Shown here: positions 1-64,000 of the stretch, piece by piece | Numbering within the stretch: the stretch's first letter is position 1 | Layout of the letters: each line of letters begins with the position of its first letter | Assembly (NCBI GenBank): GCA_007376395.1 | Contig: VMGE01000001.1 | Coordinates: forward strand, 89,635 to 153,634 | Length of the DNA: 64,000 nucleotides | Direction of reading: 5' to 3' | Origin: Microgenomates group bacterium Gr01-1014_5 | GTDB lineage: Bacteria > Patescibacteriota > Microgenomatia > UBA8517 > UBA10165 | Made by a program: the position numbers and the translations under genes | The notes under the pieces: model-generated | Told to the model about the DNA's origin: nothing | Databases searched by the model: none | Seen by the model: only the letters and a program-made list of their open reading frames with translations

Positions 1-397
1 TTATCAACGCAAATAAATGCTCTGTGCTTGAATGTACTCCGCCTGTCCCAATTAATCCCAGAAGATGTAGGTTGGAATTATTTTTTTTTGCGTGTTCAAT
101 TGCTGAAATTAGAGTTGTGTTTTTAAAAAAACTTCCGTCAGAAATTGACATGTTGATTCTTAAAAGGTCTTGGTAAACGACACGCCCGGCTCCCAAATTT
201 AAATGTCCGGTTTCAGTATTTCCAACTTCACCTCTCGGCAACCCAACCGCCTCACCTGAAGCCGTAAGAGTGGTGTGCGGATAAGCAGATAAATATGTTT
301 TTAAATTGGGAAGATTTGCCTGACTAATCGCGTTACCAGGAGAAGCGGGAGCTATACCCCAACCGTCAAGAATAATTAATACAACAAAAGGAACCAT
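1..397 (-). CDS. gpmI: 2,3-bisphosphoglycerate-independent phosphoglycerate mutase (iPGM), N-terminal part; the gene runs off the left window edge
   Basis: My minus-strand translation begins MVPFVVLIILDGWGIAPASPGNAI...GEAVGLPRGEVGNTETGHLNLGAGRVVYQDLLRI. This is the classic iPGM N-terminal metal/phosphoserine region. ATG is the reverse complement of 395-397. It is absent from the ORF track because no stop falls inside the window. Confidence 0.8.
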   Translation of the reverse strand, partial: MVPFVVLIILDGWGIAPASPGNAISQANLPNLKTYLSAYPHTTLTASGEAVGLPRGEVGNTETGHLNLGAGRVVYQDLLRINMSISDGSFFKNTTLISAIEHAKKNNSNLHLLGLIGTGGVHSSTEHLFALI

Positions 398-484
398 AAA
401 TTCAGATATTCAGACTACCAGATTTCGGATTATCAGATTTTCAGATCTGGATCTCTGGTAATCTGATATCTGGTAATCAGAGGA

Positions 485-1783
485 TTATACTGATTTAGTT
501 TGAGCTAGTTCAGCTTCAACAGTTAGTAGTCTGTTATACTTTGCTGTCCTTTCACCCCGCGCTGGTGCGCCAAATTTTACAAAATCTGCTTTTACCCCAA
601 CTGCAAAATCAGCAATATACCAGTCGTTAGTTTCTCCGGAACGGTGCGAAACTATTACTTTCCATCCGGCTTCACGGGACATGCGGATAACTTCTAGAGT
701 TTCTGTTATCGTACCTATTTGATTAGGTTTGACTAAAATTGCGTTACACGATTTCTGTTCAATTGCTTTTTTTACTCTTTCAGGATTGGTAACGAGTAAA
801 TCATCACCAACAATTAATATTTGTTGACCGTATTTTTCTGTTAGCAGCTTCCAACCTTCCCAGTCTTCTTCCTGTAAAGGATCTTCCAAAAGGGTTAATT
901 TATATTCCTTGGTTATTTCTTCAAAGTAATCTATCAGGTTTGTAGAACTTAGCGAATTTGAACGATCTCTAATGGTGTACGCACCATCTTTAAAAATAAT
1001 ATTTGCCGCCACATCGAGTCCAAGAAAAAAATCAGAACCAATTTGATATTGAGCGTTCCCAATCGCTTCAAGATTAATCGCCAAAGCGTCTGCGTTGGTA
1101 AAAAGATTCGGCGCGTATCCCCCTTCGTCGCCAACTGAATGAATCGCTCCGCGTTTAATTAAAGATTCGCGGATAAGATAATAAATCTCTGTAGCACCGC
1201 GCAATGCCTCGCTGTAAGGTTTGCTGGTTGCAGGAACAACGAAAAATTCCTGGAAATCAAGATTCCCAGCTCCGTGCAATCCCCCATTAATCATGTTGAA
1301 AATAGGTGTGGGGATTTTTGTTCCTAAATTTTCTTTTGCGGCTCCGGCTGTTGTTGCCAACTTAAAAACCCATTGATAAAGAGACATGTTGGAAGCAAGT
1401 GCTCCTGCTTTATTCACAGTCTGCGAAACAGCAAGAACTGCGTTTGCCCCTAACCGGCTTTTATTTTTACTGCCGTCGGTTTCGATTAATTTTTTATCAA
1501 TTTCCGCTTGTTTTACCGGATCCATACCCACTATTGCTGGTCCAAGCACCTGGTTTACGTTATCTACTGCTTTTAGCACACCTTTTCCGGCAAACCTTTT
1601 TTCGTCACCATCTCTCAACTCCAAAGCTTCAAATTTTCCCACAGAAGCGCCTGACGGAATAGAAGAAACAGCAACTTGACCGGTATCAAGCTGGACTACT
1701 GCTTCAATTGTCGGATAAGCACGGCTATCAAGGATTTCGCGTGCCCATATTCGTGATATTTTTGCCATGTTTGTATCAAACAC
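485..1783 (-). CDS. eno: enolase (phosphopyruvate hydratase)
   Basis: 432 aa. Enolase signature region ...VSHRSGETNDWYIADFAVG... and length are typical. Confidence 0.95.
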   Translation of the reverse strand: MFDTNMAKISRIWAREILDSRAYPTIEAVVQLDTGQVAVSSIPSGASVGKFEALELRDGDEKRFAGKGVLKAVDNVNQVLGPAIVGMDPVKQAEIDKKLIETDGSKNKSRLGANAVLAVSQTVNKAGALASNMSLYQWVFKLATTAGAAKENLGTKIPTPIFNMINGGLHGAGNLDFQEFFVVPATSKPYSEALRGATEIYYLIRESLIKRGAIHSVGDEGGYAPNLFTNADALAINLEAIGNAQYQIGSDFFLGLDVAANIIFKDGAYTIRDRSNSLSSTNLIDYFEEITKEYKLTLLEDPLQEEDWEGWKLLTEKYGQQILIVGDDLLVTNPERVKKAIEQKSCNAILVKPNQIGTITETLEVIRMSREAGWKVIVSHRSGETNDWYIADFAVGVKADFVKFGAPARGERTAKYNRLLTVEAELAQTKSV

Positions 1784-1831
1784 AAGGTTCTGTCCGCAGG
1801 ACAGGTTCTTATAATTTTTACTTCTTACTTA

Positions 1832-4051
1832 TTACTTGTTACTTTTTTCTGCCTCGTATATTACTTTTTGTACTCTGCCTAAAGAATCAGAACTGACAGA
1901 AATACTGCCAATACCCAAGCCAACTAGCTTCTCAATCAGTGTATCATAGACAGAGGCAGCCGAGCCGCAAATAGAAGTTTCGATTTTGTATTTTTTACAA
2001 GCTTTAACAACCTTTTCTAGAGCCCAGAATACTGCGGGGCTTAATTCGTTATACGCCGCCCTAACGTCATTATTATCCCGGTCTGTACCTAAAAGTAACA
2101 TTGTTAGGTCATTAGATCCAAACGAAACTCCGTCAATTCCTGTTCTTAGAAAATCTTCAATCATAATTACATTAATCGGCAATTCGATCATCATCCATAA
2201 TTTAAAACTGGCTCCGCGGTATAAACCTGCGGCGGCCATAATTCTTTTTACATGCAATAATTCTTCTGGCGAGCGGACATAAGGAATCATCATGTGTAAG
2301 TTTTTGTATTTTTCGCGGACGCTGCGCACGGCGGCAAGTTCAAGTTCAAACACCTCAGGGTCTGCGATGTAGCGGAAAGCGCCTCTAAAACCGAGCATGG
2401 GGTTGTCTTCTTCCGGCTCGTATGTTTTCCCTCCCTGCAAATTTCTATATTCGTTTGATTTAAAATCAGTTGCTCTATAAATTACCGGACGCGGGTTAAA
2501 CGCCAAACAAAACTTTTCAATTCCCTCTTTGAGTTTATCTACATATTCTTTTTGTCTTCCTTGCGCAATAACATGACGCGGATGCACCCCAAACTCAGAA
2601 ATCATAAACTCTGCACGTAATAAACCTATTCCAGCCGAAGGAAGTTTTGCTGCCTCTTTTGCTTCTTCGGGTTCAGCAAGGTTCAGGTAAATTTTAGTGA
2701 CAGTTTTAATTTCCTGATTCGGTTTAATTTCCACTTCCAGCTGCTTTTCTTGTTTTTGTTCAGTTTTCCAAGTACTTTCAGTAACTTCACCGTTATTTCC
2801 GTTGAGTGTAACCACCACGCCATCTTTGAGTTTTCTTGTTGCGTTGTCTACTCCAACAACACATGGTATCCCGAGCTCCCGCGTAATAAGCGCGGCATGA
2901 GAAGTGACTCCGCCTTGGTTTGTTACAACTCCTCCAGCAAGCTTAAAAAATGGTATTAGATCAGGAGTTATTTTTTCAAAAACCAGAATCTCTCCTTTTT
3001 TTACTTTTGACAAATCTTTTCTAGATTTAATAATCCTAACATGACCTTTGACTATTCCTGGACTCGCCCCTTGACCTTTTAGTAAAACAGCTTTTGGCTT
3101 GCGGCTTTCAATTGCCAGCTGGTTGCTGTCTGCCATCTGCTGACTGGTTGTTGTTACCGGGCGTGCATGTAAAATATAAAATTGACCGTGAGAAAAGGCC
3201 CACTCAATATCCTGAGGAAAATAATAGTGGGCATGCACCATTTGTAAAATTTTAGCTAAACTTGTAATCTGGTCGACGGTAAGTTTTTGCTTTTTTTGTT
3301 TGCGTGCTGATACCCTTTTAGTGTGTACTGTGTTGCCTGTAAGCACGAGCTGGTATTTTTGGGGCGAGACAGAAATACTTTCTATTTTTAACGAATGTCT
3401 TTCTACTAAATACTTATCAGGAGAAATTTGACCAGAAGTTAAAAGTTCTCCTTGTCCCCAAACGGCTTCAATAAACACTCTGTGTTTATTTCCGTCAGTT
3501 GGATCAATCGTAAAAGCAACACCCGCAGACTCTGCTTCCACCATCTTTTGCACAATAATCGCCACGCCAGCTCCAGTTGACCAGTATTTTTTAACAGTCT
3601 CCAATAAACTGGCTTCTCCTTGAATATTTAGGGAAGTATTTAAATGCCCAAGCGCGTTGGATTTTGCGCTATCTTGACTAACCAGTGATGGACGGACTGC
3701 GACATGTGCTTGTTTAAAAAGTCCTCCTAGTTTGCCGTATGCTTCTAAAATCTCCTCTTTAAGCTCTTTAGGGAAGTTTGCTTTTTGAATAAGTCTTGAG
3801 AAATTACTTGAGGCAGACTGCGTCTCTTTAATATTTTCTTTGTTTACAGTTTTCGCTATGTCTCTGAGAGTTTTATTTAGGTTATTTTGCTCAATAAAAT
3901 CCTCAAAAGCGCGAGGGCTAATCACAAAGCCTTGAGGAATAGGAAAACCTAATTGCGCCATTTCTGAGAGGCTGACAGCTTTCGGGCCTACTTCCTGAGC
4001 GTTATCACTCTCAATTTCTTCAAATCCAAAAATGTACTTAAGTTTAGACAT
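1832..4051 (-). CDS. ppsA: phosphoenolpyruvate synthase / pyruvate,water dikinase family (PEP-utilising enzyme)
   Basis: 739 aa. Phospho-His mobile-domain motif GGVTSHAALITRELGIPCVVG (compare E. coli PpsA [21 protein letters not shown]) and a C-terminal PEP-utilising TIM-barrel region (GSNDLTM). Assignment to PpsA rather than PPDK is by motif similarity and length only. Confidence 0.7.
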   Translation of the reverse strand: MSKLKYIFGFEEIESDNAQEVGPKAVSLSEMAQLGFPIPQGFVISPRAFEDFIEQNNLNKTLRDIAKTVNKENIKETQSASSNFSRLIQKANFPKELKEEILEAYGKLGGLFKQAHVAVRPSLVSQDSAKSNALGHLNTSLNIQGEASLLETVKKYWSTGAGVAIIVQKMVEAESAGVAFTIDPTDGNKHRVFIEAVWGQGELLTSGQISPDKYLVERHSLKIESISVSPQKYQLVLTGNTVHTKRVSARKQKKQKLTVDQITSLAKILQMVHAHYYFPQDIEWAFSHGQFYILHARPVTTTSQQMADSNQLAIESRKPKAVLLKGQGASPGIVKGHVRIIKSRKDLSKVKKGEILVFEKITPDLIPFFKLAGGVVTNQGGVTSHAALITRELGIPCVVGVDNATRKLKDGVVVTLNGNNGEVTESTWKTEQKQEKQLEVEIKPNQEIKTVTKIYLNLAEPEEAKEAAKLPSAGIGLLRAEFMISEFGVHPRHVIAQGRQKEYVDKLKEGIEKFCLAFNPRPVIYRATDFKSNEYRNLQGGKTYEPEEDNPMLGFRGAFRYIADPEVFELELAAVRSVREKYKNLHMMIPYVRSPEELLHVKRIMAAAGLYRGASFKLWMMIELPINVIMIEDFLRTGIDGVSFGSNDLTMLLLGTDRDNNDVRAAYNELSPAVFWALEKVVKACKKYKIETSICGSAASVYDTLIEKLVGLGIGSISVSSDSLGRVQKVIYEAEKSNK

Positions 4052-4140
4052 GGGACAGTAGTAATATCATTTTAGGCTAAGCGAATCCAAATTTCTACTA
4101 ATTTGCATCATACATGAGATAGCAGTATATTAGCGGGAGT

Positions 4141-4668
4141 ATGGCCATAGGTCCCAGTAAAGAACAAGATTCACTTTTCTATTTTGAATCAGAAGTTAGC
4201 TCAATGCCCTTTTTTTCAGTAAGAAACAGATTTCTTCAAGCCACAGATGACGCGTATCGACGAGCATGTGCGAGGAGATTAGCACAACTAGTAGAAAATG
4301 ATCGCTACGCGCGTTCTTGGCTGGAGGATTTTACTGGCGGCGCAAGAGCACTGGTAACCGATTCTGAAAGTTTGGTGCTATTACTTGCTCCATACAATAC
4401 AAATGCTTCTCGTCAAGAAATTTCCACCCTTTACAGTTTATTCGCGAGTTATACCCGAAAAGTAGATTCAAAAAAATTAATTGCTATTGCTCAAATGGGA
4501 AGTATTTTTTCAAAATGGCAAGATCACCTACTTCCCGCTCAACGTTTTGAGATTGCAGAGAGGCTAGGGAGGATAGTGCTTTTAAACCAAAAAGAGCTCT
4601 TTGATACTCCTGATATTACTGCTTCCATGCGTGAGGCAACAAGGAAGCTTATGGGTGTAGCCTACTAA
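4141..4668 (+). CDS. hypothetical protein (175 aa); one of very few plus-strand genes in the left half
   Basis: ORF only; no motif recognised. Confidence 0.4.
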   Translation: MAIGPSKEQDSLFYFESEVSSMPFFSVRNRFLQATDDAYRRACARRLAQLVENDRYARSWLEDFTGGARALVTDSESLVLLLAPYNTNASRQEISTLYSLFASYTRKVDSKKLIAIAQMGSIFSKWQDHLLPAQRFEIAERLGRIVLLNQKELFDTPDITASMREATRKLMGVAY

Positions 4669-4702
4669 TTTACTTGGTTTCCGTTCAAAATAATTAACAA
4701 CT

Positions 4703-4768
4703 AAATTAGCCTCAAAAGGTGAGACCACTTCGGGGCTCAGGGTCTATGACCTGCGAAGCTAATTTTTT
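4703..4768. terminator. putative bidirectional terminator between convergent genes
   Basis: AAATTAGC ... GCTAATTT 8-bp outer stem encloses a GC-rich inner region (ccacttcggggc). A T6 run follows on the plus strand and a T3 run on the minus strand. It lies between the stops of 4141..4668 (+) and 4773..5759 (-). Confidence 0.35.
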
Positions 4769-4772
4769 ACAT

Positions 4773-5759
4773 CTAACCTAATTTTGCTTTGAAGTAGTCG
4801 ACGGTGGAAATACTAATCGTATCTTCGTCATATTCTAAGCCCAGGTAGGCCGTGACCAGACTTGAGAAAAGAAGCGTTTGTATGCTTTGAGTAAATTGAT
4901 CTTCTTGATCAGTGCTCCAACTTAACACTTCCCATCCATTTTTTTCTAATATTTCTTGTGTTATTTTAAATCGCTCTAATATTCTTTCCGGGTAGTGTTT
5001 TCCTAAAAAAATAGCCACAGCTGGAATTTTTGGATGTTTTAAGCCCTCCAGTAAATGGTGATTTGCTTCAGGAAGAGAATAGTATGCAGAAAAAGATTTG
5101 GCAGTTTCATTTAATTGATTGGCAAAGATATGAGCATTTCCTACTAAGTAGTCTGATGCGAAAATAACCGGAAACTTTCCCGTTAATTTTTTAGCAATAT
5201 CTTGTGCATCAGATTTTATTTGCTCAAGATTATCTTCTAAAATATTTATCGCATTTTCCACAACATCTTCTGTGTCGTTCCCGTTAAACAGACCTAAATT
5301 GTGGAAAATTGCAGAGACCCCAAAGATATTATAACCAATTCCCATCCTTGGCTGTTTTGTTGAGTTAAATTTTGGATCGAAAATATAAGCATGAATATTA
5401 TTTGAGTTAAGCCGTTCTGCAAGTTTTCCGCCACTAGTTATTCCAATTATTTTACAACCTTTTTCTATTGCATCTTTTGCGCAAGATAAAACTTCTTCTG
5501 TATTTCCTGAATATGAAGCTAAAACAACTAAAGATTCTTCACTCGCAAAGCTGGGAAGAAAATAATTATTATTAATTACCATTGGAACTTTAACAGAACC
5601 GCTAACTTGAAGTGTGTGTGCTCCAAGCGCTGACCCTCCCATACCGCAAATGACAATATTTTTAATATCCCAATCTTGCGGAAGGTCAACCGTTAAAGCT
5701 TCTCTCCACGCCTGTCTACACTGTTTTGGTAATTCTAATATTGAAGAAATTATGTCCAT
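4773..5759 (-). CDS. SIS-domain bifunctional phosphoglucose/phosphomannose isomerase family
   Basis: 328 aa. ICGMGGSALGAHTL nucleotide/sugar-phosphate-binding SIS motif and a second SIS-like half. Sits among glycolytic genes (gpmI, eno, ppsA). Confidence 0.55.
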   Translation of the reverse strand: MDIISSILELPKQCRQAWREALTVDLPQDWDIKNIVICGMGGSALGAHTLQVSGSVKVPMVINNNYFLPSFASEESLVVLASYSGNTEEVLSCAKDAIEKGCKIIGITSGGKLAERLNSNNIHAYIFDPKFNSTKQPRMGIGYNIFGVSAIFHNLGLFNGNDTEDVVENAINILEDNLEQIKSDAQDIAKKLTGKFPVIFASDYLVGNAHIFANQLNETAKSFSAYYSLPEANHHLLEGLKHPKIPAVAIFLGKHYPERILERFKITQEILEKNGWEVLSWSTDQEDQFTQSIQTLLFSSLVTAYLGLEYDEDTISISTVDYFKAKLG

Positions 5760-5763
5760 TTTT

Positions 5764-5820
5764 ATAATCCGATTGGTTCTATAATCCGATTGGTTCTATA
5801 ATCCGATTGGTTCTATAATA
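5764..5820. repeat. three perfect tandem copies of the 17-bp unit ATAATCCGATTGGTTCT plus a 6-nt partial copy
   Basis: Read directly: copies at 5764-5780, 5781-5797 and 5798-5814, then ATAATA. The array covers the last two codons and stop (TAG, reverse complement of 5813-5815) of the HAD gene. It ends 5 nt before the PGI/PMI ATG (reverse complement of 5757-5759). Confidence 0.9.
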
Positions 5821-6586
5821 ACTCTAAAAGTCTGTCAACAACTTCTTCTCCTCCCAAATTAAGTTTGCCTTCGGTGTGATAATGCGCTTCCATGTGTGTG
5901 GGGTCGGTTGTCACCCCAATTCCTGCTATCTTTACCATAGGCGTGTCGTTCGGGTCATTGCCGATTGCCATAGTTTCTTCAATTGTAATTCCTAAACGGT
6001 CGCACAAAAAGCGCAAACCCGAACCTTTGTTAAAACGCCGTAAATAAATGTCATAAGCCTCATTACTCACCCAATTAACAGCAATTTCTTCTTCAGGGTC
6101 GTGCTTTTTAACAATCTCTTCAATTTGCGAGTCTGGTTGGCGACAATGGACACTAATAATAAATTGCTTCGGCTCAAAGCCTTTGATGTTTTCATTTTTA
6201 CGGCTGTATTCAACCAGGTCTGTGCGGATATCTTCGAGTTTTTCTAATTCTTCTTTTGTTAGCGCTGCTTGTTGTAAAATCTCTCCGTTAATTAAAGTAA
6301 GCAATCCGTTTTCTCCCTGTAAGCTGGCGTTTTCCCATAGTACGGGGCTAAACATGTAGTTTAAATAGAGCAGATTACGACCGGAAGAAAAATTAACTTT
6401 AAAGCTCTTTTTAAGTTTTCCTATCTTAACCAGCATTTCCGGTGAAATAACTTTCGACTTAACTGTTAACACCCCGTCTTTTTCCAGTACTTGGGTTCCG
6501 CGCTCAATTGCTACGCCGTCGGCATCAAAGGAGATAAGTTTGATATTTTCTATGTCGCGGGCGATAAGCTGGGAGATAGGTTCCAT
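5813..6586 (-). CDS. HAD-IIB (Cof-type) sugar-phosphate phosphatase family
   Basis: 257 aa. N-terminal FDADGV (DxDG motif I) and C-terminal AIGNDPNDTPM (motif IV). Confidence 0.6.
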   Translation of the reverse strand: MEPISQLIARDIENIKLISFDADGVAIERGTQVLEKDGVLTVKSKVISPEMLVKIGKLKKSFKVNFSSGRNLLYLNYMFSPVLWENASLQGENGLLTLINGEILQQAALTKEELEKLEDIRTDLVEYSRKNENIKGFEPKQFIISVHCRQPDSQIEEIVKKHDPEEEIAVNWVSNEAYDIYLRRFNKGSGLRFLCDRLGITIEETMAIGNDPNDTPMVKIAGIGVTTDPTHMEAHYHTEGKLNLGGEEVVDRLLELL

Positions 6587-6653
6587 AAGTTTATACTATG
6601 CTGGCTACAATAACATGTCAATACAAGACAGCATATAAAATGCGTAGCGTTTT

Positions 6654-7340
6654 CTATAGATAGGCAACCAGAAGATCAAGTGAAGCTTCTAAATTTTCAG
6701 GAAGCTGGGATCTTTTATTTTTACGGTCTAGTTCGAGGAGTTGCTTGTGAATTCTCAATAGTTTGTCCGACGTAAAATTTTTTGCCTGTTTTTCAAGATT
6801 CCGTTTTTGCCAATCTGGTAATTTTAAGTTTTTAGAATCTGTTAGTAAACAGTAGAGAAGTCTTATTTGTCTGGAAAGCATAATTACCAACATATCCGGA
6901 GAGTTTTCTCTCTTAGCCTTTTGTAACAGCCGCAGTGAGTGTTTTGCATTTCCGGGGATAAAAGAGTCTAGAAAATTAAACAGGATTTTAGGAATCTTAA
7001 ACTCCTCTATTTGTAAATATTTTGCTAAAGAACGCGCGGTTTGCGGTGCAAGAGTTTTCGATTCCCAAAAAAGGAAAGCTGTCTGCGGGTTTGGTTTATC
7101 CAGCAATTCTTTAACTAATTGAACTGCCTTTTTATTGTTTGAAAAATAGTTTTCAACTACTAAAAAGTTCCCTGAGCCAAACATTGAAGCAGTACCCGAT
7201 ATAGTATTTAGATCAATTTTATCTTCCGGTCCGTCTAGTCTAACTATTTCCCAGCCCTGTGTTTCTGCCTGAGAGATAAGTAAAGATAATTTTTTTCTTG
7301 ATTCTGGATGGTTTTCGCCGTGCAATAAATAAGAGTTCAT
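6654..7340 (-). CDS. holA: DNA polymerase III delta subunit-like (HolA), short form
   Basis: 228 aa. Starts MNSYLLHGEN as HolA proteins typically do, with a C-terminal helical region (LSRQIRLLYCLL...). Low-complexity similarity only. Confidence 0.45.
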   Translation of the reverse strand: MNSYLLHGENHPESRKKLSLLISQAETQGWEIVRLDGPEDKIDLNTISGTASMFGSGNFLVVENYFSNNKKAVQLVKELLDKPNPQTAFLFWESKTLAPQTARSLAKYLQIEEFKIPKILFNFLDSFIPGNAKHSLRLLQKAKRENSPDMLVIMLSRQIRLLYCLLTDSKNLKLPDWQKRNLEKQAKNFTSDKLLRIHKQLLELDRKNKRSQLPENLEASLDLLVAYL

Positions 7341-7786
7341 TTTGTTTTTTTAGTCCGTAACATATTAACGTAAACTTCCCGCACTACTCTATCATTCACT
7401 CCCCCTTTATGCCGGTGGGGGACAAGTGCACCGGAAAACGATTTGGGTATATGTAAAAGCTCGTGGATTATAACCATTTCCTGCTGTTCAGAAGTGAGTC
7501 TGTCAAACTTTTCCGAGACAGCCTCAATTACATAAGCAGGCTCTATCTTTAGTGCTTGCTGGAAAATTCTTCCCAACCCCCAAATTCTGGCATATGCTCT
7601 AGTTTTTGCTCCAGTTGAAACGTAACAATAAACTCTCTTTGGATTTATATGCGTAAGGTTACAGGAGATTATGAGGTTAGAAATTCTTTTTTCTAGTTCT
7701 ACAGAATCAAGCCATAAAAGCTGTTCTCTTTTTTTAACCCTTCGGACTTTTCGTACTTTAGGAAACCTTAAAAACTTCAGCGCCAT
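7337..7786 (-). CDS. predicted HExxH zinc metallopeptidase-like protein
   Basis: 149 aa with VIIHELLHIPKSFSGALVPH (HExxH plus a downstream His). Confidence 0.4.
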   Translation of the reverse strand: MALKFLRFPKVRKVRRVKKREQLLWLDSVELEKRISNLIISCNLTHINPKRVYCYVSTGAKTRAYARIWGLGRIFQQALKIEPAYVIEAVSEKFDRLTSEQQEMVIIHELLHIPKSFSGALVPHRHKGGVNDRVVREVYVNMLRTKKTK

Positions 7787-8021
7787 CTTTTATTTGTTCT
7801 GTTGTCTTTAAGCCGACTTCGTCACCGGATTTAGCTTCTTCAACAGACTCATGTTCCACTTGCATTGACTCAACTTCTTGTTCAAAAAGATCCTCTCCTC
7901 CTCGAACAAAACGGATACGGTCGCCAACTTTCAACGAGCCAGTCAAGGCAAGTACAGCAACCCCTATTTTATCGTAGAAGTGTGTAATTTTACCTACTTT
8001 TGTGTCTGCCATAATCTTCAC
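7758..8021 (-). CDS. small beta-barrel protein resembling EF-Tu/IF-2 domain II
   Basis: 87 aa. The G-rich beta-strand pattern KVGDRIRFVRGGEDLFEQEVESMQVEHESVEEAKSGDEVGLK is typical of translation-GTPase domain-2 barrels. Overlaps the upstream gene by 29 nt. Confidence 0.35.
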   Translation of the reverse strand: MKIMADTKVGKITHFYDKIGVAVLALTGSLKVGDRIRFVRGGEDLFEQEVESMQVEHESVEEAKSGDEVGLKTTEQIKDGAEVFKVS

Positions 8022-8044
8022 CCCCTGTTTACTGAGTTTTTTTG

Positions 8045-8530
8045 TTATTTACATTTTTTAATGTGACACATGGCGATAGCGATAGCATCGGCAACGTTAT
8101 CAAAATGTGTCTTTTTGTTTTTCTCGGCTTCTAACCCAAACGTATCTTTGATTACTTTTTGCATCACTTTTTTATCAGCCCTACCGTGTCCTCCAACTGC
8201 TAATTTTATTTGTCCCGGGGCATATTCAGCAACAGGAACTCCTAAATCGGCTGCAGCTAAAAGTAATACTCCTTGTGCCTGGCTAACCCTAATAACCGTT
8301 TTTTTATTAATAAAGAAAAATATTCTCTCGATGGCAACAACTGTTGGTTTGTGTTTTTTTAAAAGAGCAGAAGTTTGTTTATAAATTTCCACTAAACGAG
8401 AACCAGGGTGACCGTCTTTATCCGTTTCAATGAGTCCGTGTGCTAAGAGTTCGGCAACGCCCTTACCGTTTAACCCAACCAAACCATACCCTGTAGTCGC
8501 CGTTCCCGGATCTATCCCTAATACGAGCAT
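8045..8530 (-). CDS. ruvC: Holliday junction resolvase RuvC
   Basis: MLVLGIDPGTATTGYGLV... RNase-H-fold RuvC N-terminus; 161 aa. Confidence 0.9.
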   Translation of the reverse strand: MLVLGIDPGTATTGYGLVGLNGKGVAELLAHGLIETDKDGHPGSRLVEIYKQTSALLKKHKPTVVAIERIFFFINKKTVIRVSQAQGVLLLAAADLGVPVAEYAPGQIKLAVGGHGRADKKVMQKVIKDTFGLEAEKNKKTHFDNVADAIAIAMCHIKKCK

Positions 8531-8554
8531 TATCCCATTCTACCACACGCACTC

Positions 8555-8908
8555 TTAAGTTACATTTTGTATTAACCTTGCCTCTTGTATGCGATTGTTT
8601 GCTACTTCCACTGCCACCACGTCAATCCTGAGAAGGTCTGGAGTGTTTGGGTGTAATAATTTGTAATATTCTCCGGTCTTTGTAATCGATCTTATTTTCC
8701 AATAGTTTACTGCTTCTTCAGGTAACCCGAATTTTCGGTTCCAGCGAGTTTTTACTTCAACAAAAACCAGGGTATCACCGTCTATAGCGACCAAATCGAT
8801 CTCTCCAAATTTGCTGCGGAAATTTCTGTCGATTATTTTATAACCTGCTTTGGTTAGAAGTTTTAGCGCAGTCTGTTCACCAAGCCTGCCTGCTGTAACT
8901 GTGGACAT
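8555..8908 (-). CDS. yraN: YraN/UPF0102 family endonuclease
   Basis: GEIDLVAIDGDTLVFVEVKTR PD-(D/E)xK core; 117 aa. Confidence 0.85.
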   Translation of the reverse strand: MSTVTAGRLGEQTALKLLTKAGYKIIDRNFRSKFGEIDLVAIDGDTLVFVEVKTRWNRKFGLPEEAVNYWKIRSITKTGEYYKLLHPNTPDLLRIDVVAVEVANNRIQEARLIQNVT

Positions 8909-9312
8909 TATTTTTTCTTGGCTTTGCGTTTACTCCGATCCGATCGGAGTTTAGTCTGGGACTGGACTGATTTTTTCTTGGTAATATCCGCCAACTCACG
9001 GGAAGTTTTGGTACGAATATAATAAAGCTTTGCGCGTCTCACTCTGCCTTTTGCACGTACTTCAACTTTTTCGATTAAGGGTGAGGCTAAAGGAAAAATG
9101 CGCTCCACTCCTATCCCGCCAGCTCCAATTCTGCGCACTGTAAAGCTTTTGTTTGGACCAATTCCGCGCACAGCTATAACCATGCCTTCGAAAACTTGGG
9201 TCCTAATCTTTTGGTCTTCTTGGATCTTTTGATAAACGCGGACAAGGTCGCCAATATGAAATTCACTACTGTTATGGGTTGCAAATAATGCCATTGACAC
9301 TAATTGTACCAA
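8908..9312 (-). CDS. rplS: 50S ribosomal protein L19
   Basis: [14 protein letters not shown]...[26 protein letters not shown]...[16 protein letters not shown] is an L19 signature. The true start is probably the internal Met (MALFATH...) about 18 nt downstream. Confidence 0.9.
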
Positions 9313-9333
9313 ACTGAGGCTGGGTTTAGCAAA

Positions 9334-12300
9334 TCAAGTCTCCATAAGGAGATTGATGCGGTTTTCCAGTTCACGATTCCAGGAAATAGTATAAGGAAGA
9401 CTGATTTTTTTCTCTCCAAAACCATTCTCTACCAAAATTATTATTTGCCTGTCTCCGCCTTTACTTGATTGCAATAGGTGATTAATTTCAACCAGCGACT
9501 TTGGGCTAGTCCCTTTTGGTATGCGTAAATAAACCGTGCCGTCTTCCGTCTCTCTGGGAGAAGGATGTGGTGAGTCTTTGTCAAAGTCTTCGTCGCTTTC
9601 CGTCTTTTCCACGATTATAGACAGCGAGTCTTCCCTCTCGTCAACCTTGCCTTCTACGACAATTGTTCTTCGTTCCATCCACTTGCTTTTTGAACCAGCG
9701 TAAATCGTGGGGAATACTACTAAATCTATTGCTCCTGTATCGTCTTCAAGATTAACAAAGGCCATTTCCCGACCACCATTTTTAGTAATCACACTACGTA
9801 CTGAGTTAATAATTCCACCGATTCTAACCGTTTTACCAACTCCATTTTCGCGAGTAATTTCATTTACTTTATGGGTAACACGATCTTTAATTTTCTCCAA
9901 CATAGAGCTTAATGGGTGGTCTGTCAGGTAAAACCCAAGAAGTTGTTTTTCTAAAGATAACTTTTCGTCTTCTGAAAAATCTGCAACTTCGGGAAAGTTG
10001 TCAACAGGGGCAATGGTCTGGATTTTTTCTTCACCGGCATCAAACAATCCCGATTGTCCGTCGTCCTTCCTTTTTTTCAACGAAACCTTGGTACGAATTT
10101 CGTCTAAAGCAGCCAACATTGCGGTTCGCTTACCAAATCGGTCCATTGCACCAGCCTTAATTAAACTCTCGATAACCTTTTTATTAACTTTTTGTCCGTC
10201 TGTTCTTTGACAAAAATCCGACAACGAAGCAAACACGCCAGTCTCTCGCGAGGACAATATCGCGTCAATGGCGGCCACGCCGACATTTTTAATAGCAGAA
10301 AGGCCAAACCTTATCGCCCTTCCGTCAAGAGAGTTTTCGTCTGCAACGACTTTGAAAATCTCATCACTATCATTAACGTCCGGAGTTAAAATATTGATCT
10401 TAATATGGCGGCATTCGGTTATTGCTTGAGAAATTTTTTCAGTATCCCCAGATTCAGCCGTCATCAGGGCACACATATATTCAACAGGAAAATTAGCCTT
10501 CATGTAAGCAGTCTGGTAGGAAACCATTCCGTACGAAGCCGCGTGTGCTTTATTAAAACCGTATGCTTGGAATGGTTCAAAAAGTAGCCAAAGATTTTCC
10601 GCAAATTCTTGCGTTTGTCCATTATTTACAATTCCCTCCGTAAACTTGGCTTTTTGTGCCGCCATTTCCGCTGGAATTTTTTTACCGACTGCTTTTCTGA
10701 ATTTATCTGCTTCTTCCCAGTTGTATCCGGCAAGTTCCAAGGCGCAAAAAAGCAGATCGTCTTGGTAAACAATTAAACCATAGGACGCCTTTAAAAATTT
10801 CTCCATTCTTGGGTCGAGATATTTAACAAGTTCCGGGTTTTGTTTACGGGCAATATATTCAGGAATCACCGACATTGGACCTGGCCTGAAAAGAGCCACC
10901 ATTGCCATTAAATCTTCAACACTAGACGGTTTTAAGTCTTTAAGATAGCGTGTCATTCCTGATCCGCCTAACTGAAAAACTCCCATTGTGTCTCCTCGCC
11001 CTAACATTTCAAAAGTTTTTTTGTCGTTAAGGGGGATATTGCGGATGTCGACCTCTACTTTGCGTGTTTCCTTCACAATCTGAATTGAGGCTCCTAGAAT
11101 GGTTAAATTGCGGATACCTAAAATATCAAACTTAATAAGGCCAACATCTTCGCAAGCGTGAAATTCGTATTGGGTAATCACTTTCGATCCACCTGTTTCG
11201 AGTTGAAGCGGTGTAAAGTCTGTAAGTTCAGATTGGGCCACAACAACACCTGCGGCGTGTACAGAAACATGTCTTGCACTACCTTCTACTTGATGTGCCA
11301 AATCCAAGATTTTTTTACTATCTGCATCATTATCATACATTTGCTTTAACTCGGGTGATTCTTTAAGAGCCTTGGGGATATCGGTCGGAAAACCTTGTTT
11401 TGGAGGCGGGGTGACTTTGGAAAGCCTGTCGCCAACAGCGTAGGGGTAACCCAAAACGCGTGCAACATCACGGATCGCGGCTCGAGCCAACATTCTTCCG
11501 AAAGTGCAAATTTGCGCAACACGCGTTTGGCCATATTTATCAACAATATAATTAATTACGTCTTCTCTTCTGTCGTCTGCCACATCAAAATCAATATCCG
11601 GAGGACTAGGACGGGAAGGGTTTAAAAACCTTTCGAAAGGAAGGTAGTAAGTCAAGGGATTGACAGTAGTAATTCCCAAGACAAATGACACCAGGGAGCC
11701 TGCGGCAGAGCCTCTAGTGTTTGTGATAATTCCGTGTGTCGCGGCCCATTGGACAAAATCTTGGGCGATGAGGAAATATGGCGCATATCCCTTGGAGATG
11801 ATGATATTAAGTTCATGTTCCATCCTCTCTTTTACTTCTTCTGTTTGTTCTTTAATTTTTTCGGGAAGACGGGTTTTAACTAATTTCCGCAAAACATCGT
11901 CCACAGTCTTTCCCTTGGGAACTTTATATTCAGGAAAAAACCATTTACCCAAGGTACTGATTTCTAGATTACAATCTTCTGCTAAACGTACTGTGTTTTT
12001 AATTGCTTCGGGGATATCGGCAAACAATTCTTCCATTTCCTCTGGCGTTTTAACATAAAAATTTGGATTGTCTACAAAGCGGATTCTTTTTATGTCTGTA
12101 ACATTTTTTCCTGTTGCCACACAAACCAAAACATCTTGAGCCTCAGAATCTTTTTGTTCAATATAATGCGAATCGTTAGTAGCAATTATGGGTATTCCTA
12201 ACTCTCGTGAGATTTTATAAACACCTTCATTAATTACTTTCTCGGTTCGAGCCATTCTTTCCAAATCAGCTTTAATGTCAGAGTTGTCTGCGTTGGCTAC

Positions 12301-12855
12301 CTGTTCCTCAAACTTATGCCTTTGTATTTCAAGGTAATAGTCTTTACCAAAAACTTCCTGGAACCAGGCTGCAACTTTTACCGCATCTTTATAATTGTCA
12401 GAACTTAATGCCTGTCCCACTTCACCCAAAGGACACGCTGAAGTACAAATTATGCCTTTTGCATATTTCTTTAAAAGCTCCCTATTAAACCTTGGCCGGT
12501 AATAATAACCTTCAAGATGGGCAATTGACGTAAGTTTCATTAAATTGCGGTAGCCTTCTTCATCTTTGGCAAGAAGCAGTAAGTGGTTTGCGTCTGCCCC
12601 CCTACTTCCGTCTTCATTTTTTATTTTGTGGTCTTTATTGGTAGTGTAGGCCTCGAAGCCGATAATTGGTTTGACTCCTTGACGTTGAGCCTCTTTGTAG
12701 AATTCTATAGCTCCGTACATCACTCCGTGGTCGGTGATGGCGCAAGCATCCATACCCATTTCTTTTACTTTAGCTAAAAGTTTAGAGCTTTTAGGAAGTC
12801 CGTCAAGAAGTGAGTATTCTGTGTGAACGTGAAGGTGGACAAACTTAGCCGCCAT
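9334..12855 (-). CDS. dnaE: DNA polymerase III alpha subunit
   Basis: 1173 aa. N-terminal PHP domain (HLHVHTEYSLLDG), polymerase core and C-terminal OB fold. Confidence 0.95.
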   Translation of the reverse strand: MAAKFVHLHVHTEYSLLDGLPKSSKLLAKVKEMGMDACAITDHGVMYGAIEFYKEAQRQGVKPIIGFEAYTTNKDHKIKNEDGSRGADANHLLLLAKDEEGYRNLMKLTSIAHLEGYYYRPRFNRELLKKYAKGIICTSACPLGEVGQALSSDNYKDAVKVAAWFQEVFGKDYYLEIQRHKFEEQVANADNSDIKADLERMARTEKVINEGVYKISRELGIPIIATNDSHYIEQKDSEAQDVLVCVATGKNVTDIKRIRFVDNPNFYVKTPEEMEELFADIPEAIKNTVRLAEDCNLEISTLGKWFFPEYKVPKGKTVDDVLRKLVKTRLPEKIKEQTEEVKERMEHELNIIISKGYAPYFLIAQDFVQWAATHGIITNTRGSAAGSLVSFVLGITTVNPLTYYLPFERFLNPSRPSPPDIDFDVADDRREDVINYIVDKYGQTRVAQICTFGRMLARAAIRDVARVLGYPYAVGDRLSKVTPPPKQGFPTDIPKALKESPELKQMYDNDADSKKILDLAHQVEGSARHVSVHAAGVVVAQSELTDFTPLQLETGGSKVITQYEFHACEDVGLIKFDILGIRNLTILGASIQIVKETRKVEVDIRNIPLNDKKTFEMLGRGDTMGVFQLGGSGMTRYLKDLKPSSVEDLMAMVALFRPGPMSVIPEYIARKQNPELVKYLDPRMEKFLKASYGLIVYQDDLLFCALELAGYNWEEADKFRKAVGKKIPAEMAAQKAKFTEGIVNNGQTQEFAENLWLLFEPFQAYGFNKAHAASYGMVSYQTAYMKANFPVEYMCALMTAESGDTEKISQAITECRHIKINILTPDVNDSDEIFKVVADENSLDGRAIRFGLSAIKNVGVAAIDAILSSRETGVFASLSDFCQRTDGQKVNKKVIESLIKAGAMDRFGKRTAMLAALDEIRTKVSLKKRKDDGQSGLFDAGEEKIQTIAPVDNFPEVADFSEDEKLSLEKQLLGFYLTDHPLSSMLEKIKDRVTHKVNEITRENGVGKTVRIGGIINSVRSVITKNGGREMAFVNLEDDTGAIDLVVFPTIYAGSKSKWMERRTIVVEGKVDEREDSLSIIVEKTESDEDFDKDSPHPSPRETEDGTVYLRIPKGTSPKSLVEINHLLQSSKGGDRQIIILVENGFGEKKISLPYTISWNRELENRINLLMET

Positions 12856-12915
12856 GCCTTATATTTTACTCTTTTCACGAGTACCCGTAAAGGAGACTTA
12901 AACAAGCAAAGAAGG

Positions 12916-13353
12916 TCAAGTTGCTACTTTTACCTGTCTAATATCGGCAATTGTGAGCCAGGCAGACTTTGCGCCGAATCCCTTTTTATTTATTTGAAAT
13001 GGCTCAATTTTCTGAACATCTTTAAGAAATATTAATAGGCAATATCTTTTGACCCTAAATAACTTAAAATAATAGGGGATACTAGAATTTTCAATTCCAT
13101 CATTACTTCCGAATTCTTCTAGTATTTCTAAAACAATTTCTGGTGTTAAATTTTCAAAAGATAATACTTTATCCACTGTTGCTTTTATCGTAATACCCTC
13201 TCCAGAATTTTTAAAATATATTGTGTCCCTTTTTTGAATTTTCCCCCAAGGAGCATACTTGTTTTTGTACCACCTAGATTCAACGGTTTTTGTACCTTCT
13301 AAAATTTTAGGAAGAAGTCCCCAAGACTTTCGCATTATTGCGATGTGGTCCAT
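12916..13353 (-). CDS. ASCH (PUA-like) domain protein
   Basis: 145 aa. ILEGTKTVESRWYK... pattern is typical of ASCH domains. Confidence 0.5.
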   Translation of the reverse strand: MDHIAIMRKSWGLLPKILEGTKTVESRWYKNKYAPWGKIQKRDTIYFKNSGEGITIKATVDKVLSFENLTPEIVLEILEEFGSNDGIENSSIPYYFKLFRVKRYCLLIFLKDVQKIEPFQINKKGFGAKSAWLTIADIRQVKVAT

Positions 13354-13359
13354 TGATAT

Positions 13360-13860
13360 TTACGGAGTATATTCCAGTCTCTCGTGACCCCAAAGAGCTT
13401 CGTGGGTGACAAAAATTTTACCTGTTTCAAGTTTATACAACTTGTAGCGTTTTACCTCTGTAGCAAGTTCTTCTAAAGTTTTATTTTTAAATTCTTTGTG
13501 TCTTTCGTGATATTTTTCTTCAATTTGAACCGAAATCTCCTGGTCTTCGCACATGTGAGCCTCTCCTGTTATTTGGAGTTGCCTTGCCTTCCCGCTTTCT
13601 TGGACAGCCGTAATGTTTGCCGCAACTTTAGGGTTATCAGCAATTTCTTCTGAATGTCTGGTCGTCTCTCGGGTTAACCAATAAAGATTAAAATCCTGGT
13701 CATAAACATAAATCATGGCCGCTACCCAAGGCTGATTATCCCTTGTGGTTGCGATATTGACCACTATTCCATCGCGTAAAGTATCAAGGATGACCTCTTT
13801 TAATTCAGCCGTGGTAATTTCATTACCGCTTGTTGTTTGTAAATCTTTTGTGTCAGTCAT
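13360..13860 (-). CDS. pyridoxamine-5'-phosphate-oxidase-like FMN-binding split-barrel protein
   Basis: 166 aa. GIVVNIATTRDNQPWVAAMIYVYD... resembles the general-stress-protein-26/PNPOx fold. Tentative. Confidence 0.4.
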   Translation of the reverse strand: MTDTKDLQTTSGNEITTAELKEVILDTLRDGIVVNIATTRDNQPWVAAMIYVYDQDFNLYWLTRETTRHSEEIADNPKVAANITAVQESGKARQLQITGEAHMCEDQEISVQIEEKYHERHKEFKNKTLEELATEVKRYKLYKLETGKIFVTHEALWGHERLEYTP

Positions 13861-15157
13861 TTAATTTTTCTAAGAGTATTTTTAATACTTTGTCTATCAC
13901 TGCCTTGCCTTTTGTTTCGCGCATAATTTCCCCTACCAAAAACTGTATAACAGATTCTTTACCGTTTTTATAGTCCCCAACCGCTTTTTCATTATGCTTG
14001 ATTACAGACAAAACTGCTATCTCTAAATCTCCCATGCTCGTCTCTTGTTTTCCTGTAACTTCCCTTAATTTTCCGGTAAACTCCCCAGGACTTAATTCCG
14101 TAGACTGCCGTTTATTAACAATTGCATTCGCAATTGCCTTGGGATCCAACCCTTCACCTTCTTTTACCGCTTCCTCAAAATATCCCGCCATTCCTTGTTT
14201 AACAAGAGTTTTGGCGGTTTCAGAAGTTAAACCATACTCTGTCTCAAGCCTCTTACTTTTACTACTAAACAACTCAGGAGTTTTTGCCTTTATCCTCTCG
14301 ATATCGCTATCATTAAATGATATCGCCGGGATGTCCGGTTCTGGAAAATAACGGTAATCGTGCGCGTCTTCTTTAGACCGCTGTAAATAAGATTCTTTCT
14401 TTTCTTCACTCCAGCCTCGTGTTTCCTTGTACAAGGGGACGCCTTGTTCAAGCAATTTGCGTTGTCTCTCTATCTCGTATTCAAGAGCATGCTGCATGAA
14501 GCGGAAACTGTTTATGTTTTTTAACTCTATTCGGTAGTCTGGCAAATTATCCTTTTGGATTTCGCGCAGCGAGACGTTTGCTTCCAAACGCAAATCTCCC
14601 CTTTCCATATCGGCGTTTGAAGCACCAAGATCGCGCACTATTTGCTGAAATGTTTTTGCAAATTCTACAACTTCGTCAACATTTTTAAAATCTGGTTCAG
14701 TAACCATTTCAACTAAAGGAACGCCTGAGCGGTTAAAATCAATTAAAGTTTTTGATTTTTTATGAAACAACTTACCTGTATCTTCCTCAATATGCACCCT
14801 GTTTATTCGAATTAGCTTTCCACCTCCGAGGTGTAAGGCTAAACTTCCACCGATACATAGCGGTTTTCTATATTGAGAGATCTGATATCCTTTGGGAAGA
14901 TCGGGGTAAAAATAGTTTTTTCGTTCAAAATAAGAATCTTTTGAAATTTTGCAGTTTAGGGCTAGTCCTATCATCAGGCATTTTTCTAACGCTTCTTTAT
15001 TGGCAAACGGTAGTGCTCCGGGTAACCCTAAACAAACAGGACAGGTGTGAGTATTCGGCTCTTTGCCAAAATAGTCTGCAGAGCAAGAACAAAACATCTT
15101 TGTTTTGGTATTTAACTCGACGTGTATTTCTAATCCGATAACCGGGGTGTATTGCAT
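13853..15157 (-). CDS. gatB: Asp/Glu-tRNA(Asn/Gln) amidotransferase subunit B
   Basis: MQYTPVIGLEIHVELNTKTKMFCSC... is the canonical GatB N-terminus; 434 aa. Confidence 0.9.
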   Translation of the reverse strand: MQYTPVIGLEIHVELNTKTKMFCSCSADYFGKEPNTHTCPVCLGLPGALPFANKEALEKCLMIGLALNCKISKDSYFERKNYFYPDLPKGYQISQYRKPLCIGGSLALHLGGGKLIRINRVHIEEDTGKLFHKKSKTLIDFNRSGVPLVEMVTEPDFKNVDEVVEFAKTFQQIVRDLGASNADMERGDLRLEANVSLREIQKDNLPDYRIELKNINSFRFMQHALEYEIERQRKLLEQGVPLYKETRGWSEEKKESYLQRSKEDAHDYRYFPEPDIPAISFNDSDIERIKAKTPELFSSKSKRLETEYGLTSETAKTLVKQGMAGYFEEAVKEGEGLDPKAIANAIVNKRQSTELSPGEFTGKLREVTGKQETSMGDLEIAVLSVIKHNEKAVGDYKNGKESVIQFLVGEIMRETKGKAVIDKVLKILLEKLND

Positions 15158-15481
15158 TTATCCGTTGTCCTCCTCGAATTCTCTTTTCAAAGTTGGTCCA
15201 ATTTGGTTGTGTTTATCAGGATCTTTTATATAATTTTCAAACATATTTGCTAAATTTTGGAAACGTATAAGTTTTGCCTGGTTGGTAGGATCAAGAGTCA
15301 CCTGGTGTGTAATCGGTTTTCCGCCTTTGCCTAATTTCCACCATTTTCCTGGGTATTCATAAATAACGACTGGGCCATCGGTTGGACTCTCTGCGGCTTT
15401 ATTTATTCTTTGGACAACGTCTAAAGCCTTCTTCACATCTAGTGAAAAAGGCTTCTCGTCTATTTCATTACCCCACTTCAT
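15158..15481 (-). CDS. hypothetical protein (107 aa) inserted between gatA and gatB
   Basis: ORF tightly packed between gatA (stop overlaps) and gatB. No motif recognised. Confidence 0.45.
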   Translation of the reverse strand: MKWGNEIDEKPFSLDVKKALDVVQRINKAAESPTDGPVVIYEYPGKWWKLGKGGKPITHQVTLDPTNQAKLIRFQNLANMFENYIKDPDKHNQIGPTLKREFEEDNG

Positions 15482-16857
15482 AATCGGGCTTGCCCTTCCG
15501 TAGCTTCAGCGAAGGAGGGCTTCTCCTTTCTCCAATTTGTTGCCTTCTCGTACACCTCTCCAACATTAAGAATTGTTTCTTCGTCCATGTATTTTCCTAA
15601 AATTTGTAATCCAACCGGTAATCCCTCAGCAAATCCGCAAGGAACCGATAAGCCCGGAATACCGGCAAGGGAAGCAGGAACTGTATAAGCATCTGAAAGG
15701 TACATCGACAGAGGATCGTCTACTTTCTCGCCGATATTCCAGGCAGTAGTCGGAGAAGTTGGACCAACAATCACATCGCACTTCTCAAACGCTTTATCAA
15801 AATCTTGTTTTATAAGGGAACGTACTTTGGCCGCTTTTTGAAAGTAATCGTCATAATACCCTGAAGACAAAGAATAAGTCCCCAGCATTATTCTTCTTTT
15901 AACCTCTGGACCAAACAGATTTCTATCGTGTCCATATCTTATTCCATCAAATCTGGCCAAGTTGGAAGAAGCCTCTGAGGACATAATAATGTAGTAAGTC
16001 GCAATCCCGTATTCTGTGTGCGGAAGTTCTACTTCTACCGTCTTAGCTCCTAATTCTTCCAGTTGCTTTATTGCACCTTTAACTACTTTTTCTATTCCAA
16101 TATCTAATCCTTTTCCAAAATATTCTCTCGGAACCCCCACTTTTAAGCCATGTAAGTTTTTTAGCTTCGTAAGGAGAGACCTTGCGAAGCTATTTTTCGT
16201 GCAATTTGCGTCTTTACCATCAGAACCGGAAATCCATTCTAGAACTCTTCTTGCATCTCCTACCGTCTTTGTAATTGGTCCCGGGCAGTCAAGAGATGAA
16301 GCCATAGGAATAACTCCATAACGGGAAACACGGCCATATGAAGGTTTTAGACCAACAACCCCACATAACGCTGCAGGTTGCCTTATCGAGCCTCCTGTGT
16401 CAGTACCTAAAGCAAGGACGCACATATCAGCGGCAACTGCGGCGGCAGACCCCGATGATGATCCACCCGGAACTTTATCAAGGTTCCACGGATTATGTGT
16501 CGGTCCATATCCTGAGTTTTCTCCCGATGAACCCATGGCAAATTCGTCACAATTTGCTTTACCTAAAACCGAAACACCTTGTTCCTCAAGCTTCTCAACA
16601 ACTGTAGCGTTAAATACTGGCTTGTATCCTTCCAATATTTTTGATCCTGCTGTTGTTTCAATGCCTTTTGTCGAAAAAACATCTTTGAAAATTGCCGGTA
16701 TTCCATGACCTTTCTGGTTTCTTGCTAAAACAGCATTAAGTTTAGGATTTAAATCAGAAAGCCTAGCAGTATATGCAATATTTAGCTCTTCATTCGAAAA
16801 CCTACCCGATTTTAAGACTTCTATGGTTTCAATTAGTGATAATTCTGTTATATTCAT
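15478..16857 (-). CDS. gatA: Glu-tRNA(Gln) amidotransferase subunit A
   Basis: Amidase signature GGSSSGSAAAVAA; 459 aa. Confidence 0.95.
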   Translation of the reverse strand: MNITELSLIETIEVLKSGRFSNEELNIAYTARLSDLNPKLNAVLARNQKGHGIPAIFKDVFSTKGIETTAGSKILEGYKPVFNATVVEKLEEQGVSVLGKANCDEFAMGSSGENSGYGPTHNPWNLDKVPGGSSSGSAAAVAADMCVLALGTDTGGSIRQPAALCGVVGLKPSYGRVSRYGVIPMASSLDCPGPITKTVGDARRVLEWISGSDGKDANCTKNSFARSLLTKLKNLHGLKVGVPREYFGKGLDIGIEKVVKGAIKQLEELGAKTVEVELPHTEYGIATYYIIMSSEASSNLARFDGIRYGHDRNLFGPEVKRRIMLGTYSLSSGYYDDYFQKAAKVRSLIKQDFDKAFEKCDVIVGPTSPTTAWNIGEKVDDPLSMYLSDAYTVPASLAGIPGLSVPCGFAEGLPVGLQILGKYMDEETILNVGEVYEKATNWRKEKPSFAEATEGQARL

Positions 16858-17153
16858 TGCTCTTCTCCGAACACTCCTTTAGTAACAATAAATCCATCTG
16901 TATTCTTGGGTGAATTACTTAAAGCGTCTTCTTGAGACAATGAAGGTTTTACAGAATCTTCTCTCAGTGAGTTTCTGCTCTCTGTAGGATTATAAGTAGG
17001 TTCAACATTCTTTGTGTCTGCTCTATCTAAAAGTTCAACGTAATCCAAAACCTTAGAAAGCTGATCTGTGTAAATCCGCTCCTCGTCAGCGGAAAGCGGC
17101 AAGTTCCCAAGTTTCGCCACCTTTTTAACGTCAATTCCAGAAGTTTTTACCAC
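16854..17153 (-). CDS. gatC: Asp/Glu-tRNA amidotransferase subunit C
   Basis: 99 aa with GatC-like N-terminus (VKKVAKLGNLPLSADEE...LSKVLDYVELL). Lies in gatCAB order. Confidence 0.75.
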   Translation of the reverse strand: MVKTSGIDVKKVAKLGNLPLSADEERIYTDQLSKVLDYVELLDRADTKNVEPTYNPTESRNSLREDSVKPSLSQEDALSNSPKNTDGFIVTKGVFGEEQ

Positions 17154-17156
17154 AGC

Positions 17157-17957
17157 TTAGTGTAGCATAATTCCAGCCACGAAGCGGCCTGTTAAGCCGT
17201 CTTTGCGCTCTGAGAAAAATCTATCAGTGTTGGTATAAGTATCAATTCCTGCTATTTCTATATTATGGTCTTGCACACCTGCTGTTAATAATAAAAACTT
17301 GTTTGCTTCCCAAAGGTTTAACATTCCGTGAGTTTTGTCTTTCATTTGGATGAAGTTATTTCCCGGAAAAGCTGTTGCAAAAGCCTCAATAACCGGCGTG
17401 TCAACTTCGTAACTCTCCGGACCAATTGAGGGCCCAATACCTACAACCAAATCTAGAGGATTTGTACCAAACTCTTTTTTCATAAGTTCAACCGTATTAG
17501 TAAGAATTTTTACAACAGTACCTTTCCTCCCCGAATGAACAGCTCCGACTGCGTTTTTTACAGGATCATACAAAAGAATCGGTACACAATCTGCCGCAAG
17601 TACGGACAAACAAAGGTTAGCTTCATTTGTAATCATTGCGTCTGCGTCGAGAATCGCAGTACTTCTCTCGTAAACTCCGGCTCCTCTTTGCTGTCCGGTA
17701 ACAACTACTACATTTCCGCTGTGTATCTGCCGGCAAAAGACAAAATTATCAATTGGAACGTTCACGGCATGCGCCAAACGTTTGTGGTTTTCTAAAACAG
17801 CTGTAAAATCTTCTTCTTTGAAAGAGATATTTAGCGTGTCAAACGGAGGTTTACTCACTCCCCCTTTTCTCGTAGAAATAAATTGGGTAATTTGCGAATA
17901 ACCGGACAAGTTTTCAAACCTCAGTATTTCAATATCGTCTAAATTTTCAATAAGCAT
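17157..17957 (-). CDS. pgeF: peptidoglycan editing factor PgeF / YfiH (DUF152) family
   Basis: 266 aa with conserved RQIHSGNVVVV and HSGRKGTV motifs. Confidence 0.75.
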   Translation of the reverse strand: MLIENLDDIEILRFENLSGYSQITQFISTRKGGVSKPPFDTLNISFKEEDFTAVLENHKRLAHAVNVPIDNFVFCRQIHSGNVVVVTGQQRGAGVYERSTAILDADAMITNEANLCLSVLAADCVPILLYDPVKNAVGAVHSGRKGTVVKILTNTVELMKKEFGTNPLDLVVGIGPSIGPESYEVDTPVIEAFATAFPGNNFIQMKDKTHGMLNLWEANKFLLLTAGVQDHNIEIAGIDTYTNTDRFFSERKDGLTGRFVAGIMLH

Positions 17958-17974
17958 TTTAACTTTCTACCATA

Positions 17975-19747
17975 CTACGTAGAATGGAGAATTTTCTCAA
18001 ATTCTTGCAAAGATAGTGTATTAACAACATCTTTCTTTTCTGCCCAACCTCGTCTGGCAACAGAAATTCCATAACGCATACCCGAGAGCCAGCTAATTTC
18101 ATGACTGTCCGTGTCGACAATTAATTTAACCCCCAATTTTACCGCTTGCCTTGCTAAAGTATCGGGCAAATCCAATCTATCAGGAGAAGAGTTGATCTCA
18201 ATCCATTTATTGTGTTTTAGGGCGTAATCAAAAATTTTGTCCCAGTCTAATTCCACGCCCTCTCTATTATTTAGTTTTCTGCCTGTAGGATGACCGAAAA
18301 TTCTCACTTTTGGATGCGCCAATCCTTCCAGCACCCGCTTTGTTTGGTCTGCTTTTGTACCGCGAAAACTTGAATGCAATGAAACTATTGCATAGTCGAG
18401 AGTTGTAAAAGCATTTTCCGGCAAGGCTAATTTTCCGGAAGGGGTAATGTCTATTTCTAGACCGTTAAATATGCATAATTTTAAATTTTCAATTTTTAAT
18501 TTTAAATTCAATTTTTCCGCAAGTTCTTGTTTTTGTTTCAGAACGTCTAACACTTTAGCTTCTGATGTTGATGATTTTAGATTGTGCTCAGTGAATCCAA
18601 TATATTCATAATTTAGCCCAACTGCCATATTTGCGTAGTCTTCCATTTGATTAGTGCCTGCATCGTGTGATGTCTCTTGCGGAAAATTGCTGTGCATATG
18701 CAAATCCCCCTTTATATCTTCAAGTTCGACCAATTTTGGCAATTGATGAAGAAGAGCTAGTTCTATTTCACCATCATTTTCCCTAAGTTCAGGCGGTATC
18801 CAATCCATGCCGAGTCTTTTATAAAACGCTTCTTCGTTCTCAAAATATTCAATCCTGCCGCCTGACTTGATTCCTCGTTCAGAAAGCGAAAGTTTTTTCT
18901 TTAAGGCATAGGTTCTGAGAGCTATGTTGTGGTGTTTAGATCCGGTAAAGTGCTGTAATAAAGCGCCAAAATATTGCGCCGGCTGTACCATTAGGTCTAC
19001 TTGAACTCCACCCGGCAATAATAGAGATGACGTAGAATCCCCTTTTTCAATCAGTTTATTTTTTTTAGGATAAGCGGCAAAATGCTCGATAACTTCTTTG
19101 GGTTTGTTTGTTGCTACCGCAATATCAATATCTCCAACCGTCGCAGTTCTTCTTCTTAAAGATCCTAGGGTTTCTATCTTTTCAACACCGGGATGTTTTT
19201 GCATATATTCAACAACTTCTTCTGCGACAATAGTTGCAAAAGGCAGTAACAAACGTTTTGATCTTTCTTTTACAGTTTTTACAGACAGTAAAATTTCTTT
19301 CTCTAGCTGTTCTCCAAAACCTTCAAGATTTCTGATATGTCCGTGTTCTGCCGCGTGAATTAACTTTTCTAAAGCTCCGTGAGCGCGGGTTATACCAAGT
19401 TCGCGTGATAAACGAAGCGCTCTTTTGGCTCCGATTCCGGGAACATCCATCAGCTCAAACATGGCAGGCGGAAGGTCGTGCATTATTTCCTCGAAGTGCT
19501 TTATTTTTCCTGTTTTGAATAGTTCGTCTAAGTAGTCCGCTATAGTATTACCCACTCCCGGGATTTCCCTTAATTTATCATCATCCCAAAGATCTTTCAC
19601 CTCGCTTGTTAAGTGTTCAATTGCGTCAGCAGCGTTTTGATAGGCGACTATTCTAAAGTGAGAGGTAGGTTCAGAGCTTGTCGCAGGATTAACCTGATAG
19701 GCCGCGGCAACCGACCTTAACAACTTGGCAATTTCTAGGTTATTCAT
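17975..19747 (-). CDS. polX: family X DNA polymerase (Pol beta-like) with C-terminal PHP domain
   Basis: 590 aa. N-terminal HhH/Pol-beta region, nucleotidyltransferase GS..RR motif (LGSLRRR), and C-terminal PHP histidine cluster (HMHSNFP..., TEHN..., HS...H). Confidence 0.85.
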   Translation of the reverse strand: MNNLEIAKLLRSVAAAYQVNPATSSEPTSHFRIVAYQNAADAIEHLTSEVKDLWDDDKLREIPGVGNTIADYLDELFKTGKIKHFEEIMHDLPPAMFELMDVPGIGAKRALRLSRELGITRAHGALEKLIHAAEHGHIRNLEGFGEQLEKEILLSVKTVKERSKRLLLPFATIVAEEVVEYMQKHPGVEKIETLGSLRRRTATVGDIDIAVATNKPKEVIEHFAAYPKKNKLIEKGDSTSSLLLPGGVQVDLMVQPAQYFGALLQHFTGSKHHNIALRTYALKKKLSLSERGIKSGGRIEYFENEEAFYKRLGMDWIPPELRENDGEIELALLHQLPKLVELEDIKGDLHMHSNFPQETSHDAGTNQMEDYANMAVGLNYEYIGFTEHNLKSSTSEAKVLDVLKQKQELAEKLNLKLKIENLKLCIFNGLEIDITPSGKLALPENAFTTLDYAIVSLHSSFRGTKADQTKRVLEGLAHPKVRIFGHPTGRKLNNREGVELDWDKIFDYALKHNKWIEINSSPDRLDLPDTLARQAVKLGVKLIVDTDSHEISWLSGMRYGISVARRGWAEKKDVVNTLSLQEFEKILHST

Positions 19748-19821
19748 GTCTTTACGTATTTGTATAATTTGATATAAATATACATCTTGCCTTCTCCAAA
19801 AACTAGGATTATTATCAAACT

Positions 19822-20121
19822 ATGGATAATAAAAGTCTCAAACAACTTCGAGACATGATGGCTCTTGAAATTAAAAATGCCCTCAGGTTGTTAACTTCGC
19901 AACAAAGTACAACTAATCACAAGCTTGACTTGGTTTATGAGCGTCTAGAAAAAGTTGAAGAAATATTAGAAGAACACACAGAAAAGTTGGATGCCCAAAC
20001 TGTAGACATTCACCATTTACAAGATGATGTAAAAGGTTTATGGGATTGGACTAAAGAGCTTAAAGGGAGACAAGAAAGACGCTTCAAAGAAATCCGTGAG
20101 GATTTAGGTTTAACTCCTTAA
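19822..20121 (+). CDS. hypothetical coiled-coil protein (99 aa)
   Basis: Heptad-rich, charged sequence. No motif recognised. Confidence 0.35.
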   Translation: MDNKSLKQLRDMMALEIKNALRLLTSQQSTTNHKLDLVYERLEKVEEILEEHTEKLDAQTVDIHHLQDDVKGLWDWTKELKGRQERRFKEIREDLGLTP

Positions 20122-20144
20122 GTTTTATTTAGGACGAATCAACC

Positions 20145-20582
20145 CTAAAGATCGTACACATCTTTCGGCGTATGCATTGTTCCCAAACATTTAGGGCTCC
20201 CGCAAAAGCATTTGTGTTCGCACTTTGAGCAAGTGTCTTGCTGTGGATACCTGTAAGAAATTGTTAACTCTTCTCCCGGCTGAATATCGCAAATTGTAAC
20301 AAATTTAACAACTTTTTTCGTAATATCCATTGTGCAATTCGGGTCACAGGAATGATTTAATAAATGTACCCCAATTTGTGTTTTATCGGCTACAATTCCG
20401 ACTTCATCAGTTAAATACATTAAATATTCGTAGTTTTGTGGATCGACTTTATGATACGGAAGATACTTTCCGGAATACTCTCCTATCACTGTTCCGGATT
20501 TGATAGATTGAAGTGCAAAAACACCCCGTCCTTTACCTTTTGTTTGAAGAATTTCAAATGAACTTCGTGGAATAGAAAACAC
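20145..20582 (-). CDS. SET-domain protein (putative protein-lysine methyltransferase) with Cys-rich post-SET tail
   Basis: GRGVFA...GTVIGEYSG..., NHSCDPNC and ELTISY motifs, plus C-terminal CSKCEHKCFCGSPKC. Confidence 0.8.
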   Translation of the reverse strand: MFSIPRSSFEILQTKGKGRGVFALQSIKSGTVIGEYSGKYLPYHKVDPQNYEYLMYLTDEVGIVADKTQIGVHLLNHSCDPNCTMDITKKVVKFVTICDIQPGEELTISYRYPQQDTCSKCEHKCFCGSPKCLGTMHTPKDVYDL

Positions 20583-20604
20583 AAAAAGATTGTATCATTT
20601 TAAT

Positions 20605-20678
20605 GCGGGGCTGACCGGACTCGAACCGGCGACCTTCCGCGTGACAGGCGGACGCTCTAACCAACTGAGCTACAACCC
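20605..20678 (-). tRNA. tRNA-Asp (GTC)
   Basis: Minus-strand read GGGGTTGTAGCTCAGTTGGTTAGAGCGTCCGCCTGTCACGCGGAAGGTCGCCGGTTCGAGTCCGGTCAGCCCCG. Cloverleaf with anticodon loop CTGTCAC. No encoded CCA. Confidence 0.9.
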
Positions 20679-20780
20679 CAAACGCACTAATTTTACCACA
20701 AAAAATAGGTTTAAACCAATGGAAGTGGATAAATTGTCACTTGACAAAGTTTTCACTCTTAGTCTATTCTCTTTTAAACA

Positions 20781-21323
20781 ATGCCAGGTATTGAAGTAAA
20801 ATCCAGCCGACCAGTTCCCTTATCGCAAAAAGACCAAGTTGATTCCCAAACACACAGAGAAAAATTGTTGCTTGACTTAGACATAGAATCCGCAGGGAAC
20901 TTATTAGATCAACTGCGAGTGGTTTATGATGATATTCCACAACACGCTCTCTTAGTACGAGATGATTGGTCAAAAGTAATTTGCACAAAAGTGAGGCATG
21001 CTGAGGAAATTCTTCCTCTTGATGATTTTGCCGCTATACCGCGCCCGCGTAACGGAGAGTCTTTAAAAATACTTCTTGCCAGACTCAGAAAGAGCGTCAA
21101 GGGAAGACCGCAACATGAAATAATGATGTATCAAGTAGCCATAATTGACCGAACTTCCGCTAGAAAAGTATTCGGACTCGAGGAATTAACAGGTGTGGCC
21201 AAAACCGATTACGGATGGAAGGGTATGTTAAAAAACGGTGGAGACACAGAAGTATATATTTTATCTAAAAGGGTATCATCTCAAGGAATCGCGGAATTAA
21301 TACCTCTTCATATTGGCAAGTAA
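20781..21323 (+). CDS. hypothetical protein (180 aa)
   Basis: ORF downstream of a TTGACA-N17/18-TATTCT promoter-like region that overlaps the palindrome TTGTCAAGTGACAA. Confidence 0.4.
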   Translation: MPGIEVKSSRPVPLSQKDQVDSQTHREKLLLDLDIESAGNLLDQLRVVYDDIPQHALLVRDDWSKVICTKVRHAEEILPLDDFAAIPRPRNGESLKILLARLRKSVKGRPQHEIMMYQVAIIDRTSARKVFGLEELTGVAKTDYGWKGMLKNGGDTEVYILSKRVSSQGIAELIPLHIGK

Positions 21324-21355
21324 CTCATACCTTAGTACCGATTTCTAACGCGTGG

Positions 21356-21973
21356 TTGACAACAAATATTTTTTATCACATACTGCGATTAAGACAAGCC
21401 GTAATGGATCTAAAAGCTACCCTGAAGGCCATTAAAATAAATGAACCGACGCTAAGCACAATTCTCGGCGCATTTGTAATATTGGCAGTTGGAATTCTGG
21501 TTATTAATTACTTCCGCACTCCCGGAAAAACAGGTTCTATCACCCCTCCCGCCCAAACAACGGCAGAAGAAGCTGTTTCCCAAGCAGGAACCAAACATAC
21601 TGTTGCTTCAGGCGAACATCTTTGGAGAATTGCCCAAAAGTATTACAAATCCGGTTACAACTGGGTTGATATTGCCGAGGCTAATAATTTAACAAACCCA
21701 GACCTTTTGACAGTAGGCGCAGAACTCACTATTCCGAGTGTTCCTGGCAAGCAAAACACTGTTAACGCTCCTCCTGGGCAAACTGCTACATCTGGCGAAC
21801 CTATTCAGACCGACACTTATTCAGTAGTGCAAGGTGATGCTCTATGGAGTATTGCCGTGCGAGCCTATGGGGACGGGTATCAATGGCCAAAAATCTGGGA
21901 AGCAAACCGCGCCTCAATTCTCAATCCAAATCTTATTTACCCCGACCAAAATTTAACTCTTCCCCGCCAATAG
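21356..21973 (+). CDS. membrane-anchored protein with two LysM domains
   Basis: TM helix LSTILGAFVILAVGILVINYF followed by two LysM repeats (HTVASGEHLWRIAQKYY...TIP and YSVVQGDALWSIAVRAY...LTLP). The real start is likely the internal Met near 21404. Confidence 0.8.
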   Translation: MTTNIFYHILRLRQAVMDLKATLKAIKINEPTLSTILGAFVILAVGILVINYFRTPGKTGSITPPAQTTAEEAVSQAGTKHTVASGEHLWRIAQKYYKSGYNWVDIAEANNLTNPDLLTVGAELTIPSVPGKQNTVNAPPGQTATSGEPIQTDTYSVVQGDALWSIAVRAYGDGYQWPKIWEANRASILNPNLIYPDQNLTLPRQ

Positions 21974-21974
21974 C

Positions 21975-22103
21975 TTATCCCCCTTCGCGAAACACCGAGC
22001 GTTAGCTCGCGTATCAGAGCGAAGTCTCGTTCGCTTCGGAGGGATTCCGCTCCCTACGAAGCGTGGGGAGAAGATACCCCGACCGTTAGGTCGCGGGAGC
22101 TTC
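21975..22103. repeat. structured repeat family R1, copy 1 (~129 nt)
   Basis: Near-identical to 56894..57058. Several short hairpins with GTTA loops (cgagc-gtta-gctcg; cgacc-gtta-ggtcg) and AGCGAA...TTCGCT. Lies between the LysM stop and the pyrB stop. Confidence 0.7.
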
Positions 22104-22104
22104 A

Positions 22105-23049
22105 TTACCCGAGAAGCATTTTGAGTAAAGCCATGCGGGTATAGAGCCCGTTTTTGACTTGTTCAAAAATAACAACTCTTGGGTCGTTGGTAAATTTTTC
22201 GGGCAGCTCGCCAAAATCATCGCTTCGCGGCAAAGGATGCATAATAATACTGTCTTTAGGCAGTTTAGCCAATACTTCTTCGTCAATCGCAACCCTTGCA
22301 TGATTATTGTTTGTTGTTTTTCCTTCCATTCTTTCTTTTTGCGCCCGGGTCAAGTAAACAATGTCTATTTCTCCTGCGCAAGCTAAAATGTCCGCGTGCT
22401 GTCGGAAAACAACATTGTGCCGCCTCAGGTAATCGAGAATATCGGGTTTTATCTGAAAATCGTCCGAGGCTACAAGGTCTATAGTTATCCCTTCAAACTT
22501 CCCTAAAAGATAGGCTAGTGAATGCACGGTTCTACCGTTCCTCAAATCACCAACAAGTGCGACACGAAGTCCATCGATTTTCTCGAAATGGCGGCTAATA
22601 GTGTACAAATCAAGCAATGCCTGGGTCGGATGCTGACCAGTGCCGTCCCCCGCGTTTATTATTGGAATAGCGGAAACCGATGCGGCTTCAGTGGCTCCAC
22701 CCACTTCGTGATACCGCAAAACAACGGCGTCATAACCCAAAGCATTAACAACCCGTATTGTGTCTTTTATGCTTTCACCTTTTATTGCGCTGGAAAATTC
22801 TTTTGCATTTTCTGTCGAAGAAAACGTGGCCCCTAATTTAGTAGTCGCTTGCTCAAAGGAGATTCTTGTTCTTGTGCTCGGTTCGTAAAATAAAATACAA
22901 ACCGAACGTCCTGCCAAAAGACCATTACCTCTTGCCTCCACGACTTTTACCATGGATCTAGTTTCTGAAAAAAATTCTTCCACTAGCCAGCCCCGGCTAA
23001 ACTGCTGGGCTTCTAAAATGTGTCGTAAGCCTAGTTCTTTTGACATCAA
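22105..23049 (-). CDS. pyrB: aspartate carbamoyltransferase catalytic subunit
   Basis: STRTR carbamoyl-phosphate motif and HPLPR (ATCase type; OTCase has HCLP); 314 aa. Confidence 0.75.
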   Translation of the reverse strand: MMSKELGLRHILEAQQFSRGWLVEEFFSETRSMVKVVEARGNGLLAGRSVCILFYEPSTRTRISFEQATTKLGATFSSTENAKEFSSAIKGESIKDTIRVVNALGYDAVVLRYHEVGGATEAASVSAIPIINAGDGTGQHPTQALLDLYTISRHFEKIDGLRVALVGDLRNGRTVHSLAYLLGKFEGITIDLVASDDFQIKPDILDYLRRHNVVFRQHADILACAGEIDIVYLTRAQKERMEGKTTNNNHARVAIDEEVLAKLPKDSIIMHPLPRSDDFGELPEKFTNDPRVVIFEQVKNGLYTRMALLKMLLG

Positions 23050-23116
23050 AACTTTGTTTTGTGAAGATCTGTATTTTTATATACTCCCTTACGCTATATG
23101 TCAAGCCGCTTAATTG

Positions 23117-24310
23117 TTATTCGTACCTTAAGGCTTGAATCGGATTCATTTTTGAGGCCCTTAGAGCGGGAGCTACACCAAAAACTACACCAACCAGCAC
23201 AGAAAAACCAAAAGAGAGCGCTATAGACCACCAGGTGATTGTGGTTTGAAAGAAGATATTAACCAGCAAAGAAAAAGCGATCCCTAAAATTATTCCAATA
23301 ATTCCTCCCAAAGCAGATAGCGTCACCGCTTCGATTAAAAACTGCAGACGAATGTCTTTTGGCTTTGCGCCAAGCGCTTTTCTAAGCCCAATTTCCCGGG
23401 TTCTCTCGGTAACAGAAACTAACATAATGTTCATTATTCCAATCCCTCCAACTATAAGTGAAATTGCGGCTATTCCGCCTAAAGCCGCAGTTAACACTCC
23501 TGTGATTTGAGAAATAGTAGATAAAGTTTGTTCCTGGGTTTGTACTGTAAAATCGTCTTCTGTTAATCTTTTTTTAAGCGTCTTTACTGCTTCTGACTGG
23601 ACGCTTTTGATAAGCTCTGGTGTTTTTGCTGAAATTAAAATGTTTTGGACTCTGTCCTCGCCAAACTGCCTTTGCGCCGCGACAACCGAAATTGCGCCGA
23701 CGTTGTCTAGATCTATGCCGAAATTGGCTCCCCGCGGTTGAACAACGCCAATAACTTGATATTTTAAATTTCCGACGCTTATATACTCCCCAATCGGGTC
23801 TCTCCCTCCAAATAAATTCTTAACAACTGTTGGCCCAATAACAACTACTCTTTTTCCGGAATTCGCTTCAGAAAAAGTGAAAAAACGGCCTTTGTCTATT
23901 TTTAATGCAGAAATAATTTTAAAGTACGTTGCCTCAACTCCTGCAATTGTAACGTCTCTGTCTGTTTTATTCTGATATTTTAAAGTTGATGTTCTTTGAA
24001 TTGAAGCTGAAACTTCGGCGTCTCCCCCAAGAGCAACTCTGAGATTGTTTGCGTCTTGAAAAGTTAATCTATTAGCTTGAGACCCCCCTGGGCCGCGTCC
24101 ACCTCCAATTCTTCCCGGTATAACATACATAACATTAGCTCCAAAAGAACTTATTTGAGCTGTAATAAAACTTTTAAGACCGGAAACAAGAGCAACAAGT
24201 AAAATAACAGAGGTAACCCCAATGACGATTCCGAGAATAGTCAAGGAGGACCTTAGACGGTTCGCGATTATTGATTTAAAAGCCAATTTAAAAGTTTCAA
24301 AAATGTTCAT
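23117..24310 (-). CDS. ABC transporter permease, FtsX/MacB type
   Basis: 397 aa. N-terminal TM, large periplasmic loop and C-terminal FtsX-like four-TM bundle. Confidence 0.8.
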   Translation of the reverse strand: MNIFETFKLAFKSIIANRLRSSLTILGIVIGVTSVILLVALVSGLKSFITAQISSFGANVMYVIPGRIGGGRGPGGSQANRLTFQDANNLRVALGGDAEVSASIQRTSTLKYQNKTDRDVTIAGVEATYFKIISALKIDKGRFFTFSEANSGKRVVVIGPTVVKNLFGGRDPIGEYISVGNLKYQVIGVVQPRGANFGIDLDNVGAISVVAAQRQFGEDRVQNILISAKTPELIKSVQSEAVKTLKKRLTEDDFTVQTQEQTLSTISQITGVLTAALGGIAAISLIVGGIGIMNIMLVSVTERTREIGLRKALGAKPKDIRLQFLIEAVTLSALGGIIGIILGIAFSLLVNIFFQTTITWWSIALSFGFSVLVGVVFGVAPALRASKMNPIQALRYE

Positions 24311-25023
24311 CGTCCTACTTTCCCATCTTTTATAGTTATAACCCGGTTGGCATTTTTCGCAATACTGGCTTCATGGGTAATTAAGATAATTGTTTTCCCT
24401 TTTTTGTTTAAAGTTTTAAATAAATTAATAATATCTGCCCCTGTTTTTGAGTCTAAATTACCCGTTGGTTCATCAGCAAGTAGAATTTCAGGGTTTGTTA
24501 TTAGAGCACGTGCCACAGCAACTCTTTGTTGTTGTCCGCCGGACAATTGATTTGGTCGGGATTGAAGTTTGTCGCCTAAACCAACACTTTGTAGAATTTC
24601 AACTGCTCGAAGGTCTCTTTCTTCTTTACTAACTCCGGAATATATTAACGGTAACTGTACATTTTCCAAAGCCGAAGTTCGACCTAGCAAATTAAAGTTT
24701 TGAAAAATAAAGCCAATTTTTTTGTTTCTCAGGGAGGCTAGAGTCTCTTCTCCTAAACGGGAAACATCTTGTCCGTCGAGAGTATAAGTTCCGCTTGTCG
24801 GATTATCTAATAATCCCAATATATTCATTAAAGTTGATTTTCCGCTCCCGGAAGGCCCGACTATCCCAATAAATTCACCTTTTTTAATCTCCAGGTTTAT
24901 GTCAATAAGCGCATGGAAGGAAAGAGTGTCTGTTTTGAAGATTTTATTTACTTTGTGTAACTTAACGAGAGTTGCCACGGAAGCCCCCTCCCGAGCCTCT
25001 TTGAACACCAAAAAGCCGCCCAA
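24307..25023 (-). CDS. ABC transporter ATP-binding protein (MacB/LolD-like)
   Basis: Walker A GPSGSGKST, signature LSGGQQQRVAVARAL and Walker B ILLADEPT. The start is probably downstream of the annotated Met because of a 62-nt overlap with the adaptor gene. Confidence 0.9.
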   Translation of the reverse strand: MGGFLVFKEAREGASVATLVKLHKVNKIFKTDTLSFHALIDINLEIKKGEFIGIVGPSGSGKSTLMNILGLLDNPTSGTYTLDGQDVSRLGEETLASLRNKKIGFIFQNFNLLGRTSALENVQLPLIYSGVSKEERDLRAVEILQSVGLGDKLQSRPNQLSGGQQQRVAVARALITNPEILLADEPTGNLDSKTGADIINLFKTLNKKGKTIILITHEASIAKNANRVITIKDGKVGR

Positions 25024-26104
25024 TGATATTGCCTATTCCACCGCTTGTTCTCGAAGGCGTAATGTTTGCTGGATTTACAACAAAGAGCTCGCCCTCCTTT
25101 AGTCCTGACTTTACTTCGATGTCTGTATCCCCAACAAAACCTGTTTCGATTTTTCGCGCAACAATATTCCCGTTTGTTTGAACATAAACTTCGTTTGCTT
25201 CGCTATAAACCTCATCTTTACTAACCAGGGCGTCTTGGGAAACAGTTAATATATTTTTCGCTTCTTTAGTAATAATTTCAGCTTGACCCGTAATTCCGGG
25301 AACAAACGTCATTTCAGGATTACCTAAATTTACTCTTACAACTATTACGGTTGAACCGCTTGAAGTAGTCTTTGTAACCGGAATAATTTTATCAATTTTT
25401 CCGTTAAAAACTCTGTCTCCCGAGGAGTTTAGCGTTACTTTTACTTCTTGGTCTAATTTAACTTTGTCTATATCTGCTTCGTCAATTTCTGCGTCAAAAT
25501 AAATTGTGCTTTTATCTACAATTTGGATAATTGTGTCAGAAGAAGCAACACTTGCTCCTGTAATTGCCCCAACCTTTGTAACAATTCCGTTAATGGGAGT
25601 AGTAAGAGTCGATTCTCTTAAAGCCCTCTCGGCATCGCGTACGTTATCAAACGCATTATCTTTCGCGACTTCCGCCGTTGTTCTGGTTTGTCTCTGAGTT
25701 AATGTTTCGTCAGAACTGTGCCCTTTGACGTCATCCAGGATTTTATCCAAAATTGCCTGCTTGTCCCTTAGTGTATTTTTAGCCTGTTGAAGTGAAATTG
25801 ATAACTCCTGGGTATCAAGTCCTGCAAGAGCTCGATTTTTAGTTACATTATCTCCCTCTTTCACACTTATATATTTTAAAATTCCACTACTTTGAAAATG
25901 CAGATTTGCTGTATCTTTTCCTTGAAGCGTACCGGAAGAAGCAACGGTTTGTTTTATATCCTGAACCTTTACAATTCCTGTTTCAACCGCAACTTTTTGC
26001 GAGTTTCGTCCAAATAAAAACCAAACACCAAACAAGACGGCAATGACGAGTAGTATTTGATACCGGTGCTTTAGAGATAAGATTTTTTTAAGGGCTTTTT
26101 TCAC
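24962..26104 (-). CDS. HlyD/MacA-family periplasmic adaptor (membrane fusion protein)
   Basis: 380 aa. N-terminal TM, coiled-coil, beta-barrel/lipoyl-like regions and Gly-rich C-terminus. Forms an adaptor-ATPase-permease operon. Confidence 0.75.
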   Translation of the reverse strand: MKKALKKILSLKHRYQILLVIAVLFGVWFLFGRNSQKVAVETGIVKVQDIKQTVASSGTLQGKDTANLHFQSSGILKYISVKEGDNVTKNRALAGLDTQELSISLQQAKNTLRDKQAILDKILDDVKGHSSDETLTQRQTRTTAEVAKDNAFDNVRDAERALRESTLTTPINGIVTKVGAITGASVASSDTIIQIVDKSTIYFDAEIDEADIDKVKLDQEVKVTLNSSGDRVFNGKIDKIIPVTKTTSSGSTVIVVRVNLGNPEMTFVPGITGQAEIITKEAKNILTVSQDALVSKDEVYSEANEVYVQTNGNIVARKIETGFVGDTDIEVKSGLKEGELFVVNPANITPSRTSGGIGNIIGRLFGVQRGSGGGFRGNSR

Positions 26105-26123
26105 TAAGCTCAGATTATACCAC

Positions 26124-26153
26124 TTTGAGCCTAATTTTGCGCTGTTGTATAAT
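26124..26153 (+). promoter_or_regulatory. sigma70-like promoter for the tRNA-Gly transcript
   Basis: TTGAGC (26124-26129), 17-nt spacer, TATAAT (26148-26153). Confidence 0.55.
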
Positions 26154-26184
26154 ATAAGAAGTTTACTTCGAGTGTTAACGAGAA

Positions 26185-26227
26185 GCGGGATTAGTTGAAC
26201 GGCTCAACAGAACCGACTTTATCCCGT
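26185..26227 (+). other. tRNA-like 5' module (7-nt acceptor strand GCGGGAT plus D-arm-like GTTG-AACGGCT-CAAC) upstream of tRNA-Gly
   Basis: GCGGGAT is complementary to ATCCCGC at 26350-26356, and also locally to ATCCCGT at 26221-26227. The adjoining ATCCCGTTAA (26221-26230) pairs with TTAACGGGA (26312-26320) across the tRNA-Gly. Confidence 0.5.
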
Positions 26228-26230
26228 TAA

Positions 26231-26302
26231 GCGGTGGTAGTTCAGTGGTAGAACGTCTCCTTCCCAAGGAGAAGGTCGCCGGTTCAAATCCGGTCCACCG
26301 CT
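26231..26302 (+). tRNA. tRNA-Gly (CCC)
   Basis: GCGGTGGTAGTTCAGTGGTAGAACGTCTCCTTCCCAAGGAGAAGGTCGCCGGTTCAAATCCGGTCCACCGCT. Anticodon loop TTCCCAA, discriminator U. Confidence 0.9.
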
Positions 26303-26332
26303 CAAAGAGTCTTAACGGGACAAGGTAGAGAA

Positions 26333-26357
26333 ACGGGTTCGACTCCCGTATCCCGCT
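26333..26357 (+). other. tRNA-like 3' module: perfect T-arm (ACGGG-TTCGACT-CCCGT) plus acceptor strand ATCCCGC and discriminator T; no anticodon arm
   Basis: The sequence differs from the tRNA-Gly 3' half, so it is not an att-site duplicate of that tRNA. It pairs with the 26185 module. Confidence 0.5.
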
Positions 26358-26417
26358 CTGAGCGTTACGAAGAGAGGATATGATCCGAAGCGATTATCCC
26401 GCTCCAAATTTTTAATA

Positions 26418-26957
26418 ATGGCTGAATCTACCGACAAAGACGAACGAATAAACCCTGCGATTACCTATGCTGTAAAAGCCGGGAAAGAGATCACTCCTGA
26501 AGATATAGCTGGAATAGAAAATATGGCTGAAGAAGCAGTCACCACATTTAACACGCTTAAACACCAAGGAAAAATACCCAACAGTGTTGATTTTGGACCG
26601 ACTACACACATCTTCGCATACAAAGCGTTAAAAAACCCAAACAGCGACTTTTGTGCTGCCTTTGCCTACGATAACGGACACGTCGTCGGATATAGAATTA
26701 TCCCAATTAAAAAAGAGACTAGAGGCATCTCTAGTAGCTATCTTGGAGTAGCCATAACCCACCAACGCCGTGGAATAGCTTCAAAATTAGTTACGGAAAC
26801 TCATAAAAAGCTAGTTGAAATGGGGATACGCTCCTATGAGACCATTGCCGTTGCAGAAGTTTTAGAACTTTACAAAAAAGCAGGCGTTGAGTTTACAGTC
26901 CTTGAACCTCCCGGGTCTTACCACACTGAAGGGTATAAAATTAACGTAACCCTTTAA
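26418..26957 (+). CDS. GNAT-family N-acetyltransferase
   Basis: VAITHQRRGIASKLV is a GNAT motif A-like acetyl-CoA loop; 179 aa. Confidence 0.55.
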   Translation: MAESTDKDERINPAITYAVKAGKEITPEDIAGIENMAEEAVTTFNTLKHQGKIPNSVDFGPTTHIFAYKALKNPNSDFCAAFAYDNGHVVGYRIIPIKKETRGISSSYLGVAITHQRRGIASKLVTETHKKLVEMGIRSYETIAVAEVLELYKKAGVEFTVLEPPGSYHTEGYKINVTL

Positions 26958-27133
26958 CCCTCGAGTTGTTTTTTAAGTTCTTCGAGAGTGTGTTTTTTGG
27001 CTTCTTCTTTCGTCATTCCCCACTCTTTAGCCATTTTATCAAAATCTTCCTCGGTCAAGGACGCTCCGCCTTGAGAAAGCGTACCTTTACCCATATCGTC
27101 ATCAGGCATTCCGCAACCGCAGTTGTAACACAT
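26954..27133 (-). CDS. small Cys-rich protein (59 aa), not in the ORF track
   Basis: My translation is MCYNCGCGMPDDDMGKGTLSQGGASLTEEDFDKMAKEWGMTKEEAKKHTLEELKKQLEG. A perfect SD GAAAGGAGGTG sits 7 nt before the ATG (reverse complement of 27131-27133). It overlaps the convergent GNAT stop. Confidence 0.55.
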   Translation of the reverse strand: MCYNCGCGMPDDDMGKGTLSQGGASLTEEDFDKMAKEWGMTKEEAKKHTLEELKKQLEG

Positions 27134-27204
27134 ATAAACACCTCCTTTCAGTCAGTGAATTTCTAATTTCTAATTTTTAATTTCTAAACCTATGGTATAT
27201 TGTT

Positions 27205-27939
27205 ATGTATTCAATGCAAGAATTCAAGGTGAAATTAACGGACAAACGTCAAGAGGCTTCGGGTACAAAAACTTTTCTCTTCGAAAAGCCGAAGGACTTC
27301 GAATATATCGCAGGACAATACGCTTATTTCACCCTTCCTGAGTTAAAATTCCCGGATCCGAGAGGTAAAATCCGCCATTTTACGCTTTCTTCTTCACCTA
27401 CTGAAGATTATTTAAGTATCACAGTCAGAATGCGTAAAGAAAGCGGTTATAAAATGACGCTTGACTCGCTACCTTTGGGAGCAAAAATTGATTTCCGTGG
27501 ACCGACTGGAGACTTTGTAGTTGATGAGACAGACACAAGAACTCAGGTTATGATTGCAGGTGGTATTGGCATCACTCCTTACCGCAGTATTATAAAAGAC
27601 GTTTCCGACCGCGCCCTTCCAAACTCAATCCATCTGATTTATGCTAACTCACGGGTTGAAGAAATTACTTTTAGAGATGAATTAACTCAAATTTCTGAAT
27701 CCCATCCAAACATCAAAGTTTCCATGACTGTCTCCAATCCCGATGAAAACAAAGAACCCTGGCTCGGCCTCACCGGTCGCATAGATGAAAAGCTCCTCCA
27801 ATCTCTAACCTCTAGCCTCCAAAATCCAGTTTTCTGGCTTTGTGGTCCACCCGCAATGGTTCAGGCTTTAGAAGAAGTCCTAGAACAACTCAGGATTCCT
27901 CAAGAACGAATAAAAATAGAAAAGTTTAGTGGATATTAG
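27205..27939 (+). CDS. FNR-like FAD/NAD(P)-binding oxidoreductase (ferredoxin/flavodoxin reductase family)
   Basis: RHFTLSSSP (RxYS FAD motif) and MIAGGIGITP (GGxGxxP NAD(P) motif); 244 aa. Confidence 0.65.
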   Translation: MYSMQEFKVKLTDKRQEASGTKTFLFEKPKDFEYIAGQYAYFTLPELKFPDPRGKIRHFTLSSSPTEDYLSITVRMRKESGYKMTLDSLPLGAKIDFRGPTGDFVVDETDTRTQVMIAGGIGITPYRSIIKDVSDRALPNSIHLIYANSRVEEITFRDELTQISESHPNIKVSMTVSNPDENKEPWLGLTGRIDEKLLQSLTSSLQNPVFWLCGPPAMVQALEEVLEQLRIPQERIKIEKFSGY

Positions 27940-27996
27940 CCTCATTTGACGTATTTATCCCTTGACGTCATGTAATATTTATGATTTTCTGAGGCT

Positions 27997-28482
27997 ATGA
28001 AAGAATATTTCAGCCTCGGTACTTTCCTCAAAACCTACAAAGATGATGAAGCTTGTTTAGACCACATAAAAGAAATTAAATATCCAGCTGGTGTTTTTTG
28101 TGAGAAATGCCAAAAGATAACTAATTTTACCAAAATTAAAGATAGACCTGTTTATCAATGGTCTTGCGGATATCAGATATCTCCTCTAGCCGGAACTATC
28201 TTTGCAAAAACTACTACACCCTTACAGTTTTGGTTCTATGCAGTATTTATCATGACCCAAACTCGTTCTGGAGTTTCTGCTAAGCAATTACAAAGAGAGC
28301 TTGGTGTAACTTACAAAACATCCTGGAGAATGTTTAAACAAATAAGAATACTCATGGCAAATGCGAATAAAGGTGGGGAACCTTTAGATGGGATTGTTGA
28401 AATAGATGAAACATATATAGGAGGAAGGATAAAACGTAAAGGCGTTTGGGCTGGAGGTATAACAATAGGAAATATCAGGTAA
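27997..28482 (+). pseudogene. N-terminal fragment of an IS1595/ISXO2-like transposase (Zn-ribbon plus beginning of catalytic domain); truncated
   Basis: Cys/His-rich Zn-ribbon (CEKCQK...CGYQ) and VEIDETYIGG motif typical of IS1595-family transposases. It stops at 161 aa (full length is about 300 aa) and no DDE core follows. Confidence 0.5.
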
Positions 28483-28560
28483 GATGTTCGAGTTGTTACT
28501 GGGAGAGATAGCGAATGTTAAAGTATTAAAACAAATAAAAACAACTTAGAATTAGCGGGG

Positions 28561-29160
28561 TTATTTCTTGATGCTAATATCAGCAGGATCAAACATTACT
28601 GTAGCCGGGAAAGGCTTTTCTCCTTTATCCATTTTATCCATAAACTTAACTCCTTTGTAACCTAGTTCGTTGAGAACTTTCTCAACCTCTGGCCAAAACT
28701 GATCCAATCTTTCTGTGTTTTGGTAGGCAAACACTCTCCTGATTGCTTCAAAGTAATGTTCTGCCAACTCAGCATGGCCATTCCTTTCAAGCCAGCCTGC
28801 TAAAGCAAAATTCTGATCTCCTTTTGGAACAGCAACACCATTAAGGATGCTCATTGCATAAGTGCTAGTATCCTCATTTGTGATATCTAAAACTTTAGCC
28901 TGTGGATTAATAGTTACTTCCAGTTGAGTTTGACCTATCCCGCTTTCTTCCGGTAATAACTCTGGCGTTTCTTTTAAAAATACTCCTCTAATTGGTCCTT
29001 CAACCCCATTATTTCCTCCTGCAGTTTTTTCTCTTGCAAAGCCACCTTGTATTATAGCTTCGACATTTTCTGGGGCTGTTTGATGATAATAAGTTCGTGT
29101 TACTTCTTGCTCTGGTGCAGTTAATACAACACCCATTTCTTGGAGACCAACGTCAGCCAT
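28561..29160 (-). CDS. hypothetical protein (199 aa), third gene of the NYN operon
   Basis: No confident motif. The N-terminal YHQT...I..GGF segment is weakly reminiscent of H-Y-E-class ADP-ribosyltransferase starts; speculative. Confidence 0.4.
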   Translation of the reverse strand: MADVGLQEMGVVLTAPEQEVTRTYYHQTAPENVEAIIQGGFAREKTAGGNNGVEGPIRGVFLKETPELLPEESGIGQTQLEVTINPQAKVLDITNEDTSTYAMSILNGVAVPKGDQNFALAGWLERNGHAELAEHYFEAIRRVFAYQNTERLDQFWPEVEKVLNELGYKGVKFMDKMDKGEKPFPATVMFDPADISIKK

Positions 29161-29181
29161 GCTTTATTTATACCATAAATT

Positions 29182-29355
29182 TTAATCACTCTTTTTATCA
29201 AATGGTTCTTGTTTAGTACCTTCTTCTATTAGTTTGTTAAATACTTTCTTATTTGCTGTTTCTTTTTCTATTGTTTCGTGTAGTTTTTTGTCTTGTGGGT
29301 TTTTATTGTGACGTTTTTTTATTTCTTTTAATGTTAATGGTTTAAATCCTTTCAT
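29182..29355 (-). CDS. small Lys-rich protein (57 aa), not in the ORF track
   Basis: My translation is MKGFKPLTLKEIKKRHNKNPQDKKLHETIEKETANKKVFNKLIEEGTKQEPFDKKSD. Its start lies 4 nt after the NYN gene stop. Confidence 0.4.
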   Translation of the reverse strand: MKGFKPLTLKEIKKRHNKNPQDKKLHETIEKETANKKVFNKLIEEGTKQEPFDKKSD

Positions 29356-29358
29356 AGT

Positions 29359-29892
29359 TTATTTACCAAATTTTAGAATCTGATTTTTCTTGAGTATTAA
29401 GTATGACGAGCCGTTTTTAGAAAGAGCTCGACTGATGAAATTCTCAAATCCGACATAGACAATTTTCTTGCCTTCATCTTTAGCAGTCTGGATTGCTGGG
29501 AGAAGATCGGTGTCTGAAGAAATAAGATAACAGATGTCATATTCATTTTTAATAGCACCTCTGACAATATCTACTGCAATTTGTACATCAACGCCTTTCT
29601 CATGAAATTTTCCATCTGACATTAATAAATACCCCAATTTGATTTCGATATCCTGATTTCTTAAATGGGTGAATAGTTTTTGTTGCCCAGCATACAAAGT
29701 TTCAGACTTTTTATTCCCATCAAATTGCCTAATTTCACCGGTATAATATACTACTTTGTTTGGTTTGGCCTTGGTAATTGATTTGACTAAGCCAATATAA
29801 TCAAAGGTTGTAAGGTGGAGATTCCGATCAATCCTCTTTACCTTATTGTAGAAATTGCTTCCATCGAATTGAACGAGGATTTTCTTACTCAC
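29359..29892 (-). CDS. NYN/LabA-like (PIN-superfamily) predicted RNase
   Basis: VQFDGSNFY, KGVDVQIAVD and SSDTDLLPAI are the conserved acidic motifs of NYN domains; 177 aa. It appears to start with GTG. Confidence 0.75.
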   Translation of the reverse strand: MSKKILVQFDGSNFYNKVKRIDRNLHLTTFDYIGLVKSITKAKPNKVVYYTGEIRQFDGNKKSETLYAGQQKLFTHLRNQDIEIKLGYLLMSDGKFHEKGVDVQIAVDIVRGAIKNEYDICYLISSDTDLLPAIQTAKDEGKKIVYVGFENFISRALSKNGSSYLILKKNQILKFGK

Positions 29893-29923
29893 GCTTTTAT
29901 CTTAGGTTATCTGATAGTCTAAA

Positions 29924-29958
29924 GCAAAAAAAACCCCTAGCTCGAGTTGAACTAGGGG
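29924..29958 (-). terminator. intrinsic-terminator-like hairpin read on the minus strand
   Basis: Minus-strand read is CCCCTAG-(10-nt loop)-CTAGGGG followed by T8-10. It sits immediately upstream (in the transcription sense) of the NYN operon. Confidence 0.45.
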
Positions 29959-30085
29959 GAATTAGGGTTTAATAATACCAAAGATTATTCTAAAATGCAA
30001 GTACATGACGTGTGGTATAAGTGCCTCATTTGGTATAATAATAACGCGCCGTCCCGCTCAGCGGGACAATAGGCACGCAAAGAGT

Positions 30086-30158
30086 GCCGATGTAGCTCAG
30101 TTGGTAGAGCAGTCCCTTCGTAAGGGAAAGATCGGTGGTTCAAGTCCACTCATCGGCT
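30086..30158 (+). tRNA. tRNA-Thr (CGT)
   Basis: GCCGATGTAGCTCAGTTGGTAGAGCAGTCCCTTCGTAAGGGAAAGATCGGTGGTTCAAGTCCACTCATCGGCT. Anticodon loop TTCGTAA. Preceded by a TGGTATAAT extended -10 at 30031-30039 and two small hairpins. Confidence 0.85.
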
Positions 30159-30164
30159 CAAAAC

Positions 30165-30872
30165 ATGATATCTCGACACGCAAGAATACAAGACAAAAAA
30201 GCCACCCGCAGTGGAGTACTTTTGCTTTTTCTCTCGCTTCTTTTACTCGGAGGATTGCTAGTTTTCGGTATTCCCGCTCTGGCTAAATTCGCAGGACTCG
30301 TGGTAAACCTCCAGGGGAGCCAACCTATTGAAAGCGAGGATAAAAACACCCCTGCTCCGCCGGTTTTTTACACCACAGTTCCGAGTAGCGTAAAAGAAGA
30401 AATACTCAAACTTGAAGGCATGGCAGAAGGAGGATCTACTGTATTTGTTTATCTAAACGATGAGAAAGTTAAAGAGTTTGTGGTACCTAATAGCGGTAAT
30501 TTTGACGTTAAACTAACACTGGCCGAGGGCGAAAATCTTATCTGGGCCGTAACCCGAGATCTAGCCGAAAATAAGAGCGGGGAGTCAGGAAGAATTAAGG
30601 TTTCTTATGACAGTCAGGCTCCAATCCTTGAAATTACAGAGCCGGCAGACGCTACCGCTTTTTCAGGTAGCGAAAAATCAATCACAGTCCGCGGAATAAC
30701 AGAAAAAGGTGCCAGGGTTACAGTCAATGACCGCCTGGCTATTGTTTCTCCAGAAGGCGCGTTTTCGCAAAAGGTAACTCTTACAGAGGGCGAGAATATA
30801 ATTTTAGTTACTGTAGTCGACGAAGGAGAGAATGAAACAGAAAAAACGCTGAAGGTGATATACCAGCCTTAA
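30165..30872 (+). CDS. membrane-anchored extracytoplasmic protein with two Ig-like (Big-type) repeats
   Basis: The ORF-track start overlaps the tRNA, so the real start is ATG 30165 (MISRHARIQ...). TM anchor VLLLFLSLLLLGGLLVFGI. Internal repeats ...LAEGENLIWAVTRD... and ...LTEGENIILVTVVD... Confidence 0.5.
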   Translation: MISRHARIQDKKATRSGVLLLFLSLLLLGGLLVFGIPALAKFAGLVVNLQGSQPIESEDKNTPAPPVFYTTVPSSVKEEILKLEGMAEGGSTVFVYLNDEKVKEFVVPNSGNFDVKLTLAEGENLIWAVTRDLAENKSGESGRIKVSYDSQAPILEITEPADATAFSGSEKSITVRGITEKGARVTVNDRLAIVSPEGAFSQKVTLTEGENIILVTVVDEGENETEKTLKVIYQP

Positions 30873-32011
30873 TCTTGGGAGGCTAGTAAAATCAATAACC
30901 ACCCTAAAACCCAGGGATAAAACAGAGAGTTGTCAAAAAACGAATGTACCCCAACTGCCCCTACGCTTGCTAAAAGCGCTATTCCAGTATGGGTTTTTCT
31001 TTTTAGCCAAGCGTCTTGGGTAATTTTTAGCGCAAGCTGTAAAAAGACCAGAAATCCTGCAATACCGGTAGTCGCCAAGACCAAAAGCAAACTGGAGTCT
31101 GCTCCGCTTGCTCCGTGCGATTGTTGATCATTCTGCGTGTATCGATAAAGGTTGTATCCAACCCCAAAGACAGGGTTTTCACCTATTACCTCAAGTGCTC
31201 TTTTATAATTATTAACTCTATAGGTAATCGTAGAAGTACGGACAAGATTAACACTCTCTCCCTCAGACTTTGGTAAAAGAGGGATAAGGACAGCTAGAGC
31301 CAAGACCACTCCTGTGAACCACAAGAGTTTGCGTCGCACAATATAAAAGACAAGAGAGGCTGTAAAATACGCTAAATAACTCGCCCGTGAGTAAGTCAAG
31401 GCAAGAGCTACTAACCCGAAAGGGAAAAGTGGAAATTTTCCCTCTACTCTCCCCCATATCCGTGAAAAAAGTATGACCGTGAAAAGAACAATTAAAATGC
31501 CGGCAAATCCTGTATCTAAAAATGTTCCTGCTAAACGAAAAGTGTGCGGATCCCAACCAAATTCAGATAAGAAACCCAGATCAGGGAAAAATACGTACTG
31601 GACAAACCCAAATAAAACTACAAAAAATCCTACAGTCAGAAGAAGCCCTGGTACTTTTACCTGCCAGGAGCCATCGCGGAATAAATTCCATAGCGCGAGG
31701 TAAAAAAGGAAATAGGAGGAAAGACGTATAAAATAAAGGCTTCCTGATAAAAATTGTAATAAACTTACCGACGGAAAATTTATTACTAAAGAAAAAAGAG
31801 CAACTACTAAAAACATCACAAATTCCCGTGCGTAGGGAGGTGTTTTTAATTTTTTTCTCCACCATCCGTAAATCCCAGTTAGCGCAATTATTCCGACGAC
31901 TGCGTCTGCCAAATGCAATCTTACTTCAGGATTAAATTCAATTCTTCCAACCTGCCCAAAAGGAAAAAGAACGAGGTAAATGAAAAATAGTATTTTTAGA
32001 AAGGAGAACAT
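30869..32011 (-). CDS. polytopic membrane protein, O-antigen ligase/polymerase (Wzy/WaaL-like) family
   Basis: 380 aa, about 10 TM helices with a large loop. Adjacent to a GT2 glycosyltransferase. Confidence 0.45.
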   Translation of the reverse strand: MFSFLKILFFIYLVLFPFGQVGRIEFNPEVRLHLADAVVGIIALTGIYGWWRKKLKTPPYAREFVMFLVVALFSLVINFPSVSLLQFLSGSLYFIRLSSYFLFYLALWNLFRDGSWQVKVPGLLLTVGFFVVLFGFVQYVFFPDLGFLSEFGWDPHTFRLAGTFLDTGFAGILIVLFTVILFSRIWGRVEGKFPLFPFGLVALALTYSRASYLAYFTASLVFYIVRRKLLWFTGVVLALAVLIPLLPKSEGESVNLVRTSTITYRVNNYKRALEVIGENPVFGVGYNLYRYTQNDQQSHGASGADSSLLLVLATTGIAGFLVFLQLALKITQDAWLKRKTHTGIALLASVGAVGVHSFFDNSLFYPWVLGWLLILLASQD

Positions 32012-32034
32012 GTATTTAACTTATTACTTATTAT

Positions 32035-32784
32035 TTATACTTTTCTCTGTATCAGCCACAACTTGCTCCAGGCGAGATAGGAATGAAAACTCATAAGAAG
32101 AGCGACCACAAATCCTGAGGTACCGTCTAAAAAGCCAAACTTTAATACCCAATTTTGGATAAACTTTAATTTCGGCCACATCATAACTTTCAGAATGTTC
32201 GCACTTTTGCCTTCTTTGGCTAATTCTTGAGCGTGCAGGGTCGAATAGCGGTCAATATCGGAGATAAATTCACTTATTGTTTGATGCGGATAATGCATCA
32301 GTGGATTTTTTAACTCATCCGTCTCTCCGTGTCTCATTTTCCACTCCTCATGCACCGCCCTTTGCCATTTTCCCGAAGTTTTTTTTGCTAACCTTAAGAG
32401 CTTAATATTTCCCGACTCCCCATACTTCAATTCTCTCCCCCACATTACATCTTGACGCTTAATCAGATACCCAGTTATCAGATTGTCGGATTTTCGGGTA
32501 ACCAGAGTTATTTCCTCAGACAAAGCAGGCGTGACAATCTCGTCAGCATCTATAAACAGCACCCAATCCCCGCTTGCCTTAGCAAGCCCAAAGTTTCTTT
32601 GAGCCGCAAAGTTATTTTCTAACGAGCGCTTCCAAACAACTGCACCGTGTTTTTTGGCAATCTCGACCGTTAAATCTCGCGAATTATCGTCTATTACAAC
32701 AACTTCATCGCACCACATGAGGGATTGGAGGCATTGTGCAATATTTTTCTCTTCGTTTTTAGTTAATACTACGGCTGAAATCAT
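32035..32784 (-). CDS. family-2 glycosyltransferase
   Basis: MISAVVLTKNEEKNI...VVIDDNSRD (DxD region) and FIDADE; 249 aa. Confidence 0.85.
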   Translation of the reverse strand: MISAVVLTKNEEKNIAQCLQSLMWCDEVVVIDDNSRDLTVEIAKKHGAVVWKRSLENNFAAQRNFGLAKASGDWVLFIDADEIVTPALSEEITLVTRKSDNLITGYLIKRQDVMWGRELKYGESGNIKLLRLAKKTSGKWQRAVHEEWKMRHGETDELKNPLMHYPHQTISEFISDIDRYSTLHAQELAKEGKSANILKVMMWPKLKFIQNWVLKFGFLDGTSGFVVALLMSFHSYLAWSKLWLIQRKV

Positions 32785-32790
32785 TTTGAG

Positions 32791-32862
32791 TGGACCCGAG
32801 AGGATTCGAACCTCTGACCTTTCGAATGTGAATCGAACGCTCTACCGCTGAGCCACGGATCC
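32791..32862 (-). tRNA. tRNA-Val (CAC)
   Basis: Minus-strand read GGATCCGTGGCTCAGCGGTAGAGCGTTCGATTCACATTCGAAAGGTCAGAGGTTCGAATCCTCTCGGGTCCA. Anticodon loop TTCACAT. Its 3' end lies only 6 nt from the GT2 start codon. Confidence 0.85.
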
Positions 32863-32894
32863 AAGCTTGTATATTTTAGCATTATTTTGCGATA

Positions 32895-33485
32895 ATGGAA
32901 CCAATGTCCGAAACAGAGCCAAAATCAGGAAAGCTCTCCAGCTTCCTTCTTGATATTCTCCAAACCATCGTCTTAGCTTTGGCAATTTTTATGATTGCCT
33001 ATTTATTCTTGTTCCAGCCGCACCAGGTTAAAGGCCGTTCTATGGATCCTAATTTTTCCGACGGTGAGTATTTATTAACCGATAAACTTACCTACCGTTT
33101 TGGAGAGCCCAAACGGGGAGATGTGGTTGTTTTTGAAGCCCCTGTAAACCGCCGTGAAGATTACATCAAAAGAATTATTGCCCTCCCTGGAGAAAACGTC
33201 ATGGTCAAAGACGGAAAAGTTTTGATTAACGGACGCCCTTTGGACGAAGAATATATTCCTGAAACTTTCCGTACCAATCCCGGAGTATATTTAACCGATG
33301 GCTCAACTATCACTCTCCGTCCTGATGAATATATTGTTATGGGAGACAACAGAGACCATTCCTCAGATTCGCGCAGTTGGGGACCAGTGAAAAAAAGTGA
33401 TTTCGTGGGGCGTGCCTGGGTAATCTATTGGCCGCCAAATCTATGGGGTTTAGTCAAAGGGGAAAACTACAAACCTCTAAATTAA
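32895..33485 (+). CDS. lepB: signal peptidase I
   Basis: Catalytic Ser region KGRSMDP, Lys region and GDNRDHSSDSRSWG box E; 196 aa. Confidence 0.9.
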   Translation: MEPMSETEPKSGKLSSFLLDILQTIVLALAIFMIAYLFLFQPHQVKGRSMDPNFSDGEYLLTDKLTYRFGEPKRGDVVVFEAPVNRREDYIKRIIALPGENVMVKDGKVLINGRPLDEEYIPETFRTNPGVYLTDGSTITLRPDEYIVMGDNRDHSSDSRSWGPVKKSDFVGRAWVIYWPPNLWGLVKGENYKPLN

Positions 33486-34340
33486 TTAGGCTGACGCGTG
33501 AAGAATACCCTGCCTGATTAATTGCAGTCTTTCGTCAGTTTCGTCTACTTTACCTTTTAGGATAATTAATACTCTCGTTTCTCTTTGCGAACGGATAACT
33601 TTAACTTGTGTCTTTTTCTGCGGATCCGGAGCCATTGAGGATAAAGCCTGGGTTAACTCTTCGGTCATACGGTCAATTTCTTCATTAATAATAATGGGGT
33701 GGTTTATGGGAACATCTGGTTTTTCTTTCTGACCAGAAGCGCTTTTCATCCGGCGCGCCAAATCTTCTGCCCGGCGTACCGAGCCCGACTCGCGCAAAAT
33801 GATTTTATATGCCTCGATCATTAATTGCTGGTCATCTATGGCGGATAATGCCCTTGCGTGTCCTTCGGTAATCAAGCCTGACAAAAGTCCGTCTTTTAGG
33901 GCGTCCGGTAAGCGTAATAATCTTAGGGTGTTGGAAACATAAGAAGTACTTTTACCTACCCTCTGGGAAATATCGGCATTGGTAAGGGCAAATTCCTCGA
34001 TTAAGCGAATGAAACCCATGGCGCGGTCAAGCGCGTTAAGGTCAACACGCTGAACATTCTCAACCAAAGCAAGTTCTAACATTCCACGGGGAGTAGTTTC
34101 TTTAATAATAGCCGGGACTGTGACTAGTCCTGCGTGACGGGAAGCCCTCCACCTACGCTCGCCGGCAATAATTTGATAACCTGCGGGTGTTTTTGCAACT
34201 ACTAAAGGCTCGAGAATGCCGTGTTCTTTAATAGAATCGATCAGATCAACTAAAGATTCAGGGGTAATGACGCCGCGGGGCTGAAGAGGGTTTGCTTGTA
34301 ACTCGTCTATTGGTATTTGGATGATTTGCGGATCAGTCAT
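33486..34340 (-). CDS. parB: ParB/Spo0J-family partition protein
   Basis: ParB N-terminal box (GILEPLVVAK...GYQIIAGERRWRASRHAG) and HTH; 284 aa. Confidence 0.85.
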   Translation of the reverse strand: MTDPQIIQIPIDELQANPLQPRGVITPESLVDLIDSIKEHGILEPLVVAKTPAGYQIIAGERRWRASRHAGLVTVPAIIKETTPRGMLELALVENVQRVDLNALDRAMGFIRLIEEFALTNADISQRVGKSTSYVSNTLRLLRLPDALKDGLLSGLITEGHARALSAIDDQQLMIEAYKIILRESGSVRRAEDLARRMKSASGQKEKPDVPINHPIIINEEIDRMTEELTQALSSMAPDPQKKTQVKVIRSQRETRVLIILKGKVDETDERLQLIRQGILHASA

Positions 34341-34345
34341 AATAA

Positions 34346-34594
34346 TTAGACTTGAATACTGACGTACGACTTACCTTCTTTTTTACTAAAACCTACCTTA
34401 CCGCTTTTTAAAGCAAACAGGGTGTGGTCGCGCCCAACTTTAACATTAGGTCCTGCAGAAAACACCGTACCCCTTTGACGGACAAGAATTTCACCCGGAA
34501 CAACCTTTTGACCCCCGGAAATCTTAACGCCCAAGCGCTTTCCATCTGGTCTTTTATGTTGTCTGACTGAACCGCCTTGTTTTTTGTGTGCCAT
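34346..34594 (-). CDS. rpmA: 50S ribosomal protein L27
   Basis: [24 protein letters not shown]...; 82 aa. Confidence 0.95.
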
Positions 34595-34710
34595 CTCGTT
34601 GTTTAAACCCTCGATATAAACTTACATTATTATTTCACGACTGTCAAGACATTAGTAAGATATATACACATATAGTTTGATATATTCCAGGAAGCTTTTT
34701 AAGAGACTAT

Positions 34711-34796
34711 GAACCTGTTTGAAACAGGTTCTCTCAACTCACCTTACACAAGTTAGCGAAGCTAACGCGCGAGTTATGAAACGAGTTTTATTTTGG
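34711..34796. repeat. structured repeat family R2, copy A (~86 nt) between rplU and rpmA
   Basis: GAACCTGTTT-g-AAACAGGTTC hairpin, then AACTCAC...GTTAGC-GAA-GCTAAC...GCGAGTT nested stems, then a U-rich tail in the plus sense. About 88% identical to 54652..54738. Overlaps the last 7 codons of rplU. Confidence 0.7.
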
Positions 34797-35088
34797 TTAT
34801 CTTAATTTTAGTTTGAGAAGCGCGGAAGCCGCGGACTTTTCGGTAACGTGATTTTGCTTTGTATTTCAAAACTCTGATTTTCTCGCCTTTTAAGTTTTCT
34901 AAGACTTCAGCTTCAACTTTTGCTCCCGAGACCTCAGGGGAACCAACTTCTGCTTTATCGCCATCAACAACCAAAAGAACTTTGTCAAAAACGGTTTTTC
35001 CGTCTGCCTCGAGGCGGTCTACAATCAGCTCTTGTCCTTCTTCAATTTTATACTGCTTACCTGCAATATCAACAACAGCGTATTTCAT
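34774..35088 (-). CDS. rplU: 50S ribosomal protein L21
   Basis: MKYAVVDIAGKQYKIEEGQELIVDRL...; 104 aa. Confidence 0.95.
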   Translation of the reverse strand: MKYAVVDIAGKQYKIEEGQELIVDRLEADGKTVFDKVLLVVDGDKAEVGSPEVSGAKVEAEVLENLKGEKIRVLKYKAKSRYRKVRGFRASQTKIKITKIKLVS

Positions 35089-35103
35089 GAGTGTTATTAT
35101 ATC

Positions 35104-36159
35104 TTATCTCGTGCCTGTGCGCAAACCACGGGTGAATGATGTGGCTATCCCCAAAGTTATAGCCATAGCCAAAAGAGAAGATCCTCCCGAGGAAACAAAC
35201 GGCAAAGGAATGCCTGTGATTGGCAAAATGCCCAAATTCATGCCGATATTGACCGCCGCTTGAACGAAAACCATCAAAAAAACACCGCCTAAAAATGCAC
35301 GCGAAAAGACGTCATCCGAATTAATAAAAATCGCGCACAAGCGGGCGAATAGCGCAATGAATAAAATTACTACTAACCCGGCACCCAAAAAGCCTAACTC
35401 CTCACCAATTGAAGAAAAGATAAAATCCGTATGGCGCTCGGGAAGAAACAAGAGTTGCGATTGTGTCCCCTGCCCTAACCCGCGTCCTAAAAATCCGCCG
35501 GAACCGATAGCAATAATCGCTTGAATTGAATTATATCCTGCACCCAAAGGGTCGGCTGAAGGCTGGATAAAGGTCATAATTCTTTCTTTTTGATAGTCTT
35601 CTAAAAAACGCCAAACAAGTGGCAAACCAAGAGCGAAGGTGAACAAAGAACCAAAAATTATTTTCCAAGATATTCCACCGAAAAACACGGCACCTAAAAT
35701 TCCTGCTAAAACAACCAGCGAAGAACCCAAATCAGGTTGAACGAAAACAAGTATAAACGGTAGAAAACCTGCTACAGCCGCGAGTAGAAATATTTTTCTG
35801 GATTCCAAGGAGGTGGATAATATCCAGGCAATAAACAAAACAACAAACGGTTTAATGATTTCAGACGTTTGTAGGGTAAAGTTTCCAATTTCTATCCAGC
35901 GCACTGCTCCGCGGGTAAAAGTCCCGAGGATTAAGGTTAATAAAAGTAAGACTAAAGACAATACATAAAACAAAGGCGCAAGTGTTTTGTAAACTGTAAA
36001 ATCAATTTTTGCGAAAATTAGGTATGAGATCAGAGCCAATGCTATAAAAAAGTATTGCGAGGGGTATGAGGCAGGAGAAACACTAGATAAAATTAAACTG
36101 CCGATACTGGCAAGTAATACGGCAGGGAGAAAAAGTTTCCAATCAAGCGAGCTCAACAT
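35104..36159 (-). CDS. SEDS-family peptidoglycan glycosyltransferase (RodA/FtsW type), second copy outside the dcw cluster
   Basis: 351 aa, 10 TM helices, conserved SEDS motifs (...RGAVRWI..., ...QPSADPLGAGYN...). Confidence 0.8.
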   Translation of the reverse strand: MLSSLDWKLFLPAVLLASIGSLILSSVSPASYPSQYFFIALALISYLIFAKIDFTVYKTLAPLFYVLSLVLLLLTLILGTFTRGAVRWIEIGNFTLQTSEIIKPFVVLFIAWILSTSLESRKIFLLAAVAGFLPFILVFVQPDLGSSLVVLAGILGAVFFGGISWKIIFGSLFTFALGLPLVWRFLEDYQKERIMTFIQPSADPLGAGYNSIQAIIAIGSGGFLGRGLGQGTQSQLLFLPERHTDFIFSSIGEELGFLGAGLVVILFIALFARLCAIFINSDDVFSRAFLGGVFLMVFVQAAVNIGMNLGILPITGIPLPFVSSGGSSLLAMAITLGIATSFTRGLRTGTR

Positions 36160-39055
36160 GTAATTCTTCGCCTTTTTTAATTGTTTGAATTAAAGTCCTC
36201 TTTTTCAATAGTTCTAATAGTTCTGGCTTCTCTGGCAACCATGGGGAGGTAACATTAATTTCTGCGTCCAAAGGCGTTCCCATTTTCTTTCTCTCCTCTT
36301 GGATTTGACGTGCCAAATCCCTAACTTTCCCTTCTTCCTCAAGCTCCGGAGTTAAAGTTGTATCAAGTTCAACTGTTATCTCGGCGCCTTCGGCGACTAA
36401 CCAGTTTATTTCTTTAACATTCAATTCATCTTTAATCAATTGAAGCAGATCATTTGATAACTTATTACTTGTTACTTGTATCTTGATACTTCCCAACGGT
36501 TGTCTCACCGGAATATTTACTTCTTTCCTTTCTGCATGTCCCAGGCTTACGACTTCCCTAACTATAGACATTTGTTTTACCAACTCATGATCTAGCAAAC
36601 TTTTATCACCGCGCGGATATTCCTGTAAATGTACCGATTCTTCACCAGTTAAATTGCGGAAAATTTCTTCAGAGATAAAAGGAGTGATTGGTGCCATGAT
36701 TTTCGTCAAAGTAACTAAAACTCCATACATCACTGATAAAAATACTTTTTCGTCTTCTTTATCAGCTCCTGCTCCTACCCTTCCCCGACATCTACGTATA
36801 TACCAAGTCGACAAGTCGGTAACAATAAATTCTTCTATAGCCGTCGAGGCCGTCGCTGAATCAAAATTATCCAAACTTTCATTAACTTTTAAAACTACTT
36901 CTGTCAATCTTGCCAATACCCAACGATCCAAAACAGTGAACTTCTCACGAACATTCTCCGACGTTTCATTACAATCCCAACCGGCTGTATTTGCATAATC
37001 AATAAAAAATTTATATGAATTCCAAAGGATTAAATAAAATCTGCGGCGCGTTTCTTCCGCCAGTTTGTACCCAAACAGCATGTTTGTCGCTGGATCTTGT
37101 TTGGCATACATCCAGCGCGTAACATCGACTCCCATTTTATCTGCACCTGTATTAAACTCTATAGAATTCCCCCAGGATTTGTGCATTGCCCGTCCGTCTT
37201 CTGCGAGTAGCGTAGCGAATCCTAAGACTGTTTTAAATGGTTCTTCTCCTGTCAAAACAGTACTCATCGCGATCATTGAGTAAAACCAGTTTTTAAACTG
37301 TCCGGGGAAACTTTCGGTGATAAAATCTGCAGGAAACCATTCTTTCCCCATTGTTGAGAAAGGTACAATTCCGGCGTCTAACCAGGGGTTTCCGACATCC
37401 GGAATACGGGACATTTCCCCTCCGCACTCGCATTTTAGTTTTATTTCATCAATATATGGCTTGTGCGGCGTGTTTCCTGCAAACCGGTCCCAACCCTTCT
37501 CTGATTTTTGTTTTAATTCTTCCCTGCTACCCATTACTTCAAACTTATCGCACTTATCACAAACCCAAATAGGCAAGGCTAACCCCCAATAACGTTTTTT
37601 GGAAATAAGCCAGTCGTGCATATTGTCCAGCCAGTCCAATTCCCGTTTTAAGCCAAACTCCGGAATCCAGTTTATTTTCTGAGCCACACTCTTCATCGGC
37701 TCGCGCAATGAATCCATGGCAATATACCATTCATCAACCACACGCCAAACGAGTTCTGTGTGACATCGCCAGCAAGCAGGATATCTGTGGGTAATTTTTT
37801 CTTGATAAAATAATGTTTCTTTGTCTTTTAGAAAATCAATTATTAATTCCGGATGGTCTTTAGCGTTTTTACCAGTAAAGTCTTCCATTCCGTCAAGATA
37901 ATTTGCTTCTTCGTCAATAACCTCAATAACTGGAAGATTATGTTTTTTGCCTAATTGAAAATCCTCTGTACCTGCGCCGGTTGCAACATGAACAAGGCCA
38001 GTTCCTTCTTCATCAGAAATTGGCAAAATAAGGTTATCTGTTGCAACAACCTGATGAGCGGCTCCACTCATAGCACCTTTCACTCTTGGTAAATAATCAA
38101 ATGGTGAGGAATATTTTATACCGACAAGGCTTGAACCTTTTATAACTTTTTTAGTCTTAAGCCTCATTCGGTCTGAGGCCGGTTTTGAAAGATAATAGCC
38201 TCTACCGTTATCCTCGACTAACACATAATCTTTTTCCGGGTCAACAGCAACAGCAACGTTTGCTGGAAGTGTCCAGGGAGTTGTTGTCCAAACCAGCAAA
38301 TATTCGCTTGCCCCTAACGAAGCCTTTGGCGAAGTGGGGTCGCTAACCAGGGGGTATTCAACATATACCGAGTCGTGGGTAACTTCTTTATAATCTTCTG
38401 TCAGCATTTCGTGTTGAGAAATAGCGGTTCCGCAACGCGGACACCAAGGAACCGAATCGTGCCCTTTATAAATTAACCCTCTTTCGTGGCATTTTTTAAG
38501 GAAGTGCCAAATCATGTAGTTGTTTTCCTCACTCATTGTGTAGTAAGAATTTTCCCAATCCATGAAGTAGCCTAGGCGTTTTGATTGCTCGGTTTGCATT
38601 GCAGAATATTTCACAACCCTGTCTTTACAAAGCTGCACAAATTTAGCAATAGAAGCTTTTGGATCCCCCGGAACTAAATTTTCAATATCTTTTTTACTCT
38701 TTAGACCTAATTCTTTTTCAACTTCCACTTCCACCCAAAGTCCCTGACAATCAAATCCGTTTTGGAAACGTTGGCAGTACCCTTGCATGTTTTTATACCT
38801 CTGCCAAAGGTCTTTGTAGGTTCTTCCCCAGGCGTGGTGTACTCCCATCGGGCCATTGGCTGTAATTGGCCCGTCTAAAAAAGAAAACTGTTTGCTTGAA
38901 GAGTTGTTTTTAGTAAGATATTTTTGGACAACACCGTTTTCGTTCCAATATTCTAAGAGCTCTTTTTCAAGAGCGACAAAATCCTGCTTCGGGTCAACCG
39001 ACTTAAACTTTGCCATGAACTGATTATACAGATTTTGATTAATTTCCGTCCACAA
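36143..39055 (-). CDS. ileS: isoleucyl-tRNA synthetase (class I, with editing domain and Zn-binding C-terminus)
   Basis: HIGH-region context FLDGPITANGPMGVHHAWGRTYKD..RY..MQGY, then ...GFDCQGLWVEVE (IleRS-like GWDCHGLP), KMSKS-like MHKSWGN and Cys clusters (CPRCGT, CWRCHT); 970 aa. ValRS is not fully excluded. Confidence 0.6.
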   Translation of the reverse strand: MWTEINQNLYNQFMAKFKSVDPKQDFVALEKELLEYWNENGVVQKYLTKNNSSSKQFSFLDGPITANGPMGVHHAWGRTYKDLWQRYKNMQGYCQRFQNGFDCQGLWVEVEVEKELGLKSKKDIENLVPGDPKASIAKFVQLCKDRVVKYSAMQTEQSKRLGYFMDWENSYYTMSEENNYMIWHFLKKCHERGLIYKGHDSVPWCPRCGTAISQHEMLTEDYKEVTHDSVYVEYPLVSDPTSPKASLGASEYLLVWTTTPWTLPANVAVAVDPEKDYVLVEDNGRGYYLSKPASDRMRLKTKKVIKGSSLVGIKYSSPFDYLPRVKGAMSGAAHQVVATDNLILPISDEEGTGLVHVATGAGTEDFQLGKKHNLPVIEVIDEEANYLDGMEDFTGKNAKDHPELIIDFLKDKETLFYQEKITHRYPACWRCHTELVWRVVDEWYIAMDSLREPMKSVAQKINWIPEFGLKRELDWLDNMHDWLISKKRYWGLALPIWVCDKCDKFEVMGSREELKQKSEKGWDRFAGNTPHKPYIDEIKLKCECGGEMSRIPDVGNPWLDAGIVPFSTMGKEWFPADFITESFPGQFKNWFYSMIAMSTVLTGEEPFKTVLGFATLLAEDGRAMHKSWGNSIEFNTGADKMGVDVTRWMYAKQDPATNMLFGYKLAEETRRRFYLILWNSYKFFIDYANTAGWDCNETSENVREKFTVLDRWVLARLTEVVLKVNESLDNFDSATASTAIEEFIVTDLSTWYIRRCRGRVGAGADKEDEKVFLSVMYGVLVTLTKIMAPITPFISEEIFRNLTGEESVHLQEYPRGDKSLLDHELVKQMSIVREVVSLGHAERKEVNIPVRQPLGSIKIQVTSNKLSNDLLQLIKDELNVKEINWLVAEGAEITVELDTTLTPELEEEGKVRDLARQIQEERKKMGTPLDAEINVTSPWLPEKPELLELLKKRTLIQTIKKGEELHVELA

Positions 39056-39527
39056 AATCTTTTACAGCTATTTGAGGCACATTACCAGAACTAAACCTGA
39101 ACTTGCCAAAAGGCTGGTTTAATTTGGAAACAGCTAAATCGCGGGCGTTCCAACTGTTTGCTAGATCAAAGGCATCCTCTATGATATCCTCTAAACCACT
39201 GGTAAAAATCGGTAGCCTCTCCATTCCCACCCATTCAAGTTTTACACCAGCCTGACGCGTAGGAATCTCAACTAATCCATTTATAGTTGCCCATATTTCC
39301 AAATGACTTTCCAATATTCGCACTTTAATAGAACGCATAAGGCGCTGACTTCCGTCAAATTCTATCCAGCCAAAACTAACTACCTTAACCCCATCGTCGT
39401 AGGTTTCCAGTGAAGGATAAATATCCCTTGCCTCTTCTCTTCCTTCCTTAAACCGGTTAAAAGCAGCCGTGATTACCTTATCTGTTTCTTCGATTGGTCT
39501 ACTTACTCTTCTTTCTGTGTCAGACAT
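39039..39527 (-). CDS. hypothetical protein (162 aa), between the Cas4-like nuclease and ileS
   Basis: ORF overlapping the ileS start by 17 nt. No motif recognised. Confidence 0.4.
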   Translation of the reverse strand: MSDTERRVSRPIEETDKVITAAFNRFKEGREEARDIYPSLETYDDGVKVVSFGWIEFDGSQRLMRSIKVRILESHLEIWATINGLVEIPTRQAGVKLEWVGMERLPIFTSGLEDIIEDAFDLANSWNARDLAVSKLNQPFGKFRFSSGNVPQIAVKDFVDGN

Positions 39528-39588
39528 ATGAAAAAACCAGCTCTTGGCTGGTTCATAGTTGAATTGTACACCTTGAAGCTAATTAGCG

Positions 39589-40479
39589 TCAAGGAAGGAT
39601 GAATAGATCCTGATTGGTATCACTCACCCCCACCAACTTTCCCTCTCCTCTTATCACTGCTTCAAACGGCAAACAGGCAAAACACCCGCTTTTTGGACAA
39701 TTCATTAAATTAAGCTGTCTGGCAAGTTTTACCCGCTTTGCGGCTTCCATGATTCTCTCTGTTGCCTCTCTTTCTTCCGGTAACGCAACAAGCGACGGTT
39801 CATTGTCTTTATCTAAATACCAATAACTCGCCTGTGACACGTTAAACTTTTGGCAATTCTTTGCCAAGAGAAAGTAAATTAAAAGCTGTAAAGAATTTTC
39901 ATCTTCTTCGTTCTTCCCGGTCTTAAAATCAACAATATGCACTGAATCATCTTTTTCTCTGTATTCCAGCCAGTCAATTTTGCCGCAAAGAATAATATTG
40001 TCAGCTTCAGAAAAAAGATAATAAGGAAGGTCAAAATTAGAAAGTCTATCTTTTTCTGTTCTTGGTTTTATTTTTACAGCTTTATTTAAGAGAATGCCCG
40101 GGTTTTCCGCAACTCTCGAAAGCATTTCCACCCCTCTTTGTTTATATCTATCTTCTTCTGCGCTGTCTTTAAATCCTCCTTTGATACCAGAAACTTTTTC
40201 CCAGGATTTTTCAAACTTTTCCAAAAGTGATACTTTAAACCTTTCTGCTTGAGGCAGAGCCGACAATCCCTCTATTACTTCGTGCACTACCTGTCCCAAG
40301 GCAAGTGGAGGGGTAACAATATTCATTTTACGGTTTGTCTGTTTGCTTTTGTATACGTTACGCAGGTAATAACAACGCGGACATTTCAAAAAATCTGAGA
40401 TTGAAGAATGCGATACCCAGACCGAGGGTTGAAATTGTGCAGCCATAAAGGAATTATACCAGCTTACTCGTAAAATCAA
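39589..40479 (-). CDS. PD-(D/E)xK nuclease with Cas4/AddB-type 4-Cys cluster (RecB-family exonuclease-like)
   Basis: N-terminal CPRC, QVVHEVIE, CGKIDWLEY...VHIVDFKTGK (D..DxK core), QLLIY and C-terminal CPKSGCFAC. Confidence 0.6.
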   Translation of the reverse strand: MILRVSWYNSFMAAQFQPSVWVSHSSISDFLKCPRCYYLRNVYKSKQTNRKMNIVTPPLALGQVVHEVIEGLSALPQAERFKVSLLEKFEKSWEKVSGIKGGFKDSAEEDRYKQRGVEMLSRVAENPGILLNKAVKIKPRTEKDRLSNFDLPYYLFSEADNIILCGKIDWLEYREKDDSVHIVDFKTGKNEEDENSLQLLIYFLLAKNCQKFNVSQASYWYLDKDNEPSLVALPEEREATERIMEAAKRVKLARQLNLMNCPKSGCFACLPFEAVIRGEGKLVGVSDTNQDLFILP

Positions 40480-40528
40480 TCAAAACCAGGATTTTTAACT
40501 TCTACTGTCAATTTGCTACAATTCGTTC

Positions 40529-40864
40529 ATGGTTCGGGAAACACACTATCGAGTACCGAGATATTTGACTACTTTGGAAGAGTTGTACAGCGCGGCTCTT
40601 GCCAACCTCGGACCAATGGACACAAAGTCTCTTGAAGAATTCCAAAAAGAGGCCGCTATAGTTGCAGATCTGGCTGGAATCTCTCGTTTCAGACTAGCTC
40701 TTGATTTAAGCTTTAAAGAGCCAGATTCTTTAGGTATCACCGAACAACCCCAAACAGTCACAGACTTTGAATGGAATCAACATCTTGAGGAAGTTGGAAG
40801 AAGAACCACGCATATGCCAAACGTCTTTGTCGTTGACACAACCAAATACACCCTACTTTTTTAA
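40529..40864 (+). CDS. hypothetical protein (111 aa)
   Basis: ORF only. Confidence 0.35.
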   Translation: MVRETHYRVPRYLTTLEELYSAALANLGPMDTKSLEEFQKEAAIVADLAGISRFRLALDLSFKEPDSLGITEQPQTVTDFEWNQHLEEVGRRTTHMPNVFVVDTTKYTLLF

Positions 40865-40888
40865 CCCACGATAATCCACACCTATCCT

Positions 40889-40920
40889 AGCACTCTTTTC
40901 GCTATAGCGAAAAGAGTGCT
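40889..40920. promoter_or_regulatory. perfect 14-bp-arm palindrome AGCACTCTTTTCGC-TATA-GCGAAAAGAGTGCT (3' side of the 40953..41531 gene)
   Basis: Read directly. Shares its core CTTTTCGC-N-ATA-GCGAAA with the palindrome at 41562..41593. Confidence 0.6.
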
Positions 40921-40952
40921 GAGCACAAATTGTTTGGTTGAATAGTAGAAAT

Positions 40953-41531
40953 TTATTTAAGTCCGAAATATTCTTTGTAGAGGTCTTCATTTTCAAGGTT
41001 GCCCATTGTTAGGTAAGTAACGTCCTCGTCGATATTGTAAATTTCTCTCAAAAATTCCATAATATCCGAGCATGGATACGGGTATAGATAGACGCTCTTC
41101 TGTAGTTTAAATAACCCAAGGTGTTTTAACGTGTTTCTTAAAGAGTCACTTGCGTTCTTTTTCTCTTTTGGGATATCGTAAACGATAATTCTCCATTTCC
41201 TGTCCCATTTATCAGGTTTCGGTATCTCGATATCTTCCAAATTATATTTTAGTAGTTTAGTTCTTCCTTTCTTTGTAATTTTGACCGCGAGTTTATCTCC
41301 ATCTTGATAAATCCTAATCACCTTTTGATTAGCTAGTTTCTTCAGTTTTTGACGCAATCTTGACTCATCGAACTCTTTCCACTCTTCCTCAAAGAGAAAG
41401 CTTTCCCAATCGATTCGTTTATTGCCTAAAATCTTTGGCAGTCCCGGAAGAAGTAGGCTGCCTCCAATAAATGCACCTACAACAGCGATTTTAAGTAATT
41501 GTTTTGTTGTTGGGTACTTTTTCTCCATCAA
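40953..41531 (-). CDS. hypothetical protein (192 aa): N-terminal TM helix, winged-helix-like segment, C-terminal Cas2/VapD-like motif
   Basis: TM helix IAVVGAFIGGSLLLPGL. Then KVIRIYQDGDKLAVKITKKGRTKL (wing-like). Then RIIVYDIPKEKKNASDSLRNTLKHLGLFKLQKSVYLYPY, matching the Cas2 pattern (h-VYDI...R..L...G.R.Q.SV). Fold assignment is tentative. Confidence 0.4.
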   Translation of the reverse strand: MMEKKYPTTKQLLKIAVVGAFIGGSLLLPGLPKILGNKRIDWESFLFEEEWKEFDESRLRQKLKKLANQKVIRIYQDGDKLAVKITKKGRTKLLKYNLEDIEIPKPDKWDRKWRIIVYDIPKEKKNASDSLRNTLKHLGLFKLQKSVYLYPYPCSDIMEFLREIYNIDEDVTYLTMGNLENEDLYKEYFGLK

Positions 41532-41561
41532 TATATATTATAACCTCTACTTTTTGATTTC

Positions 41562-41593
41562 AACACACTTTTCGCGATAGCGAAATGTGTGTT
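41562..41593. promoter_or_regulatory. near-perfect 14-bp-arm palindrome AACACACTTTTCGC-GATA-GCGAAATGTGTGTT, upstream of the promoter of the 40953..41531 gene
   Basis: One mismatch in the arms. A -10-like TATAAT (minus sense) lies between it and the ATG. Confidence 0.55.
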
Positions 41594-41673
41594 AATTTAA
41601 AATATCGGGTATCAAATACTGACGTATTGATGTAATACCAGAATTGATATAATTTAATTGATATAATGCAAAG

Positions 41674-41940
41674 ATGCTAAAAATTGAAAAGAAATGCTGG
41701 CCGGAGTATTTTCAAGCTATTCTTGACGGTAAAAAAACATACGAATTGCGTTTGAATGACTTTGAGGTTGAAACAGGAGATATACTGGTTTTGCGCGAAT
41801 GGAATCCGGTAACAAAAAAATACACTGGAAGAACACAGGAAAAAGTAGTAACCTACGTTGGCAAATTTAAGATTGACAAACTATTTTGGCCGAAAGAAGA
41901 AATCGAAAAACACGGCCTGCAAGTCATTTCTCTAAAATAA
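41674..41940 (+). CDS. small ASCH-superfamily (DUF3850-like) protein
   Basis: 88 aa. FQAILDGKKTYELRLNDF...GDILVLREW pattern. Confidence 0.4.
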   Translation: MLKIEKKCWPEYFQAILDGKKTYELRLNDFEVETGDILVLREWNPVTKKYTGRTQEKVVTYVGKFKIDKLFWPKEEIEKHGLQVISLK

Positions 41941-42098
41941 TCAAACAAGGGGTCTTACTTCAAGAGAAATCAACGGATGTGCCTTTCACCAATCCAGAGA
42001 ACTGCTTTATCGAGAAGACTTTTGACTTGTAGAGCCCTAGCGTGGTTTTGATATGTTATTAATTCCGCACCCTCTCCCGTCATGAAGTAATTATACTC

Positions 42099-43274
42099 TT
42101 ACCTGCCTTGTCTTAAAAAGGCTGGGATCTCGAACTTTTCGCCCCATTCGTCTTTACCGTTTTCGGTTTTTTCTTCTTCTTCATTTCCAATCTGCTGACT
42201 CACTTGCTGAGTTTGTACAGGCAGTGGAGAAGTGTCTGTTACTTCTCCAACTAAACCTTGGGGATGCTGTTCTTCTCTCTTGCGGGGAGGAGTAACCATT
42301 CGCCCCAAGCGCGAGCGCATCTCGTCAAAGCCCGTTGCCACAACAGTTATCCTTAATTGATCTGATAAACGCGGATTAACTGTTGCTCCAAAAATAATAT
42401 TGGCATCGGCGTCTGCTGTTTCTGAAATAATGCGTGCTGCCTCGTCAACCTCTGCCATGGTCATGTCCTCACCCCCGGCGATGTTGAAAAGCACACCCTT
42501 GGCGCCCTCTATAGAAAGCTCTAACAAAGGAGAGGAGATAGCGGCTCTAGCCGCCATTTGGGCACGGTTTTCACCAACCCCTGTACCTATTCCCAAGAGT
42601 GCGCTACCGGCATCTTTCATAATCGTCCTCACGTCGGCAAAGTCTACATTGATTAATCCCGGTGTGGTTATAATTTCAGAGATTCCCTCAACGCCTTGGG
42701 AAAGAACTGCGTCAACTACCTTAAAGGCGTCGACTAAAGTCATCTTGCGGTCGATTACGTCCATTAGACGCTGGTTTGGGATCACAATTAAGGCGTCTAC
42801 TTTGTCTTGCAGATTTTCTATCGCTTCTTCCGCAACCATCATCCGGCGCGCGCCTTCAAAAGCAAACGGCTTGGTCACAATAGCAACGGTAAGAGCTCCA
42901 ACTTCGCGTGCAACTTCGGCAACAATTGGAGTTGCCCCGGATCCTGTTCCCCCACCCATTCCAGCAGTTAAAAACACCATATCTGAATCAATTAAAAGTT
43001 CTTTAATGCGCTCACGCGATTCTTCTGCTGCTTGTTTGCCGATTTCTGCACTTCCTCCGACACCTAGCCCACGGGTTAGTTTTTCACCGATTTGCATTTT
43101 GGTATCCGAGAGGTTGTCGAGAAGTACTTGTGCGTCAGTATTGAGCGCGATAAACTCTACCGCATCAATTTTGCGCTCCTGAATCATGTGATTGGCGGCA
43201 TTTCCGCCGCCGCCGCCAACGGCAACAACTTTGATTTTTGCTAAGCGTGATGTATCAGGTTTTACAAGTGCCAT
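42099..43274 (-). CDS. ftsZ: cell division GTPase FtsZ
   Basis: AVGGGGGNAANHM and tubulin signature GGGTGSGA; 391 aa. Confidence 0.95.
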   Translation of the reverse strand: MALVKPDTSRLAKIKVVAVGGGGGNAANHMIQERKIDAVEFIALNTDAQVLLDNLSDTKMQIGEKLTRGLGVGGSAEIGKQAAEESRERIKELLIDSDMVFLTAGMGGGTGSGATPIVAEVAREVGALTVAIVTKPFAFEGARRMMVAEEAIENLQDKVDALIVIPNQRLMDVIDRKMTLVDAFKVVDAVLSQGVEGISEIITTPGLINVDFADVRTIMKDAGSALLGIGTGVGENRAQMAARAAISSPLLELSIEGAKGVLFNIAGGEDMTMAEVDEAARIISETADADANIIFGATVNPRLSDQLRITVVATGFDEMRSRLGRMVTPPRKREEQHPQGLVGEVTDTSPLPVQTQQVSQQIGNEEEEKTENGKDEWGEKFEIPAFLRQGR

Positions 43275-43424
43275 ATGGTTAGGAGGTAGGTTTTAGGAAT
43301 TAGGGTTTAGTATTAAACTATACCCTAAAGACCCTGTTCGCTAAAAAACTGGGGCAGTACAGCGTTTTGCCAATTGTAACATCGACAAGAGAAAATGCAA
43401 GACCTATTGAACAGGGCAAGAGGG

Positions 43425-44702
43425 TTACGGCAGCAATTTCTTAAAGATTTCGCCTACTTTGTCAATTAACCCGCGTCCTGGAATGTCGGAAAATTTAGGA
43501 ATAAAACCGCCAGGCGACCAACCAGATTCTTCTCTCTTTTGTTCTTTTGCCCCATATAGTAAAAGACCAACAGCTCCGGCATACACCGGGCTTTCTATCT
43601 CGTCTGTCAACCCCGTGACGCCAACCGGCTTACCAACCCGCGCAGGGAGCGACAACACACGGCGCGCCGATTCCAAAGTTCCGGCACAAAGCGCTCCGCC
43701 ACCGGTAATAACAATTCCCGAAGGAACTCTCCCTATAATGTTTTTATTCGAGAGCTCCATAGCCACCATGGCAAAAATCTCGTTCATGCGCGGCTTAATA
43801 ATTCCATCAGCCAGTGTCTTTTTGGAGACTTTCTTTTCTTCCTCTTCAATTCCCAATATTCCTAAGTTGATTGTATCTGCCTCTTCTCCTTCCGTCTTTT
43901 TCATTCTTCCGTCGTCGGAGAGTGAAGTTTTAATTTTTTCGGCAGAGTCTAAAGAAACACGAAGACCCGCGGCAATGTCGTTGGTTACATTACGTCCGCC
44001 GATAGGCAAAACAGAAGAAAAAGCAATCGCTCCTTCGATATAAGCGGTTATTGAAGTCGTCCCTCCCCCAATATCCACCAAAACAACACCCAATTCCTTG
44101 TCGGTTTCGGAAAGTACAGAAAAGCTTGAGGCCAATCCCGAAAAGACCAAGGCTTCTGGAGTAATACCGACTTCTGAAACACATTTAAATATGTTTTTGG
44201 CGGCAGATGTTGAACCGGTAATCAAATGAGTTTCTACCTCTAGTCTTACTCCGCTCATTCCTTCAGGGTCTTTAACCAGCGTTTCTCCGTCAACTTTGTA
44301 TTCGCGGGGTAATACATGCAAGATTTCGCGCGCCTCGGGCAGTGAGATAGCGCGTGCGGCCTCAATCACCCGTTCAACGTCGTGGGCTGTGATTTCTCCG
44401 GATGGGTCGGCAACTGCAACGACTCCGTGCGAGTTGCGCGATTCGATATGCGCCCCACCTATCGAAACAAATGCACGGTCCAGCGAGTAGCCAGCCATGC
44501 GCTCTGCCGACTCAACAGAAGATACGACCGACTCTGCCGCTTCTTCGATATCGACAATTTGACCTTTTCTTACGCCGCGCGAAGGAATTGAGGAAACCCC
44601 AACCACCGAAAGCTTACCTTCTTCTTCATTGTATTGGGCAATGAGGGTAGCAACTTTTGAAGAACCGATGTCAATTCCCGCTAGAACTTTAGACTTCGCC
44701 AT
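43425..44702 (-). CDS. ftsA: cell division protein FtsA
   Basis: Actin-fold ATPase (GIDIGSSKV..., DIGGGTT); 425 aa. Directly upstream of ftsZ. Confidence 0.9.
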   Translation of the reverse strand: MAKSKVLAGIDIGSSKVATLIAQYNEEEGKLSVVGVSSIPSRGVRKGQIVDIEEAAESVVSSVESAERMAGYSLDRAFVSIGGAHIESRNSHGVVAVADPSGEITAHDVERVIEAARAISLPEAREILHVLPREYKVDGETLVKDPEGMSGVRLEVETHLITGSTSAAKNIFKCVSEVGITPEALVFSGLASSFSVLSETDKELGVVLVDIGGGTTSITAYIEGAIAFSSVLPIGGRNVTNDIAAGLRVSLDSAEKIKTSLSDDGRMKKTEGEEADTINLGILGIEEEEKKVSKKTLADGIIKPRMNEIFAMVAMELSNKNIIGRVPSGIVITGGGALCAGTLESARRVLSLPARVGKPVGVTGLTDEIESPVYAGAVGLLLYGAKEQKREESGWSPGGFIPKFSDIPGRGLIDKVGEIFKKLLP

Positions 44703-45438
44703 ATTTTAATATTGGTTTACTATACCGCAAATCTATCAGTTTGGGCAATTTGCCTTCAATTCTACTTCGCGTCAAGATTAATTGTAAAGCACCAACAAGG
44801 GCTTGAGGGTCACGAGATAGCGGAAAATAGACAGTTATAGCGTCTCCGGTTTGCACAACAAGCTTTTTATCTTCCACTTTTGCCTGTCTAATATTATCTG
44901 CTTTGAAAACTAAGTGAAATATTTTAGCCGCTTGTAAGTTTTCTTCATTTAGCCTTTGCCCAACTTCGAGCTTTCCGTCTATTATAGTCAAAATAGGTAA
45001 AAAGGATTCAGCTACTCTGTCTATTACTTCCCCATCAATGTCCACCAAATACAAGTCTTGTCTTTCGGATAATTTTATAACAACTATCGCCTTCCGTTTT
45101 TCAATAGAGACGGAAAGAGTGCCAGGGAAGACCTTTTCCACATAAACTGTCCGGTTTAAAAATGTCTTTTTTAAACTTTCAGCCAGGGTTTGGGTGTTAT
45201 AGAAAAAGAAATTTTCTCCCAGGGGTGCCGTGAATTGTTCTTCGTCCAGTTTACTACACGGACCGTATTGAGTCTTACAATGGATGTTTTTAATCGCAAA
45301 AAGTGAGCTTTGTAAAAAAACAACAAAGAGAAAGCAAAGGATTAAAAAACCCAAAACCCAGACGATCTTGCTCTTTAGAAAATTTTGGGCAAAATCCGCC
45401 AGTTTAATTCCGATTCCTGCTTTTCTTACAAAACGCAT
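44689..45438 (-). CDS. ftsQ: FtsQ/DivIB-like cell division protein
   Basis: 249 aa. N-terminal TM, POTRA-like and beta domains. Position between murG and ftsA. Confidence 0.6.
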   Translation of the reverse strand: MRFVRKAGIGIKLADFAQNFLKSKIVWVLGFLILCFLFVVFLQSSLFAIKNIHCKTQYGPCSKLDEEQFTAPLGENFFFYNTQTLAESLKKTFLNRTVYVEKVFPGTLSVSIEKRKAIVVIKLSERQDLYLVDIDGEVIDRVAESFLPILTIIDGKLEVGQRLNEENLQAAKIFHLVFKADNIRQAKVEDKKLVVQTGDAITVYFPLSRDPQALVGALQLILTRSRIEGKLPKLIDLRYSKPILKYGEV

Positions 45439-46527
45439 TTATATTGACTTTTCAATTAAAGAAACAAGCTTGAAAGACGCGTCTTGAGGAATAAGAGCTG
45501 AAGCGCGCGGTGCATTCGTGCGATAATTGTCAATTTGTCCATAAACCTTGTTTATCATTTCCAAAAGAGATGTTCCCGACAACCGAGCCTGGGGAAGAAT
45601 TTGAGCCATACCCACCTCTTCTAAAAGCTCGGCATTTTTAGTTTGTTCATCAGACCCTGCAAACGGTAGGGGGATAAAAATTGCCGGGATTTGACAAATC
45701 GCAATCTCGGAAACAGTGTTCGCGCCAGAACGGGCTATTACCAGGTCTGCTTCTTCAAGTCTCTGTTCCACCTCTGTTGGCGCAATTACGTCTTGGGTTC
45801 GATAATTGCCGTTTTTTATCTTCTGACTGATTTTGCTGGCGGTTTCCAGATCAAGACTCCCGGTTTGATGGTAAACCACAAAATTTTGTGCGAGCTCTTC
45901 TGCTATTTCAAAAACCGCCTTATTTATAGCTTGCGATCCTCTACTTCCACCGGTGATATAGATAACAGGAATCTTGTTTTTCTTACGCTCAGACCTCTTT
46001 TTAGGTATCTTGAAGATACTCTCGCGCACTAAATTACCGGTTAGGACCGTTTTTTCTTTAGGAAAATCTTTACGGCTATTCTCGAACGAGATTGCCACAA
46101 AACGGGCAATTTTTGCAACAAGCCTGTTGGCAAGGCCGGAAGCCGCAGTTTGTTCGTGAACAATAGTTGGTATCCCCAATAGCCAAGCAGTAAAACACAC
46201 TGGAAAGGAAATGTAACCCCCAAAAGACAAAACCGCGCGCGGTTTGACTTTGACAAGTATTAAAAAGCTTTGTATAAATCCTACCGGAAGCTTCCAAAGA
46301 TTAAGAATAAACAAAAACAGGTTGCCGCGTGAAAATTTAGTGGTAGTAATCGAGTAATAAGGCACTTCTATTCCAGGCAATATTCTTGCCTCTAAAGTTT
46401 TTATCTTTGTTCCCAATACCGCATTTTCTTCTCCCACCCAAAAAGGCAAAAAACCTTTTTTTTGCAAAACGGGAATAAGCGCTAAGCCTGGAGTAAAATG
46501 TCCGCCGGTAATGATAATCTTTTTCAT
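45439..46527 (-). CDS. murG: UDP-GlcNAc:lipid I GlcNAc transferase MurG
   Basis: IIITGGHFTPGLALIPVL (G-loop) and C-terminal GT28 motifs; 362 aa. Confidence 0.9.
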   Translation of the reverse strand: MKKIIITGGHFTPGLALIPVLQKKGFLPFWVGEENAVLGTKIKTLEARILPGIEVPYYSITTTKFSRGNLFLFILNLWKLPVGFIQSFLILVKVKPRAVLSFGGYISFPVCFTAWLLGIPTIVHEQTAASGLANRLVAKIARFVAISFENSRKDFPKEKTVLTGNLVRESIFKIPKKRSERKKNKIPVIYITGGSRGSQAINKAVFEIAEELAQNFVVYHQTGSLDLETASKISQKIKNGNYRTQDVIAPTEVEQRLEEADLVIARSGANTVSEIAICQIPAIFIPLPFAGSDEQTKNAELLEEVGMAQILPQARLSGTSLLEMINKVYGQIDNYRTNAPRASALIPQDASFKLVSLIEKSI

Positions 46528-47621
46528 CCATACCTCCTTTGGCTCGAAATATTTAATAAAATCCCCATTGCCGCCAAGTTAAAAATTAAAGCAGAGCCGC
46601 CATAGGAAAGAAATGGCAAAGGAACACCTGTCAAAGGTAGAAGCGCAACCATGGCTGATAAATTAATAAAAGCTTGAATTCCTATCCAGCTAGTTATGCC
46701 AACCGCCAAAAGCCTGCCAAAGGGATCGTTAACACGCGCCGCAATCGATAAACCTCTCCAGACTAAGTAACTAAAAAGAATAATAACCGCCAAACCGCCA
46801 ACAAACCCAAACTCCTCGCCAATTATAGCAAAAATAGAGTCTGTTGCAGGTTCTGGTAAAAAGAGGTATTTTTGTCTCGACTGCCCCAAGCCTAAACCAA
46901 AAATTCCCCCCGAACCCAAGGCGATTAAAACTTGCCTGATGTGATAAGAAGTCCCCAAAGGGTCAGCCGACGGATTTAAAAAGGTTAAAACGCGTTCCCG
47001 TCTGTAATCAGAAGTCAAGATAAACAAAGCACCGGTAATAAAACCGACCGGAATTAAAGCTAAAAAATATCCTGGGTTAGCGCCTGAGGCGAAGTAAATT
47101 ATTCCCGACAGGAAAACAATAATTGCTGCGGTTCCCATATCCGGCTCAAGCATAACTAAGCCAACTGTTAGAACAAGCGCAAAAATGAAAGGTAAAAATG
47201 CTTGGCGTTTGGCAAAAAGATGGGCAAAATAAATACAAAGTGCTAATTTAGCAAACTCTGCCGGCTGCAGATCTATAATACCTATGTTAATCCAGCGCCT
47301 GGCTCCAAGCGCCTCGGTTCCTACTCCGGGAATGAGCACACTGACAAGCATAACCAGGGTTACGCAAATAATAGGCAGGGCGAGTTTGTTCCAAATTTGA
47401 TAAGGAATACGGGACAACAATAATAAAAGAAACAAACCTCCGGCTGCCCGAAACACTTGACGTTTGGCAAAGAATAACTCATCTCCAAACGTGCGTGTGG
47501 CGTCAACCACCGAGGCGTTTGCTACCATGACGACACCAAAAATAACTAAGGCAAGAACTGTAAAAAGAAGTTTTTTATCAAAACCTAAAGAAGAGAAAAT
47601 TGCCGCTTTCAGTTTCTTCAT
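46524..47621 (-). CDS. ftsW: FtsW (SEDS family) in the dcw cluster
   Basis: 365 aa SEDS protein. Context between mraY and murG. Confidence 0.85.
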   Translation of the reverse strand: MKKLKAAIFSSLGFDKKLLFTVLALVIFGVVMVANASVVDATRTFGDELFFAKRQVFRAAGGLFLLLLLSRIPYQIWNKLALPIICVTLVMLVSVLIPGVGTEALGARRWINIGIIDLQPAEFAKLALCIYFAHLFAKRQAFLPFIFALVLTVGLVMLEPDMGTAAIIVFLSGIIYFASGANPGYFLALIPVGFITGALFILTSDYRRERVLTFLNPSADPLGTSYHIRQVLIALGSGGIFGLGLGQSRQKYLFLPEPATDSIFAIIGEEFGFVGGLAVIILFSYLVWRGLSIAARVNDPFGRLLAVGITSWIGIQAFINLSAMVALLPLTGVPLPFLSYGGSALIFNLAAMGILLNISSQRRYG

Positions 47622-47631
47622 ATTCCATACT

Positions 47632-48669
47632 TTAAATCAAGGCAAGCCAGAGACCGAAAATTGCTAACATTAGTCCAGCAAGCCAGGCTCTCATGACGAT
47701 CTTCGGCTCCTCCCAGCCCTTGATTTGAAAAAACAGATGCACAGGAGCCATCGGCAAAAGGGAACGTCCTAAAAATTTACGGCCTGCTATTTGAATTGCG
47801 CTTGAGAGCACTTCAATCACAAAAAGTCCTCCGACAACAACTAAAACAAAGATTTTTCCGGTCAAAAGTCCGATTACGGCAAGAGTCGCGCCAAATGCCA
47901 ATGCCCCAGAGTCTCCCATCATGACGCGGGCAGGCCAAATATTAAAATACAAAAAGGCGATTAAGGCCCCTATCCAAAGCGAAATAAAAATCGAGAGCGG
48001 GGTATCAAAAACACTTGCCGTAATAATCCAAAAGGCAAATAAACAAATCAAAAGCAGTCCGGAAACCAAACCGTCAAGCCCATCTGTTATATTTACGGCA
48101 TTAACAAACGAGACGATTACAAATGCGGCAAAGGGAATATATAACCAGTTAAGGTCGATGACGATATCAACAAGGGGAATATTAACAATATCAACACTGA
48201 GGTTGTTGTAAATTAAAAACGAAATAATTAAAGCTAAAATCCATTGTAAAATAAATTTATGCTTACGGCGCAATCCTACCCACATTCCAACTTTTCCCGG
48301 CTCCATTTTGCGGAACAGCTTTGAAAAATCGTCGTATAAACCCAAAAAAGCAAAAGAAAGAAAAGTAAAAAACACAATGTTAATTTCGCTAGTTACGTCG
48401 TATGCACCACGGATATAAACTCCCAAGTAACGGGCTAAAGGAAAAATTAAAGCAAAAAGAATCGAAACAGTTGCTACAATCAAAATCCCGCCACCGACCG
48501 GAGTGCCCGCTTTTTTGTCGTGCAGTTTATCGAAAACCGGGATTTTTCCAGTTTTTGGCGCTTCAACTCTTCTTGTAAAACGAAGTTTATAAAGCAGATT
48601 GATAAAAGGAATAACCAAAACTGCGTTGACAATAAACGAAAAAACCAATAATCCTAAATATAATGCCAT
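47632..48669 (-). CDS. mraY: phospho-N-acetylmuramoyl-pentapeptide transferase
   Basis: NAVNITDGLDGL motif; 345 aa, polytopic. Confidence 0.95.
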   Translation of the reverse strand: MALYLGLLVFSFIVNAVLVIPFINLLYKLRFTRRVEAPKTGKIPVFDKLHDKKAGTPVGGGILIVATVSILFALIFPLARYLGVYIRGAYDVTSEINIVFFTFLSFAFLGLYDDFSKLFRKMEPGKVGMWVGLRRKHKFILQWILALIISFLIYNNLSVDIVNIPLVDIVIDLNWLYIPFAAFVIVSFVNAVNITDGLDGLVSGLLLICLFAFWIITASVFDTPLSIFISLWIGALIAFLYFNIWPARVMMGDSGALAFGATLAVIGLLTGKIFVLVVVGGLFVIEVLSSAIQIAGRKFLGRSLLPMAPVHLFFQIKGWEEPKIVMRAWLAGLMLAIFGLWLALI

Positions 48670-49934
48670 TATTCGCCTCTCCTGATATTTGCCCCAAGCG
48701 AAGCAAGTTTTTGGTCAAAGTTTTCATAGCCGCGGTCGATGACTTCAGCGTGCTCAACTATACTTTCTCCCTTGGCGACTAAGGCCGCTAAAACCAGCGC
48801 ACCACCTGCTCTAATATCGGCACTTGGAATTAAATCGCCGTGCAAGTTAGACGGTCCAATTACAATTACCCTGTGCGGGTCTGCTAAAAAAATATTAGCG
48901 CCCATTTTGATTAAACGGTCAACAAAGTACATGCGCGATTCATACATCCAGTCGTGGCAAAGCACCGTCCCTTCTGATTGGGTTGCTAAAACTATAAATT
49001 GGCTCATCATGTCAGTAGGAAAGCCTGGCCAAGTGCGTGTTTTAAAAACTCCCTGCTCTGCCTTAAGACGTGAGGGTTTGATGGTTAAAACCGTGTCTTT
49101 CTTCCAGGAATATTTAACCCCCATGCGCGATAAATAGGCAAGGATAATCTTTAAATCCTGAGGCAAAGCGTCCTCGATATCAACTTGCCCCCCTGTGATA
49201 GCACTAGCTATAGCAAACGTCCCCACCTCTATATGGTCTGGCCTTACTTTATGCTCTACAGCCTGTAATTTTTTTGCTCCGTTAATATGGATCGTATTAG
49301 TTCCAGCTCCCTGAATCTTTGCCCCCATTTTAATAAGCATCTCTGCCAAATCCACGACATGCGGCTCGCAGGCCGCTCCTTCAATAACGGTTTCCCCTTC
49401 AATACCCGAAGCTGTAATCATGGCCATTTCAGTTGCGGTAGGAGACGCCTCTTCTAAGAAAATCTCGGCAGGTTTCAGACTGTCGACCGAGAGTTTTACC
49501 CCCGAAAAATCACGGTCGCAATTTACACCAAATGCCTGCATTGCAGAAATATGTGCACCCAATGGCCTGGCGCCAATTGGATCACCTCCTGGACGGGGAA
49601 ATTCTGCTTTGCCAAATTTAACAAGAAGACTTGCGGCCAAGACAATTGCTCCGCGCAGTTTCCCTCCGAGCTCGGGATCAATTTCACACTTAGTTATGTT
49701 TGATGGGTTTATCACCATAATTGACGTCTCTTTATTCCAATCGATCCTAACTCCTAAATTTTCTAATATCTCAACCAACACCTCTACGTCTATAATATTA
49801 GGAATGTTGGTTAGCTTTGAGGGTTCTTCGGCAAGGAGTGCGGCGGCAATTAAAGGAAAGGTTGAATTCTTGTTTCCGGAAACACGTACCGTACCGGATA
49901 GAATGTTTGGGCCTTGAATTATGAATTTAGCCAT
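48669..49934 (-). CDS. murA: UDP-N-acetylglucosamine 1-carboxyvinyltransferase
   Basis: MAKFIIQGPNILSGTVRVSGNKNS N-terminus, EPSP-synthase fold; 421 aa. Unusual position inside the dcw cluster. Confidence 0.9.
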   Translation of the reverse strand: MAKFIIQGPNILSGTVRVSGNKNSTFPLIAAALLAEEPSKLTNIPNIIDVEVLVEILENLGVRIDWNKETSIMVINPSNITKCEIDPELGGKLRGAIVLAASLLVKFGKAEFPRPGGDPIGARPLGAHISAMQAFGVNCDRDFSGVKLSVDSLKPAEIFLEEASPTATEMAMITASGIEGETVIEGAACEPHVVDLAEMLIKMGAKIQGAGTNTIHINGAKKLQAVEHKVRPDHIEVGTFAIASAITGGQVDIEDALPQDLKIILAYLSRMGVKYSWKKDTVLTIKPSRLKAEQGVFKTRTWPGFPTDMMSQFIVLATQSEGTVLCHDWMYESRMYFVDRLIKMGANIFLADPHRVIVIGPSNLHGDLIPSADIRAGGALVLAALVAKGESIVEHAEVIDRGYENFDQKLASLGANIRRGE

Positions 49935-49950
49935 TGAGTGATATTATACT

Positions 49951-51726
49951 TCAGTTTGGCTGTGCGCCAAAATACGGAAGCAGGTCGTCTGCAATATTAA
50001 ACCAGATAAAAGCTGCATTTTGCGAGGCATATTGCCCTACTTTTGGATCTTTTAAGCTTACAATCATCACAAACTTTGGGTTGTTAGCAGGAGCAAAACC
50101 AACAAACGAAGAGACAACTTTGTTAGGGTCGTAATGGCCAGCCACCGGAATTTGAGCTGTTCCGGTCTTACCTGCAACTTGAAAACCGCGGGGGATTGGC
50201 CACATATCGCTTTTTGACTCTACCCCGTTGACCATCATGTCGGTTATTTGTTTTGCGGCACGGGGAGAAATCACTTGTTCTGTCTTTTGCGGTTTAATAT
50301 CGTCTTCTTGATTCTGCGCGATTATCTTGTCAACCACTTGCGGAGTAACCAACTTTCCCGCGTTCGCCAAAGCTCCAACTGCACGAACCATTTGTATAGG
50401 CGTAATTGCCACTCCCTGACCAAAACTGGCAGTCGCCAAATCTATCAATCCCCAGTCATCACTGTCGCGCAGCGGCGGTACAAGTTCTCCTTGTAAATCT
50501 ATTCCTGACGAGCGCCCAATTCCGTATTTTTGCAGGTAATCAGCCATCTTTTCTTCTCCAAGCCTTTCAGCAACCCAAATCATACCAACGTTGTCTGAAT
50601 GTTCAATAATCTCTTTTGGCGTAGAATCAGGATAATACTGCTTCGATCCAGATTCAATTGTATATTCAGCAATTACTCTTGGACCTGAACAACTATCACA
50701 TTTGTCCTCGGGCGCCACAGCCTCAGAGTCTAAGGCGGCAGCCATAACCAGCACTTTAAAAATCGATCCCGGCTCGAACGACTCGCCAATCGCAGGATTA
50801 ATATAAAATTCCTTATCAAAATTGTTGAATTTTGCAGGGTCATATGCAGGAAAACCAGCCATCGCCAGAATCGCGCCGTCGCTCGGTCTCATGACAACTA
50901 CAACACCCTCTGCCGCCTCATATTTTTCCACGCCTTCTTTAAGATGTCTTTCCACTAGGTACTGCGCAGACCGGTCAATGTGGGTTTTTATGGTTATTCC
51001 GTCTTGTGCTCCAACTTTATGGCTTCCCCCGAGAATAATGGGGTTTCCAAACGCGTCTTTTTCCCATGTTTTTACGCCCTTACTGCCCGAAAGAGTCAAA
51101 TCATAGAACCCCTCAAGACCAAAATAACCTTTTGGCGTGCCGGCAGTATCCTTTCCGACAAAGCCCAGCACTTGCGCGGCCATACTTGCCTCTGGATATG
51201 CCCTACCTTCTTCCGGGTCAAAGCCTATGCCTTTTATTCCCAGAGATTCAATTTGCTGTTTTTGCTCTTTACCAATCTTCCTTTTAACCGGCACCCAAAC
51301 CACGTCTGTCCGCCCCAACAGCGTTTTGATCCGCTCTTCTTCATTTAAAACGAGTTCTTCTTCTGTTTTTGCAGAAGCAGTAGCGTCGTTTTCCTCAGGC
51401 TTGTCCATTAGTAAAGGTGCAAGCTTGCTGGCTGTGCGTTTTACGTCTACAATGTCTTTCAAGGAAGCCCAAAGAAGATATGCTTCGCCCGTTGTTGCTA
51501 AAGGAAAACCGTCTGAAGCTAATATTGCTCCGCGCATGGCCGGGAGGGAAGACTGGCTTTGCTGTTGTACGCGAGCATAATTAGCAAGAAGGTCTGACTG
51601 TAAAACTTGCCAGCTAAACAATCTAGCCGCAATAACAAAACTGCCAAGCAAAAATAAAAGTGCGAGGAGCTTAATTCTCCAGGTTTTTAAAGAATGGTAA
51701 TCTGCTTGATTCCTACCTGTAATCAT
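49951..51726 (-). CDS. ftsI: penicillin-binding protein 2/3 (FtsI-type transpeptidase)
   Basis: SxxK (GSIFKV), SxN (HSDN) and KTG (AGKTGTA) motifs; N-terminal TM; 591 aa. Confidence 0.9.
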   Translation of the reverse strand: MITGRNQADYHSLKTWRIKLLALLFLLGSFVIAARLFSWQVLQSDLLANYARVQQQSQSSLPAMRGAILASDGFPLATTGEAYLLWASLKDIVDVKRTASKLAPLLMDKPEENDATASAKTEEELVLNEEERIKTLLGRTDVVWVPVKRKIGKEQKQQIESLGIKGIGFDPEEGRAYPEASMAAQVLGFVGKDTAGTPKGYFGLEGFYDLTLSGSKGVKTWEKDAFGNPIILGGSHKVGAQDGITIKTHIDRSAQYLVERHLKEGVEKYEAAEGVVVVMRPSDGAILAMAGFPAYDPAKFNNFDKEFYINPAIGESFEPGSIFKVLVMAAALDSEAVAPEDKCDSCSGPRVIAEYTIESGSKQYYPDSTPKEIIEHSDNVGMIWVAERLGEEKMADYLQKYGIGRSSGIDLQGELVPPLRDSDDWGLIDLATASFGQGVAITPIQMVRAVGALANAGKLVTPQVVDKIIAQNQEDDIKPQKTEQVISPRAAKQITDMMVNGVESKSDMWPIPRGFQVAGKTGTAQIPVAGHYDPNKVVSSFVGFAPANNPKFVMIVSLKDPKVGQYASQNAAFIWFNIADDLLPYFGAQPN

Positions 51727-52031
51727 TGTGGAAGAGCCGCCACAGGAAGACTGGTATCCAAATACATAATATTTTCCGCTTTTGTAAACCCTGAATCTTG
51801 GGCTTCAACCGCAAGTTTGGTCAAAGAAGCTTTTTGTGACAATTCTTCCTGCAAGGTTTGGTTTTCGCGCGTTAACAAGCTTGATTTTTTCTCAAGAAGT
51901 GATAAATATTCTCCTTTCCCGGCTAAGTAATTACTTGCCAGTAATTGAGCAATAATCACCACCGAAAGAATTGTAAATAAAACAGTCCAGGCACGGTTTT
52001 TTGTTAGATGTTCTGTATTTTTCACCCTCAT
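51723..52031 (-). CDS. ftsL: FtsL-like small bitopic division protein
   Basis: 102 aa, TM plus coiled coil. Position between rsmH and ftsI. Confidence 0.6.
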   Translation of the reverse strand: MRVKNTEHLTKNRAWTVLFTILSVVIIAQLLASNYLAGKGEYLSLLEKKSSLLTRENQTLQEELSQKASLTKLAVEAQDSGFTKAENIMYLDTSLPVAALPQ

Positions 52032-52936
52032 TATATTTTTACAACTGCTCTCAATTTGGCGCTTCGCGAGCGCGGGTTATTTAATATTTCCAGAGTACTC
52101 GGAACAACTGGCTTATTTGTTAAAATTTTAACTTTTCCGAAATTCTCCCACTCCCGAAAAGTATCTTTAACAATTCTGTCTTCTCCCGAATGGAAACTGA
52201 CAACTACAATTCTTCCGCCGCTTTTAACTAAATCTAAAGCTTGAGGAAGTGCCATCTGTAAATTCTCAAACTCACTATTAACCACAATTCTTAAAGCCAT
52301 GAACACTTTCGTTGCCGGGTGAATTTTACCCCGGTAACCTGTAAGGCGCTCAATTAGACTGGCAAGATCGCGTGTATGGGTAAACGGCTCAAGCCTTCTT
52401 CTGGCTACAATAGCCCGAGTTAGACTCCACGCGTTATCTGCCTCTCCAACCTCTTTTATTAATTTGTAAAGCTGTCCTTCTGGTAAAACGTTCAAAATGT
52501 CCGCTGCCGTTACCCCTAAGTCGGGGTCAAGCCTCATATCTAGCGGACCGTCTTTGGAAAGAGACAAACCTCTTTCAGGATTATCCATCTGAAAGCTTGC
52601 AAATCCCAAATCAAATAAAATTCCGTTTACAGGACAGTAGTCTTCTTCTGAAGCAATTTTTTGAAGGTTTGCGAAGTTCCCGCGCACAAGCCGGAAAACA
52701 TCAGGACAGGCTTGCCTCGTCTCGGCGACTTCGCCAAAGCGGGCTAAAAGACGTTTTCGTGCTTCTGCCAAACTAGTTGGGTCTTGGTCGATACCTAAAA
52801 CCTCGCCACCTTTTTTCAAGATCGCTTCAGTATGACCACCGCCCCCAACAGTGGAATCTATGTATTTTTTACCGGGTTTTATGCCAAGTAGAGAGACAAC
52901 CTCTGTCAGCATTACCGGCAAGTGTTTAACAATCAT
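52031..52936 (-). CDS. rsmH: 16S rRNA (cytosine1402-N4)-methyltransferase RsmH/MraW
   Basis: VMLTEVV...YIDSTVGGGGHTEAIL SAM-binding N-terminus; 301 aa. Confidence 0.95.
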   Translation of the reverse strand: MIVKHLPVMLTEVVSLLGIKPGKKYIDSTVGGGGHTEAILKKGGEVLGIDQDPTSLAEARKRLLARFGEVAETRQACPDVFRLVRGNFANLQKIASEEDYCPVNGILFDLGFASFQMDNPERGLSLSKDGPLDMRLDPDLGVTAADILNVLPEGQLYKLIKEVGEADNAWSLTRAIVARRRLEPFTHTRDLASLIERLTGYRGKIHPATKVFMALRIVVNSEFENLQMALPQALDLVKSGGRIVVVSFHSGEDRIVKDTFREWENFGKVKILTNKPVVPSTLEILNNPRSRSAKLRAVVKI

Positions 52937-53382
52937 TGCCGCCGAGCCCCTTTTAACTTTAATTTTTGAACTTCCTCAATCAATTTTCCGGCACCGGTTG
53001 TAATTTCTCGGTCTCTTATCTCCCAAAGTCCTTTATCCCAAATCTCAACTCTATCCTTGAGTCCGATAAATACAACCTCTTCTTCCAGTTTCGCGTGTAT
53101 TCTTAAGGCTTGCGGCAAAACTATTCTTCCTTGACTATCAGGCTCAATCTCAAATGCTCCACCTAATAAAAACCGTTCCGTGTCGCGTGTCTGAGAAATC
53201 AACAATGATTCTCCGACCGCAACATCTATTACTCTTTCCCAGGAAATTTGAGCGAAAAGAGCCAAGGAATTTTCGTACCAACGGCAAACTATCAGTTTTT
53301 CTCCCAATTCCTTACGGAACTTAACAGGGAGAGCCGTCCTTCCTTTATTGTTAATTTTTGTATAATACTGCCCGATTAACAT
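52933..53382 (-). CDS. mraZ: transcriptional regulator MraZ
   Basis: MLIGQYYTKINNKGRTALPVKFRKELG..., duplicated MraZ domain. The ORF-track N-terminal extension is unlikely; the start is placed at Met26 (ATG is the reverse complement of 53380-53382), giving about 149 aa. Confidence 0.85.
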   Translation of the reverse strand: MLIGQYYTKINNKGRTALPVKFRKELGEKLIVCRWYENSLALFAQISWERVIDVAVGESLLISQTRDTERFLLGGAFEIEPDSQGRIVLPQALRIHAKLEEEVVFIGLKDRVEIWDKGLWEIRDREITTGAGKLIEEVQKLKLKGARRQ

Positions 53383-53449
53383 AATCTTTTGGGCAGAATA
53401 TATTTTGTAAAATGTAGTGTGTGGAGCTTGTCTCGAGTTAGTCGAGAGA

Positions 53450-53470
53450 TTCACCACTTTTCACCACTAC
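53450..53470 (-). promoter_or_regulatory. candidate MraZ operator: two direct repeats AGTGGTGAA with 10-bp periodicity (minus-strand sense), about 70 nt upstream of mraZ
   Basis: Minus-strand read GTAGTGGTGAAAAGTGGTGAATC. MraZ is known to bind tandem GTG(G/T)G-containing repeats at 10-bp spacing upstream of its own operon. Confidence 0.45.
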
Positions 53471-53568
53471 AAACCATATTGGAACATTTTCACAGTCTTG
53501 TCAAGTAGTAAAGTTGTGCTCGGATTGTGGCTAATAAAACTTCGTGAAAACTTCGGGTGATGGGTTAA

Positions 53569-54153
53569 TTAAAGTCTCTTCTCTAGAAAATCTGGATTTA
53601 ATCTATATCCAACTCGAGTTCTAAATTGATCAAAGTCAGGTAAATTTACCCTATCAAGTACTTGTTGGTAGGTTGCGCCAGCACTGTTTTTAAAATCTTC
53701 TGCTTGTCGCATTAAGAAGCTCCTTTCATCCAGTATTGCATTAGCTTGATCTTCAGACACAGTCCTTCCAAGAGCGGCGGGGAATTCTAATTTGCCGCGC
53801 GTTAACCGATCAGCAGCTCTCTGGTATGCGATAGCCAGAAGCGCATACATTTGCTGAGGTGATATATAACCGGCAACTTCGGGGTTTATTCTTGCCAATT
53901 CGAGAAAGTCTCCAACGTAGGCTAACTGACCATTCACTGTATGATATGTTACCCAGTATTCAGCTTTCTTGCCCGGAGACTTTGCAGCCATTCTCTCTGC
54001 GCGTGTGTAACCATCTTGGATTGAGAATTGAGCTGCTTCTGAGTCTGAAGCATTTACCCTTCCAATTCTTCTTGTTTCTGCAATACTAGCTATGAGATCT
54101 AAAGGATAATTTATTTTCTCTAAAGGAGAAAGTCCATCTTGTCTTGATTCCAT
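53569..54153 (-). CDS. hypothetical protein (194 aa), visibly more GC-rich than surrounding genes
   Basis: No motif recognised. Composition contrast is by eye. Confidence 0.4.
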   Translation of the reverse strand: MESRQDGLSPLEKINYPLDLIASIAETRRIGRVNASDSEAAQFSIQDGYTRAERMAAKSPGKKAEYWVTYHTVNGQLAYVGDFLELARINPEVAGYISPQQMYALLAIAYQRAADRLTRGKLEFPAALGRTVSEDQANAILDERSFLMRQAEDFKNSAGATYQQVLDRVNLPDFDQFRTRVGYRLNPDFLEKRL

Positions 54154-54165
54154 AAATAACGTGGG

Positions 54166-54528
54166 TCAACCCCAATGGACTTCTTTAATACGCGCGTGGC
54201 GTTTATCTACTTCAAAATAAGTTAAGACTGTGTTAATAAGCTCCTCCTGATCGTATGGTTTACAAGAGAATACATCTACTAAGGCTTCATTGTATTTAGA
54301 AAAAGTGTGAGTAGAACAATGAGAGAAATCAATAATTACAAAACCCGTTAGGCCTGGATTTGATTCCACACCAGCAATAACTATTGCTGGGTTTAAAACT
54401 GTCATACCAATCTTACCAGGAAGAGAATTCAAAAACTCTTCAAGCCCTTCTTTATTAAGGGTTCTTTCATGGGGAATATTGGTGATATCGACAATTACAT
54501 GGTATCTATGAGAGTGAAGCGAAACCAT
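54166..54528 (-). CDS. class-1 (archaeal/bacterial SpeH-type) pyruvoyl-dependent S-adenosylmethionine decarboxylase-like protein
   Basis: GLTGFVIIDFSHCSTHTFSKYNEALVDVFSCK aligns with SpeH [32 protein letters not shown]. Note F instead of E before the processing Ser; 120 aa. Confidence 0.5.
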   Translation of the reverse strand: MVSLHSHRYHVIVDITNIPHERTLNKEGLEEFLNSLPGKIGMTVLNPAIVIAGVESNPGLTGFVIIDFSHCSTHTFSKYNEALVDVFSCKPYDQEELINTVLTYFEVDKRHARIKEVHWG

Positions 54529-54651
54529 GGTGTTATCTTATCATATTTTCTTTCCGAGTGATTATTGAAAATAAACTAGTGCTTCGTGACTACGCGCGCC
54601 AAAGCTGCGCTTTAGCGCTGCGGGCGGGAAACTTCGGGTTAAAGAAGGTTA

Positions 54652-54738
54652 TAAACTTGTTTCAAAACAAGTTTTCACAACTCACATTACACAAGTTAGC
54701 GAAGCTAGCGCGTGAGTTATAAAACAAGTTTTATTTTG
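54652..54738. repeat. structured repeat family R2, copy B (~87 nt)
   Basis: AAACTTGTT-tcaa-AACAAGTTT hairpin with compensatory C>T changes relative to copy A, plus AACTCAC...GTTAGC-GAA-GCTAGC...GTGAGTT and a U-rich tail. Overlaps the stop codon of 54731..55549 in a different frame from copy A and rplU. Confidence 0.7.
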
Positions 54739-55549
54739 TGGCAATAAATACATCTAATATTGAAGTTTTTCCGCCCTCAAGCACAGTCCAGTCACCCGCC
54801 TGATTATTATAGACAAGTGCCGCCCCTTCCATGTTTACTGTTCCCTTAAATGTTTTTGCTACTACTGTCTTGGTAAATACACCATAAGGACCCCCTGTAA
54901 CCTCGCCAGGTGCCGTATCAGGCAAGCCAAACGTCCCCATTGTCAGATAATAACCCTTGGGCATGTTTCCGGAAAGTGTAAATTTCCCGTCTGCTGAAGT
55001 AATCTTAGTCGGATTTTGCTGCAAGTTAAATCCTGTTTCGAATTTATACACCAATTTTCCTTTAGTGTCCCTAAAACGAATGGTAAAAGTTCCCTGCTCG
55101 ACCCCTTCGTCATAGCGGCATTTGCCTGAAGAACAAGTACCCAAAAGAAGATCCCTTTCAACACTTGTTTTACCTGCAATATCCTTAACATTTCCCGGAA
55201 CTCCCTGTGTTATCCCTGAATCAACGGTATAAACCAACTCATACTCCATTGTTGCGGCATCCTTAGGCAATTTACTGACCACTAAATGCAGTTCGCGTCC
55301 GTCAATGCGGGGAGTTAGCGAAGCGTAGGGCTTTTGACTTACAGGAAGTTCTTTTAGTGTTTCTTCTTTTCCTTTAGTTTCGTTTGTTTGAGTAGGAGTT
55401 TTACTTTGACCTTTCAAAAACCAAAAGACACCAGTTAATATTCCAAGACCAACTAAAACAACAATTGTAATGGGCAGAACTCTGTTCATTGTATCTTTGT
55501 GATTATATCGGCTATATTTTATTTTGGAGCCAATCCGAAAGTTTGTCAA
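54731..55549 (-). CDS. hypothetical membrane-anchored extracytoplasmic protein (272 aa)
   Basis: N-terminal TM LPITIVVLVGLGILTGVFWF. The start is probably the internal Met (MNRVL...). Confidence 0.45.
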   Translation of the reverse strand: MTNFRIGSKIKYSRYNHKDTMNRVLPITIVVLVGLGILTGVFWFLKGQSKTPTQTNETKGKEETLKELPVSQKPYASLTPRIDGRELHLVVSKLPKDAATMEYELVYTVDSGITQGVPGNVKDIAGKTSVERDLLLGTCSSGKCRYDEGVEQGTFTIRFRDTKGKLVYKFETGFNLQQNPTKITSADGKFTLSGNMPKGYYLTMGTFGLPDTAPGEVTGGPYGVFTKTVVAKTFKGTVNMEGAALVYNNQAGDWTVLEGGKTSILDVFIATK

Positions 55550-56819
55550 CCTCTACTCTTACTTGAGCTGTTGTGTCCCTGTCGCGGATTGTGACTGTAT
55601 TATCTTCTAGGGTTTTGTAATCGACAGTAATACACCAAGGCGTTCCGATTTCGTCTTGGGCATAATACCTTTTACCAATATTGCCTCTATCATCCCAATC
55701 AGCTGAAAAATTAGATTTTAGAGAGTCGTAAACTTCTCGAGCTTTATTTACTACGTCTTCTTTGTTTCCTACGAGAGGGAACACGGCAACTTTATATGGA
55801 GCGAGTTTTGGAGAAAGTTTCAAATACACCCTGTCTCCGTCTTCGGTATAAGAGTCTAGCAGTAGAAAAAGGAAAGAGCGGTCAACTCCGGCAGAAGTTT
55901 CTATATCCCAAGGAATATATTTTTCTCCAGTTTCAGGATCTGTGTAATTCATATCCTGTCCTGAATATAGCTCATGACGTGCTAAATCCCAATCTCCCCT
56001 GTGATGAATCCCCATAAATTCGTCCCAACCCCAAGGGGCGTTATATTCTATGTCTGTAGCAGCCCTTGCATAATGAGCACGCTTGTCTGGTTCATGATCG
56101 CGAAATCTGAGATTTTCTTTCTTAAGTCCTAAAGATAAATACCAATCCATTCTGTTTTGCTTCCAATATTCAAACCATTTTTCACCTTCTTTTTCATCAG
56201 GCTTAATATAAAACTGGGTCTCCATTTGCTCAAATTCTCGGGATCTGAAAATAAAATTTCCAGGAGTTATTTCGTTTCGAAAAGCTTTTCCCATTTGTGC
56301 AACTCCAAAAGGAACTCTTACTCTGGTTGAATCTAAAACGTTTTTGAAATTAACATGAACACCGTTGGTTATCTCTCCGCGCAGATACAATTCTGATTGT
56401 TTATCTTCTAGTACTCCCAAATAAGCTTTTACCAGAAGGTTGAATGTTTGTGGCTCAGTCCACTCAACTTTTTCACCTTTGTGAAAGTTCTCGTGTTCCT
56501 TAATTTCTTCTTCTTTGTCAGATCTAAATCTTTTGTGGCAAAGTTTACATTCGACGAGAGGATCGGCAAAAGCTTCTGTATGTCCCGAAGCCTCCCATGC
56601 ACGAGGATTCATCATGATTGCTGCGTCCATACCCACCATATCGTCTCTCATTTGGACAACATCTTTCCACCACAAATCTTTTAAGTTTTTCTTTAAAAGG
56701 GAGCCTGTCGGACCATAGTCCCATGTACCAGCAAGACCACCATAAATTTCTGACCCCGGAAAAACAAATCCCCGGCGCTTGGCCAAGGAAACTATCTTTT
56801 GCATTTTGTCATCTGTCAT
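55512..56819 (-). CDS. glyQS: glycyl-tRNA synthetase (class II, alpha2 type)
   Basis: N-terminus RRGFVFPGSEIYGGLAGTWDYGPTGSLLKKNL... and class-II motifs; 435 aa. Confidence 0.9.
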   Translation of the reverse strand: MTDDKMQKIVSLAKRRGFVFPGSEIYGGLAGTWDYGPTGSLLKKNLKDLWWKDVVQMRDDMVGMDAAIMMNPRAWEASGHTEAFADPLVECKLCHKRFRSDKEEEIKEHENFHKGEKVEWTEPQTFNLLVKAYLGVLEDKQSELYLRGEITNGVHVNFKNVLDSTRVRVPFGVAQMGKAFRNEITPGNFIFRSREFEQMETQFYIKPDEKEGEKWFEYWKQNRMDWYLSLGLKKENLRFRDHEPDKRAHYARAATDIEYNAPWGWDEFMGIHHRGDWDLARHELYSGQDMNYTDPETGEKYIPWDIETSAGVDRSFLFLLLDSYTEDGDRVYLKLSPKLAPYKVAVFPLVGNKEDVVNKAREVYDSLKSNFSADWDDRGNIGKRYYAQDEIGTPWCITVDYKTLEDNTVTIRDRDTTAQVRVEVDKLSDWLQNKI

Positions 56820-56893
56820 ATTTTATTTTTGAGAATTCTTAACCTCTGTCCGCTTTTCTTTCCGTGTTTGCCACAGACATATTATACCCTACT

Positions 56894-57058
56894 TTATCCC
56901 CCTTCGAGAAACATCGAGAGCGTTAGCTCGTGCCTCTGAGCGAAGTGTTATTCGCTTCGGTCGTACGTCGCCAAAGGCTATGCCGACGGCGCGAGGGATT
57001 CTGCCTCCCTACGAAGTGTGGGGAGAAAATACCCTGACCGTCAGGTCACGGGAGCTTC
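56894..57058. repeat. structured repeat family R1, copy 2 (~165 nt) with a 33-nt internal hairpin insertion (56961..56993)
   Basis: Aligns with 21975..22103. Compensatory stem changes (cgaccgttaggtcg vs tgaccgtcaggtca), loop-only variation (agcgaagtctcgttcgct vs agcgaagtgttattcgct), and the extra hairpin CGTCG-ccaaaggctatgc-CGACG. Overlaps the last 4 codons of recO and lies upstream of the glyQS promoter. Confidence 0.7.
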
Positions 57059-57627
57059 GTTCCATTGGAAACAAACTCGTTAATTTGCGCAAGAAACTTA
57101 TTGGTTCTCAACTTTCCATCGATCAAATGCTCAATGTATGCGTCCAGATTTCCAGGTATCGGGCGACCTCGTTCTATAAAGCCAAGTTCTTCCAATATCC
57201 GTACTTTGAACGTTTGAACAAAAGGGTGAATTGCCCAATAATCTAGTTTACCGAGTCTTTCCAAGGCTTCGACTAACTCTTCAAACACTTCCCGGTTTTC
57301 CTGTTTTTCGGCAGTTAACCGGTTCACTATTTCTACTAAGTGGTACGCTATTGCAACCTTTGTTAAATCCTCCCGCCACGTATTAAAACTATTTTTTATC
57401 TCAACTTCCGTTACAATATCCATATTTCTCCCATAAGCTGCAAAAAAACGTACATAAGAAAAAAGCTCTAAAGCTCCTTTTTTGCGGGAAGTTGTTTTTC
57501 TAATTCCCTTGGCAATAACCCGTACCTTGCCGTAATGTTTGGTAAATATTGTTAAAAAACGATCTGCCTCTCCCTGGTTACGGCGTGCAAGAATTACTCC
57601 TTCGGTAGAATACGATCGATTTTTCAC
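57046..57627 (-). CDS. recO: DNA repair protein RecO (short form)
   Basis: N-terminal OB fold EGVILARRNQGEADRFLTIFTKHYGKVRVIAKGIRK; 193 aa. Confidence 0.7.
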   Translation of the reverse strand: MKNRSYSTEGVILARRNQGEADRFLTIFTKHYGKVRVIAKGIRKTTSRKKGALELFSYVRFFAAYGRNMDIVTEVEIKNSFNTWREDLTKVAIAYHLVEIVNRLTAEKQENREVFEELVEALERLGKLDYWAIHPFVQTFKVRILEELGFIERGRPIPGNLDAYIEHLIDGKLRTNKFLAQINEFVSNGTKLP

Positions 57628-57650
57628 AAGTAATTTTACTACAAGAAGGG

Positions 57651-59732
57651 TTAGTGGCGAATTTCGCGGTCGGACTTGAGATAAAATTCTTCACTTGTGC
57701 CATCTATATCAACGTTGTAAAGATGGCCGTCTGTTCCTGGTTGTTTTTGAATTAGTAATTTGTATCCATCTTTGCTTTTAACCGGAGTTGTGTATTTAAA
57801 AGTTAACTCAATAACTCCCAAGGGCCGCAATGTAAAGAATCCTTCAAAATAAGTTTTTCCCAGCTCCTCTTTGGTCTCAATTGGAACTTCAGAACCGGTT
57901 GAATCAACCAACTTTGATCCTTTGGGTACATAGACTCGCACCCAATCACGGTATGGTCCGTTAAGCCACCCGTCGTGTTTTTGCGGGTTTTTATATTTAA
58001 CTCTTAAAGTATTTGTCGTGCCGTCACGATTAGTATCTATACTTAGAGTAACTTCCTCCTGAACATAAAGGTTTGACTTAGCGCCAGCAAAATTAGTGTC
58101 GTTAATATGTAAATAATCTCCGTCAAATTCTTCAACTCGCCCTGCAAGATTAAACGACTCCATGGCGGATTGAACCTCTCCGTCACCAAAATAGAAAAGT
58201 ACGTGTTTTTCCGTTAAAGCATTAAAACCCGCTTGAAACAGCTCAGGAATTTTTTCCTTTGGCTGACCCAAGGCATTAGCAATCAATGAATTCATCAAAG
58301 GGCCCAAGATTGCTTTTCTGTTATCTGAGTTCTTGGGTTTTAAGATGATCTTTCCACCTAAATCATCAGCCCAAATAATAGGACCTTCAACATCAGCAAA
58401 CGACTCTAGCTCGTAGATGACTACGGGGCAGTTACAGCGAGGATCCTCATCTGAAGAAAAATTACCAAACCCAGGAACGCCAATTCTGCCGATAACCTTC
58501 AAGATGTCAACGGCTAATTTAGTGTCAATTGCGATAATACCGTCAACCTTTGGAGATTTTGTTTTGTCGTAATTCTCGCGGAAAGTATCCATAGAAACCT
58601 TAAAATCAGGAGAAATGTTCATATCGCGAAGATTCCAGTATGGTACTAAAGGAAGGTATTTTTTAATCCCTCCTGGAGCAGGAATTTTACTTTTCAGCTT
58701 GTTGTCCAGGTTGTAAATATCATTTGAGGCAACCGGATCAAATTTACCGTTCTTAACTTTTACAATAGAATATCCGGTGATAAAGCCGCCTGTTGGGCGA
58801 AGTTCTTTGTCGTTTTGGAAAATCATTAAATATGTCCTCTCTCCTTTAGTTCCGAGAAGATAAGGGGCTTGCGCAAGAACAGGTTTACCGTCTGTAATTA
58901 AATTATGAGCTTGCTGAACCAGTTGAATTCCGCGTTTTATAGGTTCACGGACGGGCTTTCCTTTTAGTGTTTCAGGGTAGCGTTTTGGATCAATTTTGGC
59001 AAAATGTTCATTCATTATTGCCGTCTTTTGGCTGACTTTATCAAGTTGAGGTATAACCCCTTCTATGGATTCGACTATAAAATTAATTCTGTCTTCGGCA
59101 GTCTTTGCGCCATCCTCTGATTGCTTACCTTTGTTAAAACCTAATATATCTGAATAGGGCTCAATTGCTTTCAACAAAACTTCTCCAGCCTCGACACCTG
59201 CAATTGCGCCTTCTGCGGCATTGTTTGCGTCAGACCAGTAACCACCCAAAAACGGAATAGGTTTCACCCAAATCAAAGGAAGCAGGCTTCTGTCAAAACC
59301 CGTAAGATCTGTCTTTAATTTAGCGAGAGAAACGTTTATTTTATCCAAGTCTTGTGAATCTGCTGCCGCCTTAAGTTCCAAGCCTGAAGCCTGAAGATTT
59401 TTCGCCGAATTAACAATTGCAAATAATGGAACGCCTATCGCCAGAGCCAGAATAGCCAACACCACCAAAACTCCCCCGCCCGCAAATCCTAATTTCTTTC
59501 CCCTAATTTTAGGAAACGAGAAATTGAACCGGCCTGGTGGTTTTTGTTCAGGAAACGCTTGAAACCCTGCATCGCGCGCTTCGGGCGTTACAACGTTAGT
59601 TGGTACTACAACCTTAGTTGGTACTATTTGGTTGAGATTATTTTCTTTTGGCGTTAAGTCTTTCATAACTTTAGTTGGTACTATAACGTTAGTTGGCACT
59701 AAACAGCACCTCTTCCAGAAATCATCGCCCAA
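57651..59732 (-). CDS. large membrane-anchored extracytoplasmic protein, possibly DUF4012 family
   Basis: TM LGFAGGGVLVVLAILALAIGVPLFAIV then a roughly 600-aa ectodomain, next to a polyprenyl-phosphate sugar transferase. The N-terminal VPTNV/VPTKV repeats are encoded by DNA repeats, so the true start is probably an internal Met. Confidence 0.4.
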   Translation of the reverse strand: MGDDFWKRCCLVPTNVIVPTKVMKDLTPKENNLNQIVPTKVVVPTNVVTPEARDAGFQAFPEQKPPGRFNFSFPKIRGKKLGFAGGGVLVVLAILALAIGVPLFAIVNSAKNLQASGLELKAAADSQDLDKINVSLAKLKTDLTGFDRSLLPLIWVKPIPFLGGYWSDANNAAEGAIAGVEAGEVLLKAIEPYSDILGFNKGKQSEDGAKTAEDRINFIVESIEGVIPQLDKVSQKTAIMNEHFAKIDPKRYPETLKGKPVREPIKRGIQLVQQAHNLITDGKPVLAQAPYLLGTKGERTYLMIFQNDKELRPTGGFITGYSIVKVKNGKFDPVASNDIYNLDNKLKSKIPAPGGIKKYLPLVPYWNLRDMNISPDFKVSMDTFRENYDKTKSPKVDGIIAIDTKLAVDILKVIGRIGVPGFGNFSSDEDPRCNCPVVIYELESFADVEGPIIWADDLGGKIILKPKNSDNRKAILGPLMNSLIANALGQPKEKIPELFQAGFNALTEKHVLFYFGDGEVQSAMESFNLAGRVEEFDGDYLHINDTNFAGAKSNLYVQEEVTLSIDTNRDGTTNTLRVKYKNPQKHDGWLNGPYRDWVRVYVPKGSKLVDSTGSEVPIETKEELGKTYFEGFFTLRPLGVIELTFKYTTPVKSKDGYKLLIQKQPGTDGHLYNVDIDGTSEEFYLKSDREIRH

Positions 59733-60340
59733 GGGGTTTTGATGAGGATTGTTAAATCCATCCAGAAATTTTTGTTCTTAGAATAATATGCATCAAGTGC
59801 TATACGTTTGTCAAAATTTATATTCGAACGACCGGAAACTTGCCACATCCCGGTAATTCCCGGCTTAGCTGATAAAACGTCTTCTATATATTTCTTTGTT
59901 TGAGGATATTTTTCTTGTTGTTCAGCTAGCTCATCGGCATAATACGGCCTTGGTCCGATAAGAGCCATCTCCCCTTTAATTACGTTTAAAAGTTGGGGCA
60001 TTTCGTCCACAGAAAACCTGCGAATTAGTTGCCCGCCGTATATAAGACGCGGGTCGTCATGAAGTTTATAACTACCTTTTTTATACTGCTCATAGAGTTT
60101 TTTTAACTTTGGGTCAGTACGCATTAATTCGTGCGCGTTGGGAATCATTGAACGGAATTTATAGGCATAGAAGAGCGAGCCATTCTTTCCTACCCTTTTT
60201 GGAGTATCGGCAAAGACTGGCCCTTCCGAAGAAATAAGTTTTATCCACAAGACAGTCAATACCATTACCGGCCAAAAAAGTAGCAACAGAAATATAGAAA
60301 ATCCAGTTTCAAAAATTCTTTTAAACAAGTCGTAATTCAT
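59699..60340 (-). CDS. polyprenyl-phosphate glycosylphosphotransferase (bacterial sugar transferase, WbaP/WcaJ C-terminal-domain type)
   Basis: KFRSM and PGITGMWQVSGRS motifs; single N-terminal TM; 213 aa. Confidence 0.85.
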   Translation of the reverse strand: MNYDLFKRIFETGFSIFLLLLFWPVMVLTVLWIKLISSEGPVFADTPKRVGKNGSLFYAYKFRSMIPNAHELMRTDPKLKKLYEQYKKGSYKLHDDPRLIYGGQLIRRFSVDEMPQLLNVIKGEMALIGPRPYYADELAEQQEKYPQTKKYIEDVLSAKPGITGMWQVSGRSNINFDKRIALDAYYSKNKNFWMDLTILIKTPWAMISGRGAV

Positions 60341-61458
60341 TGGGCAATTAAATCTTTTGTTAGTTTACCAAAATCCATAAGAAATTTCTCTTTCGTAAAA
60401 CGCAGAGCGCTGGCAATACAATCTTCTCTCTTAAAATTTGCAGGGTCAAAACTCATTAAAGCCTCTTTCAGCGAATTAACAGTTCGCGAATCAAAAAAAA
60501 TTCCAGTCTTGTTCTCAATAACCGTTTCTAAAGCTCCCCCTGCATGGTAGGCGATAACAGGTTTTCCTGCGGCTTGCGCCTCTACCGCTACAATCCCGAA
60601 ATCTTCGCTTTGAGGAAAAATTAGGGCTTTTGCGCCTTGGTAATAAAATGGCAGGTCTTGTTCAGTGACTGCGCCGGTAAAATATATATTTTTCCCTGCC
60701 TTATTTTGTAATCTTTTCTGTTCACTTCCGGTACCAATAACGACCAATGGCCACTTTAATTGATTAAAGGCTTCGATAACTAAATCCGTTTTTTTATAAG
60801 GAACCAGACGTCCAACAACAAGGAAGTACCGACCCCAAGCTATACCGTTTTTCTCCAGTTTCGATTTCACTCTCCAATTAGTAATCTTTTTTGAATAGCG
60901 ATCCGTGTCTACCGGTGGGTAAATCACTTCGCTTTTTATACCGTAATACTCACGAGTCCGCCTGAATACTTCCTGGGAAATACTGATAATTTTATCAGGT
61001 CGATGTGCAGCCATTAAATCCCATGAACGCAAGTAAGAAACTATTGGACGGGAGGCAAGCCTCTTTAAACTGTTGTTGAAATACTCGCTATAACCACTCC
61101 AAAGATAGCGTGTCGGAGTTAAAAGATAACAGAGGTGGTATGTACCGGGGCCGGTAATAATTCCTTTTGCCGCCTCTGAAGTAACAGAAATTACTAATTG
61201 ATAATTAGAAAAATCAAAAGTTTCAAAGGCTATGGGCATTAAAAATGGAAACAGCTCGTGCCTCTTGGCGGCGCCAGGAATCTTTTGTAAAAACGAAGAG
61301 TAGATTTGCCTAAACACCCGGGTCCAGGGAGCAGTATTTGAATTGAAGACAGATGTGTAGAGAGGAGCCTCTGGAAATAGTTCATGGAGGGCAAGTAATA
61401 CTCTTTCTGCACCTCCCCATTTATTAACGCGATCGTAAACTAAAGCAACTTTCATCAA
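60337..61458 (-). CDS. family-4 (GT-B) glycosyltransferase
   Basis: 373 aa. C-terminal nucleotide-sugar-binding region (PQSEDFGIVAVEAQAAGKPVIA). Confidence 0.75.
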   Translation of the reverse strand: MMKVALVYDRVNKWGGAERVLLALHELFPEAPLYTSVFNSNTAPWTRVFRQIYSSFLQKIPGAAKRHELFPFLMPIAFETFDFSNYQLVISVTSEAAKGIITGPGTYHLCYLLTPTRYLWSGYSEYFNNSLKRLASRPIVSYLRSWDLMAAHRPDKIISISQEVFRRTREYYGIKSEVIYPPVDTDRYSKKITNWRVKSKLEKNGIAWGRYFLVVGRLVPYKKTDLVIEAFNQLKWPLVVIGTGSEQKRLQNKAGKNIYFTGAVTEQDLPFYYQGAKALIFPQSEDFGIVAVEAQAAGKPVIAYHAGGALETVIENKTGIFFDSRTVNSLKEALMSFDPANFKREDCIASALRFTKEKFLMDFGKLTKDLIAQ

Positions 61459-62573
61459 TTTTGTCGTAGGGAGTTGTAAACCGTCAACGTCTCCTTAGCC
61501 ATTTTTTCCCAAGAAAACTTTTTAACTCTTTCCTTCCCTTTCCTGATAAGAAGTTTGGGCAAACTCTCTCCACTAATTATTTGCCTTATCTTTGCGGCTA
61601 TGTCTATTTCACTTCTAGGGTTAAAATAAACAGCCGCGTCGCCATAAATTTCTTTTAATACCGGTATGTCTGATGCCATTACAGGTGTACCATATGCCAT
61701 CGCCTCAAGACCTGGTAAACCAAAACCTTCGGAAAGGCTAGGAAAAATATATCCTTGGGACGCTTTGTAAAGCGTAGCCAAATCTTTATCCGGAATATAC
61801 CCTACCATTTTGACTAAATTATCAGCTTTAATCTCTTTTAAGAAAGTCTCAAATCTCTTCATAAAAACATTCCGCGCTGAAACTATAACAAGTAAAGGAG
61901 AAGGTTGAACGAGTGTTTTTAAAGCACGTGCGACAATTTCAACGTTTTTGTGGGGATACAAACTACCTACATATAATATATATGGCTTTTTTATTCCATA
62001 CTTTAAGAGAGTATCTTTTTTAAAATTTATATTCAATTTTTGGAGGGTTGCGCCCTCGTAGGTCACAACCACTTTACCTGGTTGAAGTGAAAACCTATGT
62101 ATTAAATCCTTTTTAATCGTATTGGAAGGAACTATTATTTTAACAGCCCTCGAGACAGTTTTTTTAACCACAGAGCGATAAGCGATGTATTTAAAATAGT
62201 AAGCAGGTGCGGATAAAGTAGTAACACCCAAACCTTTAATTTCGTGCCACGTAAGGTCGTGTATAGTAGTTACGAATTTTCCTTTATATAAAACAGGGAC
62301 GTTAAAATGCGGCGCATGTAAAAGATCAAGGTTTTCGCGTGCTAGAATCCTTGGCAATTTTAATTGTTCTGCAAACGTATAGTGTTTTATATCAGCCAAC
62401 ACTTTCCTAAAATTTCTTCCCGAGGGTATATTGGCAAAATCAGTTGTTCTGCAAAAAAGCACGTAATCATTCTTTTTGTCTAGTTTTTGTAAATTTTGGA
62501 CTAACTCTTGGGTATAGCGACCAATTCCTCCATGTCTTACTCCCCAAATACGGCAATCAATACCGATTCTCAT
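61455..62573 (-). CDS. family-4 (GT-B) glycosyltransferase
   Basis: EGFGLPGLEAMAYGTPVMASD (E-x7-E motif); 372 aa. Confidence 0.8.
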   Translation of the reverse strand: MRIGIDCRIWGVRHGGIGRYTQELVQNLQKLDKKNDYVLFCRTTDFANIPSGRNFRKVLADIKHYTFAEQLKLPRILARENLDLLHAPHFNVPVLYKGKFVTTIHDLTWHEIKGLGVTTLSAPAYYFKYIAYRSVVKKTVSRAVKIIVPSNTIKKDLIHRFSLQPGKVVVTYEGATLQKLNINFKKDTLLKYGIKKPYILYVGSLYPHKNVEIVARALKTLVQPSPLLVIVSARNVFMKRFETFLKEIKADNLVKMVGYIPDKDLATLYKASQGYIFPSLSEGFGLPGLEAMAYGTPVMASDIPVLKEIYGDAAVYFNPRSEIDIAAKIRQIISGESLPKLLIRKGKERVKKFSWEKMAKETLTVYNSLRQN

Positions 62574-62575
62574 TT

Positions 62576-63493
62576 TTATATCGACCCCTTTCTTCTTCTT
62601 AAAAAATTTAAAACATCTACGCCGAACAAAACTCCCAAATTCAATAAGTATGGGTATTTCTTTTGGTAATGTTTCTTATAAAATATTTTCATCGCTTCTG
62701 TTGAGGCTTTTAAAGCTCTGAGTCTGGTTTTCTCGCTGGCTAGAGATAAATTACTAGAATGTTTTTTTATTCCAGAAGAAATACCATGATAATGCAGCAC
62801 TGAAATCTCCGGCAAAAACATCACTTTCCAACCTTTTTCTTTGAGACGATAACAAAAATCTATATCCTCTCCAAATAAAAAATAATCATCATCCCACCAA
62901 CCTACTTGTTCGGCAGCCTCTCTTCTAATAAAAAAGAAACCCCCAGAAATTGCGTCGACCTCGTGTGGTTTATCGTTATCAAGCAGCCATCCTTTTGTAT
63001 AGCCGGAAAACAACTTACTTTTTGGAAAGAGTTTTTGCAGACCGGAAAAATAGGTAAAAGAATTCCATGGCGTTGGAAAACCTCTATGTGACGCAGAGGT
63101 TAATGTTCCATCAGGAAGATCTAGTCTAGGACAGCATACACCGACCGCAGGATTATTTTCCATGAATTTATATATCGTTTTTATAGTATCTTTTTGAACA
63201 CAAGTGTCAGGGTTTAAAAAAAGTACGTACTTACCTGAAGTTTCTTTTACCCCTATATTATTACCTTTTGAAAATCCATAATTGTCGGTATTAAGAATAT
63301 ATTTAAATTTGAATTCAGAAATTTTAGTTTTTTTAAGTATTTCTTGAGATCCGTCACTCGAATTATTATCAACTACAAGCACTTCTATTGTTAAGTTTAG
63401 CAAATGAGATTTTTTAATTGAGTTTAAGCAGTTAAGTAAATAACTACTTGAATTAAAATTTAAGACGACAATACTCAAGTCAAAATTTGTCAT
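62576..63493 (-). CDS. family-2 glycosyltransferase
   Basis: IVVLNFNSSSYL...VDNNSSDGS, GT-A DxD region; 305 aa. Confidence 0.8.
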   Translation of the reverse strand: MTNFDLSIVVLNFNSSSYLLNCLNSIKKSHLLNLTIEVLVVDNNSSDGSQEILKKTKISEFKFKYILNTDNYGFSKGNNIGVKETSGKYVLFLNPDTCVQKDTIKTIYKFMENNPAVGVCCPRLDLPDGTLTSASHRGFPTPWNSFTYFSGLQKLFPKSKLFSGYTKGWLLDNDKPHEVDAISGGFFFIRREAAEQVGWWDDDYFLFGEDIDFCYRLKEKGWKVMFLPEISVLHYHGISSGIKKHSSNLSLASEKTRLRALKASTEAMKIFYKKHYQKKYPYLLNLGVLFGVDVLNFLRRRKGSI

Positions 63494-64000
63494 TATTTAG
63501 ATGCAACTCTTTGGTAAATTTGATCTAATTTTTTTGCAATAACGTAATAAGTATAATTTTCGTTAACAAGAAGCCGGGCATTACGTGCTATTTTTTCATA
63601 AAGAACTTTATCAGTAAGTAATTTTATCGCCTTGTCTGCCATACCTTCAGGCGTATCAGCAATTAATACCGATTCGCCGTCTGTAGAGTTAATGCCCTCA
63701 ATCCCTATAGAAGTCGTTACTACGGGCAATTTAGCAGCCATTGCCCCTACAATCTTTACCCTCGCCCCGCTCGGACCATACAAGGGCGCAACCATAATTC
63801 CTGACGTGTGATATGCTCTCTTAACTCCTTCTATGTCGCTTATTTCTAAATTAACGATTTTCATATTCTTTGTTTTAAAATGACTTACCCTATCGGCATT
63901 TTGTCCCGAAATAATCAATTCGGCGTCCGGTATTTTTGCAAGTATTTTTGGAAATATTTTTCTTACTAAGATTTCTACTGCCTCTACATTTTGCAGCCAT
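63493..64000 (-). CDS. family-4 glycosyltransferase, C-terminal part; the gene continues past the right window edge
   Basis: The reading frame stays open to position 64000 (…WLQNVEAVEILVRKIFPKILAKIPDAELIISGQNADRV…PSGARVKIVGAMAAKLPVVTT…). The ORF-track 141-aa version begins at an internal TTG. Confidence 0.6.
   Translation of the reverse strand, partial: WLQNVEAVEILVRKIFPKILAKIPDAELIISGQNADRVSHFKTKNMKIVNLEISDIEGVKRAYHTSGIMVAPLYGPSGARVKIVGAMAAKLPVVTTSIGIEGINSTDGESVLIADTPEGMADKAIKLLTDKVLYEKIARNARLLVNENYTYYVIAKKLDQIYQRVASK

Follow-up and report, generated by a model that had tools for sequence, protein, structure and literature searches.

The repeat family R1, of which two copies lie in the 64-kb window (the whole stretch of DNA that was analysed, 64,000 nucleotides), is best read as a non-autonomous mobile DNA element with a GC-rich, hairpin-forming canonical unit of 129 nt. 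It is regarded as mobile because it occupies unrelated sites in several genomes, has fixed TTAT/CCCCC...TCAT/ joints (a slash marks a junction), is missing from the orthologous site of a relative and, on excision from the sequence, leaves restored reading frames behind. A miniature mobile element spreading between sites had been among the roles proposed in the initial annotation; that role was supported and is carried further here, since R1 also lands inside genes. Very probably R1 is a mobile insertion element with consequences like those of the Rickettsia palindromic elements (RPE), and our verdict is that it forms a new family of its own, small mobile elements of CPR bacteria that combine RPE-like intragenic insertion with PATE-like ends. 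No report of MITE-like elements in CPR/Patescibacteria was found in the searchable literature.

Copies in the window and the empty recO site

The two copies had been placed at 21975–22103 and 56894–57058 and put at about 85% identity; direct reading and alignment bore out both statements, the pairwise alignment, which spans both copies from end to end, giving 82% mean column identity with flanks and gaps included and ~85–89% inside the aligned blocks. Repeat finding, nhmmer and a covariance model returned exactly these two copies in the window (130–155 bits; 57–59% GC in a window of 41% GC), and 0.00 chance matches were expected for a 24-nt R1 core pattern. The right end was corrected to ...TTCAT, at 22105 and 57060, instead of ...CTTC.

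Copy 1 (+ strand for all features) is preceded by TTAT (21975–21978), which is either the conserved target motif or the element's final bases. Its core, CCCCC...GCTTCAT (21979–22105; 127 nt; 59% GC, genome 41%; 155 bits), comprises a left subterminal hairpin with stem GAGC/GCTC and loop GTTA (21995–22011; helix 3 of the consensus fold), an invariant centre (22017–22063) made up of the hairpin AGCGAA..TTCGCT and a 13-nt palindrome CGCTTCGGAGGGA/TCCCTACGAAGCG, the stems of which show no variation, a right subterminal hairpin CGACC GTTA GGTCG (22078–22096; helix 7), and the right-end motif TCAT (22102–22105), the final T of which is the first base of the minus-strand pyrB stop codon. Copy 1 fills the entire gap between two convergent genes, from the stop of a LysM-domain gene (21971–21973) to that of pyrB (22105–22107); pyrB itself (aspartate carbamoyltransferase; 22105–23046, − strand) ends at the right edge of the copy.

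Copy 2 (likewise + strand) follows TTAT at 56894–56897, which, joined to 56889–56893 and read on the minus strand, gives the native end of recO, ATA AAG TAG (I K stop). Its core (56898–57060; 163 nt; 130 bits) has the mutated right end TCGT and carries, at the element centre, a copy-specific insertion of 33 nt located by alignment (56960–56992); the insertion had been described as a self-contained hairpin, and while the insert itself stands, the hairpin is weakly supported, its fold being no better than shuffles (z = −0.37). The loop of the right hairpin TGACC GTCA GGTCA (57035–57048) gives today's recO stop TGA on the minus strand, and beyond the core lie 24 extra bases, TCCATTGGAAACAAACTCGTTAAT, ending ..AAT (57061–57084), which the L027 alignment described below delimits and which, read on the minus strand, encode ..INEFVSNG of recO. 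For its final codons, TKLP and the stop, recO (57046–57627, − strand) depends on the element; a glycine-tRNA ligase gene lies downstream of recO. The initial annotation was thus correct in naming pyrB and recO as the minus-strand genes at whose 3' ends the copies sit, and in placing the recO stop and last codons within copy 2.

The recO end was compared with homologues and with the DNA of a relative (L027) that has an 87%-identical RecO, carries no R1 at recO and can be aligned with the window to the left and to the right of copy 2. RecO homologues end in ...KFLSQIK-stop or similar, and the ending ...NEFVSNGTKLP-stop of the window was found in none of them. The empty site of L027 reads CAAAT/AAAGTAG followed by CTTATAAT (in element orientation, TTTAT/TTG), the RecO codons ending CAA ATA AAG TAG; the orthologous site of the window reads CAAAT, then TAACGAGTTTGTTTCCAATGGA with the element, then AAAGTAG and GGTATAAT, the bases just past copy 2 being ATAAAGTAG GGTATAAT versus CTTATAAT in L027. 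It follows from this comparison that copy 2 is an insertion into the final recO codons, that the native Ile-Lys-stop persists just beyond the element (56889–56897), and that the left junction lies exactly after TTAT, like that of every other copy.

Measured against L027, the insertion amounts to 187 nt (56898–57084), running 24 bases past the mutated TCGT and finishing ...TTAAT. These 24 bases are plausibly co-carried flanking DNA: copy 2 would have lost its TCAT end (to TCGT), the next similar site would have been used, and 24 bases of an earlier flank would have been carried along. A predicted native recO end ..NGIK-stop was checked against homologues and dropped in that form, as the homologues stop earlier (..SQIK-stop, ..AQINTK-stop); by DNA alignment with L027, IK-stop is the native end and the insertion takes in the 24 further bases.

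Spread, junctions and reading frames

Since the element has long open frames, its translations were concatenated and used for protein database searches, which returned 12, then 5, then 10 protein clusters. The total of ~25 further loci is a lower bound, with the 5 + 10 clusters being mostly short ORFs called across copies; a family of only two copies, the case that the initial annotation had allowed for, was therefore not what was found. The carriers are groundwater Microgenomates (CPR) bacteria, represented by metagenomes. Three more loci belong to the source MAG (P0002, P0004 and P0009, the last a protein record with its contig position not located), and one of these, the DHH phosphoesterase P0004, shares its 333,335-bp ENA metagenome contig with the window. 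In JGI metagenomes four contigs with full-length R1 were found, L004 and L007 being one shared context. Identical 135-nt copies occur in two unrelated contexts (L006 and L008), which looks like the pattern of recent transposition. The match at L005 is a mere fragment of 21–25 nt.

Among species-representative genomes a 20-base core pattern gave a chance match in Prevotella (L001) only, the source MAG evidently being outside that set; viral contigs gave no match to the invariant 17-mer of R1; and neither nhmmer nor the covariance model found further or degenerate copies in any of the fetched loci, 10-kb flanks included. The family is dispersed at low density. GC content was 38–42% in the hosts and 54–60% in the elements, the canonical unit having 55–60%. 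The DNA of the intragenic copies was fetched, and 11 distinct R1 sequences were available for alignment.

The left junction reads TTAT/CCCCC in 13 of 13 independent junctions, and the right end is ...GCTTCAT/ in 10 of 12, the exceptions being TTAT (L022) and TCGT (copy 2); the bases before TTAT are weakly biased to AAGT, and the right flanks have no common sequence. For excision, TTAT was kept and the segment from the first C through ...CAT was deleted. After this operation GDH reads ...KFITNEELL (...NGLKFITNEELLALDVDILVP), to be compared with ..ERITNEELL (...GERITNEELLELDVDILVP) in T. maritima 1b3b; G6PD reads ...LVTMDNPINFSAKQIR (...MDNPINFSAKQIR) with the usual spacing after the AMDxP motif, as in the E. 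coli sequence; FemAB reads ...LLKAVYQGTT and PMT ...KLYWNGSQFVDHPPLGFW. Removal of exactly the CCCCC...TCAT segment restores the host protein sequence and the reading frames. A 2-bp duplication of AT (AT/CCCCC...CTTC/AT) accounts for the junctions no less well than an insertion without duplication, the two bases being indistinguishable from ends of the element, and the variable flanks contain no repeat. A search for terminal inverted repeats (seed 6, minimum 8 nt) returned none, the central palindrome being the sole hit.

Landing sites are intergenic spacers (copy 1), gene ends (copy 2, L008) and the middle of genes. R1 was found in frame inside eight intact conserved genes (G6PD, GDH, YchF, FemAB, DHH, PMT, AAT and a histidine kinase); Wzy-like proteins are also among the 12 proteins of the first search, and in most of these the element peptide is mid-protein. 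Pfam domains flank the insert on both sides in the host proteins, and PDB alignments of the hosts show a clean insertion of ~44–46 residues. In L008 the element occupies the last codons of a gene and supplies a new C-terminus and stop, as copy 2 does in recO; in L006 an out-of-frame copy splits a gene, and removal of 131 nt gives one cupredoxin-like ORF of 179 aa.

The excised lengths of the eight mid-gene copies were 126, 129 (six copies) and 168 nt, each divisible by three and stop-free, whereas four distinct copies free of that constraint gave 127, 131 (L006 and L008) and 187 nt, a contrast that is partly built in, as the mid-gene set was found via proteins. The canonical 129-nt unit has 3–4 of its six frames open against 1.2 expected from shuffles, which explains how read-through insertions can arise; judging by their open frames, mid-gene copies can be read through as an insertion of 42–56 residues, as with the Rickettsia elements. 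An example of a peptide that such read-through would yield is SLRRDSAPYEAWGEDIPTVR.

Intragenic copies are used in three reading frames and in both orientations, giving frame peptides that begin YPPSRNTESV..., FIPLRET..., LSPFAKH... and MKLPRPDG...; together with the frameshifting indels between copies, this identifies the conserved entity as the nucleic acid and not the peptide. A small R1 peptide gene (ATG AAG CTC..., minus strand) was considered and rejected: copy 2 reads ACG and contains a TGA in frame, and the frame is shifted by indels.

Fold and covariation

Single copies folded better than shuffles (z −3.4 to −4.7), with the exception of the minus strand of copy 2 (−2.1). RNAalifold of the 11 copies gave a long-range helix (UCCCCCUUCG with CGAAG..GGGGA) around three hairpins, and a 3' domain containing the right hairpin. 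At the consensus pairs 95.6% of cells were paired and, among the 11 distinct copies, 7 pairs were changed on both sides, a level that none of 500 shuffles reached, slid controls giving 1–2 such pairs.

In the right subterminal hairpin (helix 7), 5 of 7 pairs are compensatory across the 11 copies (CGACC/GGTCG, TGACC/GGTCA, CAAGC/GCTTG, CGGCC/GGCCG), and the change CGACC..GGTCG vs TGACC..GGTCA, noted earlier between the two window copies, is real; in the left one (helix 3), GAGC/GCTC is replaced by GGGC/GCCC in L009. The covariation is confined to these two hairpins; the remaining helices are invariant, hence neither supported nor contradicted, and the 13-nt central palindrome is an equally possible alternative to the long-range helix. 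The earlier statement that the differences sit in loops holds broadly, variable columns being found also in linkers and in the two covarying hairpins. The left hairpin lies ~16–18 nt from the TTAT junction and the right one ~9–12 nt from the end. In L026 the left loop bears an extra hairpin of 39 nt (z = −2.9).

One-sided changes, counted in the TTATCCCCC-to-TCAT orientation, were 15 G:T vs 5 A:C; folding energy was lower for the window + strand in 8 of 11 copies under RNA parameters and in 11 of 11 under DNA parameters; and the hairpins have GNNA loops when read on that strand, a type that is stable both in RNA and in DNA. Folding is thus favoured on the + strand of the window, which is antisense to both pyrB and recO. 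The covariation had been taken as the hallmark of selection on RNA structure; it does exceed the controls, but it is not specific to RNA, since single-stranded DNA hairpins recognised by a transposase give the same signal. The pattern shows that selection acts for hairpins on the window + strand, and action as RNA is not implied. A comparison with Rfam (terminators, sRNAs, ribozymes, introns, HEARO and IS605-orfB motifs among the families covered) gave no match to either copy, whether at the gathering threshold or with hits up to E = 10 allowed.

Mobilisation, related systems and rival readings

The lack of terminal inverted repeats, hairpins on the same strand, a fixed left tetranucleotide and a related TCAT on the right together suggest mobilisation of the Y1 type through single-stranded DNA, that is, a PATE. 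PATE and IS200/IS605 ends have subterminal hairpins and no terminal inverted repeats, and insertion takes place 3' of a fixed tetra- or pentanucleotide (PMC3597680, PMC10055086). R1 resembles PATEs in lacking terminal inverted repeats, in its same-strand subterminal hairpins, in TTAT/TCAT and in having no coding capacity; it differs from them in that neither a cognate TnpA nor a replication-strand bias was found, in its strongly conserved interior and in that an AT duplication is possible. For IS608 the motifs are TTAC on the left and TCAA on the right, and the R1 linkers (left ~16–18 nt, right ~9–12 nt) are of similar scale.

An IS200/IS605-type mechanism, argued by this analogy, is possible but on balance doubtful: a Y1 transposase of that type would mobilise R1 in trans as single-stranded DNA, the subterminal hairpins would be the structures to which it binds, TTAT would be the target motif and TCAT the right cleavage motif. 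No transposase of any kind could be linked to R1: within ~375 kb of element-bearing DNA no Y1 TnpA was found by tblastn with two approximate query sequences, and Y1_Tnp, TnpB and IscB are absent from the gene tables of the fetched loci. Elements of this type would be oriented with the active strand on the lagging-strand template; GC skew, taken as the guide to replication, was positive in element orientation at 9 of 12 loci, both window copies being opposite, and is confounded by the coding strand. Guide tetranucleotides (GAAA, AGAA) pairing with TTAT/TCAT as in IS608 were considered; the variants L022 and copy 2 do not cleanly co-vary with them, and no claim is made.

The interior of R1 is more conserved than its subterminal hairpins, and a conserved interior is unneeded for PATE mobilisation and runs counter to a model of transposase ends alone; this hints at an additional sequence-specific function and gives room for an RNA role. 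One such reading makes R1 a PATE whose core is an omega RNA scaffold used in trans by TnpB or IscB, the bases that follow TCAT on the right acting as guide and TTAT being the adjacent motif. It would account for an interior conserved beyond the needs of the ends and for the plus-strand fold, from which read-out would pass across the right end, and in size R1 is comparable to trimmed omega RNA scaffolds. PATEs often encode omega RNAs that are acted on in trans (PMC10055086). However, none of the fetched loci contains a TnpB or IscB gene, Rfam gave no match (HEARO and IS605-orfB motifs included) and promoter evidence is lacking; the scaffold is quite unlikely. Taken generally, that the plus-strand fold is an RNA machine besides being a transposition signal, either a tiny intron-like or bypassed element or a guide-RNA scaffold standing alone and recruiting a nuclease in trans to defend its insertion sites, is quite unlikely, and of these two roles the intron-like one is the less likely.

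The intron-like role in its fuller form would be that of a selfish insert acting at the RNA level: the plus-strand RNA would be removed or skipped (self-spliced, host-spliced or bypassed by the ribosome) and the protein made without the insert. An invariant, sequence-specific core surrounded by covarying peripheral hairpins would suit it, as would hairpin extensions of variable length in copy 2 and L026, which structured RNAs also show; moreover, the G:U-compatible changes favour the plus strand, which is sense in most intragenic copies, exact removal rejoins the split ORF of L006, and the YchF insert is placed where homologues have a helix and a strand. Against these points, R1 occurs in genes in both orientations, being antisense to the favoured strand in G6PD and L006; the eight mid-gene copies are stop-free multiples of three while others measure 127, 131 and 187 nt, a comparison biased by the mode of discovery; no ribozyme or intron family was matched at E = 10; and 129 nt is far under the size of group I/II introns, with ends unlike known splice sites. 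Removal or skipping is very unlikely. If true, it would make R1 an intervening sequence of a new class within bacterial protein genes, and would account for the tolerance of minimal CPR genomes towards insertions in G6PD, GDH, YchF and genes like them.

A host regulatory module at the ends of pyrB and recO would be a conserved 3'-UTR, a terminator or a small RNA gene, as the initial annotation had also proposed, or else an mRNA-stabilising structure, and indeed both window copies are 3' of minus-strand genes, the fold is strong, and the minus-strand hairpin of copy 2 is followed by GGGTATTTTC and was flagged as terminator-like. Yet the same sequence occurs within coding regions in both orientations, the recO of L027 does without R1, the strand that folds better runs antisense to the two genes, and copy 1, standing between convergent genes, lies 3' of the plus-strand LysM gene just as it does of pyrB. 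In the consensus no hairpin leads into a T-run; in a search for intrinsic terminators copy 1 gave no site, canonical copies had no T-run, and the variant copy 2 gave a marginal match on the minus strand only. A regulatory module is highly improbable and largely refuted, co-option of individual copies being possible.

Weakest of all, and scarcely credible, is a mobile protein module spreading because its ~43-residue encoded peptide is useful: R1 is in frame in many proteins, with 3–4 of six frames open against 1.2 expected, but three frames and both strands yield unrelated peptides (YPPSRNTESV.., FIPLRET.., MKLPRPDG..), frameshifting indels separate the copies and intergenic copies carry stops in those frames, so that usefulness of the peptide as the driver of R1 conservation is refuted.

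As a mobile DNA element, R1 is closest in its consequences to the Rickettsia palindromic elements, which are frequently inserted in frame in unrelated housekeeping genes, the host protein gaining a peptide (PMC10969869). Families RPE-1 to RPE-10 are like R1 in measuring ~100–150 bp, in forming stable hairpins, in having neither a gene of their own nor a known transposase, and in occurring both between genes and, in frame, within them (PMC10969869). The hosts differ, RPE being found in obligate intracellular alphaproteobacteria and R1 in free groundwater Microgenomates/CPR; R1 is, in addition, GC-rich in AT-rich genomes and has a defined TTAT...TCAT junction; and whereas each RPE family is described as encoding a conserved peptide, R1 is used in three frames and both orientations. 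The relation is one of analogy, not membership. In RT-PCR work on the Rickettsia elements the insert was reportedly retained in the mRNA.

Classical MITEs (Correia/NEMIS, ERIC, RUP, Coxiella QMITEs) are small, non-coding, multi-copy and structured like R1, which with its 129 nt and unconserved frame also shows the MITE trait of presence or absence between relatives (the empty L027 site). MITEs can fuse to or interrupt ORFs and give new C-termini (PMC10969869; PMC5896051). What defines them, however, is the possession of terminal inverted repeats together with a target-site duplication that depends on the parent IS; assignment of R1 to the classical MITEs was rejected for want of terminal inverted repeats and of a clear flank duplication. 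The REP/BIME repeats associated with RAYT (TnpA-REP) are hairpin-forming like R1 and extragenic, and a Y1 HUH enzyme is held to be what moves them (PMC8266576); REPs are palindromes of ~20–40 nt, extragenic and of high copy number, whereas R1 is a 129-nt composite of several hairpins, of low copy number and often intragenic.

CPR genomes are tiny and gene-dense, so that the element must land in or beside genes and thereby shapes their proteins directly: C-termini are rewritten (recO), core enzymes receive inserts of 42–56 residues, and genes are split. Unless recognised, R1 segments will be taken by annotators for odd insertions in proteins or for small hypothetical ORFs. The family adds, from a distant phylum, an independent case of 'selfish DNA inside protein-coding genes' of the Rickettsia type, and its clean TTAT/TCAT junctions and covarying hairpins make the mechanism of mobilisation open to experiment. 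Metagenome assemblies were also found to be broken at R1: two contigs end within the element, and one is apparently chimeric there.

R1 at contig ends and junctions

Sites related to R1, the GC-rich hairpin-forming mobile element of about 129 nt, were located on the metagenome contigs L003 (4156-4185), L004 (9793-9925) and L007 (1880-2012, to be compared with 9777-9909 of the fetched locus L020). Two metagenome contigs terminate within R1. The G6PD gene of L007 breaks off at the element and is followed by unrelated DNA, unlike in L020 and L021, where this gene is complete. From the contigs ending within R1 and the joining of the L007 G6PD gene to unrelated DNA it follows that R1 either causes broken or chimeric assemblies or brings about rearrangement. 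On L005, an AT-rich contig, a 21-25-nt exact match to the R1 core (CTCCCTACGAAGCGTGGGGAG, 1409-1433) stands alone, the remainder of R1 being absent; it could be a fragment of the element or a chance match.

Right flank of the recO copy

Between the mutated end (TCGT) of the R1 copy at recO and the point where homology to the relative L027 resumes, there is an extra segment of 24 bases (57061-57084) that is missing from L027 and has TTAAT as its final bases. It now codes for recO residues ..INEFVSNG, and may be flanking DNA brought along from an earlier site. In L027, recO and the gene for glycine-tRNA ligase are separated by an additional 154-aa ORF (10637-11101; no Pfam match); this ORF is absent from the window.

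Neighbouring genes of R1-bearing loci

The near-identical contigs L020 and L021 differ in the CTP synthase call: two ORFs (352 and 194 aa; 7268-8914) in the former vs a single 548-aa ORF (7086-8732) in the latter; the split may be due to a frameshift or a sequencing error. In L017 and L018, the R1-carrying GDH gene is adjoined by that of a TraG-like P-loop protein (4258-7749, 1163 aa) with intein and LAGLIDADG domains; this insert is a further selfish insertion in these genomes.

Other repeats in the window

A second family, unrelated to R1, consists of two plus-strand repeats of about 107 nt (34702-34808 and 54644-54751; ~89% identity across a 74-nt core); no copy was found among the fetched loci. 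Within the repeat lie a hairpin (AACCTGTTT..AAACAGGTT) and a mini-hairpin (GTTAGC-GAA-GCTAAC); the copy at 54644-54751 adjoins the stop of a minus-strand gene (54731-55549), just beyond it. At 5760-5819, a 17-nt unit (TTCTATAATCCGATTGG) is repeated three times in tandem (96-100% identity). A direct repeat of AACGTTAGTTGGTACTA-like units (59592-59701), located in the 5' end of a 693-aa minus-strand ORF, codes for repeated VPTKV/VPTNV motifs.

Follow-up and report, generated by a model that had tools for sequence, protein, structure and literature searches.

A tRNA-Gly gene lies between the two halves of another

On a 333-kb contig of Microgenomates group bacterium Gr01-1014_5, a CPR bacterium, an intact tRNA-Gly(CCC) gene lies between the two halves of a second tRNA-Gly(CCC) gene, the inner and the outer gene being of the same isotype. 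As judged by sequence comparison with related loci, the resident tRNA-Gly(CCC) is split inside its anticodon loop, at about position 35/36, by the insert that carries the inner gene. We consider it likely that the resident gene was disrupted in this way and that its function was replaced by the insert's own tRNA-Gly(CCC), which would be read from the resident promoter. Comparison across loci showed that the outer halves are homologous to intact tRNAs, where the insert entered, that the arrangement recurs and that its inner and outer parts have discordant histories. The window, that is, the whole stretch of 64,000 nucleotides that was analyzed, carries the following features at this locus.

26125 to 26153, + strand: promoter-like site (TTGAGC, 17 nt, TATAAT), 5' of the outer 5' half
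26185 to 26214, + strand: 5' half of the outer (resident) tRNA-Gly, identical at 26 of 30 positions to the uninterrupted tRNA-Gly(CCC) of L074; in order, acceptor strand GCGGGAT (26185 to 26191), TA, D-arm GTTG-AACGGCT-CAAC (26194 to 26208), A, and GAACC (26210 to 26214)
26215 to 26217, + strand: GAC, in the place of resident loop positions 32 to 35 (TTCC in L074 and L005)
26218 to 26230, + strand: left arm of the insert, TTTA followed by TCCCGTTAA (26222 to 26230), abutting G1 of the inner tRNA
26231 to 26302, + strand: inner, intact tRNA-Gly(CCC), with discriminator T at 26302 and CCA not encoded
26303 to 26311, + strand: unpaired 9-nt spacer CAAAGAGTC between the inner tRNA and the right arm
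26312 to 26320, + strand: right arm of the insert, TTAACGGGA, the complement of 26222 to 26230
26321 to 26357, + strand: 3' half of the outer (resident) tRNA-Gly, identical at 36 of 37 positions to the L074 tRNA; in order, CAA (26321 to 26323, equal to C36 A37 A38), GGTAG, variable region AGAA, T-arm ACGGG-TTCGACT-CCCGT (26333 to 26349), acceptor strand ATCCCGC (26350 to 26356) and discriminator T (26357)
26358 to 26405, + strand: remnant of a further leader-plus-tRNA-Gly unit, consisting of leader-like CTGAGCGTTACGAAG, a degenerate 5' start (AGAGGAT..) and the tRNA 3' end in a second copy, TATCCCGCTC

The insert measures about 103 to 106 bp (26215/26218 to 26320) and consists of an inverted repeat enclosing tRNA-Gly(CCC); its arms, TCCCGTTAA and TTAACGGGA, pair over 9 bp and, once extended, over 16 nt at 88% complementarity. 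ARAGORN called the inner gene as tRNA-Gly with anticodon CCC, and Rfam matched it to RF00005 (73.3 bits, E = 3.8e-14, gathering score 29). Both programs reported the inner gene alone in the nested region. The features picked out by an earlier, sequence-only reading of this DNA (GCGGGAT, the D-arm, the T-arm, ATCCCGC plus T and the 9-bp pairing) are all present at the coordinates listed above. The same reading had found no anticodon arm for the outer molecule; a complete arm is indeed missing, but its stem strands, GAACC (26210 to 26214) and CAA-GGTAG (26321 to 26328), can be recognized, with three of the five pairs left.

The unconstrained minimum-free-energy fold of 26175 to 26370 was a nested double cloverleaf (-72.9 kcal/mol, z = -3.45), and none of 200 shuffled sequences was as stable. 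Its parts are the outer acceptor stem, D-arm and T-arm and a helix of 14 bp, with a single mismatch, that runs directly up to the inner tRNA; the segment from 26185 to 26357 folded alone gave the same nested structure. Inspection of the folds showed a helix that is unbroken apart from one A-C mismatch, with no pair of 3-nt bulges on either side of a 4-bp helix. The long-range pairings that had been proposed from the letters hold in the predicted structure. Comparable flanks were not seen around the other tRNAs of the window (Asp, Thr and Val). On the strength of the features at their coordinates, the double-cloverleaf fold and the lack of such flanks at the other window tRNAs, we took the nested arrangement as confirmed.

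The outer halves match an uninterrupted tRNA-Gly(CCC)

Orthologous loci were gathered through homologues of HlyD and PolX, LysM being too divergent for alignment as a synteny probe. L074, whose PolX is 67% identical to that of the window, has an uninterrupted tRNA-Gly(CCC) in which 62 of 67 positions match the outer pieces of the window (26/30 on the 5' side and 36/37 on the 3' side). The L074 gene reads GCGGGAT TA GTTG AGCGGTT CAAC A CTACC TTCCCAA GGTAG AGAG ACGGG TTCGACT CCCGT ATCCCGC T, with TTCC at the site where the window has GAC plus the insert. The closest relative, L005/6/7 (HlyD 91% identical), shares its promoter and leader with the window. In the same place it carries an ordinary tRNA-Gly(CCC) that is not interrupted and whose acceptor stem (GCGGGAT/ATCCCGC) and U73 are those of the window.

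When TTCC was substituted for the insert, ARAGORN called the outer sequence as tRNA-Gly(CCC), both in the window and in L023. With the insert in place, or with the insert merely deleted, ARAGORN made no call for the outer tRNA, intron mode included, so that the intron-aware search put forward in the sequence-only reading came back empty for the outer gene. The comparison of orthologues that it had also put forward was positive: the outer halves are contiguous as tRNA-Gly(CCC) in L074, and L005 is uninterrupted at the same place. The match to the L074 gene (26/30 and 36/37) therefore identifies the outer halves as a resident tRNA-Gly(CCC), and because the outer pieces are homologous to an uninterrupted tRNA, chance pairing is excluded. 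Among the explanations offered at the outset, disruption of a tRNA gene by insertion of another tRNA is borne out by the uninterrupted homologues in L074 and L005 and by the position of the insert within the anticodon loop.

The same insert interrupts tRNA-Gly in other lineages

We ran one pattern scan of a genome collection and one of a metagenome collection for the junction. The junction (TTTAYCCCGTTAA followed by GCG...) was found in six other Microgenomates-like lineages (L010, L013, L014, L017/L019, L018/20/21/22 and L023), and the left-arm motif TTTAYCCCGTTAA is kept in all seven lineages when the window is counted with them. In every case, the junction is preceded by a tRNA-Gly-like anticodon-stem 5' strand and by three to four variable bases, which are GAC, GGC, GTAC, GGAC or AGAC, with the pristine TTCC in L017 only. 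All matches in the genome and metagenome scans lay inside a tRNA-Gly 5' half. In L010 (HlyD 85%), GGC, TTTTACCCCGTTAA and the inner tRNA-Gly(CCC) come after a 5' half of the L005 type. The state of the locus in the other lineages was as follows.

L014: nested, complete
L023: nested, complete
L013: nested, decayed
L018 (= L020 = L021 = L022): outer 5' half only
L017 (= L019): locus cut by the contig end

The nested loci are syntenic, with the order PolX, tRNA-Asp, LysM and tRNA-Gly and then tRNA-Thr and tRNA-Val, and the nested-locus hosts from the scans show 45 to 53% PolX identity to the window and to one another. Within the nearer group, the window and L010 are nested, L005, L074 and L075 are uninterrupted, and L072 has the inner-type tRNA alone; nested and uninterrupted states are scattered across host relationships. 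Contigs tend to break at nested tRNA loci.

The idea that the pairing is coincidental, or that the locus is an assembly chimera of two tRNA-Gly genes, carries almost no weight with us. Contigs of the same population from other assemblies (L002, L003 and L004) do break inside the region, which counts in its favor, but the identity of the outer pieces to an intact tRNA (62/67), the z-score of the fold (-3.45) and the presence of the junction in at least seven independent lineages and assemblies all speak against it. Because the junction recurs in independent assemblies from other samples, an assembly artifact is excluded.

Inner and outer genes have discordant histories

The stems were tabulated by hand; in a MAFFT alignment, the uninterrupted tRNAs were matched with the inner gene, and the outer D-arm came out of register. 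Between L014 and L023, the inner tRNAs differ at 2 of 71 positions and the outer genes at about 22 of 56. The window and L014 show 13 differences over the 71 positions of the inner tRNA and 4 over the 56 positions of the outer gene. L013 and L017 are identical in the arm and the inner tRNA over the part that they share, and their outer 5' halves differ at about one-third of the positions. Furthermore, the outer gene of the window is L074-like, and its close relatives L005 and L010 have a different allele. From these discordant inner and outer differences, we conclude that the cassette and its host gene have reassorted. Judging from the pattern of differences, reassortment could have come about through repeated insertion into different resident alleles or through allele exchange with variable conversion tracts; by either route, the arms and the inner tRNA behave as a separable cassette.

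The outer gene and the insert as candidate functional RNAs

Both the window and L023 have intact outer acceptor, D and T stems and have retained the G18G19 and TTCGA loop motifs. In L023 the anticodon stem is complete too, with five pairs; pairs 27-43 and 28-42 are lost in the window and in L014. A 58-nt GC-rich insertion lies within the outer D-loop of L014, and the right arm and the T-arm are missing from L013, whose acceptor stem still pairs as GCGGAAT/ATTCCGC. The outer 3' half is absent in the L018 family from both strands, over up to 6.4 kb of sequence. Of the five lineages whose 3' side can be judged, three (L014, L013 and L018) therefore carry lesions against an L-shaped fold, and on that basis we read the outer gene as a decaying relic. 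The order kept in the outer genes of the window and L023 exceeds what is expected of an old pseudogene and counts against reading them as relics. Moreover, two features of the sequences are hints of possible selection on pairing. One is a both-sided arm change in L014, which has CCCCG/CGGGG where the window has TCCCG/CGGGA (U:A to C:G), and the other is the xxAC loop remnant of most lineages, which pairs with G40 U41 and extends the clamp helix. The outer halves of the window and L014 are similar despite PolX identity of about 50%, which requires either recent transfer or selection.

Such observations raise the question of whether the outer fold itself is under selection, as a two-piece, anticodon-less tRNA-like RNA with a glycine-type acceptor (G1-C72, C2-G71, G3-C70 and U73), whose pieces would pair after excision of the inner tRNA and could serve as a processing scaffold for the inner tRNA, as a non-decoding glycine carrier or as a decoy. 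We regard this as improbable. It would agree with a minimum-free-energy structure that is a nested double cloverleaf, with the intact stems and conserved loop motifs of the window and L023, with an acceptor stem that pairs in L013 although the T-arm is gone, with the both-sided arm change and the restriction of G-U pairs to the sense strand, and with outer halves that are closer between the window and L014 than the inner tRNAs are. Against it stand the lesions in three of the five judgeable lineages (the D-loop insertion in L014, the loss of the T-arm in L013 and the missing 3' half in L018), as well as the spacer ATCGC of L014 and L023, which can compete with the inner acceptor stem, unlike a folding aid. 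The downstream GNAT gene is an orphan that is unlinked to the structure in other lineages. Furthermore, the differences that preserve pairing in the outer gene are unusable as evidence of selection because they match uninterrupted alleles (L074 and L005); both-sided changes can equally be dated to before the insertion.

The sequence-only reading had also considered a tRNA with a tRNA-containing intervening sequence, in which case the insert would be an intron and splicing would release the inner tRNA and a religated outer tRNA-Gly from one gene. The site agrees, since 35/36 is where group I introns lie in Patescibacteria tRNA genes, and excision from L017 would restore a perfect TTCC+CAA loop. 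The canonical loop TTCCCAA would be regained in L017 only, however: the window, L014 and L010 would be left with just six loop nucleotides (GAC or GGC plus CAA), among which the window (GAC plus CAA) has no usable anticodon, and in L023 and L018 the loop would carry G33 and the anticodon ACC. The anticodon stem of the window lacks two of its pairs, the insert is short (about 105 nt) and mostly tRNA, and intron-aware ARAGORN returned nothing. No group I core was recognized, and no intron family, group I or group II, was matched by Rfam over 26050 to 26500, either at gathering or at E up to 10. A bulge-helix-bulge was not evident at the junctions on inspection of the folds. An intron is thus very unlikely, and that part of the sequence-only reading was not supported.

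A tmRNA or permuted tmRNA was considered as well and rejected, the tmRNA_permuted score being 17.5 bits against a gathering score of 47, with the match mostly over the two T-arms. The permissive Rfam scan of the region gave only sub-threshold noise.

Proposed expression of the inner tRNA from the resident promoter

TATAAT and the leader are kept ahead of tRNA-Gly in L005, L010 and L075. In the window, no second promoter-like site was found ahead of the inner tRNA on the same strand, 26125 to 26153 being the one site there. We infer that the inner gene is co-transcribed with the outer halves and processed from the common transcript and that the outer gene has lost its function. Under this proposed replacement, the resident gene would no longer yield a decoding tRNA, and the inner gene would take over from it. 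One transcript from the resident promoter would run from the leader through the outer 5' half and the inner tRNA into the outer 3' half. Cleavage by RNase P at 26231 would create the 5' end of the inner tRNA, and the 9-nt unpaired spacer would give access for 3' trimming, which would be followed by CCA addition because CCA is not encoded. The outer halves, joined by the repeat and by the old acceptor stem, would act as a structured leader and trailer. After processing, the outer pieces would be by-products that can fold into a tRNA-like shape and may be trimmed at 26185 and 26357. A long processing stem, another of the explanations first suggested for the locus, may be an additional function of the inverted repeat, but it leaves the outer D- and T-arms unexplained.

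The locus is a recombination hotspot

An HlyD/MacAB efflux operon lies upstream on the opposite strand, and an orphan GNAT gene, an oxidoreductase, an IS1595-type fragment, an NYN gene and tRNA-Thr lie downstream. The genes 3' of tRNA-Gly differ between the window and L005, and L074 has a similar remnant upstream together with a 7-kb defense island beside its tRNA-Gly. When the segment from 26358 to 26405 was compared with the leader and tRNA start of L005, 1 of 500 shuffles equaled the local alignment. The locus is clearly a recombination hotspot. A relic attachment site, which the sequence-only reading had suggested for the nested structure, fits this leader-plus-tRNA remnant at 26358 to 26405, a separate feature, better than it fits the nesting.

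The GNAT gene was considered as a functional partner of the nested tRNA, in the form of a tRNA-linked acyltransferase or toxin. It has no homologue but itself among 5.8 billion proteins and is missing from the other nested loci, and the idea was therefore dropped.

Origin and mobility of the insert

Less certain is whether the insert is a cassette that moves or recombines between the tRNA-Gly(CCC) alleles of related bacteria. It could have originated as the minimal leftover of an integrating element with a same-isotype replacement or as a tiny non-autonomous element. Tentatively, we put forward the possibility that the unit of about 105 bp is an undescribed miniature mobile cassette of CPR bacteria, which inserts specifically into the anticodon loop of the host tRNA-Gly(CCC), destroys that gene, supplies its own copy and spreads by site-specific insertion or by homing-like allele exchange. 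No integrase or transposase adjoins the window copy, and none was found near the other compact copies. A clear target-site duplication was not found at the flanks of the insert: the TTAA on both sides of the insert in the window is part of the inverted repeat, and L014 has TTTA and L023 TTCA. The arm motif had no matches elsewhere in the window beyond chance level. Searches of the genome, metagenome and viral collections did not find the cassette free, in phage contigs or in another target, and the viral collection had neither the arm motif nor the inner-type tRNA.

Directly 3' of the inner tRNA, the L018 family has a gene for a large serine recombinase (Resolvase + Recombinase + Zn_ribbon_recom). 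The recombinase gene is flanked by its own inverted repeats of about 100 bp, its one viral relative has no tRNA alongside, and it looks like a secondary insertion.

Another possible origin is a site-specific integrating element (a phage or island of the kind seen in tRNA-dependent lysogeny), of which the nested form would be a fossil, with the arms as inverted attP core sites, the anticodon stem as attB and everything else deleted except the essential tRNA. The target, a symmetric anticodon stem-loop, is of a type that integrases classically use; the cargo tRNA and the broken gene are of one isotype, for which there is precedent (PMC10865867); and the arms are inverted repeats on either side of the cargo. 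The position of the L018-family recombinase directly after the inner tRNA also favors such an element, as does the setting in a recombination hotspot, with the tRNA relic (26358 to 26405) and variable genes adjoining. We nevertheless hold it to be rather unlikely. No common core is evident at the two junctions, all of the compact copies are without an integrase, and the inner-type tRNA and the arm motif are missing from the viral collection. The L018 recombinase, with its own inverted repeats of about 100 bp, is apparently a secondary insertion, and its viral relative is not adjacent to a tRNA.

An origin from a tandem array with deletions was also considered. It was suggested by the resemblance of the 3' arm region to the leader (12 of 14 positions), a likeness that is absent in L014 and L023, and it was rejected.

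Relation to known systems

tRNA genes are classic landing sites for mobile DNA, and an incoming element normally restores the gene at which it integrates. Here, the interrupted gene has been left broken, and inside it are a tRNA with the same anticodon and almost nothing else. Full-text literature searches on nested or interrupted tRNA genes returned no account of a tRNA inside a tRNA.

The nearest described system is the tRNA-dependent lysogeny of actinobacteriophages, in which a short core in a host tRNA gene is the site of recombination by the integrase, the gene is not rebuilt and a phage tRNA of the same isotype complements the loss (Guerrero-Bustamante and Hatfull 2024, PMC10865867). As in that system, the tRNA gene is broken at or near the anticodon loop and left unrebuilt, and a same-isotype replacement is present. 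That system involves a whole prophage with a tyrosine integrase, a common core of 8 to 10 bp and arm-type sites; the tRNA gene of the phage is located in another part of it (PMC10865867). In contrast, the nested insert is about 105 bp long, has its tRNA between short inverted repeats, shows no integrase or common core and resides in a CPR host. Classical islands restore the target tRNA and leave the displaced 3' fragment kilobases away as a direct repeat (Islander-type tDNA; PMC4383910, PMC9897764). Partial tRNA copies pile up by recombination at the ends of islands, and 26358 to 26405 fits such a fragment; unlike island-end fragments, the two halves of the resident gene lie on either side of a complete second gene, all in 173 nt. 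The displaced-fragment pattern thus accounts for the downstream relic, not for the nesting.

Group I introns have been reported at 35/36 in Patescibacteria tRNA genes, and "small structured introns", a class with which the insert may overlap, in CPR (PMC13011429; 10.1101/2025.07.03.662931, citing Castelle et al. 2018). The group I introns share with the insert the phylum, the anticodon-loop target and position 35/36. The insert differs from them in having no ribozyme core, in being a tRNA gene and in giving, in most lineages, no working loop on excision. It resembles MITEs as a short, non-coding insert with terminal inverted repeats (16-nt arms, 88%) that is present or absent among relatives; it differs from them in being, as far as the window and the scans show, a single-copy unit with one target type, no clear target-site duplication and a presumably functional tRNA as cargo. 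Split and permuted tRNAs of archaea and red algae likewise have separated halves able to pair through an added helix. Theirs are joined by a bulge-helix-bulge endonuclease and a ligase, whereas here the anticodon loop cannot be rebuilt and the motif was not seen.

Implications

Annotation tools report the inner tRNA only, and nested loci of this kind therefore go unnoticed. A functional outer fold would represent a new type of tRNA-like RNA, made of two pieces and lacking an anticodon. If the mobile cassette proposed above is real, it would be a selfish "kill and replace" tRNA element, which would thereby make itself indispensable to its host. The arrangement could be the smallest known case of a gene securing its retention by replacing an essential host gene. 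The nested locus shows turnover of tRNA genes in the reduced genomes of CPR bacteria.

Assembly and binning of the nested locus

In the nested region, an intact tRNA-Gly(CCC) lies within a split resident tRNA-Gly gene. Three contigs from other assemblies of the same population (L002, L003 and L004) begin within it, at approximately window positions 26202, 26277 and 26274, respectively. The region is a spot where assemblers tend to break contigs, because of either shared tRNA k-mers or strain heterogeneity at the locus. Two further contigs with the nested arrangement, L013 and L014, come from bins labelled "uncultured Gammaproteobacteria." The flanking genes of L014, PolX and LysM, and a LysM-type upstream reading frame of L013 match those of the Microgenomates window and its relatives, and on the basis of these matches the two bins are probably contaminated or misnamed.

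Neighboring genes and accessory DNA

Several features of the window lie on either side of the nested gene:

20145-20582, - strand: SET-domain protein, 145 aa, adjoining tRNA-Asp
26418-26957, + strand: GNAT-fold protein, 179 aa, just downstream of a tRNA remnant
27997-28482: IS1595-type zinc-ribbon fragment

The GNAT-fold protein had no homologue but itself among 5.8 billion clustered proteins, and its gene was missing from all related loci. G+C content is reduced from this gene (26418) to tRNA-Thr (30086), falling to 0.35 at 28 to 30 kb; given this lower G+C content and the IS1595-type fragment within it, the segment looks like accessory DNA. Separately, the SET-domain gene beside tRNA-Asp is kept at the same place in the relatives L072 and L075. 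Bacteria seldom carry SET-domain methyltransferases.

tRNA-Gly genes in related lineages

The following features were found at the tRNA-Gly loci of four lineages:

L072 5801-5875, - strand: inner-type tRNA-Gly(CCC), with its own TATAAT upstream and without outer halves
L074 1570-8969: 7-kb defense-gene block between tRNA-Gly and a conserved oxidoreductase
L014 1964-2021: GC-rich 58-nt insertion (ACTCGCCTTGCCGAAGCCTCGGCGAAGCGCAGG...) within the outer tRNA's D-loop
L021 (the same lineage as L018, L020 and L022): large serine recombinase gene, 518 aa, directly after the inner tRNA-Gly

The lone tRNA of L072, the closest relative by PolX (74%), lacks the GG motif in its D-loop and has one broken T-stem pair; it may represent the end state reached once the outer gene is lost or, alternatively, a decaying copy. 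The uninterrupted tRNA-Gly of L074 is inverted with respect to LysM, and its defense block comprises a Type ISP restriction enzyme, toxin-antitoxin pairs, PIN and PD-(D/E)XK. Approximately 77 nt upstream of this tRNA, at 8985-9035, a second GCGGGAT ... ATCCC mini-hairpin, preceded by TATAAT, is apparently another tRNA relic.

Upstream of the outer gene, both L014 and L018 carry GC-rich strings (..GCCGAAGCTTTAGCGAAG..) related to the 58-nt D-loop insertion of L014; these sequences may form a small family of repeats in these genomes. In the L018/L020/L021/L022 lineage, the broken tRNA has no outer 3' half. The recombinase gene of this lineage is flanked by inverted repeats of approximately 100 bp (reverse-complement positions ~650-750 and 2400-2497 of L021), which start at the first base past the tRNA-Gly discriminator, and the predicted C-terminus of the recombinase is encoded by the antisense of the tRNA.

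A tRNA remnant directly after the nested gene

Directly 3' of the nested gene in the window lies one more element:

26358-26405: remnant of a further leader-plus-tRNA-Gly unit

In the remnant, a leader-like CTGAGCGTTACGAAG, comparable to the leader CTGAGCGTAACGAAGT of L005 (the closest relative, with an uninterrupted tRNA-Gly), is accompanied by AGAGGATATGATCCG, a degenerate version of the 5' start, and by TATCCCGCTC, which duplicates the 3' end of the tRNA. The remnant is evidence that tRNA genes have turned over repeatedly at the nested site.

Follow-up and report, generated by a model that had tools for sequence, protein, structure and literature searches.

Probable relic of a passenger-carrying IS1595-family transposon between a reductase gene and tRNA-Thr(CGT) in a Microgenomates bacterium

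The locus lies in a 64-kb stretch of Microgenomates DNA (the window) and is bordered by tRNA-Gly(CCC) and tRNA-Thr(CGT), both of which are real genes on the plus strand (Table 1). Between them are found genes for a GNAT-family acetyltransferase, a 59-aa Cys-rich protein, and an FNR-like flavoreductase, followed by a degraded IS1595-type transposase gene and a minus-strand operon of three genes encoding an NYN RNase, a 57-aa protein, and a 199-aa protein. A first-pass annotation of the DNA, in which this gene content was correctly recognized, described the segment as an acquired island of about 3.9 kb and as the one place in the window where genes alternate between strands. The flagged span measures 3.74 kb, and 3.93 kb only once both tRNAs are counted, and plus-strand genes also occur at 4141–4668, 20781–21973, 30135–30872, 32895–33485, and 40529–40864.

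Table 1. Features from the tRNA-Gly region to tRNA-Thr, with positions in the window.
Feature	Position	Strand	Remarks
Disrupted ancestral tRNA-Gly(CCC), 5′ half	26185–26214	+	Acceptor strand, D-arm, anticodon stem 5′ strand
tRNA-Gly(CCC), intact	26231–26303	+	ARAGORN; Rfam tRNA model, 73.3 bits; RNA fold
Disrupted ancestral tRNA-Gly, 3′ half	26319–26358	+	Anticodon-loop CAA, GGTAG stem strand, T-arm, acceptor strand
GNAT-family acetyltransferase, 179 aa	26418–26957	+	PF00583, 27.2 bits; PF13508, 28.3 bits; just over cut-offs
59-aa Cys-rich protein	26954–27133	−	N-terminal MCYNCGCG motif; native; divergent from FNR-like gene
FNR-like FAD/NAD(P)-binding oxidoreductase, 244 aa	27205–27939	+	PF00175, E 9e-21
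Target-site duplication, left copy	27942–27949		TCATTTGA; 7/8 positions match TCATTTGG
Left terminal inverted repeat	27950–27973	+	CGTATT TATCCCTTGACGTCATGT; core conserved ~42 nt before transposase start in most closer metagenome loci
Transposase pseudogene, IS1595-type	27997–28528	+	Annotated 161-aa ORF ends at 28482; PF12760; NF033547
199-aa protein, very rare family	28561–29160	−	Cargo gene
57-aa Lys-rich three-helix protein	29182–29355	−	Conserved accessory gene of IS subgroup; structure model
NYN/LabA-like (PIN-like) RNase, 177 aa	29359–29892	−	First operon gene; PF01936, E 1.1e-15
Intrinsic terminator	29926–29958	−	10-bp stem + T8; just inside right repeat, upstream of cargo operon
Right terminal inverted repeat	30003–30025	−	ACATGACGTGTGGTATAAGTGCC, reverse complement GGCACTTATACCACACGTCATGT; homologous to right repeats of L027, L028, L029, L108, L113
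Target-site duplication, right copy	30026–30033		TCATTTGG
tRNA-Thr(CGT), native	30086–30159	+	Position kept in L020–L023 and L119

The order tRNA-Gly(CCC), FNR-like reductase, tRNA-Thr(CGT), and then genes for an Ig-like protein, Wzy, and GT2 is common to relatives, including distant Woesebacteria. The arrangement from tRNA-Gly(CCC) to the Ig-like and Wzy genes is kept in L021, the reductase of which is 68% identical to that of the window, and in the Woesebacteria locus L119 (56% identical); synteny of the reductase gene with the tRNA-Thr, Ig-like, and Wzy genes extends to L020–L023 and L119. In the four closer relatives, L020–L023 (reductase identity 68–83%), the reductase gene is followed by tRNA-Thr(CGT) and the Ig-like gene, with no gene between reductase and tRNA. 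Since the reductase gene lies between tRNA-Gly and tRNA-Thr in relatives (L021 and L119), the two tRNA genes, whose adjacency there had been envisaged, were never adjacent, and the reductase is native and belongs to the conserved backbone. Its homologs number 696 at E ≤ 1e-20, and the source names given for the 120 listed are all of Microgenomates or Patescibacteria lineages.

The 59-aa gene has a Shine–Dalgarno sequence, AAGGAGGTG, 7 nt ahead of its ATG. The protein is 76–91% identical in L020, L022, and L023, where its gene also adjoins that of the reductase, and a dN/dS of 0.07–0.14 was obtained; a weak match to the N-terminal prefix of HypB (E 0.068) was noted. This CxxCGC partner of the reductase is native in the closer relatives. 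tRNA-Gly(CCC), the reductase, and tRNA-Thr(CGT) make up a conserved frame of long standing that contains two slots with changing gene content; here the GNAT gene occupies the first and the IS the second. Outside 27950–30025, the flagged segment is host backbone. Conservation of gene order in distant relatives, which had been named as evidence against an acquired island, thus applies to the frame only, the element itself appearing foreign.

The GNAT gene is host-like in GC (z +0.36 versus window genes), and no compositional or structural mark of its acquisition was found. The protein is the sole member of its 90% cluster, and no homolog was found in the other loci fetched. The corresponding slot in relatives holds AbiEii, a YafQ-type toxin pair, NUDIX, or an Rce1-like protein—different in each relative—and the GNAT gene is therefore plausibly accessory.

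The 2,076 bp at 27950–30025 are absent from all four closer relatives and have a GC content of 35.4%; windows of this length average 41.0 ± 2.1% over the whole stretch, with 1% of them as low. By gene, the composition check proposed in the first-pass annotation divides the segment: the transposase fragment, 57-aa, and NYN genes deviate in GC (z −1.7 to −5.0) and the 199-aa gene in GC3 only (z −1.9), whereas the GNAT, 59-aa, and reductase genes lie within about 1.5 sd of window genes in both GC and GC3. Inverted repeats at the two ends are flanked by copies of an 8-bp target, and the single base by which these copies differ is a point against reading the interval as an element. The insertion point lies ~2–3 nt past the reductase stop codon, immediately bordering the tRNA-Thr promoter on its upstream side; the final three bases of the right copy, TGG (30031–30033), enter the extended −10 box of tRNA-Thr, TGGTATAAT (30031–30039), which aligns in all five of the genomes compared. 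The reconstructed empty site, TAGCC-TCATTTGG-TATAAT, aligns with AAGCC-TCTGTGG-TAAAAT of L022. Of the 37 closest metagenome loci that were scanned, 25 share the left repeat core, TATCCCTTGACRTCATGT. The left terminus is CGTATT here and GGCACT in most sister elements, likewise a point against, although L121 and L033 have CGTAAT. Hairpins are present in sister elements at the position equivalent to the terminator, and no second copy of the element was found in the 64-kb window. Overall, 27950–30025 is one IS1595-family element, inserted by transposition, and the sole demonstrable acquisition in the segment. Thus, the transposase remnant was the right clue to acquired DNA, and the claim of foreign origin holds for the right 2.1 kb but not for a unit reaching from tRNA to tRNA.

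The transposase fragment (27997–28482) matches the IS1595 transposase model NF033547 with 79.9 bits over positions 2–78 of 215, confirming the family first assigned. Residues 1–149 are intact, comprising the Zn ribbon and the first part of the DDE domain, as far as EIDETY. Instead of the 3′ truncation first described, blastn and tblastn against the full-length L028, L029, and L121 mapped an internal deletion of ~350 nt at 28444–28450—corresponding to L121 positions 2052–2400, with a 7-nt overlap at the junction—and a C-terminal remnant at 28449–28528. Full-length relatives are 302–308 aa long and contain PF12762 and PF12760. The missing stretch, coding for most of the catalytic domain, would have been lost after arrival; with most of that domain gone, the element has probably become fixed at this site and is presumed to be immobile at present.

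In the operon, the NYN, 57-aa, and 199-aa genes follow one another with spacers of 3 nt and 21 nt. For the NYN protein, a match to the PADLOC model HEC-09 was obtained (E 2.9e-13), and DGSN, GVD, and SDTD motifs can be seen in the translated sequence. The 57-aa family comprises 121 clusters of 37–75 aa, most of 52–68 aa, and no PDB match to the structure model was found. Among 1.84 billion representatives, the 199-aa protein has just 13 homologs at E ≤ 0.001. The dN/dS values of 0.07–0.41 for the 57-aa gene and 0.13 (versus L026) for the 199-aa gene indicate purifying selection on both, a comparison covering two of the three operon genes, with NYN having no close relative. No sequence profile match to the 199-aa protein was found. 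The best PDB match of its AlphaFold2 model (mean pLDDT 81) is the ART domain of PARP4, a weak one (E 6.7e-3, TM 0.39), and others include tankyrase, KptA/Tpt1, and NatRT, the best matches all belonging to the ADP-ribosyltransferase fold class (PARP catalytic domain, KptA/Tpt1, and RES-type toxins such as NatT). YHQT, RGxFLKE, and QxEV motifs are kept among most homologs, and the candidate catalytic Glu varies within the family alignment. An ADP-ribosyltransferase-like fold is thus possible for this protein, and the cargo may constitute a conflict, defence, or addiction module.

Five independent sister elements from other metagenomes have the transposase and 57-aa genes at opposite ends and different cargo between them, namely a 213-aa membrane protein, a 290-aa protein, an Rce1-like protein with DUF6199, or PP2C-FHA. 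Perfect 8-bp target duplications flank L027, L028, L029, L108/L110, and L113, and also the more distant L033, L039, and L060; in L027, the transposase gene is interrupted by an in-frame stop. The 57-aa gene is paired with the subgroup transposase gene in L027, L028, L029, L108–L112, and L113–L117, and in transposase-bearing elements of differing cargo it is located at the IRR end. Furthermore, DNA homology to L028 and L029 spans the transposase and 57-aa genes, and not the cargo between. The 57-aa protein seems to serve the element rather than the host. The NYN gene was found in none of L027–L029, L107, L108, and L113 and is known from the window's copy only, so it would have joined the element separately, in a step not observed.

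On this evidence, 27950–30025 is very probably a non-autonomous relic of a passenger-carrying IS1595-family transposon (a "transporter IS"), with the operon being part of the unit. The insertion of such a transposon is an already known kind of event. A DDE transposase whose N-terminus forms a zinc ribbon would have moved the whole unit, bounded by imperfect ~24-bp inverted repeats, onto the 8-bp target TCATTTGG abutting the extended −10 box of tRNA-Thr, and the target would then have been duplicated; the operon is still intact, behind a terminator that stops read-in from outside.

That the IS debris covers only about 27950–28530, with the operon being a separate host or independently acquired cluster, is improbable. 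In L026, the sequence following the 57-aa/199-aa pair is not that of a transposase gene, and the pair can therefore exist without one adjacent; the uniqueness of the NYN gene to the window's copy points the same way. However, the operon is enclosed on its far side by the right inverted repeat and the second copy of the target duplication (30003–30033), the four closer relatives lack both operon and debris, five independent sister elements have the 57-aa gene between their inverted repeats, and low GC extends across the whole 2.08 kb.

Integration of the whole tRNA-Gly-to-tRNA-Thr segment, about 3.8 kb, as one island at a tRNA gene is very improbable. Although two tRNA genes bound the segment, a transposase fragment is present, tRNA-Gly is closely followed by pseudo-tRNA fragments and two copies of ATCCCGCTC, and a Logan contig from a different sample breaks off within tRNA-Gly (26260), the reductase gene occupies its place between the tRNA genes even in Woesebacteria, and with the 59-aa gene it is syntenic with tRNA-Thr in the closer relatives. 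In addition, the segment's ORFs yielded no integrase or recombinase domain, the segment is not bracketed by an att-like repeat of a tRNA 3′ end, nor does such a repeat recur at its far end, and the left 1.6 kb is host-like in composition; the tRNA genes do not, then, behave as the integration sites for which they had been taken. A general recombination hot spot, with the differences due to repeated deletion in relatives rather than insertion here, is scarcely credible for the element despite the different genes in both reductase-side slots of every relative examined and the turnover of tRNA genes at both borders, as the inverted repeats and target duplication mark an insertion rather than a retained ancestral state and L020–L023 have no gene between reductase and tRNA-Thr at 68–83% reductase identity; it may apply to the GNAT slot.

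The relic transposon can be compared with known systems. The description of IS copies carrying passenger genes, or "transporter ISs", is attributed to the article in which the IS1595 family was defined (Siguier, Gagnevin and Chandler, 2009, as cited in PMC3129680). These share with the element a zinc ribbon and ISXO2-like DDE domain in the transposase, short imperfect terminal inverted repeats with an 8-bp target duplication, and genes unrelated to transposition between the repeats. The present subgroup appears to differ in having a second conserved gene of 52–68 aa opposite the transposase end and cargo between the two conserved genes that differs in every element seen, and the window's copy is a deletion derivative; the subgroup is named in sources only from CPR/Microgenomates. 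Like tyrosine-integrase tRNA islands, the element is adjacent to a tRNA gene, carries accessory or conflict-type genes, and has a GC content below that of the host, but it has neither an integrase nor a tRNA 3′-end att repeat, is inserted in the tRNA-Thr promoter region and not in the gene, and is bordered by inverted repeats and an 8-bp duplication. HEC-09, an NYN RNase and defence candidate, protected against no phage tested (bioRxiv 10.1101/2024.01.29.577857). The window's NYN protein resembles HEC-09 and MARF1-like NYN proteins in its HEC-09 and PF01936 matches and its kept acidic motifs, but differs from HEC-09 in that its gene shares an operon with two others within a transposon and has no defence-system neighbourhood.

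At the other border, an ancestral tRNA-Gly has been disrupted, and the present tRNA-Gly gene is situated in its anticodon loop. The intact gene lies inside a ~107-nt insert (26215–26321) that has 9-bp inverted repeats, TCCCGTTAA / TTAACGGGA (inverted repeat I14). The 5′ half is preceded by the same TATAAT-plus-leader found before tRNA-Gly in L021, and 22 of its first 24 nt are those of the Woesebacteria L119 tRNA-Gly(CCC); the 3′ half matches the 3′ part of the latter at 28 of 33 nt. Its final 9 nt, ATCCCGCTC, recur at 26396–26404, the exact sequence occurring at these two sites only in the 64-kb window.

The stretch from 27950 to 30025 (2,076 bp) is a decayed, passenger-carrying transposon of the IS1595 family, inserted into a conserved backbone between the stop codon of a gene for an FNR-like FAD/NAD(P)-binding oxidoreductase (FNR) and the tRNA-Thr promoter. 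The window lies on a 333-kb metagenome contig (ENA ERZ27284378, k139_495695), and the proteins encoded in it are deposited under the name Microgenomates group bacterium Gr01-1014_5, a member of the CPR/Patescibacteria. The first-pass annotation had read the entire segment from tRNA-Gly(CCC) to tRNA-Thr(CGT) as an acquired island. Its observation was largely right, in that all the features it listed were found in the window and foreign DNA is indeed present, but the extent and mechanism that it gave were wrong. In addition, alternating strands are not peculiar to the segment, since plus-strand genes occur among the minus-strand genes in other parts of the window as well.

Features of the segment and its surroundings (window positions)
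Feature	Position	Strand	Remark
Efflux block	22105-26104		ornithine carbamoyltransferase and MacB / ABC-ATPase / HlyD-type efflux genes, between LysM and tRNA-Gly
Disrupted tRNA-Gly, 5' half	26185-26214		22 of first 24 nt match the L119 tRNA-Gly
tRNA-Gly(CCC)	26231-26303		intact
Disrupted tRNA-Gly, 3' half	26319-26358		28/33 nt match the L119 tRNA-Gly
Exact ATCCCGCTC pair	26350-26358, 26396-26404		46 nt apart
GNAT acetyltransferase gene	26418-26957
59-aa Cys-rich ORF	26954-27133	-	AAGGAGGTG 7 nt ahead of ATG
FNR-like reductase gene	27205-27939
Target duplication, left copy	27942-27949		TCATTTGA
Left repeat	27950-27973
IS1595-type transposase fragment	27997-28482
DNA homology to L028/L029	27955-28435		5' two-fifths of transposase gene plus 42 nt upstream
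DNA homology to L028/L029	28451-28529		3' end of transposase gene
DNA homology to L028/L029	29182-29385		57-aa gene
199-aa gene	28561-29160	-
57-aa gene	29182-29355	-
NYN gene	29359-29892	-
Intrinsic terminator	29926-29958	-	strong
Right repeat	30003-30025
Target duplication, right copy	30026-30033		TCATTTGG
Extended -10 box of tRNA-Thr	30031-30039		TGGTATAAT
tRNA-Thr(CGT)	30086-30159
Low-GC stretch	61300-64000		34-35% GC in 2-kb windows
305-aa gene	62576-63493		32.9% GC; inside the low-GC stretch

GC, GC3, and codon-usage distance were computed for each gene against the other 56 genes of the window. For the GNAT gene, the 59-aa gene, and FNR, the values deviate by no more than about 1.5 sd from those of the other window genes, whereas the transposase fragment and the genes for the NYN and 57-aa proteins are low in GC (z -1.7 to -5.0). 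In the 199-aa gene, total GC is close to the average of the window (z -0.3) and GC3 is low (z -1.9). The transposon as a whole has 35.4% GC, as compared with 41.0 ± 2.1% in windows of the same size elsewhere, only 1% of which are as low, and the left part of the segment (26304-27949) has 41.7%. Thus, the segment deviates in composition in its right part only, the left part being host-like. GC as low as that of the transposon recurs only once in the window, at its far right end.

Genome representatives scanned with HlyD, a protein encoded next to the segment, yielded a single distant locus (Daviesbacteria, 45% identity), without tRNAs or synteny; far more useful were homologs of the FNR-like protein, through which the relatives listed below were found.

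Gene order in relatives found through the FNR-like protein
Locus	FNR identity	Gene order
L020	77%	AbiEii, 59-aa (-), FNR, tRNA-Thr(CGT), Ig-like, Wzy, GT2, tRNA-Val, signal peptidase, ParB, L27, L21, FtsW, IleRS
L022	83%	59-aa, FNR, tRNA-Thr, Ig-like, Wzy
L023	78%	YafQ-type toxin-antitoxin pair, 59-aa, FNR, tRNA-Thr, Ig-like, Wzy …
L021	68%	LysM, tRNA-Gly(CCC), 168-aa, NUDIX, FNR, tRNA-Thr, Ig-like, Wzy
L119 (Woesebacteria)	56%	tRNA-Asp, LysM, tRNA-Gly(CCC), Rce1-like, 103-aa, FNR, 145-aa, tRNA-Thr(CGT), Ig-like, Wzy, GT2

These gene orders indicate that the frame tRNA-Gly … FNR … tRNA-Thr is old, that FNR is native, and that the 59-aa gene is native in the closer clade, where its product is 76-91% identical and has a dN/dS of 0.07-0.14. 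All sequence from the FNR stop codon to the tRNA-Thr promoter is absent from the four closer relatives (L020-L023). FNR and its small Cys-rich partner should accordingly be annotated as core genes; closeness to tRNA genes can mislead, and exact borders together with a mechanism now replace a vague "island between tRNAs." The 59-aa/FNR pair was seen only in those relatives, the closer clade, whose FNR is at least 77% identical, and the 59-aa protein shows greater conservation than the FNR-like protein encoded divergently from it. The N-terminus of the 59-aa protein, MCYNCGCG, is reminiscent of the CxxCGC metal site at the start of HypB and gives a weak prefix match in NCBIfam (E 0.068). Farther to the left, tRNA-Gly directly follows LysM in L021 and L119, so the 4-kb efflux block that separates the two in the window represents another lineage-specific insertion or rearrangement.

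The ends of the transposon were defined by homology. Its left and right repeats share the core TATMCC…ACGTCATGT, and both have homologs at the termini of eight sister elements, several of which are listed below.

Terminal repeats and target duplications of the window copy and sister elements
Element	Left end	Right end (reverse complement)	Target duplication
Window	CGTATT-TATCCCTTGACGTCATGT	GGCACT-TATACCACACGTCATGT	TCATTTGA / TCATTTGG
L027	GGCAAT-TATCCCTTGACATCATGT	CGAACA-TATACCCACACTTCATGT	TCAATTGC
L028	GGCACT-TATCCCTTGACATCATGT	GGCACC-TATCCCAACACGTCATGT	ACGGTAGA
L029	CGCACT-TATCCCTTGACATCATGT	GGCAGG-TATACCCACACGTCATGT	CAGTTAGT
L113	GGCACT-TATCCCTTGACATCATGT	GGCAGG-TATACCCACACATCATGT	GTTAAAAC
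L108 / L110	GGCACT-TATCCCTTGACATCATGT	GGCACC-TATACCCACACGTCATGT	CTTTTTCT

Members of the IS1595 family generate an 8-bp target-site duplication. Perfect 8-bp duplications flank L027, L028, L029, L108, and L113, as well as the more distant members L033 (TTAATTTA), L060 (TTTCTTTT), and L039 (GCGTTCCC), and the two copies in the window match at 7/8 positions. Removal of the transposon and one copy of the duplication leaves TAGCC-TCATTTGG-TATAAT, to which the empty site of L022, AAGCC-TCTGTGG-TAAAAT, can be aligned. The target borders on the extended -10 box of tRNA-Thr; this box is kept in all five genomes compared, and therefore the tRNA-Thr promoter probably survived the insertion. Palindromes such as ACCACTACGCGTAGTGGT adjoin the right repeat, and there is also a CCTCTTATAT…ATATAAGAGG hairpin.

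The family assignment is also borne out by the transposase. The window fragment scores 79.9 bits (cut-off 75) against NF033547, a model for transposases with an ISXO2-like DDE domain, over positions 2-78 of 215 only, and the full-length sister in L028 matches PF12762 with an E of 8.7e-37. Full-length relatives are proteins of 302-308 aa containing both PF12760 and PF12762; the match of the window fragment to the N-terminal zinc ribbon, PF12760, falls just short of the gathering score (24.8 vs 25.4 bits, E 2.1e-5), and its CxxC…CxC residues are readable in the translation. A metagenome scan with the 161-aa fragment returned 80 loci. The closest full-length copy is L121 (84% nt identity). Relative to L121, positions 2052-2400 are gone from the window, with a 7-nt overlap at 28444-28450, and tblastn recovered residues 1-149, 274-283, and 285-300. 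Thus, the gene is not 3'-truncated but carries an internal deletion of about 350 nt (roughly residues 150-273), the frame being lost after residue ~149. No other transposase-like sequence was found by tblastn anywhere in the 64 kb, nor was an intact transposase, and the window copy is a relic of the IS1595 family rather than an active member. L121 (305 aa) and L122, a frameshifted copy, are further members of the same subgroup at other genomic sites; this clade seems to have many decayed copies.

The alternative, an island integrated at a tRNA gene, fares poorly. No ORF between 26304 and 30085 contains an integrase or recombinase domain, no repeat of a tRNA 3' end was found at the distal border (attL/attR), and no att-like direct repeats were found at the tRNA borders. 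Both tRNAs are present in two relatives, L021 and L119, and in neither are they adjacent, as an empty site would have them, FNR lying between them in each. In its favor, ATCCCGCTC, the last 9 nt of a disrupted tRNA-Gly, occurs as an exact pair beside tRNA-Gly, these being the only exact copies in the window, and a former att site may have left this duplication behind. A further copy, at 30051, has one mismatch and is compatible with chance (13 such sites found, 8.7 expected).

The GNAT gene, to the left of the transposon, occupies another slot. Each relative has a different gene in this position, after tRNA-Gly and before the 59-aa/FNR pair; the window GNAT is the sole member of its own 90% cluster, and no homolog was found in the other loci fetched. 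Its composition is host-like, and there are no repeats or mobility genes around it. GNAT is probably accessory, and its acquisition is putative.

Comparison of the transposon with its sister elements revealed a recurrent architecture. Wherever the flanking sequence sufficed, a gene of the 57-aa family lies just inside the right repeat and the transposase gene lies at the opposite end, while the cargo between them differs; the cargo of the window copy shows no DNA homology to that of L028 or L029. The cargo is a 213-aa membrane protein in L028, a 290-aa protein of unknown function in L029, essentially nothing in L027, an Rce1-like protease and DUF6199 in L108-L112 (Daviesbacteria), a PP2C-FHA protein in L113-L117, and two unknown genes in L107, in which the transposase is a C-terminal remnant only. 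The more distant IS relatives L060 and L039 carry an HTH-M78 peptidase and DUF4411, and a NUDIX protein, a nucleotidyltransferase, and a sugar-kinase-like protein, respectively; small Lys-rich ORFs, possibly spurious, lie antisense to the transposase gene in L033, L039, and L060. The variable cargo makes the element a "transporter IS," a category that, in the passage of PMC3129680 citing it, is ascribed to the paper defining the IS1595 family.

The 57-aa family comprises at least 121 clusters, all of 37-75 aa and most of 52-68 aa, with the consensus MKPLTxKEILKRHKKNPxDKxLHKxIETKEIKKxxFNKLIQESTKQxPFDKK, and Microgenomates group bacterium and Daviesbacteria are the sole organisms named for its members. 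The protein has no Pfam family and no match in PADLOC. Its dN/dS (0.07-0.41) indicates purifying selection, and the predicted structure consists of three helices (mean pLDDT 79) with no Foldseek match in the PDB. In L113 and L108, the block containing cargo and small gene is framed by direct repeats of a hairpin module (blastn E 6e-8 and 3e-9), which consists of ACATCCTCTTATATTTATATAAG…, TTTAGCTTCAAA, and an ACGCGT-centered palindrome, in that order. One copy follows the transposase stop codon, and the other separates the small gene from the right repeat; the module is absent from the window copy. This repetition hints at cassette-like capture of cargo rather than random read-out transposition.

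CPR bacteria have tiny genomes and few recognized mobile elements. It is conceivable, if rather unlikely, that this subgroup constitutes an undescribed CPR cargo shuttle, with a conserved transposase and a 52-68-aa three-helix gene at opposite ends and conserved hairpin modules framing a slot for the exchange of unrelated cargo. Its cargo so far includes an NYN RNase, an ART-like protein, a PP2C-FHA protein, an Rce1-like protease, and membrane proteins, several being of conflict or signaling type. If so, IS1595 transposons ferrying single, very diverse genes would be one concrete route of gene flux in CPR bacteria. As an event, a decayed passenger-carrying IS is ordinary; the element brings with it a very rare 199-aa protein family and the conserved 57-aa accessory protein, with the combination of conserved small gene and variable cargo slot, the rare family, and a nested tRNA-Gly adding modest interest.

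The cargo of the window copy includes an NYN protein that matches PF01936 with 58.9 bits (cut-off 24.2; E 1e-15) and contains DGSN, GVDVQ, and SSDTD, which we take to be acidic active-site motifs. It also matches the single-gene candidate HEC-09 of PADLOC (E 2.9e-13), and it has no close relative among viral contigs. HEC-09 gave no protection against any phage tested (bioRxiv 10.1101/2024.01.29.577857). The NYN gene occurs in no sister element; in the window copy, it has been added in the space that separates the 57-aa gene from the right-end terminator. This terminator, just inside the right repeat, would shield the cargo operon from outside transcription.

The 199-aa protein belongs to no Pfam, NCBIfam, or PHROG family, and its PADLOC match is at chance level (E 0.037). 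Its family is very rare, with 2 clusters in a word-indexed search, which yielded a single further homolog, and 13 matches among 1.84 billion representatives; four of the 13 are proteins of >900 aa in which the central region is repeated. This region (about residues 73-136) recurs 3 to 6 times in P0129, P0132, P0133, and P0134, proteins of 928-1268 aa from other metagenomes. A dN/dS of 0.13 against the related gene in L026 indicates purifying selection. In Foldseek, the predicted structure (mean pLDDT 81) weakly matches the PARP4 ART domain best (E 6.7e-3, TM 0.39), and the best PDB matches—PARP4, tankyrase, KptA/Tpt1, and the NatRT toxin complex—all have the ADP-ribosyltransferase fold; a PDB profile search found nothing significant (E 1.4 to Tpt1). 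YHQT, RGxFLKE, and QxEV are kept in most members, the Glu of QxEV being replaced in 2 of the 8 homologs covering the position and thus not invariant. Tentatively, the cargo operon might be a small conflict, defense, or addiction-type module in which an RNase is combined with a possible NAD-using enzyme and a small partner encoded by the element.

The tRNA genes bear scars of their own, distinct from the IS insertion. On either side of the intact tRNA-Gly(CCC) lies one half of a second, ancestral tRNA-Gly(CCC), which is broken in the anticodon loop, and the ~107-nt insert that holds the intact gene has 9-bp inverted repeats (TCCCGTTAA / TTAACGGGA). The outer structure is a disrupted gene and not a functional intron-containing tRNA, as ARAGORN, with introns allowed and a relaxed score, makes no call. 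A 24-nt piece of the inner tRNA-Gly matched, among viral contigs, only an unrelated phage tRNA-Gly(GCC). That the nesting reflects an unknown route of tRNA-gene replacement is a speculative proposal that we consider improbable. In L021 (10851-10970) and L023 (2212-2270), the functional tRNA-Thr(CGT) has directly behind it the remnant of a decayed tRNA-Thr, of the sequence type found in the window, which has no 5' end and a 30-72-nt insert beside the anticodon (about position 37/38). Together, the nested tRNA-Gly and these decayed copies indicate that tRNA loci turn over here. The 46-nt leader of the window tRNA-Thr matches a tRNA-Thr at about 12 of 15 nt, too short a match to support reading it as a decayed second copy. 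Finally, a contig from another sample (L002, Logan SRR8863434) is identical to window 22076-26260 and ends in the middle of tRNA-Gly, where strain variation or a repeat could account for its end.
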